Positions 1-64,000 of a stretch of DNA of 64,000 nucleotides are shown here, in pieces (the first letter of the stretch is position 1; every line of letters begins with the position of its first letter). Source of the DNA: Eledone cirrhosa. Its lineage: Eukaryota. Made by a program: the position numbers and the translations under genes. The stretch lies in the NCBI GenBank assembly GCA_964016885.1, contig OZ024741.1:320230001-320294000 (forward strand). Reading direction: 5' to 3'. Below the pieces are notes generated by a model, which had not been told where the DNA came from, made no database searches, and worked only from the letters and a program-made list of their open reading frames with translations.

Positions 1-86
<86 letters not shown>

Positions 87-103
87 TGTGTGTGTGTGTG
101 TAT

Positions 104-196
104 TAGAAAGAGTCGGTGCCCGAAGGTTGAGCTCTTTCCGTTTCAAGAGCCGATTCCAGACATAGCTGATGAAACGGCGAGAGTTCAGTCTCCCCT
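104..196. repeat. Two partial, inverted 3' halves of the family-A hammerhead-bearing repeat
   Basis: Minus strand reads GAAACGGaaagagctcaaCCTTCgggc and plus strand reads GAAACGGcgagagttcagtc. Both resemble the 3' half of the motif at 23142-23168. Abuts a (TG)n tract. Confidence 0.5.
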
Positions 197-214
197 CAAC
201 AACGTTGTCTAAGG

Positions 215-395
215 GAAAGGTAATGGCCGATACAGCTTAGCACCAATGACTTCGCAACTCATTTTTGCAGCTGAGTAAATTGGAGCAGTAAGAAATAAAA
301 TGCCTTGCTCAAGGACACAACGCATTTCTCAGTCCGGGAATCGAATCCACTACCACACAATCGCAAGCATAATGCTCTAACAACTAAGCCATGCA
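215..395 (-). mobile_element. tRNA-derived SINE, family 2
   Basis: Minus strand has an A-box-like tggcttagttgttag and a B-box-like ggattcgattccc. The core (cagctgagtaaattggagca...gctcaaggacacaacgc) recurs at 52330-52495. Confidence 0.65.
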
Positions 396-417
396 CAATC
401 ATGTATGTATACACACG

Positions 418-521
<104 letters not shown>

Positions 522-1497
522 AGAGGAAAGCACGACCGGGAGGTAATTTCCCTTCATCAGTTGTCTTCTGGAGGGAGATCATGGACATTTCTACGCATTA
601 TAGACAAGATGTCAAGCTCCAGCGCATCAATAACTAAAGGAAGTTATTGGGGAAAATTGAGAGAGAGAAAAAAATATAACAGAAGGGAAAAAGGAAGAAA
701 GAAACGAAAAGAAAAATCGGGAAAAAACATACCGAAGAGGGGAACACGAGAAGCACGTGTAGTAGCAACGGAAGAGAAAGAAAAGGCTGTCAACATCAGC
801 TATTGGACATAAGAACGAGGCAGAGTAGACGCTGAAACGGACCGAAAAAAACCTCCGCAATATACAACGCATATGTACATGCACACACATAACTCAAAAT
901 AAATACATCCACACATACAATAACATCCATACTTTCACACACATGCATGCATGCAGACATGCAAACATATCTACCCAGTTGATGTTGTGAAAATCCCAAT
1001 GAGAGAGTCTTGTAACTATATTAGAATCCGACTCCCTCTGTGTTCGTAAAAAGATTATAAAATTATAAAACCAGAAGAATATACATATATACATGTATGC
1101 ATACGCTCATACATACATACAAACATACATTCATAAATATATGTATGTATAAATGTGTGTATGTATGGATGCATATATATATATGCTTTGTATCTGTACA
1201 TGTGTACATGCATTATGTATGTATTTAGCATCCTGATATTTTTCCTTTCAGCTCTCCATAATTAAAATCAATGTCACTGACCGCTTCTACGACAAAGTGA
1301 CTGCAGTGTATATATTTCGCTGATAAAATCTAACAAGATTGAACCATGTCCGTCACTTTCACCAATTTGTTTAAAAACGAAGACTCACTATATGTCGCAA
1401 AAATTGTGAACATCCGACTGACTCCATTAAAACTGTTCGTCTCCAGAGTTACTTCACCCAATTTTGTCAAATAATATTGAAAATGATCGTTTATAAA

Positions 1498-1685
1498 ATA
1501 ATTGTTTCTACTTTAGGCACAAGGCCAGCAATTACCCAGTGCATTACTGGTACTTTATTTTATCGACCCCGTAAGGATGAAAGGCAAAGTCAACCTCGGC
1601 GAGATTTGAACTCAGATCGTAAAGGGACGTAACTATACTGGAAAGCATGGCCTCCAACCCTCTACTGATACTGCCAATCCACGAT
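1498..1685 (-). mobile_element. tRNA-derived SINE, family 1
   Basis: Core gtttctac...acaaggccagcaatt...ttttatcgaccccgtaaggatgaaaggcaaag, B-box gagttcaaatc on the minus strand, (ATT)n tail. More than 15 copies in the window. Confidence 0.85.
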
Positions 1686-1955
1686 TTATGTAGTGTCGGT
1701 TGTATATCTAATGTTTAAGTCTAATGTTTAAGTCAATGCTTCATATATTAATTTATGTATGTGTGTGTGTGTGGGGGGGGGGGCTGTGTGTGGGGGGGGG
1801 GGGGTCTGTGTGTGTGTGTGTGTGTGTGTGTGTCTACTCACACAGAAACACACACACACACATATATATATATACAAATCTATAGGTATGTCACTTGTTA
1901 TTATACACGTAGAGCAACCATTTCTCTCTCTCTGTCTCCCCCCCTCTCTCTCTCT

Positions 1956-2020
<65 letters not shown>

Positions 2021-2497
2021 TCTATCTGTCTGCTTTTCTATCTAAATATATATTTTCCGCAATCACCAACGTTAACAAGAATTTCAATAACGTTTCCCTA
2101 ACATCAACTACAACTGACAGCAATAACAATCGCCGCTAACATAACTACCGCAAACTTATATATCAGTCTGGCTAAATCACTTGAAAGTAAATCGTAGCTA
2201 TCCTCACCAATACCACCTACTCATTCCCATTTAACAAGGAAATGTAAAATGAAATCTAAATAGAAACAATATGAAAACAAGAGCTAATATTTTTAAATAC
2301 AATATTATATACATTACAAAAGTTGTGGTTTGATTCATGTTCGGGGTTTGGTGTTATTTTTCAATCTTCGATTCTTATTTACCAGTAAATAGCAGTGATC
2401 ACGGATGCATACGCTTATTATATAAACAAGAAACCGCACGCAAACAAACAGAAATGTATAAGGGTATGTGATATTAAACACACACTAAGCACACATT

Positions 2498-2532
<35 letters not shown>

Positions 2533-2533
2533 C

Positions 2534-2565
<32 letters not shown>

Positions 2566-2779
2566 ATAATGTATATGTACTTTTATTTATATCTGTATAC
2601 ACTTGTATGTCTTCACAAATTCGTGTTATTCATAAATATCTGTTTGATATATTGGATCAAGAGTATACGAGCTTGTTTGCATACATATGTATGCGCAACT
2701 AAGTTTACTCTCATTCTGTCTCTTTCTCACTGAATATATACTCAAACAAATAGAACACCAATTTATGAATATATGTATG

Positions 2780-2824
<45 letters not shown>

Positions 2825-2827
<3 letters not shown>

Positions 2828-3033
2828 TTTCTTATATAGGCACAAGGGAGGGGGGGGGAGTTGAAAGTCGATTAAATCGACCCCAGTGCGTGACTGGTAC
2901 TTTATTTTATCGACCCCGTGAGGATGAAAGGCAAAGTTAACCTTGGCGGGATTTGAACTCACATCATAAAGGGCCGTAACTCTTTGCTGCAAAGCATGGC
3001 GTCCGACTCTCTACCGATACTGCCAATCCACCG

Positions 3034-3091
<58 letters not shown>

Positions 3092-3177
3092 TCTACTATT
3101 GGCACAAGGCCAGCAATTACTCAGTACATTACTGGTACTTTATTTTATCGACCCCGTAAGGATGAAAGGCAAAGTTA
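2825..3177 (-). mobile_element. Two family-1 SINE copies (2825-3036; partial copy 3086-3177)
   Basis: Same core as 1498-1685. Confidence 0.8.
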
Positions 3178-3196
3178 AATATATATATATATATTG

Positions 3197-3235
3197 ATAG
3201 ATAGATAGATAAAAGTCCCAATGCACTTGTACATT

Positions 3236-3302
<67 letters not shown>
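3197..3302. repeat. (GATA)n microsatellite with no Tx1 insertion
   Basis: Visible tetranucleotide repeat; a second unoccupied tract lies at about 8858-8933. Confidence 0.95.
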
Positions 3303-3303
<1 letters not shown>

Positions 3304-3381
3304 TATGTGTGTATGTATATAAATATATATATAAATATATATATAAATATATATATAAATATATATATAAATATATATATT

Positions 3382-3449
<68 letters not shown>

Positions 3450-3768
3450 TGTGTGTGTGTATATGTATATACACATATATCCTTGTATACATATATATTC
3501 ATATGTATATATACGTACATATATATATATATATATACATATATATATACATACATATATATACATATATATATACATATATATATACATATATATGTAT
3601 GTATATATATATATATACGTATATAAATATACGTATATATATATATGTCGTAAAGATTTATGTCATATATAAATAAGATTTATATGTGTATACACATAAC
3701 ATATCACGCGTATACACACGCACAAACATGTATATATATGTATATATATATATATATGCATTTATATG

Positions 3769-3826
<58 letters not shown>

Positions 3827-3828
3827 GG

Positions 3829-3885
<57 letters not shown>

Positions 3886-5737
3886 AAAAGGTAAACAGAA
3901 ATAACAAAACAAACATAACAAAACAAACAGCACAGCATGTAAGAAATTTATTAGTTAAACGCTTGAAATAGCATGCGGGGACTATGGTAAGACGCTGAAT
4001 TTTCAAATATTTTAGACACGCACTGATTATATATTTATATTTCATGATAATCATCTCCTTACCACATTTGCAGTTGAAAATACATACATATGCTAACTAA
4101 TGTATCAATATATACATATAGAAATGGATGCATACACATGGACGGTAATGTCACCAGTTGTTTACGAAATCACGTATTAACTAACACATGCAGCCCATGT
4201 TCTCGTGAGTGTGTATATGTACCAGTGTCTGCGTGTCTTTTATATATATATATATATCTGTTATATGTGTGTGTGTGTGTGTGTGTGTGCGTGTATATGT
4301 TTGTGTGTTACATCCGGAAGATACACAAGGCAAATAAATGAAAGCCATCAATTTCCTCGTCAGCCACCCTCTTAACTATGAAATTTCGTGCATAAGAGGA
4401 GTATTGCATATTATTAGGCCCAAGTTACGTGAATGCTTGAACAAGCTGCCGCAAATATGTATATGAGATAACAAAAGGACTCAGAAGAAAACAGGGGAAT
4501 AGCATAATGCCCGTCAAAAAGAACAGCGTTTACATTTGAAGGATATTTAATTTAATAAATATTTATTTACGGCATATTATTTAGGGATGCTTGAATCCTC
4601 AAGATTTCTTAATTTTCTCCCCTTTTCACATTGGCCATTACCGTAATTCCTTTTCATTCATTTAAATGAAATACATTAATTTGCTTCCATATTTTCTTGA
4701 ATAATTACCAAATATATACCTCTAAATCAAAGTGGTCGTTACTAACCCCCGGGGTCGTAGAAAAGTTCCAGGGGGCGCTGGAGGCTAAGGGTATGGTGGG
4801 GGTGTTAGAGAAAAGGGGGCGTTTTGGAGGAATGGAGAGATTGCAAGTGTCATTCCACCCAATCAATTGAACGCCCCCGTAAGCAGTAACATTTTCTTCA
4901 CATTCTTTCTTCTATTTAATCCTTTACCCGCTGTATTAATTCTGCCTTACTCTTTGGATTGAGCTTGTCGTCGACATCCCGCATGTTCAAACAAGGTTGT
5001 TCTAACGCTTTGAATGATAATATATATAAAGAGACTTTCAAAAAAAGAACACGCCACGACTTTGTGTTTTACCTGTGCAATTCTGATTTTCGACACTCCG
5101 CTTTTGCTATTACACCGGACTTACAAACTTACAAAACCTTCCGATACACAGTTTGATAATTTAGAGTCTAAATTATGCATATGTATCTGTGAAACGTTTG
5201 TACTTAGGAACTCTGTCTTTGATCAGTTTGTTGACTGAGTTATGAGAAAAGGTTTTAGTTTAAGCTTGATTTCCGTATGAGCTCATTTAAAGAATTTTAA
5301 AGTTGACTAAACTTAACGATAACATAATAACCAATAGATGTCCTTTCACAGTATATTGTTAATTTCTTTTAAACTCATTTTTTGTATTCATTATATATAA
5401 CGTACCAATGTCAAGCTGTTAGTTGTAATGAATTTAAAGATTGAAGTGCGAAGGCATGAAGTATCTGAAATCTAAGCGGTTAAACCAAGGGTTAGTTATG
5501 TTGCAGACCTATGTCTGACGAAGTCAAAGATATATTAGAAGCTGATGAGATTTTTTTCCATTGTATTTTTTTGTCTTTTTGTTTTGTTTTCCGATATGAT
5601 GTTGAATAGCGCAGTGTCATTGGAGTAGACATAGTTATCTCGTATTGTTGTCGATCTCCAAAGATAGAAAATAGCAAGCGAACCAGAAATTGTGAACTTG
5701 ATGCCAGAATCTCTTGAGCTATTTTACATCATACAAA

Positions 5738-6240
5738 TAATTGTTTCTACATTTGGCCCAAGGCCAGCAATTATAACAGTGTATTACAAATAATATGGTA
5801 CTTATAGTGGCATTGGAGGGAATTCGCTCTTTTCAAGTCGATCTCAGTAATCAATGCCTGTTATGCCATTTATTATTATTATTTAGGATTGGCAGTATTG
5901 GGAGAGGGTCGGACGCTATGCTTTGACGTATAGAGTTACGGCCCTTACAATTCTGAGTTCAAATCCCGCCGAGGTTAACCTTGCCTTTCACCCTTACGGG
6001 GTCGATAAAATAAAGTACCAGTAATGCACTGGGTAATTGCTGGCCTTGTGCCTAACGTAGAAACAATTATTTAGAGGGTCAGACATGCTTTCCAGCATAG
6101 TTACGTCCCTTTACGATCTGAGTTCAAATCCCGCCGAGGTTAACTCTGCCTCTCATGCTTACGATGTCGATAAAATAAAGTACCAGTAATGTACTGGGTA
6201 ATTTGCTGGCCTTGTGCCAACAGTAGAAACAATTATTATT
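5738..6240. mobile_element. Cluster of three family-1 SINEs (5738-5805 partial, minus; 5888-6070 plus; 6073-6240 plus)
   Basis: Same core and (ATT)n tails. Confidence 0.8.
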
Positions 6241-6719
6241 ATTTATTTACTTTTGTAACTGATATCTAGAGTGTTCCAATTTTCATAGTACTTTGTTTCG
6301 AGTTGGAACACAACAGCAGGAAACAGTATTATGAGTGATACCGAGGGAATGTAGAGGAGAGAAGGATAGAGTACAAGAATCACTAGAGTGGAAAATTCTA
6401 ATGATCTAGGAAATCAGCTAGGCAATCCAGATCGATTCTCATTCACAATTACATTAGAACTTTAGTGATATTTAAAACCACAAAGATTTCTCTCGGTGGA
6501 AGAGAATATAGTTGTCTAAGTGCATCATCTTTTTCAAAGAGGATTACCTTAATTTATATCCTCGTTTAACAGCATATTGATTTTTTTTCTCATTAAATAA
6601 CCCTGTATATTAGGTTGAAGTTATGCACGCACACACAAAACCACAAACACACATTGAAATACGCAAACATATGCAAACACACATATATATGTATGTGTCT
6701 GTATGAATGTGTATGCATG

Positions 6720-6836
<117 letters not shown>

Positions 6837-6898
6837 GAGTAGAAAAATGGATTACTTGACTTCTTTCAACGGCAAGAATGTGTTCTGCACCTATGAAC

Positions 6899-6988
6899 GC
6901 ATATCCGATGAGATCTCGGTGCAGAGTCGGGCGCCGAAGATTAGGATCAAACCACGAGCTGATCGATATCGAAACAATTCTCATATGC
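6899..6988 (+). ncRNA. Type I hammerhead ribozyme motif, family C (C4 core, long stem II), decayed
   Basis: gcatat-CCGATGA-gat...atc-GAAA-C AATT C-TC-atatgc-AATAAA. Stem I is 6 bp and the AATT loop is palindromic; one stem III mismatch. Confidence 0.65.
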
Positions 6989-7018
6989 AATAAAGCCATT
7001 TATGCTGAAAGCTTGACT

Positions 7019-7074
<56 letters not shown>

Positions 7075-7471
7075 AGTGTGTGTATGTATATATATATATA
7101 TGTGTATGTGTGTGTGTGTATTGTATATTATTGGAGCGTAGGGACCATTTGAAATTTGAAAATGCGGAATTCCAGAACGTATAAAATACCTGTAATCAGG
7201 GCCTCCAAGATAAATTTTGCTAGGCAATACAAGACCCCTTTGAAGCCCGAAGCAGGCAAATACTTTTCACAAACCACCGGTTGGACCCCCCTCTCAAAGG
7301 GCCTGTCTATATTAACAGTTGAGCTCTATAAAGAATAGTTGGATAATTAGGTGCATTATCCTTCCTTGTTCGCCCCTAAGGACCATTTGCCCACTTTCTC
7401 AACCGGTATCTATAGTAATCGACTGTTTTGTTATTTTCAGCGATTGTGATTCTTTCATTTTCAAAGTATAA

Positions 7472-7582
<111 letters not shown>

Positions 7583-7686
7583 CACACATATGTATATATA
7601 TACATATATATATATATAAACGTATATGTATATGTACATACGTACATTTATATATATACATACATATACACATATATATGCATATA

Positions 7687-7752
<66 letters not shown>

Positions 7753-7856
7753 CACACATATGTATATATATACATATATATATATATAAACGTATATGTA
7801 TATGTACATACGTACATTTATATATATACATACATATACACATATATATGCATATA

Positions 7857-7894
<38 letters not shown>

Positions 7895-8283
7895 TGTGGG
7901 TGTGTGTGTGTGTGTAAATAAATACCTACTTATATTTATGCATGTATACCCTACAGCAACTTCGTACATATATGTGTGTAAATATTTTGACAAAGATCTT
8001 ATTGCTAGGAATTTAACCTAAATCTAATGTAAGCCGTTATATCTATGGTTTCGCCAATTCTACTTGTATGTTAGTTATCCTATCCTAATATATGTAAAAG
8101 ACAAATCACTCAAAATAACAGCGAAGCTCCATATATTCTTATCCCAAAATAAAAAAAAAAACTTGTTTAAAAGAGATTGTGAAATTATTTGTAAATATTA
8201 TCTGAGAGATAAGCTTCAGAATTTCAGTACAGGTTGTATTCCATTTTCATGTATAAGTGTGCGCGGCGCTTGTAACGTTTGTT

Positions 8284-8430
<147 letters not shown>

Positions 8431-8465
8431 GTGCATCTTTGTGTGTGTGTGTGTGTATGTGTGTG

Positions 8466-8500
<35 letters not shown>

Positions 8501-8857
8501 GTATGTATTTATGAATGTATATATATATGTATATATATATGTGTGTGTGTGAGTATATAAAGAGAGATAGAGAGATAGACAAACAAATATATATGTATAC
8601 ATATATACATACACATATATATAGAGAGAGAGACAGAGCGTAGGTGTGGGGGGGGGGGAGAAAGAAAGCAAGAAAGAAAGAGATAGAGAGAGAAACTTCT
8701 ATGCAGGGAAAGCAATTTAGTGAGAAAGGAAGAAACAGAAAGCTTCATTGATTTATCGTGAAGATGTCCATTTATGCTGAACATATAGACTGTTGTAAAT
8801 ATTTTAGTTTTATCGCTTTTCAAAATGTTATATTCCCTAAGATATATGAATAGACAA

Positions 8858-8934
<77 letters not shown>

Positions 8935-8974
8935 AAGGTACATAGAAACATAGATGCCATACACACACACACGC

Positions 8975-9065
<91 letters not shown>

Positions 9066-9246
9066 TATATGTATATATATTCATGTATGTAAAAGGTAAA
9101 TAGAAATAAGAACACACTCGGTACTGTATATGGAAGGAATATATTAGGTTAACGCTTGAAACAGCAGGAAGAGGGTCATATACATATATACATACATATA
9201 TATATATATATATACATATATATACATATATATACATATATGTATG

Positions 9247-9323
<77 letters not shown>

Positions 9324-10034
9324 ATATATGTGTATATATAAATATGTGTGTGTGTATATGTGTGTGTGTCTGTGTGTATGCATATATATTTTTATATATA
9401 TATATACTTATATAGCGAGTTAAAAAAAAGAGAAGGATGTCAAATAGATAGATCGAAATATAGATAGATAAATAGATAGCTAAATCGATAGAAATATAGT
9501 GTATTAGTTAATGTATTTGAAGGAATAAAGACAAAAACATTAAAGCCTAAACAATGTATGCATAATCATGAGGCATATAGCGTTTCCTCATCAGAAATGC
9601 AATGTTCTTTGTATAAGCCTTCTTTCAATAACATGTCCATTTAAAGAATATATGGAAGCATAATATAATGCTGTACGACGTAACTTCCAATAATGTATGT
9701 TTATATGCAGGAAATACCATGTACAAATTCAATAATATATTTTGAAAATAAAACATCTTAAAAATAACTATTTAGAACATTCAATATGAGAAATATATAT
9801 ATATGGAATGTAATTAAGAAACTAATTATTGACGTAAGAAATTGAATATTGAAAAATAAACGTAAATAAGAGTAAAAGGGAATAGCTCATTTTGTCAGCT
9901 TTCTGTTTATTGTTATAAATATATAAGCCTGCTTTACAATATAACTATTTAGCTCTACTTCTAAGGAATGTTACATACCCTTATTATGTTTTACAGTAAC
10001 TATATCAATATATATCAGCTATAATATTACTCTG

Positions 10035-10172
10035 GGCGGCGAATTGGCAGAGTTGTTAGAACGTCGGATAGAATGCTTTATGGTATTCGTTCCGACTTTC
10101 TGATCTCTGATTTCAAATCCCGCCGAGGTCCACTTTGCCTTTCATCATTTCGAGGTACCAGTCTAGTACTGG
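10035..10172 (+). mobile_element. Diverged family-1-like SINE
   Basis: ggcggcgaattggcagagttgttag head followed by ttcaaatcccgccgaggtccactttgcctttcatc. Confidence 0.65.
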
Positions 10173-11189
10173 TCTTAATTATTCCTCTATATCTTTCTCA
10201 TTTTCCCCTCTCTTGCTTTCTATCTTTCTCTGGAAGAAATCTAGATAAGAATGGACTCCGCCAGGCTTAAAATGCCCAAGAATCGCCATATGTTAATAAG
10301 GCGCCCCTACCACTCTAATGGGCCTTACGGGACCATACATACAATATTACTCCATGTGTGTCTTTCTGTAACTCTTTAAATTTACACACACGAACATGCA
10401 CAAACTTACACACAATGAATTTCTAATCTTACTCATGCAACTATAATAAGAAATTTGCTTTACAATCACAAGTTTCTGAGTTGTAACCATAAATGTGTAC
10501 CTGTAAATAGATATTTCTTCAAAGTCACTCATTCATTTAATCATATATACTATGTGTACATATGTGTTGAACGTTTATGGAGTTATAAAAAGAAAGCTTT
10601 TATTGTTAGGTTAGCAACATATACATCATTGTTCGTAATTGCATCCAAATACGACTCACATCAGATATGGTATACAAACTGTTAACCGCTAAAGTGAACT
10701 TGTATATATTATAAATATTGTAATATAAATATTGTATATAAATATTGTATATATTATAAATATTGTAATAAAGCTATAGTGTATATCCAGACAATTTTTC
10801 TTTTGAATACATTATCAATAACGTTTAGAAAAACGTAGTAGGAAATAGTATCGACAAAGAATGATGAGAGAGGACGAGTAAACCTGAAAAAGAAGATATG
10901 GCAATTGGATAATATGTATAATAGCAATTGGTAGGGGCTATTGTAGATATTCCTGCACGGATGGTTGGAAAAAAACGCAATTCAAGGCAGCAGATTTTGG
11001 TGCACACTACTGAAGGACAAGTAGTCTTGAAAACATTTAAAATGCAATGGCACACTTTCCAAGAATTGCGTATAAAGCAAAGAAAGTGTGTCCCGAGAAA
11101 GAGCATTGATATCATTTTCTTTGTAGTCAACCAATGCACAGCTTACGGTTTTTCAAATGTTATCTATCTGTTTTAACTTAACTACTATG

Positions 11190-13410
11190 AGCAGTGGCGA
11201 CTACATTTTTGCATTAATTTTTAATGCTCACATCAATGTGGAGTCGTGCACATCTGTTAAAAGCATTACATACATCTGCAAATACATCAACAAAGGCGGC
11301 GACATGGCGGTGGTTGGCCTCAGTGATGGCGTAGAATCAAAAGACGAAATTACTCAGTTCATGATGGGAAGATACATTTCGTCCAATATGGCGGCTTGGC
11401 GCATTTTTGGGCTTGAAATTCACCGGTGCTCTCCAGCAGTTGTTAACTTGGATGTTCACTTAGAGAATGGTCAACGCGTTTATTTCACTGAGGAAACCGC
11501 ATCGGCTGCTGCCGAACAGCCACCTGGGACGACGCTTACAGCATGTTTAAAGCTATGTTCTGTCGATACGTTTGCAGTTACCCTTTTTTACGTCGATATA
11601 CCTACCTACTTCACTTGGGCGAACAAAAAATGGCATCGGCGGCGACAAGGGAAAACAGTTGAAAATTGGGTAGGTATCTTCAGAAGTAATGTCATCGGAC
11701 GCGTGTACAATGTTCATCCGAAGCAACAAGAATGCTTTTTCCTGCGAATGTTGCTGCATCAAATCAAAGGGCCCAAGTCATTCGCCGACCTAAGACTTTT
11801 GGATTGCCACATTTGTTCCAGTTATAGGGACGCGTGCGTGAAGCGCGGGCTACTCGAGGAAGATGCCCACCTGAACGTGGCGTTGACGTGGCGTTGACAG
11901 AGGCTGCTGAATGTAAGATGCCTCGAGAAATGATCCTATTGCATAATCCTATTGTTCTGCGGCATAGATGAGCCCCTTAAGCTTTGGGAAACGCATAAGG
12001 ATAACATGTCAGAGGACATCCTCCGTAGGCTACGATCAGAAGATCCAGCGGCTGGCTTTGCTTTCAACGACGCGGTGTACAATGAGGCCCTCATCGACAT
12101 GGACAACCATCTTAAAGCTCTTGGAGTTGGCGGTGTATCTGACTTCGGTTTGCCACAACCTCGAAACACTCACAGTGCTTTAGATGTGGGGTTCATGCGT
12201 GAGTTAAATTACAACATCGACGATATGACACATCAGGTAGCTCAGGACGAACCCAGACTTTTGCATGACCAGAGACGGGCATATGACAGAATTCTCTCCA
12301 GTGTCAATTCAAATGAGGGACGGCTATTTTTCCTGGATGCTCCTGGCGGAACAGGAAAAACTTTTCTCATCAACCGTTTGCTTGCGAAGCTACGAAAAGA
12401 CAAGCGGATTGCTTTAGCAGTCGCCTCCAGTGGTATTGCGGTGACACTGTTACATGGCCGTCGTACGGCACACTCCGCATTCAAATTGCCTTTGGACATT
12501 GCAAAGGAGGGGAATACTACATGTAGAATAGATCGTGGCGACCCTAAAGCACATCTTCTTTCTGAGTGCTGCCTGATCATATGGGACCAGGCTACCATGA
12601 GTCACAAGGCGGCCTTTGAGGCTCTGGATCGAACTCTCAAGGACTTGCGTCGGAACTCACGCGTCATAGGTAGAGCGACATTATTGCTGGCTGACGATTT
12701 CCGACATACTCTTCCTGTTATCACTAGAGGCACTAGAGCTGACGAAGTGAACGCATGCATCAAGTCGTCCTACGTATGGCAGTATGTCCCAAACTACATC
12801 TGACTACCAACATGAGAGTGCATGTGCATGGTGATGCAGACTCCATCGATTTCTCAAAACATCTACTGGAAGTTGGTAATGGAACTACACCTGGAGTGGA
12901 TGAACAACATATCCGTTTGCCTTTTGGGAACTTTGTGTCAAACATTGACGAATTAATGTCATCTGTATTTCCAGACCTTGAATCACGATTCCATGATCAC
13001 ACCTGGCTGAAAGGGAGAGCTATTTTGGCACCACACAATGCTACTGTTGACGTGATGAACCAAAAACTACTCGATCAGATTCCCAGAAATGAAATCTCCT
13101 TCAAGTCGATTGACACCAATAAAAACGCGGACAACGCCGTCATCTATCCAATTGAAATCCTCAATAGTCAACTACCTCCAGGACTTCCTCCTCATGATCT
13201 GAAACTGAAGGTTAGTCTGCCAGTTATGCTGCAGAGAAACCTGGATGCACCAGCACTATGCAACGGAACGCGTTTAATCATAAAAAAAAATAAGGACCCA
13301 AATTCTGGAGACAAACATTTTGAGCGGACCCGCTGCTGGCGTGACCAGGTTAATTACCCCTATGAGCCTTAGTCCCTCTGACGTCCACTATGAATTTACG
13401 CGACGGCGGT
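11190..13410 (+). mobile_element. Decayed Helitron Rep/PIF1-helicase fragment (frameshifted)
   Basis: FNAHINVE...KYINKG, RYISS..AAWRIF, HLENGQ, Walker A DAPGGTGKTFL, VASSGIA, TAHSAFKLP, PPHDLKLK, RNL...CNGTRL spread over three ORFs. An 11-bp duplication near 11875-11898 breaks the frame. Confidence 0.92.
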
Positions 13411-13634
13411 CCACACAATCTCTTCATTTGTTGTAACCCAGACAACACCAGGAACGTTGTCTAAAAAGAAGCCCTGCAATAACATCTTTGAGCCCTACTC
13501 CACCCAACGTCTCTCTGTCAAACCACTCTCTTCACGTCACCCCTCAACTTATTACCTTAATAAGACGTGGGCTCAGCTGCTAATATATATATATATATGT
13601 ATTTATATGCGGCAGTTAAAGCTTCGGTTTATAC

Positions 13635-13669
<35 letters not shown>

Positions 13670-13745
13670 GTTATTCCGGGTTGAATCGGAGGTAACCACT
13701 GATGATTTCTAATGAATGAAACAGTTCTAGTCCTGTAGAATCTCA

Positions 13746-13895
<150 letters not shown>

Positions 13896-14053
13896 CATAT
13901 ATATATACACATATATATAAATATATAAATATATATATATATTTATAAATATATATATATGCGACAGCTAAAACTTTATACTGAAATATATACGATAATT
14001 TTGTTATTGTCGACATATAGTTAAAACATGTTATATGTATATACACACACGCG

Positions 14054-14157
<104 letters not shown>

Positions 14158-14503
14158 CATATACATATATATATATGCATTCTTGTTTACTACAATTCGT
14201 ATATACATTTGTGTGTATGTGTGTAAATTATATATCGCAAAGAAAATAAATATTTGGAAATCATTATTTAATTGTATTTTCCACTACAAAGGACATAATC
14301 AACACACCATATTTGATATATTTTGCTCTTTACTTGGCCTGGAGTAAAACTCAATAAAATCAGACGATTGAATCCGCCATTTTGTTCTGTCTTCAAAAGA
14401 TACATAAAAATGATTACTTTGTAAATAAAGGCTAAAAAACAATAGATCGCTATTATATAGAATTATATACCAGCGACAAGATTGTATTCTGATTATATGT
14501 ATT

Positions 14504-14559
<56 letters not shown>

Positions 14560-14942
14560 TGTGTGTGTGTGTATGTGTGTGTGTGTGTGTGTGTATAAAT
14601 ATATATCTATTATATATTTACATATACAAACACATACACATGTGTGCGTGTTTGTGTGCGAGTGCTCAGATGTATATACATACGTGAAAACATATATACA
14701 GATATTCATGCACAGCAACCCACACGATTCCTCACATATACATACACATATTTGTGTGCATCTCTATCATTTCATCGCTCTCTTCCGCTGCCCCCCCCTC
14801 TCTCTCTCTCTCTCTTATATATATACATATATATATATATATTTATATATGCATATATAATATGAATGGAAAAAAATGAAACGAAATTTCATTTCTCACT
14901 TATATTTCACATACTTATATTTATATATAATATGTATTTATA

Positions 14943-14984
<42 letters not shown>

Positions 14985-15002
14985 TATATGTAAATATACA
15001 TA

Positions 15003-15109
<107 letters not shown>

Positions 15110-15347
15110 GTGTGTGTGTGTGTGTGTGTGTATGTAAGTATATACAAACGAACAAGATAACTGAGATCATAGCTGAATTAATTGCAGTAAATTGTGTTAG
15201 TATGGCAGTTACTTTAAAAAGATATCAAAATTGATAGTAACCATTTTTAGTTGTCGCGCTGATTTTATACAATCTTTTTGTTTGTTGGTGTTTCTTAATG
15301 TGAAGCTGTATGGTGTAACTCTCTCTTTCTTCCTTTCTTTCTTCGTT

Positions 15348-15431
<84 letters not shown>

Positions 15432-16069
15432 CCTCTCCCCCTCTCTCTCTGTTAATTTACCTATCTACCTATCTCTTTGTTTTTCTCTCTTCTCTGATTA
15501 CGTGATGATATATTGCTCAATCTTTTATGTTGTTTGTTTCATGTATGCAAGTATTTATATTTTTATTTTCAATACATCTAGTTATTTACCCGATAAAGAG
15601 ACGTATGTGTTGTTTATGCGATGAATAAGTAGAGAAATTGTTAACAAAGTGAAAGAAGCCAATATATACTCATTAATGTAATAATACATTAACCCTTTGA
15701 GGCTAAATAAACCTCTGGACGAATATTTCGTCTTGCGTGTTGATGTTGTTTCGTACTGTTTTCCAATGTTTATAAATTGTGTTTCCAATGAAAACATGAT
15801 CATTTAATATATACAAAGTCACTAACATTGAAAATATTTTTCTAATCTAATTGATAATATCTAACTTTTGTGCATCTGTTTAGATTTAATTGCGGTGCTA
15901 AAATAGAATCGGGAATATGTATCATGATTTCTTGGCAGACATATGACATAAATGGTAATATAGACCCTGTCTTTGATTACACTATAAGGAGAAGAAAAAT
16001 AGAAACAATAACTTCGGCAAAAACAGTAAGATCAACAGCAGCGTGAACAATAAAATCAACATTACCATT

Positions 16070-16480
16070 AATTGTTTCTACTTTTGGCACAAGGCCAGCA
16101 ATTAGCCAGTGTATTACTGGTACTTTATTTTATCGACCCCATAAGGATGAAAGGCAAAGTTAACCTAATAATAATAATAATGGTTTCTTATATAGGCACA
16201 AGGCCAGTAATTTGGGGGGAGGGGAAAGTCGATTAAATCGACCCCAGTGCGTGACTGGTACTTTATTTTATCGACCTCATAAGGATGAAAGGCAAAGTTA
16301 ACCTAATAATAATAATAATGGTTTCTGATTTAGGTACAAGGCCAAGAATTTGGGGGGATGGGAAGGTCGATTACATTGACACCAGTGCGGTACTGGTACT
16401 TTTTATTTTATCGACCACGAAGGGATAAAAGTCAAAGCTAATCTTGGTGGGATTTGAACTCAGAACGTAAAGAGATGAAA
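16070..16480 (-). mobile_element. Three tandem family-1 SINE segments joined by (AAT)n
   Basis: Core repeated at about 16070, 16180 and 16320 with aataataat junctions. Confidence 0.8.
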
Positions 16481-16494
16481 TTCTATGCCATCCA

Positions 16495-17200
16495 GCACTA
16501 GCACCTAACACTCAGGAAGATGGTCTGTATCGTGAGATCCAAGCCATTCCGAAACAACACAGGGACTCCACTTCCAGTGGACGCGAATGCTCGTGCCTCG
16601 GATATTCTGGTTTCACTTATGGCCACCACATCTATATTCAGTGACCTGACGTCATTGAGCCGTTTGCCCTGTTACTAAGACGACCTTAGACCACGTGCAT
16701 TTATACAGCCAATCCTAAGAAGAGCCGTGTTAAATAAAGGGTAGAAAAGGTAAGAAAGAGTTACTTATCCTGTTCGTGTGGAGAGAGAGATGATTGTCCT
16801 TCGTTCCTGCCAGATGAGAGCAACTGCACAAGAACTTCGGAGTTTATCCGTTTTGATTATGTGGTGTGGAGGTCAACAATTGCATTGGGGAATTTGGTTT
16901 TTAAAATAGTGTATGTTTCTAGTGTGGTGTATACGATATGTGTGTATGTGGACAGTGTAATGTTTCGGAGGTGATGTAATATGTTCTTGTGATTATGATG
17001 TTGCGTTTTAAGTGTTGCATCAGCTTCTGTATTTCTGTTTAATTTATAGCTATATAATTCGTCCGGTTTGTTGTTGTTGTTATTGCAGATTAGGGTTTAG
17101 ATGTGTTTTGGATGTTTATGTTGGTGTTTCATGTGTCTGTTGAGGTGTAGTGGTGTCGGCTTGTGGCCTGTTGCCTGTTATGGTGTTATCTAATTATCAG
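16495..17200 (-). mobile_element. Old Tx1-clade fragment (ORF1 remnant and APE N-terminus)
   Basis: Minus-strand translation LLRIGCINARGLRS..GKRLNDVRSLNIDVVAISETRI matches the ORF2 start of the Tx1 copies at 40983 and about 46690; in-frame stops present. Confidence 0.75.
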
Positions 17201-17471
17201 CAGCCGGGACCAGCGTGACACCATCAGATGTTAAAACAATTATGTGAGTGCGTTGATATGTTGTGATGATTACATAACTGTCCCACACAGGTATCCCTAA
17301 AATACATATAAATACGATTTGGGAACGTTTTTCATTTAGTTTATTTCATACATGAAAATTCCGTCGCGCTTGATCGCCAACTTTATGCTGGATATATACA
17401 ATTGATGTGGAGTGATTTTACTTGCATTACAGCGGTTTATCCATGAATCGTCACAACAATACACTAATTAG

Positions 17472-17558
<87 letters not shown>

Positions 17559-17587
17559 GAACATATTCGCTCTACATGGCTGAATAC

Positions 17588-17812
17588 AATAAATGTAATC
17601 TAAGTTTTTCGAATATAAATAATAACATTCGATTCGTTTGCAATTATGCAAACAAGTCTAAATTGTATAGCCATGTCAGTAGAATGAACCCTTCATTCTT
17701 ACTCTTGTGTTGGCATTCTACTGATATGGCTCTAAAATTGAGGCTTGTTTGCATAAGTGCAAACGAATCAAAGGTTATTATTAATATTCGAAAAACTCAG
17801 ATTACATTTATT
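17588..17812. repeat. Foldback element with about 100-bp imperfect arms, between (TA)n tracts
   Basis: aataaatgtaatctaagtttttcgaata...gtagaatg versus cattctac...ttcgaaaaactcagattacatttatt; a single-arm relative lies at 55000-55207. Confidence 0.85.
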
Positions 17813-18099
17813 ATATATATATATATATATATATAGTAATAATAATAAATGCGAAGACTAAAACCCAAAGAGGACTCGATAAGGAAGATCCCATTAAGGA
17901 TGAAAGCAGCGATTCTCTGCTTAAACTTTAATCTATTATTTTAATTTGTGTATATATATATCATCAACACCGCCAACACATACCTCCATTCCCCAACCAA
18001 CAATAGTGTGTGTCTGTGTGTAAGTATTTTTACAGATACGGGCGTATAAGTGTGCGTGCGTGTACGCATATTTATATATATGTGTGTGTGTGTATGTAA

Positions 18100-18133
<34 letters not shown>

Positions 18134-18335
18134 GCGTGTATATATATATGTGTGTGTATATATGTGTGTGTGTATACGTATGTGTATGTGTGTGTGTGTA
18201 TATGTATGTGTATGTATGTGTGTGTATGTGTACGTCTACATATATGTATATGGGTGAATCTGACTGTATGTGTAGGTGAGCTCATGTGCGTGCATGTATG
18301 TGTATATGTGCGTGTGTGTGTGTGTTGTCTGTACA

Positions 18336-18368
<33 letters not shown>

Positions 18369-18904
18369 GTGTGTGAGTATACGTGTGTGTGAGTGTGTAT
18401 GTGTATATTTTGTATACGTGAGTGTGAGTCCATGTGCCCACATCCATGTGTGTGTGTGAGCATTTGTATGTGTATGTATATATGTATAACACCTTCTACA
18501 TTGCCTCTCACCTTCCCCCCATCTCTGTAGTTCGCCACCCCCACCGATACTCCCCCACTCTCCATATTCGTGTCCGCATGCGCGCATGCACATACATGTG
18601 TGTATATATACATATGGCTGTGTATGAGCGTGTGTCGATATGTGTGGGCAAGGATGTGAGTATGTGTTTTGTGTTGTGTGTGTTTATACAACGATATATG
18701 TGCACATATATACATGTATGTGTGTGCGTATACGTATATACAAAGTATTTGTCAGACGAAGAGCGTCTAGCTATGTATCTATGTAGGGACCTGACACCAC
18801 CAATACAGCCACCACACCACCACAAACGCCGCTACCATAGACAACGACACCACTACCACACCCCCACACACACGCGCCAACCCGTCTACTGACAATCCAC
18901 TAAC

Positions 18905-19160
18905 CTCATATCACAGCCCATCCCACTAAGCAACCATAACCACCACCACATCATCACATCCACCCCCACATACTCTACACACCAAGGCCAACCCACCAAC
19001 ACCACACCACAGCCCATCTCATCCACCGACCGTCACAGCCCATCCCACTAAGCAACTATAACCACACCATATCATCACATCCATCCCCACATACTCTACA
19101 CGCCAAGGCCAACCCACCACCACTACACCACAGCCCATCTCATCCACCGACCGTCACCAA
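18905..19160 (+). repeat. About 120-bp CA-rich tandem duplication
   Basis: tcacagcccatcccactaagcaac...cccatctcatccaccgaccgtcac occurs twice. Confidence 0.8.
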
Positions 19161-19310
19161 CATCTCAACATCAAACCACCCCCATATACACTACAGGCCA
19201 GTACATCACCTTGATCCTTCCCACCAATCAAAACAACTCATTTTGTCATACTCTTGAACTTCTGACTTTACCACATAGCATGTATTTCATTTTCTTATAG
19301 CATTTTAAGA

Positions 19311-19397
19311 GGGTCCGTCGAGCTGCCGATTATTGAGTCGGGTAGGATCGATATAGATCGAACCTTGAGCTGATCAGTGGCGAAACGCGCGTCACCT
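19311..19397 (+). ncRNA. Type I hammerhead motif, family C (core CCGTCGA, A6 mutated)
   Basis: gggt-CCGTCGA-gctgccgat...atcagtggc-GAAA-C GCGC G-TC-acct, then AATAAA; the repeat ends at (TA)n near 19448. Confidence 0.7.
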
Positions 19398-19444
19398 ATC
19401 AATAAATGTAATGAAGGAATACTCAATCGTCCCTGTTACCCTTT

Positions 19445-19522
<78 letters not shown>

Positions 19523-19778
19523 TTAGGGTAAACATTGATGCAATTCAATGGCCTTGAATGGGTCATTGTTTGGCTGAGAGGGGGAACTGACTAAGCGAAT
19601 TTAGTTGAAATCTGCGGTAGCTAATGGTCAACTTCCTACAGACCTGCGCCTGCGCAGACCGATGGGGGTGAATTGGTACTCACAGGGGAATGGACGAAGA
19701 ACCCAAGAGCACACACTTCGTCCGTTCCCATGTCGATTCAATTTGGATTGCCTCGGAAACAACCTTATTATGTAAAAA

Positions 19779-19852
19779 GCTGTCTGACGATGTCGCGACA
19801 CTGGCGCACGGAACAGTGTGACCACTGTCGCCATTGAAATATATATCACAGC
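19779..19852 (+). ncRNA. Type I hammerhead ribozyme, canonical core, AUC cleavage after 19847
   Basis: gctgt-CTGACGA-long stem II (gcgaca/tgtcgc, tgg/cca, cgcac/gtgtg)-GAAA-T ATAT A-TC-acagc. Confidence 0.8.
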
Positions 19853-19855
19853 ATT

Positions 19856-20036
19856 GCAGTATCGGTAGAGAGTCGGACGCCATGCTTTCCAGCATAGTTA
19901 CGTCCCTTTACGATTTGAGTTCAAATCCCGCCGAGGTTGACTTTGCCTTTCATCCTTACGGGGTCGATAAAATAAAGTACCAGTAATGCACTGGGTTATT
20001 GCTGGCCTTGTGCCTAAAGTAGAAACAATTATTATT
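19856..20036 (+). mobile_element. Family-1 SINE inserted just 3' of the HHR
   Basis: SINE core with (ATT)n tail. Confidence 0.85.
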
Positions 20037-21272
20037 AAAAGACTTGAACATCTGAAACTACTTTGCTTTTCCTTATTCGATATTTACTCCGTCACCCCTA
20101 TGTGGAATATGTATGTTGAGTGCTTGAATTGAATTGCATCCATGGTTACCCTAAGAATTTAGCTCCAATCAGTTGAGCGCTCTATGATGTAACCGATATG
20201 GTGGAGAACAGAGGAACCAGCCACGAGCTACACCCGGAAATCCCCCCTACCATGGGGATGGACACCCCTGATACTGGACGGACATAATAATACCTTTCGG
20301 CAGGATAAATACGCGGAAACAAAAACAAAGATAAATCCCTATTTTCCTGCACCAAATCGCATTTGAACAGAAGCCCCCTCAATTCAATCTATACATGGAC
20401 AAATTGACAATCATATTGATCATCTATCGCATTTTGCATATATGTACTCTATGTGTTTTTGCATTTATTCATTAATTGTTTTTTTTTCTTTTGTGTACGT
20501 TATATCGTTTTTTTTTTGTTCTGTTCCATGTGATGGAAATTCTAGCTATGTACCCGACTAAATACTACCTTTCATACCGTAATTTAACCTCCGTTATACT
20601 GTACGGTACTATCGTTTAGTATATAGATAATATAACCGTAACATTAATACCCATTTCAAAACTCCTTACTTAAACATCTCTCTGCATATTATTTACTCAC
20701 TTCAATCTATATTTTTTTACTCGCCTCAATCTAGATTCTCACTTGAAAAGTATTAATTTTTAATTGTTAATTTTTAATTTCTAATTTTTGATATTTAATA
20801 ATTGATTTCTGATTTTGGATTTTAAATTTTAATTCCAACTCTCATTCATAACTTCCACCGTGAAACCATGATACATAGAATTAAGAATTAAGTATATTTT
20901 CTCTTAGAGGTTGATGGTCAATTATACTGTCCATGCTTAATGAGGGGTGGTATTCAGACCTGTGGATACTCACACTCTCCCATCCCCACTGGCTTTCGAC
21001 TGACAGCCACTGACGGGATGGGTAGCAGTAAGCTATATTACAGGCCTTGAATGGGTCATTGTTTGGCTGAGAGGGGGAACTGACTAAGCGAATTTAGTTG
21101 AAATCTTCGGTAGCTAATGGTCAACTTCCTACGGACCTGCGCCTGCGCAGACCGATGGGGGTGAATTGGTACTCACAGGGGAATGGACGAAGACCCAAGA
21201 GCACACACTTCGTCCGTTACCATGACGATTCAATTTGGATTGCTTCGGAAACATAATCTTATTATGTAAAAA

Positions 21273-21346
21273 GCTGTCTGACGATGTCGCGACACTGGCG
21301 CAGGGAACAGTGTGACCACTGTCGCCATTGAAATATATATCACAGC
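21273..21346 (+). ncRNA. Type I hammerhead ribozyme, second copy, cleavage after 21341
   Basis: Same fold as 19779-19852 with one substitution in distal stem II. Confidence 0.8.
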
Positions 21347-21351
21347 ATTGA

Positions 21352-21513
21352 TGGACGCCATGCGTTCTAGCATAGTTACGTCCCTTTACAGTCTGAGTTC
21401 AAATCCCGCCGAGGTTAACTTTGCCTTTCATCCTTACGGGGTCGATAAAACAAAGTACCAGTAATGTACTGGGTAATTGCTGGCCTTGTGCCTAAAGTAG
21501 AAACAATTATTAT
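21352..21513 (+). mobile_element. Family-1 SINE (shorter 5' end) just 3' of the second HHR
   Basis: SINE core and tail. Confidence 0.85.
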
Positions 21514-21553
21514 TAAAAGACTTGAAGATCTGAACCTACTTCGCTTTTCCTTG

Positions 21554-21607
<54 letters not shown>

Positions 21608-21763
21608 GCTAATTAGTGTATTGTTGTGACGATTCATGGATAAACCGCCGTAATGTAAGTGAAAGCACTCCACAAGTTTAAACAGAGAATCGGTGCTTTC
21701 ACCCTTAACAGGATTTTCCTTACCGAGCCCTCTTTGGATTTTAGTCTTCACATTTATTATTAT

Positions 21764-21808
<45 letters not shown>

Positions 21809-22382
21809 TTAATTGAATATACAAGAGAGGTAAACACAAATATAAACATACATGTGTTCGAATTGTAAGGGACCAAGTTCGCTAGGGTGAAAAAAAATAC
21901 TAGCTATAACAATATGGTTTGCCAGACTCAATTTAAAGTAATAAATCAAGAAAAAGAAGAACAAACCTATATTGGGCAACTGCCTGAACACCCAGACACT
22001 CTTGGTAGCTGTTTCGCAGTTTATTTAGCGAATGAAATTACCAATTTTTCTGCTCTTCAGTGGATGTAAAAATTAGTAATCCCTCCATTTCTAAGTATAT
22101 CAGAAGACTGAATAGTGTGCGAATATGAAATAACGCACATGGCATCAGAACCTAGCGTGTCTCATAAACATACTCTGCTAAAAATAGCAGCCGAGTTTAC
22201 ACGACATTCAAATTAGCTCGACAAGAAGGAGCCGACAATGTCAGAGGTATATATTGAGTTATATGTATGTTTATATTTGTGTTTAGCTCTCTTGTATATT
22301 CAATTATATTACACAGCTCAGAAAAACTTCTTTCTTTGAGCTATTTAATTGTAAGAGACTATTTTGAGTTTCTAAAGCAGAC

Positions 22383-23183
22383 GAGGAAGAAAATAGGGGG
22401 TGGAAGTAAGTGATAGTATGAGACAGGGGGAAGAAGAAGACAAAGAGGAAAAGAAAAGAGATACATCTACCTCTTTGTCTTCTTCTTCCCCCTGTCTCAT
22501 CCTATCACTTACTTCCACCCCCTATTTTCTTCCTCCTCTGCGTTCCCCTTTTGCATACCCCGATGCAGCCCATCGGGCCTCTGTAGCATCAGTTCCCCCA
22601 CCCCTGTAACTTTAAGATAGAATTGGCCGAATACGTTTTACTAACTACTTATAGCAGATGTGTTAAACCCCTTTAATTTTGTATTAGTTTTATTACTACT
22701 CAATTTCTACAAGTTTTTTCTATTCTCAACTTATTAACCTGTAATTGTAAGATAGCATTGTGATTTTTTTTATTCATTCCTCACTATCTAATTTTGTATA
22801 TTTTTTTATTTATCTCTATTATCTTTTATTGTCTCCTGCTTTCATTCGATTTACCTATTCTATAACTCCCCTCCTCCACTTCATACACTATCCTTAGAAT
22901 CTGCTGTATACATATCACTTTCAACGCTTGACCGCTCCACTCACTCCCCTATTGCTCTACAAGCAAGTTCAGTCACCCCTACCTCCCACCAAATGCCATG
23001 ATAGACATATTTGTGTTTACAACACATTTTAACAATTCCTCTTGACAACTACAATCTTCCCATATAAGGAAGTACCCCTTGATAAGTTCGGCTATTTATT
23101 CACCAGGCTAAAAATTCTAATTTAGTCCAGAAATAGCCGTTGAAACGGCTTGAGCTCTGCCGTCGGGGGCATACTTTTTCCTA
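22383..23183 (+). mobile_element. Family-A non-coding HHR element with a 5' foldback
   Basis: Near-perfect arms of about 65 bp (22383-22448 and ~22470-22535). Segments caacgcttga, ttgacaa and ccatata.ggaa.tacccc are shared with 61581-62000 (minus). Ends at (TA)n. Confidence 0.65.
23075..23168 (+). ncRNA. Type I hammerhead motif, family A, U3-A8 core
   Basis: cccc-TTGATAA-g..cggctattt...aaatagccg.t-GAAA-CGGC ttgagctct GCCG-TC-gggg. Confidence 0.75.
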
Positions 23184-23280
23184 TATATATATATATATGT
23201 ATGTGTGCTGGTGTGCGCGCGGATTTATGCCAATTATAAACTAGTATTATAGGCCTCAAAATTTATGGGGTCTCTACATA

Positions 23281-23467
23281 TAATTGTTTCTACTTTAGCC
23301 ACAAGGCCAGCAATACCCCAGTGCATTACTGGTACTTTATTTTATCGACCCCGTAAGGATGAAAGGCAAAGTCAACCTCGGCGGGATTTGAACTCAGATC
23401 GTAAAAGGGGCGTAACTATGCTGGAAAGCATGGCGTCCGACCCTCTACCGATACTGCCAATCCACCG
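23281..23467 (-). mobile_element. Family-1 SINE
   Basis: Full core. Confidence 0.85.
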
Positions 23468-24741
23468 GGGTCTCTACAGATAATGCCCTCAAATATGAAC
23501 CAATACCATTAATATTAATCTTATCCAATACTTATACATTTTAAATATCTTTAAGATATAATGAACATAAATGAAACAGTCTAAAACTGACATAAAGCTG
23601 TGATGTACGACTCTACCTGACAATATAAAAATAAATTTATCATGCGATTATGACATCATAAACAACAGTAACAGCCAAACCGAATAACATTTTCTTTCCT
23701 GGTTTGTTAGTTCTATACTAACTGTACTTTCCGTTGACTCGCGTGATACATGCATCCATTTAATTGTGTGTATAATTTATACGATGTATTGTGAAATGGG
23801 CTTACTAGGAGTTGCTCAGCACACATACATACATACATACATATAAACATAGATACATAGATACATACATACATATTACATACATATAAACATATAGCAT
23901 ACATACATACTAGATACATATAAACATACACACATTCATATATATACATATGTCATATGCCTCTCTCTCTCCCGCTCGTTCTCTCCCACACTCTCTCTCT
24001 CTGTCTCTCTCTCTCTTTCTCTCTCTCTCTAAATGTGTGTGTATTAAATTCTCAGTTTTAAAATCATTTCCTCTATTGAGCAGTTCCTATCATATCAAAC
24101 GAACACCCTGAGTAACTTTATATACACCCAATGAAGACAGACCTCTATTTCTGCAGGTGAAAACCTGCTGTCAGAATTTAACCCAATGGTATACCTTACG
24201 AAATATGATGTACAAAGTAAAATCTAAATAACCGATTAACTGTCAATACATTTTATAGTTATTAAGCAGAAAATTCGTTTTCTTTCTTTCCATTTCCCCT
24301 GATGACTTGCGATTTTGACGATCAGGCTAAGAACTCCGATGATATATATTTTCTCGAGTTTTCCTACCGGGGTTTTTACAAAGTCGATTTAAACTTCGAA
24401 TGTGCTTTCAATTCAGTTTTAAAATTCAGTACGCATACTTATTGTGAATATTCACGAGGTTAATTTGTAAGTATATTTTCTTAAGTTTTGGCAACAGGGT
24501 GTTCGTTGCTTGACACTTTCTTTTACATGATTTGCCCGTAGACAGAGCGAAATATATTTCGTAAAATTCTGATAAGAGGCGCAGAAAACCGATAAGTGAA
24601 TAACGGCGACCATAAATACAGTAGTGGTCTTTTTTCTTGATCTAATTCCGCCATGATGACGTTACGGTTAAACCCCGGCAATGTAATTTCATAGCCAGTA
24701 GAAAGATGCATCCGCCAGGAATATTATGTCGCGTAGACTTT

Positions 24742-24854
<113 letters not shown>

Positions 24855-24883
24855 GATCAAAAGATGGTTAAAAGAGTTCCATG

Positions 24884-24954
24884 TATTTTATTATGCGCAT
24901 TTCAAAAACAAATGTCATCATGCGATGACATTTGCGTTTTCGTTAGATAAAATA
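24884..24954 (-). ncRNA. Hammerhead motif with G5A core change (CTAACGA), probably inactive
   Basis: Reverse-complement copy of 25134-25204. Confidence 0.65.
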
Positions 24955-25133
24955 GGGAGACATGATATGAAGATTAAAAAACACTTGTGAATAGTGCAGT
25001 TTTAAATCAACATATATGATATGTTGATTTAAAACTGCATATATGATATGTTGATTTAAAACTGCATATATGATATGTTGATTTAAAACTGCACTATTCA
25101 CAAGTGTTTTATAACCTTCATATCATGTCTCCC

Positions 25134-25204
25134 TATTTTATCTGACGAAAACGCAAATGTCATCGCATGATGATATTTGTTTTTGAAATGCGCATAATAA
25201 AATA
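25134..25204 (+). ncRNA. Type I hammerhead ribozyme, canonical core, AUA cleavage after 25196
   Basis: tattttat-CTGACGA-aaacgcaaatgtcatc gcat gatgatatttgttttt-GAAA-T GCGC A-TA-ataaaata; 8-bp stem I and palindromic stem III loop. Confidence 0.85.
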
Positions 25205-25327
25205 CATGGAACTCTTTTAACCATCTTTTGATCATATATATTATTTATACTCCAGTCCTACAAACTGTAGAGTGCTTCTTATCCGATATCTGCATTGCTT
25301 TATTGTACTACAATAAAACTTACCTCC

Positions 25328-25441
<114 letters not shown>

Positions 25442-25458
25442 AGAGAGAGAGATGCATA

Positions 25459-25557
25459 CATTTTATTAAGGTTAAACAATGAGTCTTGTTACTCTGGAGT
25501 TCTGTCTGTTTATCACAGGGTCATAAAAAAGACTCACTATTTAACCTTAATAAAATG
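25459..25557. repeat. Small foldback with about 29-bp inverted arms
   Basis: cattttattaaggttaaacaatgagtctt versus aagactcactatttaaccttaataaaatg. Confidence 0.7.
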
Positions 25558-25647
25558 AATATTAAAACTCTACTTTTGCCGTTAAACCCCTACGGACACA
25601 CACACACACACACACAAACATACACACATGCAAATGTGTTAACACTT

Positions 25648-25730
25648 GTCTGAGGATCAGGCAGACTTGGAGTCTGGTTTGAAATTCCAACTCAGATCAC
25701 GAGCCAGCTGCATGAGAAACATTTGTAATT
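25648..25730 (+). ncRNA. Degenerate hammerhead-like motif with a long stem II
   Basis: CTGAGGA-tca.gcag...ctgc.tga-GAAA-C ATTT G-TA; stem I pairing is poor. Confidence 0.4.
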
Positions 25731-25748
25731 CCTGCACTTTGCTCTTAT

Positions 25749-25873
<125 letters not shown>

Positions 25874-25936
25874 ATATATAGCACTCGATGTTTAGGTTCA
25901 CTTCTGTATCGAGGTGTAGAGCTAGACAGAGTGTAT

Positions 25937-26227
25937 TATAGTGAAAAGATAACAAGGACGATTGGTTACTCCTTCATTACATTTATTGGTAGGTGACGCG
26001 CGTTTCGCCACTGATCACCTCAAGGTTAAATCTGTATCGATCTTACCCGACTCTGTAATCTGAGGCTCGTCGGACCCCTTGTAATGCTAGTAGAAAATTT
26101 GCTAGTAGAAAATTTACAGAGTCGAGTAAGATCGATACAGATCAAACCTTGAGCTGATCAGTGGCGAAACGCGCGTCACCACCCAATAAATGTAATGAAG
26201 GAGTAACCAATCGTCCTTGTTATCCTT

Positions 26228-26235
<8 letters not shown>
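25937..26235. repeat. Inverted pair of family-C repeats (25937-26058 and 26114-26235)
   Basis: Arms of about 120 bp; homologous to 19330-19447. Confidence 0.9.
25991..26077 (-). ncRNA. Type I hammerhead motif, family C, core CCGACGA
   Basis: gggt-CCGACGA-gcc...ggc-GAAA-C GCGC G-TC-acct..AATAAA on the minus strand. Confidence 0.75.
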
Positions 26236-26290
<55 letters not shown>

Positions 26291-26479
26291 GCAAACATAT
26301 ACATATAGACACTCACATATTTCGATGGATCAGCTCTATCATCCGATTACGATGCAAGACTAGGCAATTTCAACAGGTTTTATTTGCAGAATAATGTAAC
26401 AGGTTTATGTTGAACCGAAACTAGAAGATAGAAAATAGAAAATAGTGGAACGATTCGATTCGGGGACCGCCTGCTAATT

Positions 26480-27330
26480 TTGTTATATATCGATAGCAGA
26501 CGTCCCCGAATTCTGTGATCTCTCAAATTAGAGATGTAACGACTCTACCTGGAACTACTCTATGCACTCTATCAAGTAACATTGTTCGAGACGCTTCTCG
26601 GCTTTCCATTTCGGCCGCTTGCATTCGTTATCGTATTCTTTCAGTCATTATACAAGATTCATGACGATAGGTAAAGTTTGGCGGGAATACAGAAGTCAAT
26701 ATAACGAGTTTAGTTTTTACACCTAACTCCTTTCCTTTGATGACTGAATGATGAAGCTGGTGCATTACTGTAACAGCTTCTGCAGTTCTTACACTTAATT
26801 CAACCTCTCCCCTTCCATCACTCGTGAATACGGCTCCGAGAAATTTGACTACCTCCATCTGCTTCTTGGGAAATCCATTCATATGTAGAGTGCACTGCAC
26901 AGGCTTCCTTGAGAGGACGATTGTCTCCGTCTTCGCGGCATTCATTTTCACCCGTGCAGCACTTGAGAGCAACTTTATCAAGTGCATGTGGGAGAGCACC
27001 TTCCGACGTCTTAAGTAATACCATGTCTGCAAATTCCAGCCCACTGATCCTACACCTATCGGTCATGATGCCTTCTATATCCCGGTAACGCACGACAATC
27101 CTTTTAATGAAGATTATGAACAGGTGAGGTTACAATACGCACACTTGGGGAGTCCGACATTCACATTGAATGGTTTCGTCTTAACACCATCTAACCGGAC
27201 ACAAATACTAGAGCATGCCTTTAGATATCAGTACAAGTTGCTGCCCATCAATCCCGTACTTAATAGGTCCTGTGGAATGCGGTCATATGCCTTTGCAAGG
27301 CGTACAGCTATTGGCAATATTCCCACAATT
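26480..27330 (-). mobile_element. Decayed RTE-like non-LTR retrotransposon, RT fragment
   Basis: LEFADMVLL (RT active-site region), KMNAAKTETIV, KFLGAVFTSDGR, KTKLVILTSVFPP.FTY.HES; frameshifted. Confidence 0.75.
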
Positions 27331-28108
27331 GCTCGACGACGTGCCTCAGTGTGAAGGTTGGATCAACTATGATGCCTCCGAGGTGAAAACTACTCTGTTC
27401 ATCAGCGAACTTGGACTTAAAAACATTCCCCGTGACATGCTCTTTAGCAGGACGATCCTGTCGAGAAGAGAACAATTTCAAATGTTGAAATCATACACTA
27501 ATTGTAAAACAAATCTCTCCGGCTGAAACCATATTCACAATAGAATGTCATTTCACAGCCGAGTGTGTGAGTGTGTGTGTACGTATATGTGCATATGTAT
27601 GCATATTAGTATGTTTGTGCGTGAGAGTGTGACATGAAGTATTCGTTTAATCCGTTGCCATAAAATGTAATTATTATTGAAGAACTGTTCATAAATATAT
27701 ATATGGGGGGGGGGGGGCGTGTGTGTGTGTGTGTGTGAGAATGTGTGTTTGTAGAACACCCGCATTAAAGCAATTAATTTTAAGCCAAGATACATTGGAA
27801 ATACACAATTCCCTCAATTCTCCTTAAAATTACGATTTATTTATAACCATTGGCCAATAAATAAGGCTCAAAATGTCGGGAAGCTCTGTCAGTGCGTTTT
27901 GGCGTAAACGATACGACAACCGTCAAGCATCTGACAGGTGTGTTCCAATACCAGACACTTATATGCCTACGTAATTTGTTTGACTACTGCTCACAGTCAG
28001 AATCTGCTTTGAAACCATTAACTTTAGGTGAACATACATTCGAAATTAAATTTACTATACTTTACCATAAAACCCGTCATTTTTTATGTGCACTTGCATA
28101 CATACATG

Positions 28109-28263
<155 letters not shown>

Positions 28264-29281
28264 GATACACACACATGTATATCTATCTATCTATATATCT
28301 ATATATATATATATATACATATATACATAAATATTCGCTCAATGATAATTGCCTGCAATGCTACAGGTTTGTATGGCAAGGGAATAAATTAAGTGCACTG
28401 GCTTTGAAGTAGAGATGAAAGTGTTATATGGACAAACTTTGGTTTGAAAGCTATTCTGAACTGTACGCAGCTGGTCTGTGCTTTATATTGTACAATATCA
28501 TTTCTGATTGTGCTAATATGAAACGCCAAGAAGACAACATAGATATGCCTGATGTTGAATACTAATTCATATTGGCTTTCAACTTTTAGTAACGTATTCA
28601 CATGTCTTCCACTTGGGGTTGTCTTATAAATTAAATATAACTTAATATACACTGGCCTGCCAAACACTAAAAACCACACCATCAAAGATGGAATCTTTAT
28701 TTCGCCCAACCTGCTTGAAATGAAAATCAATTCTCCTCCTAATTATATTTTAACCTCTTTGTAACACAAGAGCATGTTGCATTTGACCCTGTGTGCATAG
28801 TCTGGGAGAGAAAAGTGGTAATGATCAACACTAATGTTTGAGAATTAATTTGCACTCTCAGAACTGTTGTGGGTCTAAACGACAGCACTACCACATATAC
28901 ACTACGAAGTCCACCACCAACAGCAACGACAGCAACAACAACAACAACAACAGTAACAGTAAACAACTACAGCAATTTAATAGTGTGCCTCGTTGTGGTC
29001 GCTAGAATTCTTAAAACTACCAGCAAAATATCTCAAGTATAACAATATAAGGGAGGTTTTTCTGCCAGTAGAAATAATCGAGAATGCATAAATGTGGATG
29101 TAAATTTACAAATCTTTAATGTATAAACATGTAAACATGCCAAATGTACGTGTTTCACCGTAAAATGATTTTACAATGAAAAATGAAAAATGGAAAAATA
29201 AAAATAACATAAAACTAAAATATAAGGAAACAAAATTTATTTTCGCTCTTAACGTGGTGGAAACCTAAATGTATTCGCGAG

Positions 29282-29940
29282 TGAATAATAAAAACATTAT
29301 AATAATTGTTTCTACTTTTGGCACAAGGCCAGCAATTATACCAGTGCATTACTGGTACTTTATTTTATCGACCCCGTAAGGATGAAAGTCAAAGTCAACC
29401 TCGGCAAGATTTGAACTCAGAGCGTAAATGGCCGTAACTCCATGCTGCAAAGCATGGCGTCCGACCCTCTACCGATACTGCCAATGTTTGTTTACAAGTA
29501 AACAGCCTCATAAAACACCACGTGGTAGATGACAACGTCATGCTTTTGTTCCAGAATAGAATAAACAATCTTGACAAGGAGCAAGACACTCCGAAACAAT
29601 TCTCAACTGTCGATTGTTTTCTGACAGCAACCGCTGGAACAAAAGGATGGCGATATTATGTACCACATGGTGTTTTATGAGGCTGTTTACTTGTAAATAT
29701 ACCGAATATCAATAATATTTTGATATTATTATAATATTTGGCAGCATCGGTAGAGAGTTGGACGCCATGCTTTCTAGCATAGTTACTCCCGTTACGGTCT
29801 GAGTTCAAATCCCGTCGATGTTAACTTTGCCTTTCACCCTTACGAAATCGATAAAATAAAATACCAGTAATGTACTGGGATAATTGCTGGCCTTGTGCCA
29901 AAAGTAGAAACAATTATTATAATATTTTTATTATTCATTC
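29282..29940. mobile_element. Inverted-repeat HHR element with a SINE in each arm
   Basis: Inner arms 29491-29553 and 29634-29697. SINEs at 29300-29484 (minus) and 29738-29920 (plus). The inverted homology continues outside both SINE tails. Confidence 0.75.
29563..29619 (+). ncRNA. Compact type I hammerhead ribozyme, U3-A8 core, GUC cleavage after 29611
   Basis: aaacaatc-TTGACAA-ggag caagaca ctcc-GAAA-CAATT ctc AACTG-TC-gattgttt. Confidence 0.8.
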
Positions 29941-31499
29941 ATGAATAAAATATAAGGATTAGGAAAATATAAAGATTATGGAGATCATGAAATATGGATT
30001 TATATACGACATACAAGAGTAGTGACATATAAAAAAAAAACACCAAGCCGCATGCCGGATAACCGACTGTTTCACGGATTACCTACCGGATACCGATGTA
30101 TACCGGATTAGGCAAATGTCAGAAGATCCTCCCTCACCGCCGCATCAAGACTCTATATGTCACCAACCACAGTCATCCACAAGGTTTTGCTGACTGCGAG
30201 TAACCCACCATAAAAACAATTTGTTTTATATGTTTCATTATTCTTGTATGTATTACATTATATTCCATAATTCATAATTCATGATTTTCATAATCTTTAT
30301 ATTTTCCAAATCCTTATATTTCATTTCTAATTTTATGTTATTCTATTTTTTTTTAGTTTTCATACCTTATATTTAACATATTTCCTTAAAACCGACACCA
30401 ACCTGCCACCATTTACTCACCCATCATTCATAGTTTTTCACCATAACCATATAACAATAATAACATATAATCACATATAATCACATATATTTCACCACCC
30501 TTACATGTTACATTATATCCTATAACTTTATATTTCCTAATCCGTATAATTTTATATTTTCATAATCTTTATTTTATTTCATTATAGTATATTATACATT
30601 ATATTCTATCTTAATTTAATCTCAATCCCATTTTTCATTTTCTCATATTTTCCAAATCTTAATTTATATTACATATATTTTACAGATTTCCTCGAAACCA
30701 ACACCACCGCCGTCACCACCACTAACTCCTACCCTAGTCTCTATACACTCACTCCCCTATCAGAGTTATTTCCCTAGCAACCATTATATATACACTCTTA
30801 TATACACCATATCTTATAAGTTTACATTTCATAACGGTTTATAATCATAATCTTTAAATCTTATTTATTTTACTTTATTCTAATTCTCATCTTAATTTAA
30901 CATTTATTTTTCATAAAATCCTTCTCAATATAATTTTTCATACTTTATAACATATCCTTAATACTTCTACTACTGCCGCCACAGTACACAATATCTTAAT
31001 ACATATACTACCACCAAAACCCACTGAATCATTCCATTTTATTCTGCCAAATCCACCAATGTTTTCCGTTCCTTTCTTACCTCACCCCACTACGCATTTA
31101 CAATAACCATCACCATTTGCCAGAGTCTGTCCTCCATTAACTCTTCTGTCCTCCAATTCATCTTATCTTACTTTCTCTTCCGTGTTTCAGTAAAATATCT
31201 ATTCCAGCTGACCAACCTTTAAAAACTGTTCTTTGTTTTCCTCTTCATTCCCCCACAACATATCCATTATAACTTTCTTCTTAGAGTGGGGTAAATTATT
31301 CAATTTGCATAAATAAGAGTGGATCATTTTTCCTATGATATGCCTTCATCCTTTATAATGGGTCTGGGCTATGTGTTTACACTCGGATTCGATGTGAGCT
31401 ACAGTCCCCCCTCTCTCTCTCTCCCTCTCTCTCCCTCTCCTTCCACAGATCCTACAGAGCGGGCTAGCTTTCTCATTGTCGATATGATATTTCATCCAC

Positions 31500-31862
31500 T
31501 TCATTCTAATGGATTGCTCCTATGCAGCCACTAGCAATCCCTCAGTAGCTTTGTTAAGGTCCCCTTTCTTTAGCCAGTTCCATGTCAGCGGATCTCTGAA
31601 TTCTGTTTTCTTCAAGAAGATGCAATGAAGGGCTTTTACATTCAGGTTGTTCTTCCTCTTTGTTGTTACTTCTTCCTTGGACATCCTTCAAGGTAGCCTT
31701 AAGCATTGGGTCGCTGTTCTCAGACACATAATTGTGTAAACAGCTCATCTCGATCTAAACATAGTCCTCCACGCTAATGTGACTTCTTCCACCTTCAGAT
31801 CTCCTTAAGTACAATCTATCAACATCACACTTCTTATGAAACATACTGTAGCTAATCATTAA
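31500..31862 (-). mobile_element. Decayed R4/Dong-like RLE retrotransposon fragment
   Basis: Minus strand FHKKCDVDRLYLRRSEGGRSHISVED followed by WSWLKKGDLNKATEGLLVAA, typical post-RT motifs. Confidence 0.7.
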
Positions 31863-32202
31863 TAACCTGTGAGGTTACAATTTCTGTGATATTTAGAATA
31901 TTCTATGATTTGGGCTTACATTATTCATACATATATGTTTTTGCATGTCAGTTAGATTCAAACTTATAATGGTTGGCAATATATATCTATATCTATATAT
32001 TATTTGTTGAAATAATTAAATTAAATTACTTCAACAGTTAAACACACATAGGTATGATAAGGTTGTTACCAAAGAGCCAGCGGAATGACAAGTCGACCCG
32101 AAATATGAGTAATAGCTCTTGGGAATCCATGAACGACAACATACCTTTTTAACTTTGATTTTGAAAGTAGGCTTATAATTATTAATTTTCATTATACTTT
32201 CC

Positions 32203-32429
32203 TAGCTGTCTCGGTGGCCTAGTTGCTGGAATCATAGACGGTGGTGATCCTGGTCTGAAGTTCGATCCTCGTCGGGAGTAGGGTTCCCGCTAAACCTTTT
32301 CAGTTCTTTTTTTCTATAGGGTGTAAAATAAAAACAGAAAAAGACTACATATACCGCTCGACCAGGATTGAAACCAAGATCAGTATCGCTACCGTCTCTA
32401 GTACCTGCCGCTAGGCCACTGAGATAGCT
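32203..32429. repeat. Two inverted tRNA-like heads (32203-32275 plus; 32353-32429 minus)
   Basis: agctgtctcggtggcctag...gttcgatcc and a diverged reverse-complement copy, each with A/B-box-like motifs. Confidence 0.6.
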
Positions 32430-32524
32430 ACAGAAATCTACTGAAAATTCATACATATAAACCCACTCCCAAAATGTTATCATGTAATCCATATTTCATT
32501 TCTGTCACACCTCATTTCTCCCTA

Positions 32525-32812
32525 CCAATAAAACACACGTACATGTTGGTTTTCACTTCAATTTATTATAAATTTCTGGTTGGCTGGTTATTTCGATAAC
32601 CGGGTGGTTGTTTGAAGATGGTGTAAAGGAGGGACACAAAATAATAACCCTATCACTGACGAGGTCACGGAATATGTGACAAAAAGGCTTTGACAATATA
32701 TATACAGGTGCGTGTGTTTTTATTGGCAGCATGATCCTCCCAAAGTATAACAATATCTGTTTCAACACTCGTTTTCAGATAAGAAATCTTACAAAACAAA
32801 TTCAAAAACGAT
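32525..32812 (+). mobile_element. Family-B HHR repeat with a short inverted 5' arm; decayed HHR at 32652-32694
   Basis: tca-CTGACGA-g gtcac..gtgac-AAAA(G12A)-aggctt-tga; homologous to 53575-53825. Confidence 0.6.
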
Positions 32813-32815
32813 GTC

Positions 32816-32885
<70 letters not shown>

Positions 32886-32899
32886 TATATATATGTATA

Positions 32900-33042
<143 letters not shown>

Positions 33043-33653
33043 CAGACTTTTGTATTGAGGTGATTGTTTGGAAGTTTGCAGGTTGATAGCCATTATGTGT
33101 ATGAGTTGATGTACGTTTTTTTCTGTGAACGCGTGCCAGAATATCTTTACCATATCTATTCCCGTTGTGAATTTATAAAGAAATGATCGTTGTTTGGGCA
33201 GTAGTAGTGAAGTGGTAAATTGAGACTAATAATATACATTATTTCTTTCGTCCTATCTAATTCTGATTTTTATCATGATGGTAAGTTTTCATTTTTTGTT
33301 CCACCCACCATTTCCTAGAAATAAATGCGTCTAATTTATACGTGAAATAGATTCACTAAATCTAACAATTTTCTTTAGAAAGATTTAGTCAATTTGCAAC
33401 TGAACAGAAGTTAATATTTGTAATAGCCGTATTTCTTGCGTGATAAATTTGTACCTTTATACCTAAAGTGATAAATGACCAGATTTTCTAAGCTTCTATT
33501 AAAAACTGCAGTCGATTTCTCCGTCGATATAAAAGAGGAAAAATGTGTATATTGGCAATAGTAGAAGAGTCGATTCAGTCGACATTAATTCATTCCAAAG
33601 ATTACGTCAGCAACGACTGAAAAGATTGCAACAGCAGCAACAACAACAACAAT

Positions 33654-33699
<46 letters not shown>

Positions 33700-33730
33700 C
33701 AATAATAATATTAATATTAATAATAATAAT

Positions 33731-33900
33731 TTGTTTATTAGCTACACAGGGCTTACATGACGAAAAACATTACGTACGGCACAGACAGTACAGGACGGGA
33801 AATGTGTGGGCTTAAGCGTGTAAAATGTTAATATAACAAGATATAGAAAACAGATTCAAATAAAGTAAATACCCCAGTAGGAGGAACAGCCGAGGGTCAC
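33731..33900 (-). mobile_element. 3' end of a Tx1-like relative adjoining (AAT)n/(AAC)n
   Basis: tttattagctacacagggc and cgtgtaaaat...ccccagtagg resemble the Tx1 3' UTR starting at 34108. Confidence 0.45.
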
Positions 33901-33904
33901 ACAC

Positions 33905-34000
<96 letters not shown>

Positions 34001-34019
34001 GATATACATATAAATATAG

Positions 34020-34104
<85 letters not shown>

Positions 34105-34107
34105 CAT

Positions 34108-36884
34108 GTTTCTTTATTAGCCACAGGGGCACAAAAGAAGGGGACAAATACAAAGGGGGAAGTTTGCATACAATAGAAACGTGTAAAATATTATCACAAA
34201 TGCAATTTAAAAATTAATCGATTTTCCCCAATAGGGGGAGACATTACACATGGGTAACACATACCCCCGAAAAAAATGTGCAACCCTTCGCCTCAGGAGC
34301 ACAAAGAGCGGATACTCCCTTCTTCTCCTCCTTCTTTTCTTCTCTCATCTACAGGCTGATATAGAGAGAAGGCCCATTCAGTCGGGCTATTCTCGCCATT
34401 TTCACCCTCCTTTCATAAAACTTGCTGGGGTACAGCACCTCTCTCTCCATCCTGATTCTTCTTCCAAAGTGGTATTTGAAAAAAAGAATAAGTTGTTGGT
34501 CGGAGAGAAAGGTGTCTGACCTCAGCCCTTTCAACCTTGTCCACCATACAACCTCTTTCGCCATAGCTATCACACAAAGGAAAACCGCCTCTCCTTCGTT
34601 TTTGAAGGAGGGTGGCGGTTTGATCATGACAATGGACTCGGTGGTCAACCGGATTGGTCTCACCCGCGACAATAGTCGTTCTACATAGCCCCACAGGTCG
34701 GTAACGCTCGGGAAGTGTATGAATGCGTGCGCGACGGTTTCTTCGTCTCGCACGCACCTCGGACAAATCTTTTTCGAAGGGTCCCTGCCCGGGCGCCCAT
34801 GTCTGTAGAGCTTGTCTCGAACTGGTCGAGCTCCTCGGTAGCACTGCCAGGCCAGGGACTTTTGGAAGTTATCCATCGGTCCCGGGTGGAAGGTCCTACC
34901 GAACAGACTGGCCAGTTCGTCTTCTTCTATGCCCAGAGTTTCACCAAGCGCGTAGTCGCACTTGCTGCGGACCAACCCACTATAGAATGACGAAGTGGAG
35001 TCTTCACTGATCGCCGGGTCCGCCTGCCAGAGGGCTGTGAGCGCCTGAGCACATTCGATGTGCCAATCGCCCATTTTCCTCGGTCTTTGCTTGACCCAAA
35101 CACCTTGGCCGACATCTCGTTGCAGTTCTTCTCCACCTGGAGGTCCGGATCAAACCAGACCCCGAGCAGCTTTACTGGTCCTTCCGTCCAGCGTCCGACG
35201 ACGCCATCGGAAGGCATCGATCTGCCTCTCCACGATCCGACTTTCAAACCGATGGACTTGTCCCGGTTCAGCTTCTCTCCTGTGAACCTTTCGTATTCCT
35301 TCAGTAAGGTGCCGACTTCCTCGATTTACGAGGCGCTCGACACCATTACTGTCACGTCGTCGGCGTAGGCCGACGCCGCCTTCCCCAGTCCCGGTTCCAG
35401 AGGGATGCCCTGCAATAGCTCCAACTTCCGCAGTAGTGGCTCGAGAGTCAATACGTACAGAAGGGAGGATAGAGTGCATCCCTGTCGAATGGATTGCGTG
35501 ATATGGAACAGCTCCGAGAGGTAGCCGTTCACCTTAACCCTTGAGCAGATGTTGCTGTTATACATTGCAGCAATCCAGCCCCTGAACACGGGTCCGAAGC
35601 CTGCCGCCTCGAGCCCCGCATCCAGGTAACGATGGTCAACCCTATCGAAAGCCTTAGACTGATCCAAGTTGATCAGTGCCCCACCGAAGCCGGGTTTACA
35701 CCCTACCCTCTCTATGATGTAACGCATGAGGTGGAGGATGTCGTGTATGGACCTGGTCGGGATTGCGCATGTCTGCGCTTCTCCCACCAGGTTCTCGACG
35801 ACAAGCGCCAGCCTCTTTGCCAATACCTTGGACAAAATCTGTAACTCTGTGTTAAGTCGAGTTATGGGCCGGAAGTTGCCTATGTCATCCCCCTTATTCT
35901 CGTCCTTCCTGACTAGTGTGACTACGCCCCCGGTCACAGAACTGGGAATTCTCCCGTTCTGTTGCCAGTTGCAGTAGACCGCTTCCAGGAAACCGGAGAA
36001 TAAGGCCGGCATTGCTACGTAAAATTCGTAGGGTAGACCGTCGAGACCTGGAGATTTGCGTTTGCCGCATTGGCTCAGCGCGTCCCCTATCTCAGCGGCT
36101 GAAATCGGCTTTTCGCAGAACTTTGCCTCGCTGTCCGAGAGTCGCGGTAGGCCGTCGAGGTATGGACCGAAATCCATAGCCCCCCCCCCCGGCGCGCCGC
36201 CCAGCCCGAACAGCTGAGCAAAGTGCCGCTGAAAGGCCGCACACATCTGCTTCGGCTCACGTATCACGCGTCCGTTTTGGTCCTTCTAAGACCGAATCGT
36301 GGACTTGTTGCCACTTTTTGCCTCCGTCACTCTGGCCCAGCTAACAGCTTTGGCTCCCTCGTTTCCCAGAGCACGTATTTTACTTCTGACAACGCAGCCC
36401 TCATGCTTTGCGTCGAAGAACTGGTCCAAGGCCGTTCTCGTTGCTAGCACGCTGGCTACGTTGCCACTTCTAATTGCCTCTTCTACTTTATCTACCAGTT
36501 CTTTCTCGGTTCTATTTCTATCTAACGCTAATTCTTTACTAAAAACTAACGAGGCTAATCTAACTGACCTCTTGAGAGAGTACCACCATCTGTTGTTGAC
36601 AATGGCCCCTGTCAAGTGTTGTTTAGCTAAAGTGCTAATCCGTCTACTGTAGGCTTTGCATGTCGGTAACGACAAGTTCAGCTTCCAGTAGCCGGGTCCT
36701 TGTCTATGGGTTCTATCAAGGTTGACCATGCAGGTCACTAGTTTGTGATCTGAATAGGCAACCATGAACATTTGTGGACAGCTTAACATGTCCCTATCCT
36801 TATTTCTAACTAGAACCCTATCTAGGTACGATCTAGATGTTCCGCTACGATTAGTCCACGTCCACATTGGCACAGTCGGAAAAT
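34108..36884 (-). mobile_element. Tx1-clade copy 1, 5'-truncated and internally deleted
   Basis: APE C-terminus (SYLDRVLV, SDHKLV), RT (DQSKAFDRV, RQGCTLS, AYADD), CPRC...H remnant; deletion near 35098 relative to copy 7. Confidence 0.93.
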
Positions 36885-36896
36885 ATAGATAGATAT

Positions 36897-37170
36897 GTTT
36901 CTTTATTAGCCACAGGGGCACAAAAGAAGTGACAAATACAAAGGGGGAAGTTTACATACAATAAAAACGTGTAAAATATTATCACAAATGCAATTGAAAA
37001 GTTAATCAATTTTCCCCAATAGGGGGAGACATTTCATATGGATAACACATAACCCCCCCAAAAATGAGCAACCCTCATCTCCAGGAGTACGAAGAGTGAG
37101 TACCCCTTTCCTCTCTTCCTCTTTCCCTCAACCTACAGGCTGATATACAGAGAAGGCCCATCCACTCGGG
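36897..37170 (-). mobile_element. Tx1-clade copy 2 (3' ~275 bp)
   Basis: 3' UTR and ORF2 stop match copy 1; GATA repeats on both sides. Confidence 0.9.
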
Positions 37171-37193
37171 ATAGATAGATAGATAGATAGATA

Positions 37194-37269
37194 TGTATCT
37201 TTATTATCCATAGGGGCACAAAAGAAGGGGACAAATACAAAGGGAGAAGTTTACATACAATAAAAACGT
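37194..37269 (-). mobile_element. Tx1-clade copy 3 (3' ~75 bp)
   Basis: Terminal 3' UTR motif between GATA tracts. Confidence 0.85.
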
Positions 37270-37284
37270 AGATATAGATAGATT

Positions 37285-37334
<50 letters not shown>

Positions 37335-37335
<1 letters not shown>

Positions 37336-40300
37336 TTCTTTATTTACCATAAAGGCATAAAAAGAAGGGACAAAGCAAAGGGGGAGTTTACATAAAACCG
37401 AGTAAAAAGGGTATAAAATGAAAATAATCAAAAACAACCTCAAAAGGGAGGGGACGTGATGGGGGTTGCACCCCCCCCCCGAAAAGTGTGCAATCCTTTG
37501 CCCGGGGAGCACATGGAGAAGTTGCTTCCCTCTCCTTCATTTCTTTACCTACAGGATGGTATACAGAGAAGGCCCATTTACACGAGCCATTCTCGCCACT
37601 ATCACCCACCTTTCATAAAACTGCCTGTGGCCAAGCACCTCTCTCTCCATTCTTATCCTTCTTCCGAAGTGATATCGGAAGAAGTAGACCAGACTTTGGC
37701 CAGAGAGGAAGTTGCCTGACCTCAGACCTTTCAATCGTGTCCACCAAACAACCTCTTTCAACATGGCTATTACGCACAGAAAAACCGCCTTTGTTTCCTT
37801 TGTGAAGAGGGGAGGCGGCTTGATTGTTATCACGGACTCGGCGGTCAATCGAATTGGCGCCACCCGCGACAGCAGTCGTTCGGCGTAGCCCCACAGATCA
37901 GCCACGCCCGGACAGTGCACCAATGCGTGCGCAACGGTTTCTTTGTGACGCACGCATCTAGGGCAAATCTTTTTCGAGGGATCCCTGCCCGGGCGCCCGT
38001 GTCTGTAGAGCTTTTCTCGAACGGGTAGAGCCCCCCGGTAGCACTGCCAGGCCAGTGACTTCTGGAAGTTGTCCATTGGTCCCGGGTCGAAAGTTCTACT
38101 GAACAGGCTAGCCAGTTCGTCCTCTTCCATGTCCAGCGACTCTCCAAGGGTGTCATCGCCCCTGCTAGCCACCAGCTCTCTATAGAATGACGAGGTAGAT
38201 TCTCCACCGATGGCCGGGTCCGCTTGCCAGAGAGCCCTGAGCGCCTGGGCACACTCAGTGTGCCAGTCGCCCAGTTTTCCGGATCTTTGCTTGACCCAGG
38301 ACTGCAGCTCAGTGAGCGAGACGAGTCTCGGAAAGGCTCGTCTCACGAACGGAGCCCACACCGGTTGACCAGTGAGGAATACCTGTAGGTGCCGTAGCCT
38401 TAATGCGTGCCTACGCATCATCAACCACGGCATCCCCAGCCCTCCTTTCGAAGGTTGTTGGCAGTAGATGGATCTTCTCACCATAGGAGAGCGCTTCTTC
38501 CAAAGAAATAGAAAGAGCATGCGTTCCATGGTGGTGAGTGTTTCCTTAGGGCAAGGCACGACAGTCAGGCGGTAGTAGGTGACGGACGCTATGTAAATGT
38601 TCGCCACCTCCGCCCGACCTTTCAGGGACAGCTTACACTTGGCCCATTTCTGGGTTAGTGCAAACACCTTGCTCGTAACCTCGCCCCAGTTCTTTTCCAC
38701 CTGGAGGTCCGGTCCAAACCAGACCCCAAGCAACTTCACCGGGCCCTCCGTCCAGTGTCCGACGACACCGTCGGGAGGCATCGGTCTGCCTCTCCACGTT
38801 CCGAGTTGCAGCCCGATGGATTTTTCCCGGTTCAGTTTCGCTCCTGACAACCTTTCGTACTCCTCCAGTAAGGTACCGATTGCCTCGATCTCCGAATCGG
38901 TCGATACCATTACTGTTACGTCATCGGCGTAGGCCGACACCGCTTTTCTCAATCCTGGTTCTAGGGGGATACCCTGCAACAACTCCAACTTCCTCAGTAA
39001 AGGCTCGAGAGTCAATACGTACAGAAGGGTGGAGAGAGGGCACCCCTGTCGAGTGGATCGTGCGATTTCGAACGGCTTCGAAAGGTAGCCGTTCACCTTG
39101 ATCCTAGAATAGATGTGGTTGCTAAGTAAGGCAGTGATCCAGCCTCTGAAAACAGGACCGAACCCAGCCGCAGCTAGCACCGCATCCAGGTAACCATGGT
39201 CGACCCTATCGAAGGCCTTAGACTGATCCAAGTTGATCAGGGCCCCACCGAAGCCGGGTTTGTTGCAACCCTCTCTATGATGTATCGCATGAGGTGGAGG
39301 TTGTCGTGAATGGACCTGGATGGGATAGCACATGTCTGCGCATCTCCCACCAGGCCACCCACGACAAGCGCCAACCTCTTTGCTAACACCTTGGCCAAAA
39401 TCTTTAACTCTGTGTTTAGCAGGGTTATGGGCCGAAAATTATTTATACTATCCCCCTTGTTCTCGTCCTTCCTCACCAGCGAGACCACGCCCTTGGCTAC
39501 AGAACAAGGAATTCTCCCGTTCTGCTGCCAATTGCAGTAGACTGCTTCGAGGAGTTCGGAGAAGAAGACCGGCATTGTTAAATAAAGTTCGTAAGATATA
39601 CCATCGAGACCTGGAGATTTGCGTCTGCTGCATTGGCTCAGCGCATCCCCGATCTCATCAGCCGAGATTGGTCCCTCGCAGGACTCTGCCTCTGCGCTCG
39701 AGAGACGCGGCAGGCCGCCGAGGTATGGACCGAAATCCACGTCCCCGCCCGGACCCTCGCCTCCTTCGAACAATCGGGCTAAGTGTCTTTGAAAGGCCTC
39801 GGACATCTGCTTAGGCTCCCGGATCACCCGTCCATCCTCGTCTTGCAAAGACCGGATGGTGGATCGATTTCCACTCTTAGCTTCTGTCACGCGGGCCCAG
39901 CCAACGGCTTTTGCCCCCTCATTACCTAGAGCACGTATTTTACTTCGAATGACGCAGCCTTCGTGCTTTGCATCGAAAAACTGGCTCAAGGCCGTCCTCG
40001 ATGCCAGCACTCTGGCCACATCTTCGCTCTTGATTGCCTCTTCTAATTTACCTGTTAATTATTTCTCGTTCCTATTCCTATCGGGAGCTAACATCTTCCT
40101 ATAACTTATTGATTCTGTTCTAATCTCTCTTTTGAGAGATGCCCACCATCGGTTGTTGACGATTGCACCCGTCAACCTCTCCTTAACTAATCTGCTAATC
40201 CGGTTTCTGTAAGTCTCTTTTGCCGGTAAAGACAAATTAAGTTTCCAGTAACTGGGACCTGTCTATGTGTTCTCTCGAGGTTGACTACGCAGGTCACTAA

Positions 40301-42727
40301 TTTGTGATCTGTATAGCCAACCGTGAGCATTTCTGGACAGCTTAATATGTCCCTATCCTTACTTCTAACTAAGAATCTATCTAAGTACGATCTAGATTGA
40401 CCACTGTGGTTCGCCCAAGTCCAGGTTGGCACAGTTAGAAAATCTAGTCGATATCTATCGACCAAGTTAAAACGGTCGAGTAACCCCTTGAGGCTGTTAC
40501 ACCCCCCTCTATTAGGACATGCTCCTGCATAGTCCCAACGTGCATCTAGGATGTCATTCCAGTCCCCCGCTAGAAGCAGGGAACGCGACGTTCCCAGAAA
40601 AGTCTCCAGACGCTGGAAGAAGTCGGGTCGTTCAGCTCCGAAAGGGGAGTAGACGGCGACCAGTCTCAAGGCCGCACCTCCACTACTGCCAACGTCTAGC
40701 ACCAACAAACGACCTTCCGGGTCCGAGTGAACAACCTGTACGGCGAGACCCAGGTGTTTTTCCAGCAGTACGACAACCCACCCCCACCTCCAGGTTGACA
40801 GAGAGATGCGTGCACCTCAAAGTCATCGAAGGTAGGGGCCAGCTGCCGCACGACGCTGATCCGAGTCTCACAGATAACGATTACATTTATACCACGTGAC
40901 CTGAGGTCATTTAGAAGCTTTGCTTGCTTCCAAGTTGAGCCCAGGCCACGTGCATTCAAACATCCTACTCTTAACACATCCATGTGGGCGGCAAAGCCAA
41001 AGGAGAGTGTAGAGACCTACCTTTCTGCTTCCCGGGGTTCGGGTCGCACGATTTCCATGGGGTCGGGGGTGTTGGGTGAAGGGGTGTCTTGTGGTGGTGT
41101 GGGGTCGTCAGTGTGTGGTGGGGTTGGGGTGTTTGGAGTTGTGTTGGGGAGGGGAAGGGGAGGGGGAAAGCTTTTTAGGAGAACGCGGTTTATGGGTTTG
41201 ACAGAGGGTGGTCCTACGTCCTCCTTAAAATCCTTTTTTAGTTTTTGGTAGAGGTTCATTGGGACCTTTATTAATTTTAATTGTGGGTTGTTTTCTGAAA
41301 AAACAAAGTTTACCCCTTCGGTTTGTACCGAAGGGTTATTGTTTATGAGTTCATTTAATTTATTATTGTTTCTGTTGATGTAAGTATAGTGTAATGTCAT
41401 TTTTTCGGATGGTGTGAGTGTTTCGAAGAGGGGAGGGGCAGGTTTGGTTTTGTTTGTTGCTGGAGGGGTGTTTTGTGTTTTGTTGGATTGTGTTGACATT
41501 TGGGTAGGGGCTGTTTGGCCTTGTGTGTTTTGCACATGTTTTCTTTTTTTCCTTTTAATCTGTCTGAAGGACTCCGTTTCTTCCTCCGAATTCTGTCGAG
41601 TATTTGGGCAATGCGTTCAGGCTTCATTTGCACTACAAGTTCTATACCTGTTCCACTGAACGCATTGCCTGTGGTTTTCCCAATGGAAATCACGTTGTCA
41701 TTCGCTGGATCGATGAAGCCAGCTATGAGCCAGCAGTAGTCCATACCTGGCATCATCGCGTCCAGCCATATGCGCTGATATCTTTTACCCATATAAGATG
41801 AATAAAAGGTAAAATTTGTCGAACGAATCGGCGACAAAGCATATTTTTTCGTCGCCGATTCGTTCTTCATAATAATGGCCAGGCTTCCATACAGCCTGTC
41901 TCTTCTTATGAAAGTGGCTTCATTAAATACTTCTCTAAGTACCGCTTTAATTTCTACTCGTGTTGGTTGTTGTGGCATTTTTGAGATGTTGTTGATGGTG
42001 CGGAAAACGACCGTCCGACTTTCAATATCTTTGGTGAGTTCTTGGGGCATTTTTACCGACAAGGCTCCATTTTCCCTTTGAGTTATGAATTGTTTGGCGT
42101 TTTTTATTCTTTGTGCCACATCTGAAATATTTTCAGGTATGTACGTTAAAGATTTTTTTGTTGTTTGCGCAAATGAGATGTTATTGGTGTTGACTTTGTC
42201 GTCTGTTTTGCTTTCTGTTATGATGTTGTTGTTTTCAAATGTTATTTTTGTGTTTGTTGTTTCTTTGTTTGTGGTATTAATATTGTCATGCAATTCTTTC
42301 AAAATTTTTTTGTTGTTGGAATCAATCTGCAGATTTGTGTTTTTGTCGACATTTTTCTCCGCACATTCGTCTGTTTTTATTTTATTTTTTCTTTCCTTCT
42401 CTATGACGTTAGTTGGGAAGGAAGGGGGGGACTAAAGCGTGCGAGCTTACAACTCTTACCGCTGTCCCCCCACCACTATTTTTGTTAGCTTCATTTAACA
42501 TTTCTTCCAGACGATTGAAATTTTATGCAAGAAAATTTTTTTAAAACAGGTTTTCACCCCTGGGAGGGGCGAAAATGAGCTGACCCACCACCTGACAGTT
42601 CAGACGGGGAGTCAAGCTACACAATAGTATCAACATTAAAATTAAACTTACAAAATTTCCGCAATAAATTGGAACAAAACTTCTGCGCGAAGTGAATTAC
42701 GTCTACGCTATCGAACAGACGACAGCT
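37335..42727 (-). mobile_element. Tx1-clade copy 4, near full length, disrupted
   Basis: 5' UTR; ORF1 (~42450-41017; the zinc knuckle seen in copy 6 is missing); ORF2 from 40983 (MDVLRVGCLNARGL, GDWN, YLDRF, TDHKL, AYADD, CPRC..HALVHC) with frameshifts. Confidence 0.93.
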
Positions 42728-42736
42728 AGGATAAAT

Positions 42737-42821
<85 letters not shown>

Positions 42822-42822
<1 letters not shown>

Positions 42823-43005
42823 TTCTATTTATTTGCCACGAGGGCACAAAAGAAGGGGACAAATACACAGGGGGGAGTTTACATAAATGCGAGTAAAGAA
42901 AAAAAGGAATAACAATAAAAATAATATAATAATAAAAAGTCCTCAAAAGGGAGGGGCGTGTTGGGGATCGCACATACCCCCGGAAAGTGTGCAAAAGACT
43001 TTTGA

Positions 43006-43008
<3 letters not shown>
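42822..43008 (-). mobile_element. Tx1-clade copy 5 (3' UTR only, resembling copy 4)
   Basis: Matches 37335-37500; GATA repeats on both sides. Confidence 0.88.
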
Positions 43009-43066
<58 letters not shown>

Positions 43067-43067
<1 letters not shown>

Positions 43068-46000
43068 TTCTTTATTAGCCACAAGGGCACACAAGAAAAG
43101 GGGACAATAGAAAGACATGCCGGGGATTTTACATACAGTCGTGTAAAAAATATAAAAACAAACAATTACAACAATCGAAATCCCCAATAGGGGGTAGGCG
43201 CCACAAATGGGTTGTTTAATACCCCGTCGATAGAACAACCCTCAACTCCAGGAGCGTGTTGTGCAAGTGCTCCTTTCTTCCTGTTGCTCTCTTCTTCAAC
43301 CTACAGGCTTATAAACAGAGAAGGCCCAATCACTCGGGCGATTTTCGCTTCATTCACCCACCTCTCAGTAAATTTACTGGGGTGCAGTGCCTCTCTCTCC
43401 ACACTGATTCTCCTGCTAAAGTGATACTTAAAGAAGGGAATCAATTGTTGTCCGGAGAGAAAGGCATCTGTTCTTAGTCCTCTCAATCTCGTCCACCATA
43501 GCCACCGTACAGAGGAAAACCGCCTCTCTTTCGCTTTTGAAAGAGGCTGGCGGTTTGATCCGTACTATGAACTCGGCAGTCAACTGGATTTGTCCCATAC
43601 GCGACAGCAGTTGTTCTGCATAGTTCCACAGGTCGGTTACGCCCGGACAGTGTACAATTGCGTGCATCTTGGACATGTCCTCTTGGAAGGATCCCTGCCG
43701 GGGCGTCCGTGCCTGTAGATCTTGTCACGACCGGTAGAGCTCCTCGGTAGCACTGCCAGACCAGGGACCTCTGGAAGTTGTTCATAGGTCCCGGGCGGAA
43801 AGTCCTACCAAACAGACTGGTGAGCTCATCGTCTTCGACGCCCAGAGTCTCTCTGTGCACGTCGTCGCTCTTGTAACGTACAATCCCTCTATAGAATGTC
43901 GAAGTGGAGTCTCCACTGATTGCTGCGCCCGCTTGCCAGAGGACTGTGAGCGCCTGGAGCGCATACAATGTGCCAGGCGCCCATCGTTTTCGGTCTTTTC
44001 TTGACCCAGGACTGCAGCTCCGTCAGCGAGATGAGCTGTGGGAAAGCCTGTCTCACAAACGGTTCCCGCACCGGTTGGGGGTCGGTGAGGAATACCTGGA
44101 GATGCCGCAGCCTCAGCGCATGTTTGCGCATCATCAGCCACGGCATTCCCAGCCCTTCGTTGGAAGGGTGCTGACAGCAGACGGATCTCCTCACCAGCGG
44201 AGCCTGCTTCTTCCACAGAAACTGGAAGAGCATGCGTTCCATCTTGGCGAGGTGTTCACGGGGACAAGGCACGACAATCAAGCGGTAGTAGATGACGGAC
44301 GCTATGAAAGTGTTCGCCACCTCCGCTCGACCTTTCAAGGACAGTTTGCACTCTGCCCACTTCTGGGTGAGTGCAAACACCTTGGCCGTGATCTCGTTCC
44401 AGTTTTTTTCCACCTGGAGGTCTGGACCGAACCAGACCCCGAGCAATTTCACCGGTCCGTCCGTCCAACGCCCAATGACGCTGTCGGACGTCATCGGTTT
44501 GCCTCTCCACGTACCGAGTTGCAAACCGACAGACTTGTCCGGGTTTAGTTTTGCTCCCGTCAGCGTTTCGTATTCTTTCAGTAAGTTGCCGATCACCCCG
44601 ATTTCCGAGGTGCTCGACACCATGACCGTCACGTCGTCGGCATAAGCCGACGCTGCTTTGCGCAGTCCCGGTTCTAAAAGCTCCAATTTCCGCAGTAGTG
44701 GCTCTCGAGTCAATACATACAGAACGGAGGAGAGAGGGCATCCCTGGCGAATGGAACGCGTGATTGAAAACGGCTCCGATAGGTAGCCGTTCACCTTGAC
44801 CCTCGAGCAGATGCTGGTGTGCATCGTCTCGATCCATCCTCTGAACACGGGACCGCAACCGGCCGCCTTGAGAACCGCTTCCAAGTATCGATGGTCGACC
44901 CTATCGAATGCCTTAGACTAATCCAAGTTAGATCAGAGCCCCACCGAAGCCAGGTTTACTACTCACCCTCTCTATAATGTATCGCATGAGGTGGAGGTTG
45001 TCGTGTATGGACCTGGTCGGAATTGCACACGTTTGCGCTTTCCCTACCAGGTTCTCGACGACAAGCGCCAACCTCGTCACTAGCACCTTGGCCAAAATCT
45101 TTAACTCTGTGTTGAGCAGCGTTATGGGCCTGAAGTTGTTAATTTCGTCCCCCTTGTTCTCGTCTTTCCTGATCAGCGTTACTACGCCCTTGCCTGCAGA
45201 ACTGGGAATTCTCCCGTTCTGCTGCCAATTGCAGTAGACGGCTTTGAGGACGCCAGAGAACAAGTCCGGCATGCCTATGTAAAACTCGTTGGGTAGACCA
45301 TCTAGACCGGGTGACTTGCGTTTCCCGCAGCGGCCCAGAGCGTCCTGTATCTCAGTGTCCGTGATCGGTCTTTCGCAGAACTCGGCGTCCGTGTTCGAGA
45401 GACGCGGGAGGCCGTCGAGATATGAACTAAAGTCCATTACCTCGTTCGGCTCACCGTCGTTCTGTTCAAACAGTCGCGCAAAGTGCCGCTGAAAGGCCGC
45501 GCACATTTGCTTGGGGTCAAGTAGCACGCGTCCGTTTTGGTCTTTCAAAGACCGAATCGTGGACTTGTTGCCACTTTTAGCCTCCGCCCCTCGGGCCCAG
45601 CTGACAGCTTTCGCTCTTTCGTTTCTTAGAGCACGTGTTTTGCTTCTGACCACGCAGCCTTCGTGTTTCGCATCGAAGAACTGGTCCAGTGCCGTTCTCG
45701 ACGCTAACTCTCTAGCCGCGTTGCCACTTCTAAGTGCCTCCTCTACCTTGGCTACTAGTTCTCTTTCTATTCTGTTTTTCTCCAAGGCTAACTCTCTGCT
45801 ATACCCTATCGATTCTATTCTGATTGCTTTCTTGAGAGAGTACCACCATCTATTGTTAACGATGGCTCCCGTTAACTGTCTCTTGACTAGTCTACTTATC
45901 CGTTCACTGTAAGCTTTACGTGCCGGCAACGACACGTTCAGCTTCCAGTATCCGGGTCCCTGTCTATGTATTCTATCACGGTTGACTAAGCAGACGACTA

Positions 46001-48842
46001 ACTTGTGATCTGAATAGGCAACCATGAGCATTCGTGGACAGCTCAACATCTCCTTGTCCCTTTCTCTAATGAAGAACCTATGTAAATACGATCTAGATGT
46101 CCCACTGCGGTTTGCCCACGTCCACTGTGGTGCAGTCGGGAAATCCAGTCGATACCTATCGGCCAGTTGGAATTGGCCGATTAAAGTTTTGAGGCTGTTG
46201 CACCCCGCTCTACTGGGACATGCTCCCACATAGTCCCATCGTGCATCTAGGATACCATTCCAGTCCCCCACTAAAAGTAAGGAGCGAGACGTTCCCAGAA
46301 AAGACTCTAGACGCTTAAAGAAGTCTGGCCGTGATTGCGATTGCCCGGTCGGGGCATAAACGGCCACCAGTCTGAAGGCTCCACCTCCAATACTGTTCAC
46401 GTCTAGGACTACCAGTCTACCCTTCGGGTCCAAGTGTACTTGCTGTACTTCGACGTCCAGGTTCTTCCGAAACATGACAGCCACTCCACCTCCACCTCCT
46501 GGCTGACAGAGAGATGCGTAGATCTCAAAGTCGTCGAAGATGGGTGTTAGTTGCTGCCTGTTGTGGATCCTGGACTCGGTGATGGCTATCACATCCATAC
46601 TGTGTGACCTAAGGTCGTTTAAAAGTTGGCTCTGTTTCCAGGGCATCCCTAAGCCACGCACATTCACAGTTCCAACTCGTAAACTAGTCATTTTGCTGAA
46701 GAAAATTTGGAGAAAAAGACGAAAGGTGCACTTTCCTTTTTGTTTCCTCGAGATCGGGTTGTTCAATCTCCATTTGGGTGCTGGATGGGGGTTGGGTGGG
46801 GTGGGGAAACATTTTAACAGGACGCGGTTGATGGATTTCTGGCAGGGGTTGCCCACGTCCTGTGAAAATTTATTTTTTAGGTCATTATAGGTTTCCATAG
46901 AAACCCTTATAAGTTTAAGGTGTGGAGACGATTCTGCCTTGACAAAAGTTTTGCCCTCCGTCTCCACCTTGGGGTTTTGGGAGATGACCTCCATCAAACT
47001 CTTCTTGTTTGTGTTGATGTATGCGTATTGTTGTTTGTGTTTTTGTTGTGTTGTTTTAGTTTGTTGTTCGTCCGGGAGTTTTCTTTTTATGGTGGGTGCA
47101 TGTGTTTGTGGTGGTGTTGGTGCTGGTTTTGCTGATAGGGGGATGTTTGACTGTGGTGTTGTTTGTGTTGTTGTTTGTGTCTGTGGTTGTGTGTTGGTGT
47201 TGGTGATTGGAGTTTTGGGGGTTTTGTGGTGTCTCTTTTTTTGTTTTTTAGATCCGCGGTTCTCCCTCTTCTTCACTAAAAGAAGGAGAAGCAGCTTCAT
47301 CCGTCGATAAATAATCATGTGTGTGGGGTAGGGGTATGTTGTGTGGTGGTGGTGTTTCGGTGTGTGTGTTTGTGGTAGTGTTTGATGGAGTGGGATGGAC
47401 TGGGGCTGTGTTCTTCAGGGGTGTTGTCTCTGTTTTTTCTGTTGTTGTTGGTTGAGTGTCTGTTTGTTTTGGTGTGGTTGCTCGTTTCGTCTGTCGTTGT
47501 ACTTGTGGTGGTGGTGGTTGTTTTGGTGTTGGTGTTGGTAATAGTTTTTTTTTAATGATGTTGTTGTTGTGTGTTTGTGGACAAGAGGCTTTTAGGTGTG
47601 CTGTGCTACCACAGCGAAAGCAATGAAATTTTCGTCCTTCTCCCGAAATGTTTATTTTGTTGTTATTATCGATGACGACACTTTCGGGTATTTTGGAGAT
47701 TCTCTCCGGTTTCATTTGCAACAGAATCTCCAAATCTGTACCCGCCCACCTTTGTCGAATAGATTTTCGTATCGAAAGAATCATATCAGTTTCTGGCTCT
47801 ACGAAGCCAGCCAAGATCCACCAGATGTTAATGTTTGGGGGTATGTTTTTTATTTTTATTTTTTGTGTTCTTTTCCCCATATATGTAGGGAAAAAGGTGT
47901 ATGCTTTTGACACCATTGGTGTCACAGAATGTTTTTGGGCGAGTGCATCGCTTTTAAACAGTACGGAAACTCTTTCGTACTGTTTTACTCGCTGGAGAAA
48001 ATCGACATTTGGTAGAATTTCCTTGAAAGTATCTTCTATATATGCTTGGCTAACAAATGTCGGCTTTCTTGTGGAATTTGACACAGTCCTAAAGGTGACT
48101 GATCTGCGAATTGTGTCTTCCTTTATTTCAAGGGGTGAGTTAATTCTAAACCCACCTCTTTCTTCGAAAGTTACACATTTTCTCCCTTGCTGGAGCATAT
48201 CTCTTGCGTTGGAGATATCAAGATATATAAAATCTTGTTTTTTGTTCACTGTTTCAGCGAAAGACGTTTTTTTTTTGTGTGGTGTTGCTGTTGTTGTTGT
48301 TTTTGTTATCGTTGTTAGTCTCGGTGTTGGAAATCTCAGTTCCTTGTCGAGGGGGAACATTATGTGTTGATGTATCTGTAGAGTTGTTGATATCTTTTTC
48401 ATGTGTATGTATGTTAATGGGTTTAATTCCTGTGTTTTCCTGTGTGTTATTGTTATTTTTCTCCGCTTCGACGGTAGAAATTTTAAAATCTTCAAGTGGT
48501 AATATTCTTTCCTCTTTGTTGACAGTCGTATCTATGGCGACGTCCATAGTAGCAGAAGCAGATATAACGTTAATATCTGCCCTTTCTCTCTCTTTTCTCT
48601 ATTAACATTCTCCAGCGTTCTTGTGTTGCTCAAGTTATTTAGTTTGTAAAATCTGATATTTTAAAACAATTTTTAAAGCAAAATTTTCGCCCCAACAGGG
48701 GCGAAAAATGTGATTACCACCCAGCTTACTTTTCAGTTTGGGGGTTAATCTACAAAATGTTATGTTTTTTCAAACAATTAGTTCGGTTTTTTTGTATAGA
48801 GATTAACAAAAAAGCTTACCGGCGATGTTCCACGCGTCAGAC

Positions 48843-48847
<5 letters not shown>
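43067..48847 (-). mobile_element. Tx1-clade copy 6, full length, disrupted
   Basis: ORF1 with zinc knuckle CFRCGSTAHLKASC; ORF2 from about 46690 (MTSLRVGTVNVRGL) with APE, RT and several frameshifts. Confidence 0.95.
47248..48547 (-). pseudogene. Tx1 ORF1 (nucleic-acid-binding protein, CX2CX4HX4C), frameshifted
   Basis: 415-aa ORF plus an overlapping upstream ORF; homologous to 41397-42302. Confidence 0.8.
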
Positions 48848-48877
<30 letters not shown>

Positions 48878-48878
48878 G

Positions 48879-48939
<61 letters not shown>

Positions 48940-48941
48940 TA

Positions 48942-51900
48942 TTTCTTTATTAGCCACAGGGGCACAAAAGAAGGGGACAAATACAAAGGGGGAAGTTTAC
49001 ATACAATAAAAACGTGTAAAATGTTATCACAGATGGAATTTAAAAGTTAGTCGATTTTCCCCAATAGAGGGTGACAGTTTATATGGGTAACACATACCCC
49101 CGAAAAAAATGTGCAACCCTCATCTCCAGGAGTACGAAGAGCTTGTACTCCTTTCCTCTCCTCCTCCTTTTCCTCAATCTACAGGCTGATATAGAGAGAA
49201 GGCCCATTCACTCGGGCCATTCTCGCCACTTTCACCCACCTTTCATAAAACTTGCTGGGGTACAGCACCTCTCTCTCCATCCTGATTCTTCTTCCAAAGT
49301 GGTATTTGAAAAAAAGAATCAGTTGTTGGCCGGAGAGAAAGGTGTCTGACCTCAGCCCTTTCAACCTTGTCCACCATACAACCTCTTTCGCCATAGCTAT
49401 CACACAAAGGAAAACCGCCTCTCCTTCGTTTTTGAAGGAGGGTGGCGGTTTGATCATGACAATGGACTCGGTGGTCAACTGGATTGGTCCCACCCGCGAC
49501 AATAGTCGTTCTACATATCCCCACAGGTCAGTGACGCCCGGGCAGTGTATGAATGCGTGCGCGACGGTTTCTTCGTCTCGCACGCACCTCGGACAGATCT
49601 TTTTTGCAGGGTCCCTGCCCGGGCGCCCATGTCTGTAGAGCTTGTCTCGAACTGGTAGAGCTCCTCGGTAGCACTGCCAGGCCAGGGACTTTTGGAAGTT
49701 GTCCATCTGTCCCGGGCGGAAGGTCCTACCGAACAGACTGGCCAGTTCATCTTCCTCCACGCCCAGAGTTTCACCGAGCGCGTCGTCGCACTTGCTGCGG
49801 ACCAACCCTCTATAGAATGACGAAGTGGAGTCTCCACTGATCGCCGGGTCCGCCTGCCAGAGGGCTGTGAGCGCCTGAGCACATTCGATGTGCCAGTCGC
49901 CCATTTTCCTCGGTCTCTGCTTGACCCAGGACTGCAGCTCGGTCAGTGAGACGAGTCGTGGGAAGGCTCGCCTCACGAACGGGGCCCACACCGGTTGTCC
50001 GGTGAGGAATACGTAGAGATGCCGCAGCCTGAGCGCGTGTTTGCGCATCGTCAACCACGGCATCCCCAGCCCTCCGTTAGAAGGGTGTTGGCAGCAGATG
50101 GATCTTCTTACCAAAGGAGCCCGCCTCTTCCAAAGGAATCGGAAGAGGGCGCGCTCCATTTTGGCGAGCGTTTTGGCTGGACAAGGCACGACGGTCAAGC
50201 GGTAGTAGATGGCGGACGCTATAAAAGTGTTCGCCACCTCCGCTCGACCTTTCAAGGATAGTTTGCACTCGGCCCACTTCTGGGTGAGTGCAAACACCTT
50301 GGCCGTCACTTCGTTCCAGTTCTTCTCCACCTGGAGGTCCGGACCAAACCAGACCCCGAGCAGCTTTACCGGTCCTTCCGTCCAGCGTCCGACGACGCCA
50401 TCGGAAGGCATCGGTCTGCCTCTCCACGATCCGAGTTGCAAACCGATGGACTTGTCCCGGTTCAGCTTCGCTCCTGTGAGACTTTCGTATTCCTTTAGTA
50501 AGGTGCCGACTTTCTCGATTTGCGAGGCGCTCGACACCATTACTGTCACGTCGTCGGCGTAGGCCGACGCCGCTTTCCGCAGTCCCGGTTCCAGAGGGAT
50601 GCCCTGAAATAGCTCCAGCTTCCGCAGTAGTGGCTCGAGAGTCAGTACGTACAGAAGGGAGGAGAGAGGGCATCCCTGTCGAATGGATCGCGTAATATGG
50701 AACGGCTCCGAGAGGTAACCGTTCACCTTGACCCTTGAGCAGATGTTGCTGTTGTGCATTGCAGCAATCCAGCCCCTGAACACGGGTCCGAAGCCTGCCG
50801 CCTCGAGCACCGCATCGAGGTAACGATGGTCAACCCTATCGAAAGCCTTAGACTGATCCAAGTTGATCAGTGCCCCACCGAAGCCGGGTTTACACCCTAC
50901 CCTCTCTATGATGTATCGCATGAGGTGGAGGTTGTCGTGTATGGACCTGGTCGGGATCGCGCATGTCTGCGCTTCTCCCACCAGGTTCTCGACGACAAGC
51001 GCCAGCCTCTTTGCCAACACCTTGGCCAAAATCTGTAACTCTGTGTTTAGCAGAGTTATGGGCCGGAAGTTGCCTATGTCATCCCCCTTATTCTCGTCCT
51101 TCCTGATTAGTGTGACCACGCCCCCGGTTACAGAATTGGGAATTCTCCCGTTCTGTTGCCAGTTGCAGTAGACCGCTTCCAGGAGACCGGAGAATAAGTC
51201 CGGCATTGCTACGTAAAATTCGTAGGGTAGACCGTCGAGACCTGGAGATTTGCGTTTGCCGCATTGGCTCAGCGCGTCCCCTATCTCAGTGGCTGAAATC
51301 GGCTTTTCGCAGAACTTCGCCTCGCTGTCCGAGAGTCGCGGTAGGCCGTCGAGGTATGGACCGAAATCCATAGCCTCTCCCGGCGCGCCGCTCCCCCCGA
51401 ACAGCCGAGCAAAGTGCCGCTGAAAAGCCGCACACATCTGCTTCGGCTCACGTATCACGCGTCCGTTTTGGTCCTTCAAAGACCGAATCGTGGACTTGTT
51501 GCCACTTTTTGCCTCCGTCACTCGGGCCCAGCTAACAGCTTTGGCTCCCTCGTTTCCCAGAGCACGTATTTTGCTTCTGACAACGCAGCCCTCGTGCTTT
51601 GCGTCGAAGAACTGGTCCAAGGCCGTTCTCGTTGCTAGCACGCTGGCTACGTTGCCACTTCTAATAGCCTCTTCTACTTTATCTACCAGTTCCTTCTCGG
51701 TTCTATTTCTATCTAACGCTAATTCTTTACTAAAAACTATCGAGTCTAATCTAACTGCCCTCTTGAGAGAGTACCACCATCTGTTGTTGACAATGGCCCC
51801 TGTCAAGTGCTGTTTAACTAAAGTGCTAATCCGTCTACTGTAGGCTTTGCTTGTCGGTAACGACAAGTTCAGCTTCCAGTAGCCGGGTCCTTGTCTATGG

Positions 51901-52120
51901 GTTCTATCAAGGTTGGCCATGCAGGTCACTAGTTTGTGATCTGAATAGGCAACCATGAACATTTGTGGACAGCTTAACATGTCCCTATCCTTATTTCTAA
52001 CTAGAACCCTATCTAGGTACGATCTAGATGTTCCGCTACGATTACTCCACGTCCACAGTGGCGCAGTCGGAAAATCTAGTCGATATCTATCGGCCAGGTC
52101 AAATCGGTCGATTAACTGTT
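48942..52120 (-). mobile_element. Tx1-clade copy 7, 5'-truncated, young
   Basis: Close relative of copy 1; GATA tracts at 48848-48941 and 52121-52147. Confidence 0.95.
49179..52120 (-). CDS. Uninterrupted Tx1 ORF2 frame (APE C-terminal half, RT, CCHC finger); true N-terminus missing
   Basis: The 1008-aa ORF begins with about 29 residues from flank/microsatellite; contains DQSKAFDRVDH, RQGCPLS, AYADDV, CPRC...HAFIHC. Confidence 0.85.
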
Positions 52121-52329
52121 TATAGATAGATAGATAGATAGATAGATTCAGGTTATATCGGCCAAAATCAGTGTTGATAACAAAGGAAATATGTACTACA
52201 TACAATCTTTAATGTATGGAGTGTATATATCTTTAAAACGGGCAAGTTTGTTTGTGGAAGAACAGATGTCATCCCATGCATACTAGCCCCCCCCCCCCCT
52301 CTTCAGGCCATCGTCGTTGTTCGAGCAAA

Positions 52330-52495
52330 AGGTAATGGTTGCTAGAGCTTGGCACCACTGACGTCGGAACTCATTTCTACAGGTGAGTAAATTAGAACAA
52401 CGTGAAATAAAGCGCTCAAGGCCACAACGCGTCACCCGGACCTAGAATCGAACTAAAAACCCAATTGCAAGCCCAATGCTGCATGCAACCACTAT
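52330..52495 (-). mobile_element. Family-2 SINE
   Basis: Homologous to 215-395. Confidence 0.6.
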
Positions 52496-52588
52496 ATAGA
52501 GTGTATATATATATATATATATATATGTATGTACATATATATATGTTTATATATAGGTACATATATGTATACATATATATTTTTGTAC

Positions 52589-52659
<71 letters not shown>

Positions 52660-52703
52660 TGCATAGATATGTATATATACATATGTATATATATATATGT
52701 ATA

Positions 52704-52755
52704 AGCTGTTGAAACGGCCGGAGCTCAGTCGTCGGGATCCTGATGCTTTTCCTAT
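52704..52755 (+). repeat. 3' half of a family-A HHR repeat between microsatellites
   Basis: GAAACGGCcggagctcaGTCGTCggga...cttttcctata. Confidence 0.6.
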
Positions 52756-52756
52756 A

Positions 52757-52864
<108 letters not shown>

Positions 52865-52974
52865 TATATAAAAGTGCACCATAATTTGCCTTAGTGGCCC
52901 TTGAAATATGTATAATAAAATAAATAAGGTTTTATAAATATAGTTTCCATTTGTTAATATATTGTATATATATG

Positions 52975-53823
52975 TATTGTTATGCTTTGGGAGGGTCATG
53001 TTGCCAATAAAAAACACACGCACCAGTAACTTTCACTTCAATTCATTATAAATTAAATTTATAAATTTAGGAATTTATAAATTAAATTTATAAATTTAGG
53101 AATTTATAAATTTCCGGTTGGTTGGTTGGTTCCACAACCAGACGATTGTTCATATATTGTCAAAGTTCTTTCGTCACACATTCTGGTACCTCTTCAGTGA
53201 CTGGGGATTCTTTTCTTTGTTTTTGTGCCTCTCCTTTGTTGTGTCCTACGCCATCTTGTTTTTGTTGTGTGTTTAGTTTGCGCAATGTTTAGACAAATCA
53301 CAGAGGCAATAAACATAAATGAACTCCAACCAAAATTAAATAGAAAACATGAATGGAATGGTAACATCACAACTTACAATTAAGGACAAAATGAAAATAC
53401 ACACACATAGAACAAACAACCAACCAGTAACATGTAAATAAACAAATAAATAAACAAATATAAACACACACAGACACCCGGATGTAACACATGCGCAAAC
53501 TAAGCACACAACAAAAACAAGATGGCGTAGGACAGAACAAAGGAGAGGCACAAAAACAAAGAAAAGAATCCCCAGTCACTGAAGAGGTCACAGAATGTGC
53601 GACGAAAGAAATTTGACAATATATGAACAATCGTCTGGTTGTGGAACAAACCAACCGGAAATTTATAAATTCCTAAATTTATAAATTTAATTTATAATAA
53701 ATTGAAGTGAAAGCAACTGGTGCGTGTGTTTCTTATTGGCAACATGACCCTCCCAAAGTATAACAATATTGGTTTCAACACACGTTTTCAGGTAAAGAAT
53801 CTTACTAAACAAATTGAGAAACG

Positions 53824-53825
<2 letters not shown>
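52975..53825. mobile_element. Family-B head-to-head inverted repeat (arms 52975-53284 and 53492-53768), one HHR per arm
   Basis: Arms of about 280-310 bp. HHRs gtca-CTGAAGA-stem II-GAAA-GAA(A/C)TT-tgac at 53575-53617 (plus) and 53159-53201 (minus). Confidence 0.85.
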
Positions 53826-53870
<45 letters not shown>

Positions 53871-53886
53871 TAGATAGATATATAAT

Positions 53887-53918
<32 letters not shown>

Positions 53919-54393
53919 AAGAGAGAGATAATTAAGCACCTGCCATCTCTATTTCCCCCTGGCAATCTGCCCATTGCAATCTTTACCAGAAGGAAAAGGA
54001 CAGCGTTAACAAGAACATTACTAAAAGCAATAACATTTAAATAAAATACATTACCAGTAACAGCAGCCAAACTGACAATGAAAACGTCAGCAAAAAAGGT
54101 AAAACAAAGTAATAAACTAAAAATATAATGATAATAAAAAGAGAAAACATTAAAGGGAAAAAGAGAAGACGAGGCCATTATGGAATATATTTCAATGCTT
54201 CATTCCCTTTGCATTGTACCTATTGTCTTGTAATGAAATCTAGCGTTTTGAGATATCCCTGACTGAAACGAACAGGGCAGAAAGGAGTGAAATGAACAAA
54301 GCAAATCGATGAGATGATAATATAGAAAGATTCAGGTACAGCGTAGAAGAGTATTGGGAGAGAAATGGAGGGAAATGAGGAACATATGAATTC

Positions 54394-54455
<62 letters not shown>

Positions 54456-54487
54456 TACTTATAAATAGGTATCAATATATGTATGTA

Positions 54488-54532
<45 letters not shown>

Positions 54533-54571
54533 TACTTATAAATAGGTATCAATATATGTATGTATGGGTGT

Positions 54572-54726
<155 letters not shown>

Positions 54727-54730
54727 TATG

Positions 54731-54761
<31 letters not shown>

Positions 54762-54806
54762 ACATATATATTTATAAATATGTATATATATATGTATATA
54801 TATATA

Positions 54807-54845
<39 letters not shown>

Positions 54846-54951
54846 GTATATGGGTGTGTGTATGCGTATGTCTACATGTAAAAATGAATATATATACTTA
54901 TAAACACACATATATATGAATGCGAGAATATATATCTATTTCTATATATAA

Positions 54952-55346
<395 letters not shown>

Positions 55347-55374
55347 TGTGCCAACCCACAATACACTGATACAG

Positions 55375-55414
<40 letters not shown>

Positions 55415-55460
55415 GTGTATATATATATATACATATACTGTGCCAACCCACAATACACTG

Positions 55461-55493
<33 letters not shown>

Positions 55494-55862
55494 AGTGTGT
55501 GTGTGTGTGTGTGTATTTGTGTGTGTATGTGTGTGTGTATGTGTACGTATTTATGTATGTGTGTATGTATTTGTATATATATATATACATTAACACACAC
55601 ACATGCGCGCTCATTTGTTTCCAGAACAGAAACAAGTATGCAATATGCAGTAAAAAAAGAGATGCTGTCAAATACTTGTGCGAATAATGTCATGTCAAAC
55701 CAATCAAGCGTGAAACAAAGTGTTGATTGCCAAATCTCTACACCTCTTTTTCTTCCACTTCCTACACTTACAACTCTACCAGCACCCCCAGCACCTCCAC
55801 CAACTCCTAGAAACAATGCCAACACTACTTCAACATCCACTACCGTTATAACCAGTATCTTT

Positions 55863-56053
55863 AATAATTGTTTCTACTATTGGTACAAAGCCAGCAATTA
55901 TCCAGTACATTACTGGTACTTTATTTTATCGACCCCATAAGGATGAAAGGCAAAGTTAACCTCGGCGGGATTTGAACTCAGAATGGCAAGGGCCGTAACT
56001 CTATGCGTCAAAGCATGTCGTCTGACGCTCTACCGATACTGCCAATCTACCGC
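55863..56053 (-). mobile_element. Family-1 SINE
   Basis: Full core. Confidence 0.85.
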
Positions 56054-56329
56054 ATCTTTAATAATATCTCCGTACATTTTCGTGTCTTAAGTAAAGTCTT
56101 AACTTCAACCCCTTATGTATATCTGTATCAGTGTATTGCGGGTTGACACAGTCGGTAGAGCGTCGAATAAAATGCCACTGTGGTGTTTGTCCTGGTTATT
56201 TATATTCTACGTTCAAAACTTCGCCTTTTATTATGCCGGGATCGTTAACATTCAAGTACTATTGTTCATATAATGAACTTCATTTCTCCTTCATCTTTGG
56301 TGACCTCGTGCCTAACTTAGAAGTCCATT

Positions 56330-57130
56330 GTGGTGGTAGTGGTAGTGGTATCAGTGGTGGTGGCGGTGGTAGTGGTATTGGTATCAGTGGTGGTGGTGGT
56401 GGTAGTGGTATTGGTATCGGTGGCGGTGTCAGTGGTATTGGTATCGGTGGCGGTGTCAGTGGTATTGGTATCAGTGGTGGTGGTGGTGGTGGTGGTGGTG
56501 GTATTGGTATCGGTGGCGGTGTCAGTGGTATTGGTATCGGTGGCGGTGTCAGTGGTATTGGTATCAGTGGTGGTGGTGGTGGTAGTGGTATCAGTGGTGG
56601 TGGTAGTGGTATTGGTATCAGTGGTGGTGGTGGTGGTGGTAGTGGTATTGGTATCAGTGGTGGTGGTGGTGGTAGTGGTGGTAGTGGTATTGGTACAAGT
56701 GGTGGTGGTGGTGGTAGTGGTATTGGTATCAGTGGTGGTGGTGGTGGTAGTGGTATTGGTATTGGTATCCTTGTTTGTGGTGGTGGTGGTGGTGGTAGTG
56801 GTATTGGTATCGCTGGTGGTGGTAGTGGTATTGGTATCCTTGGTGGTGGTTGTGGTGGTATTGTTATCGATGGTGGCGGTGGTGGTATTGGTATCGCTGG
56901 TAGTGGTAGTGGTATTGGTATTGCTGGTGGTGGTAAAGGGTATTAGTATCGGTGGTGGTGGTGGTGGTATTGGTATTGCTGGTGGTGGTAAAGGGTATTA
57001 GTATCGGTGGTGGTGGTGGTGGTATTGGTATTGCTGGTGGTGGTAAAGGGTATTAGTATCGGTGGTGGTGGTGGTGGTATTGGTATTGCTGGTGGTGGTA
57101 AAGGGTATTAGTATCGGTGGTAGTGGTGGT
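56330..57130. repeat. (GGT)-rich compound minisatellite, ending in about four near-identical longer units containing taaagggtattag
   Basis: Repeated ggtattggtatc(a/g)gtggtgg units. Confidence 0.92.
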
Positions 57131-57227
57131 GATATGATAGAAGAACCAGTATGGTGAAGTTGGCAGTAGTCGCTGTAAGTAACGCCGGTGATCGTTGCTA
57201 CTGGTGAGATGAGTAAATTTCGTATAT

Positions 57228-57800
57228 AATTGTTTCTACTTTAGGCACAAGGCCAGCAATAACCCAGTGTATTACTGGTACTTTATTTTATCGACCCCGT
57301 AAGGATGAAAGGCAAAGTCAACCTCGGCGGGATTTGAATGTTGGGTTTGTTGCTGTTGTTTATATCTACGGCAAATATGCCCAATAGACCCTTCCAAATT
57401 TCAAGAGGAGGAAAGTTGAAGAAATCTTGTGAAGGGAATTCGGGCGTAAGACCATTGAGATCAGATAATAATTTGAGTTATTGAAGGTTAATGATGTGTG
57501 AGAATAATCATGAACACATAAGGTGGATTGGAAAATAGGCGTCTGATTCAAGGATAATGGTGAGAAGTTTCAATTTGAATACGAAATGATAGACAGAATA
57601 GAAGAGGGACAGTAGGTAGTTGCTATTTATCTAATAAACCTAATAATTGTTACACCATTTGGCACAAGGCCAGCAATACTGGTACTTTATTTTATTGACC
57701 GCGAAAGTATGAAAGGGAAAGGTAACCTCGGCGGGATTTGAAATGAGACCATAAAGGGGCCGTAACTCTTTGCTGCAAAGCATGGTGTCCGGCGCTCGAG
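57228..57800 (-). mobile_element. Two family-1 SINE copies (57228-57340; 57643-57800)
   Basis: Core sequence. Confidence 0.75.
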
Positions 57801-57879
57801 TTCAAATTCTTCTATAACATATTTACGTGTGTATATACATGAATATATTTACCTATATATCTGTGTAATTTATTTTTCG

Positions 57880-57912
<33 letters not shown>

Positions 57913-58015
57913 GTGTGTGTGTGTGTGTGTGTGTGTGCGTGTGTGTGTATGTATAGGATTTTTCCTCTTTCCAATTTATTTGGTATACATAAAACACACA
58001 CGCACACACGCACTC

Positions 58016-58069
<54 letters not shown>

Positions 58070-58321
58070 ATATATATATTATATATATATATATATACAG
58101 TCGGGACTAAAGAAAAAATATGTATATTGTATTTATTATTCCTTTTTATAATATTTTACATAACTCTGATATTGTGTCAATTTAATTATTCCGATTATCT
58201 TGTCTCTCATAATCATAGAGTTAAGGTCGACAACATACAATCTCACATACTTGTGAAAAATATATGTTTATATATACATGTATATGTATGTATACACATA
58301 TATTTGTATACCTCTCATTAT

Positions 58322-58369
<48 letters not shown>

Positions 58370-58937
58370 GCACATAGACATATATCTGGTGCGAAAGTTA
58401 ATATCATTTCTTTACGATAATATAACTGAACAAAAATGAAAAAGAAAAAAGAAAATTAGTGGAAATTCGATTTGAAATAAGGCTTTATTTACAGGTTCTA
58501 GAAATACAATCGTTTTGGTTATTGCCAATATTTCAGCGCAATGACCTTTTACAAGATGTTTGAGATCGAATGGTAATATGTTGAAAAATTTAATACTAAC
58601 AGATCCGTTCGATCTCTGAACCGAGCTGCTTAGCCAACGGAGAGATGATGCGACGTATGAATTCCTTATTTCGATACTAATAACTCTATATTTGATAAAC
58701 CTGTGATTAAATACTTACAACTTGATTTTTCACGTTCAGAACATTTTATATTGAAAGGAAAATATGCAGAAAATTTGACTTCTAAAGGACGCAATCTGAT
58801 TCCTGACACCTTTGAGTAAATTCTTATTTCATCTTGCATTTTCATTGATAAGAGAGCTACGAAATATACAAAACGGCTCTATATCTATAACTTATAACTA
58901 TAGTTTTCTTAACGATTTTTCTAAATTCATTCTCCAC

Positions 58938-58981
<44 letters not shown>

Positions 58982-59111
58982 GTGAGGTTTTTTTTACAAA
59001 ATGAAAAATAACCGAGGTGTTCTACACGAGTGAAAGTATAAAGAAAAAAGATGAAATCGAAAATGCAACTGGAGTCTTATTTTAAAAAATATATATATAT
59101 TTATTTGATTC

Positions 59112-59147
59112 CTTTACAGGTTTCGCAGTTCTTCTGCTTTTCAAAAG
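59112..59147 (-). ncRNA. Minimal type I hammerhead-like motif (TTGAAAA core)
   Basis: ctt-TTGAAAA-gcag aagaa ctgc-GAAA-C CT G-TA-aag...AATAAA on the minus strand. Confidence 0.5.
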
Positions 59148-59311
59148 TAGAGTTGTGGTTTTTCTTATTAGAGTAATAACATTATGCTTAGACAGCTTTG
59201 CAAATATATATGTATATCAACACCATAAACACAAAGCTGGCATATCTAAGAACTGACTATCTGCCTGATTAGGTCATAGCCACTCAATGGCTATCATCCA
59301 AATATATAGCT

Positions 59312-60065
59312 TACCACTGAGATGAAAGAATGGTATTTAACTAATGTATTGGTACGCGATGGGACCCACCCACAGCCCCGGCGGACAGAATGGAGAAGGG
59401 GTTTCCTCGGAGGACGGCAAGGGAGACGCGCTGGAAAAGCCACTCCAACTCGCGGGGCACACACCTCCGGCTGGCCAGCTCAGCGCCTATGGTGGTGAGT
59501 AAGGAGGTAGCCCTGGGGCCGAGGACACCAGAAGTTTCCACTGCCAGGGGAACGACCGCAAACCTGTCGGAGAGCGACCGGTATTTGAGGAGTTTGGCCC
59601 CCTCAGCCCGACGCGCAGCAGAACCTGGGTCAGTCGCAGACTGAAGCTGGTTGCTGCTGCAGAAGTGTCGGTGCAAGTGGCATCCCAGACGAGGGGTTTG
59701 CCACCGCGGAACGGGAAGATGGTCATGCCATCTGGCCTTTTGCCGTCCCCTCGATCCAGCCCCACCGGCTCGAGCTGGGAAGGGAAGCCTGCAGCGTCCA
59801 AGCCATACTTAATGACCTCGTTGAGGGCAGTATGGCGTGGAATGCGGCCGGCACTGTAGCGACAGGAAAACGGGTGGAGGCCGAGCCTCAGGGAAACGCC
59901 GATTTGCAGGCTATGGTTGTCTAGCTGCGTGCCAGTGGAGAAGGAGGTCAGAGCATAGAGCCAGGCACCACTGTGGGGTTTGGAGGCCGCACGAAAACAA
60001 GCAAGGTGGTGCTGGTCGAGCTGGCGCGTGAGCCTGCACTGGATATCGGTACCGGCATCCAGGAC
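59312..60065 (-). mobile_element. CRE-like non-LTR retrotransposon, C-terminal RLE portion and 3' end
   Basis: [48 protein letters not shown]; most of the zinc finger is deleted. Confidence 0.85.
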
Positions 60066-61074
60066 TCCAGGCACCTCATTGTCAAGCTTGACATGAGGAA
60101 TGCCTTTAACTCTTTACGCCGGGATCATCTGCTCGAGGCTTGCCTCAGCCGAGCCCCATCTCCCTACCCGCTGGCCTACCTGTCATATGGAGCCCCGAGC
60201 ATGCTCCTAACTGCTGATACGGCCATACACTCGGCTACTGGGGTCCAACAGGGCGACCCTTTGGGACCCCTCCTGTTCGCCCTTGGTATTGACCACATCG
60301 CCCGGAGTATCACGGCCCCTCTCAACGTTTGGTATCTGGATGATGCTACGTTGGGCGGGCTCGTACGGACGGTCTGCCAAGACCTTCAATCGGTGATTCC
60401 TGTCCTGGCGGTAATCGGCCTCCCGGTCAACTCGGCCAAGTCGGAGGTGGTGAACGTCAGCCTCGATGCCGCGAGCTTTGCAGCCTCCGTCTTGGACGTG
60501 CGGTCCGTTCTCCGCCAGGTTCAGGTGACCCCCAAAGAGGATGTCCTCATCCTCGGGTCACCGATCCACCCGCTGGCCATCCGCTCCACCATCAGGTTCA
60601 GGCTTCAACAGCTCCAGACTCTCACGAGCCGACTGGGCTTGATTGACGGCCACCCAGCTCTCTTTCTGCTGAGGAACTGCTTCGCCATGCTGAAGCTCTA
60701 TACACTCCGCAGCGCTCCATGCTACAGCCAGACATCTCTCCTCGCTGACCTCGATACTTGTATCCGAGCAGCAGCCGAGGGGATATAGAACGTCAAGTTT
60801 GACGACATAGGGTGGTAACAGGCCACTTTACCGCTCAGGTATCGCGGCCTAGGCCTCCGGTCTCTGATCTCACTAGCTTTGCTGGCGTATCTTTCGTCGG
60901 TAACCTCGTGCCGCGTCCTCGTCAGCAGGGTTCTTCAAAACACAACAGAACCCTCTGTGTTCAGAGAACGTGAGGTCGCCTGTGTGACGTGGGACCGGCT
61001 GCGACTTAGCCCAGTAGACGTCCCTCCTCCTTCTCCCCCTCGCGTACCAATACCATTCTTTCATCTCAGTGGTA
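60066..61074 (+). mobile_element. CRE-like retrotransposon, RT portion in the opposite orientation
   Basis: [41 protein letters not shown]. Confidence 0.88.
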
Positions 61075-61134
61075 TCGAAATATATATAGCAGTAAATAAA
61101 GGATTATGAGTTCATGTAATTGACTTATGTTTCG

Positions 61135-61239
<105 letters not shown>

Positions 61240-61416
61240 GTAAAAGTTCTATTTAAATTGTTGGGATACAACAAGCAAATATTTTTATAACTAATATAAA
61301 GGACTCAGCAAATATTTGGAGTAAAAATACGATATTAACCAATGGAAACTATATTTATAAAACCATATTTATTTCATTATACATATTTCAAGGACACCAA
61401 GTTAAATTATGGTGTG

Positions 61417-62665
<1,249 letters not shown>

Positions 62666-62847
62666 GGTACTTTCGATTTCATCTTTTTTTCTTTATACTT
62701 TCACTCGTGTAGGACACCTCGCTTATTTTTCATTTTGTAAAAAAAACCTCACTTTCTAAAATATATTTATATATATATTCTTATATATATTTATATATGT
62801 ATATATATATGTATATATATATATATATATATATACATATGTAAATA

Positions 62848-63635
<788 letters not shown>

Positions 63636-64000
63636 ATCGTTTTCAGGACTCCACGAACCAAAGTATCGTCTTCCTATCTTCCTCCGGCTGCAACGTTCAT
63701 CGAAATATTTACTTCTGCGTTCACAGATTGATTTTTTTTAGTTTCGGAAGATCCCGTTAAGGGTGAAAGCAGCGATTCTTTGCTTAACTTTAATCTGTTA
63801 TTTTAATAAATATATATATATATATATATGATATAACAAGTTATCGATTTAGGTAATCCAGTTAGAGGTTGTGAGTACTATGTACTATGGATAGTTCTAA
63901 CGTACGGCTGTGTTTGACTCAACAAGAGGTTTGCTTAGTTAGGTAGCGACTTTGCGAGAATTCCCATGCAGATCATTCTTGGAGTAAAAGTAGTGAAAGA

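Follow-up and report, generated by a model that had tools for sequence, protein, structure and literature searches.

Probable Tx1-type LINEs insert into (GATA)n microsatellites of an octopod genome and have close relatives at (TAA)n and at a 72-bp satellite

Some LINEs prefer simple or tandem repeats as insertion targets. Among the Tx1 families described in the covered parts of the sources, Kibi and Koshi of teleosts reside in (TC)n and (TTC)n, respectively (PMC4494074, PMC3812793; Kojima and Fujiwara 2004 as cited there), crocodilian families reside in (TTCC)n/(TTTC)n, and Tx1L (in Tx1D), Tx1-Mar and Tx1-9_AMi have a target site inside another repeat (PMC4494074). The same kind of habit is listed, in the text covered, for Dong at (TAA)n, Waldo at (ACAY)n, Mino at (AC)n and Togen at (TG)n (PMC3812793, PMC4640811). 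For SART1 and TRAS1 it is reported, in the portion of PMC7265360 covered, that an endonuclease swap switches the target, and annealing between element RNA and target has been proposed. How APE-type LINEs come to target microsatellites is, according to the covered text of PMC3812793, not well understood. Concerning cephalopods, 80 L1-Tx1 consensus families, 13 of them recently active, are given for Octopus vulgaris in the covered text of PMC13282606; the word 'target' is absent from its main text and an insertion preference was not found in the text covered, while two other cephalopod repeat papers (PMC8967140, PMC9115989) list L1-Tx1 without targets in the text covered. The O. vulgaris library probably contains relatives of the elements described below.

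The window analysed here is a 64-kb stretch of DNA (locus G000:C2:320230001-320294000) from a 3.0-Gb octopod genome assembled into 1796 contigs. Comparison of the window with itself, together with reading of the sequence, revealed seven L1/Tx1-type LINE copies (E1 to E7), arranged head to tail on the minus strand at 34108-52120. All seven co-oriented insertions that an earlier note had placed at 34108..52147 are therefore present. On the element strand, the 3' ends read AATAAA-GAAA, two variable bases and (TATC)n. Each of the six internal junctions consists of (GATA)n on the plus strand, as that note had claimed, with 2, 6, 12, 20, 14 and 7+15 perfect units.

The outer 3' flank of the array (34099..34107, plus strand) holds one GATA unit and GACA, behind (CA)n(TA)n(GA)n. 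E1 (34108..36886, minus strand, as are all copies) is a 5'-truncated, 2.8-kb LINE of an older A type, 95.9% identical to L091 (an intact A copy located elsewhere in the genome), with an internal deletion of approximately 363 bp at 35097 and two stops. It is followed by (GATA)2 (36887..36896), by the 273-bp A-type 3' fragment E2 (36897..37169; 90%), by (GATA)6 (37170..37193), by the A-type 3' fragment E3 of approximately 76 bp (37194..37270; 96%) and by (GATA)12 with a degenerate start (37271..37334). E4 (37335..42729) is a full-length B-type copy, 97% identical to L132, whose ORF1 carries a CCHC knuckle and a deletion of approximately 423 bp, and whose ORF2 (40983-37549, minus strand), with APE, RT and zf-RVT, lies in four pieces with one stop. 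Next to (GATA)20 (42730..42821) is E5 (42822..43009), a 188-bp 3' fragment of a fourth subfamily (93% to L289), and beyond (GATA)14 (43010..43066) is E6 (43067..48845), a full-length C-type copy (94% to L120). The ORF1 of E6 (approximately 48530-46890, minus strand) has a CCHC knuckle and is broken; its ORF2 (46691-43304, minus strand) has a frameshift near 44930, and a His replaces the conserved Asp of the APE motif SYLDR. The last internal junction, (GATA)7-GA-(GATA)15 (48846..48939), leads to E7 (48940..52120), the youngest copy (99.65% to L091), which is truncated inside the APE and has ORF2 residues 167-1145 open (52118-49182, minus strand). The outer 5' flank that the same note had described as GATA consists of five units (52121..52146), beyond which non-family DNA begins. 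At this junction alone in the window, the GATA repeat cannot be the tail of a different copy.

Comparison with copies elsewhere in the genome assigned the seven elements to four subfamilies: A (E1, E2, E3 and E7; 90-99.65% to L091), B (E4), C (E6) and that of E5. The presence of diverged subfamilies, claimed earlier, is thus upheld, with their number refined from at least three to four. The copies have seven distinct 5' ends, share 74-96% pairwise identity and differ in age (divergence of 0.35% to 6-10%). The array consists of seven separate insertions. Of 200,000 positions drawn at random from 600 kb of evenly spaced genome samples, 0.2% carry two GATA units in phase, which excludes chance for the GATA junctions.

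Full-length copies are approximately 5.8 kb long and contain an ORF1 with one CCHC knuckle (a single CX2CX4HX4C in the A, B and C types) and an ORF2 of 1145 residues, which is intact in L091 and L096. A Pfam search identified Exo_endo_phos, RVT_1 and zf-RVT on ORF2 and gave no match for the ORF1 pieces of the window. The best solved relative of ORF2 is human L1 ORF2p (E 5e-51; 3e-22 for R2), and the N-terminal APE, the RT and the C-terminal Cys-rich domain, closest to L1 ORF2, are those of the L1 group. Marks of target-primed reverse transcription are present, namely 5' truncation (32 of 39 A copies), target-site duplications and the 5' inversion in copy L005. Look-alikes of ORF1 in the atlas are of the zf-CCHC and RRM/ZCCHC3 type (score 0.89-0.92, a lead only). 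ORF1 is of the RRM/zf-CCHC rather than the Transposase_22 type, which is suggestive of, though not exclusive to, Tx1; ORF1s of the CCHC/RRM type are consistent with Tx1 in the covered text of PMC5203782. Judging by domain make-up, membership of Tx1, rather than of another branch of the L1 group, is probable. The closest named homologues of the RT region among the matches listed come from Argonauta hians (67%) and Acanthosepion pharaonis (47%), and no named Tx1 protein is among the 120 homologues listed. The A family is young, since seven full-length A copies are 98.6-99.6% alike. A check for expression listed no RNA data set with the sequence. As for the E6 endonuclease (from 46691), previously suggested for a nicking assay, it is a poor candidate, because its His stands where intact copies have the conserved Asp of SYLDR; this position aligns with the D of the L1 KIDH motif, which we take to be catalytic. 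The intact L091 and L096 are better candidates.

The internal junctions of the window cannot tell a target from a tail, and therefore both ends of other copies were read. The A set comprised all 39 non-window matches of a search with the A 3' end (best 40 of 653 candidates), and the B and C sets comprised 29 of 39 non-window matches each, from searches with the 5' ends; being the best matches of each search (40 scored of 653-1605 candidates), the copies are biased towards young ones. At least two in-phase GATA units within 25 nt of the 5' junction were found in 85 of 97 copies (A 32/39, B 26/29, C 27/29), compared with the background of 0.2%. The reverse-strand repeat was found at 0/97 of these junctions, in agreement with the strand-specific targeting proposed earlier. 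One repeat, in fixed orientation, is therefore found at both ends in more than 20% of flanks (85/97), as in microsatellite-specific elements. A non-family 5' neighbour was assigned to 43 copies, of which 34 keep GATA (L008 was reassigned, its neighbour being a family copy, and the automatic assignment possibly contains one further error in the B set).

Six of seven full-length A copies carry an identical imperfection in the 5' repeat, so the 5' flanks of full-length copies are inherited in part and overstate targeting; the clean set consists of truncated copies whose 5' neighbours lie outside the family. Among these 18 copies, 12 have at least two GATA units and 14 have AGATA, while six lack two units. 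The misses include L005 (the inversion), L015 and L023 (at (TA)n), as well as L143 and L258 (also (TA)n or inverted). Target-site duplications are approximately 5-20 bp long and end in AGATA wherever unique bases reveal them (L017, L022, L027, L108, L138, L144 and L160, read by eye), which indicates that the site pre-dated the insertion and that the first nick is likely on the GATA strand. L017 and L250 are inserted at the identical single AGATA of another repeat, and one AGATA can suffice as the minimal site. The 600 kb of samples contain AGATAG 349 times, so the five-base site alone cannot explain the insertion bias. A poly(A) remnant (a run of 8 T) was seen at 0/217 distinct 3' ends. GATA is the insertion target and not merely a tail: this claim of the earlier note holds both for solitary copies in general (34/43) and for 5'-truncated ones only (12/18).

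At the genome scale, an 18-letter motif of the 3' end occurs 42,437 times (12 for the reversed control), and AGATA lies within 9 nt of 18,163 of these occurrences. There are 34,768 perfect (GATA)5+ runs (209,071 minus 174,303, interrupted tracts being counted more than once), and a family 3' end lies two bases beyond the end of 6,328 of them (18%; control, 6). In 54 of the 97 copies, the 5' neighbour is the 3' end of another family member. Head-to-tail stacks are the norm for the GATA family, and the array in the window is long but typical. That 54/97 exceeds 18% may be due to repeated use of tracts already occupied, to selection or to best-hit sampling; target saturation is unsupported as the cause of stacking, with only 18% of long perfect runs ending at a 3' end. 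Tandem pairs with identical truncations were also observed elsewhere (L024, L104, L105; L227-L230), and local duplication contributes to the growth of some arrays outside the window.

Five GATA-flanked and seven (TAA)n-flanked 3' ends, identical in their 3' motif, were present in sixty evenly spaced 10-kb samples. Intact ORF2s of 1139 residues, 69% identical to that of A, occur in the TAA type, and in 30/30 full-length copies (30 of 40 matches; six are tandem duplicates in two clusters) the 5' end adjoins (AAT)n. A pattern search gave approximately 15,000 TAA-type 3' ends, a figure that is twice the reverse count, the forward count being inflated by overlapping matches. (TAA)n tracts are approximately tenfold commoner than GATA tracts (48 vs 5 in 600 kb). 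Another family has 326 3' ends, located mostly close to the ends of large contigs, and in 30/30 copies (the first 30 by position; six in one cluster) it is inserted at a single base of a 72-bp satellite. Its full-length copies have a uniform 5' junction, and one truncated copy shows a 9-bp duplication. Its ORF2 is intact and 87% identical to that of A, and its APE is 81% identical to that of the closest GATA relative. In a crossover table of 191 typed 3' ends (26 others were untyped; identical flanks were collapsed), GATA types ended at GATA in 118 cases, at a TAA-like sequence in 1 and at neither in 8; TAA types ended at TAA in 38, at GATA in 0 and at neither in 1; and 25/25 ends of the satellite type lay at the satellite. 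There is no clear crossover of targets among these 191 ends.

A maximum-likelihood tree of 20 ORF2 rows (IQ-TREE, with LG+G4 as the one model; reading continued across frameshifts, and winE6, winE7 and further rows that were partial or long were omitted) placed the satellite family inside the GATA group (97/98, 98/100), and a GATA-only clade was rejected (AU p=0.0065). The TAA families and the Argonauta protein fall outside the GATA group, with weak support among themselves. The four GATA subfamilies have kept one target with APEs only 67-79% alike. The satellite family alone alters five APE columns that are nearly fixed in nine GATA copies, four of them at residues 109-122, a stretch that aligns with approximately residues 115-120 of L1 and lies beside the loop aligning with L1 residues 117-120; L1 Asn118 contacts the major groove (covered text of PMC8565326). 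At 14 APE columns that are almost invariant in the GATA families, the TAA types have other residues. The beta-hairpin loop, an L1 specificity element according to the covered text of PMC1950540, is identical in GATA family A and the satellite family.

The array is probably a product of target-primed insertion of four LINE subfamilies into one GATA tract, with a specificity set mainly by the endonuclease and filtered by RNA pairing. The element endonuclease is predicted to nick the GATA strand just after AGATA, and the freed 3' end would pair with UAUCU repeats on the element RNA, which may have been acquired when transcription ran past AATAAA into the flank of the parent copy. Such pairing would keep junctions in phase and prevent poly(A) from being copied. 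As each insertion would leave GATA of the same orientation on both sides, later copies of any GATA subfamily could stack head to tail. The site would be chosen mainly by the endonuclease and then filtered by RNA-target pairing. In the daughter family, changed residues beside the DNA-contacting loop would have led to the 72-bp satellite, with the sister group on (TAA)n. A broader and tentative proposal, whose three parts are put forward jointly, is that one lineage may have split into coexisting, still-young families on (GATA)n, (TAA)n and the 72-bp satellite, that the switch from GATA to the satellite consisted of about five endonuclease changes next to the loop at the major groove plus a swap of the short RNA-borne target copy, and that this nearly programmable two-part targeting has built or split at least a fifth of the long GATA tracts.

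A different division of labour, which we regard as rather unlikely, would have a loosely specific endonuclease and leave the choice of site mostly to base pairing between the nicked end and 10-25 nt of parental flank on the RNA, so that one misplaced parent copy would suffice for a target switch. It would account for the absence of poly(A) from 217 ends with AATAAA only 4-6 nt from the junction, for junctions in phase, for the 5' flank inherited in 6/7 full-length A copies and for the uniform 5' junctions of full-length satellite copies; the identical beta-hairpin of A and the satellite family fits an RNA-led choice as well. However, the APE of the satellite family carries a separate cluster of changes, at columns that hardly vary in the GATA families, the TAA types differ at 14 such columns, and the four GATA subfamilies (APE 67-79%) have long stayed on one target without crossover into the approximately tenfold commoner (TAA)n.

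Two further explanations dispense with targeting of the tract or with separate insertions. If GATA were a 3' tail made by the element, stacking could arise through tails or breaks serving as primers, or through survival of selection. In line with this, the proportion of copies preceded on the 5' side by a family 3' end (54/97) exceeds the 18% of long GATA runs that end at one, and L022, with 21 units 3' of a duplication containing only 13 unique bases, suggests occasional growth of a tail. Yet GATA stands next to 12/18 truncated copies with non-family 5' neighbours, by which this reading is largely rejected, the duplications show that AGATA was present before insertion, and the gain in most of the informative copies was 0-2 units, with none in some at (TA)n (L143). 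A large, obligatory, self-seeded tail is likewise unsupported, L022 being the sole exception to gains of mostly 0-2 units, and we consider a tail-only origin highly improbable. Tandem or segmental duplication between flanking GATA repeats has a known counterpart in the tandem pairs with identical truncations found elsewhere in the genome; for the array in the window it is refuted, and rated as extremely improbable, because of seven distinct 5' ends and 74-96% pairwise identity, to which four subfamilies and a divergence ranging from 0.35% to 6-10% may be added. Segmental duplication, named in the earlier note as a reading that would overturn its inference, is thereby excluded for this array. 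Mainly endonuclease-set targeting of a pre-existing GATA tract, with an RNA filter, remains the preferred reading.

With intact, recently copied ORF2s for three targets, endonucleases that are 62-81% identical and a small set of candidate residues, endonuclease-led and RNA-led targeting can be tested directly against each other, which is relevant to the insertion of genes at specific sites. In genomes of this kind, GATA and TAA microsatellites frequently flank a LINE (a family 3' end adjoins 18% of the perfect (GATA)5+ runs here), markers designed at these tracts risk multi-locus primers, and an annotation that drops simple repeats misses the targeting pattern.

Microsatellite targeting by Tx1 is known for TC, TTC and TTCC/TTTC, and what is new, in the literature searched, is the GATA target. 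No GATA-targeting LINE was found there, Repbase, Dfam and most subscription papers being outside its scope; the Tx1 targets given in figure 3 and the supplements of PMC4494074, an unnamed satellite among them, may have a bearing on what is new here. This study adds a genome-wide test of targeting and, for elements that are intact and closely related, a change of target that is nested in their tree. Like Kibi, Koshi and the crocodilian Tx1 families, the GATA family consists of APE-type LINEs of the L1 group that prefer a microsatellite, and its share of GATA flanks lies far above the 20% threshold given in the covered text of PMC4494074 (85/97). It differs from them in that (GATA)n is not composed of pyrimidines or purines only, in its octopod host, in approximately 18,000 3' ends and in stacks of mixed subfamilies; the targets found here are (GATA)n, (TAA)n and the 72-bp satellite rather than (TC)n or (TTC)n, and the likeness is one of target habit. 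The daughter family resembles Tx1L, Tx1-Mar and Tx1-9_AMi in occupying one base of a 72-bp repeat (30/30) and, unlike them, is nested in a microsatellite-targeting group, with an APE 81% identical to that of its closest GATA relative. Dong and the sister group have TAA as a common target, and Waldo, Mino and Togen, like Dong, target a microsatellite, but all four belong to other clades and GATA is among none of their listed targets. With SART1 and TRAS1 (R1 clade, telomeric repeats; covered text of PMC7265360), the GATA family shares oriented insertion in a short tandem repeat, and the endonuclease-determined site and proposed RNA-target annealing of the former are predicted or suggested for the latter; it differs from SART1, as described there, in its clade, in an interstitial target and in that SART1 copies end in poly(A) whereas its own copies do not.

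The A type, the GATA-targeting LINE subfamily to which elements E1, E2, E3 and E7 of the array belong, can insert at as little as one AGATA, and a single AGATA lying within another repeat was hit twice in independent insertions (copies L017 and L250). Its 5' truncations fall repeatedly at element positions 375-390 (L003, L005, L010, L104 and L109), where short matches to the GATA repeat are present in the element; these positions are likely a microhomology hot spot for 5' truncation. Elsewhere in the genome, tandem copies were found that share the same truncation or the same flanks (L024, L104, L105, L227-L230 and L062/L063), and therefore some arrays also grow longer through local duplication.

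Sister LINE families, with an ORF2 identity of 69%, occupy (TAA)n tracts (L191, L209, L211-L240 and L276-L284) and are arranged head-to-tail there too. These TAA-type families are very young, since a 296-bp stretch of the full-length 5' end shows no differences among 40 of 40 places scored. The same non-family sequence with an (AAT)n tail recurs before TAA-type copies (3' flanks of L277, L278, L279, L281, L243, L251, L252 and L269), and this sequence probably represents the 3' terminus of a different LINE, the tail of which serves them as a target. A daughter family nested in the GATA group inserts at a single base position within a 72-bp satellite (L271-L275 and L290-L319); it has 326 ends in the genome, most of them close to the ends of the large contigs, and 29 of 30 copies exceed 1.5 kb. 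At the 5' junction of its full-length copies, approximately 5 bp of the repeat are missing, and the single truncated copy has a 9-bp duplication.

Within the window, two long (GATA)n tracts of 17 and 18 units (3236-3303 and 8861-8932, both on the same strand) have no adjoining family copy and are unoccupied targets. Short tandem pieces with periods of 165 and 138 (5934-6237 and 16116-16441) look like parts of an abundant SINE; this repeat is also present in the 5' flank of the TAA-type copy L217. Three pieces of a PIF1-type helicase (11127-13372, plus strand; Pfam PIF1, E 6e-55, and Pif1_2B_dom) are probably a Helitron remnant. Finally, a G+C-rich reverse transcriptase fragment (59340-61000, plus strand; RVT_1, E 9e-10) is without GATA flanks and unrelated to the GATA array, and its sequence motifs presumably resemble those of a CRE-type LINE.
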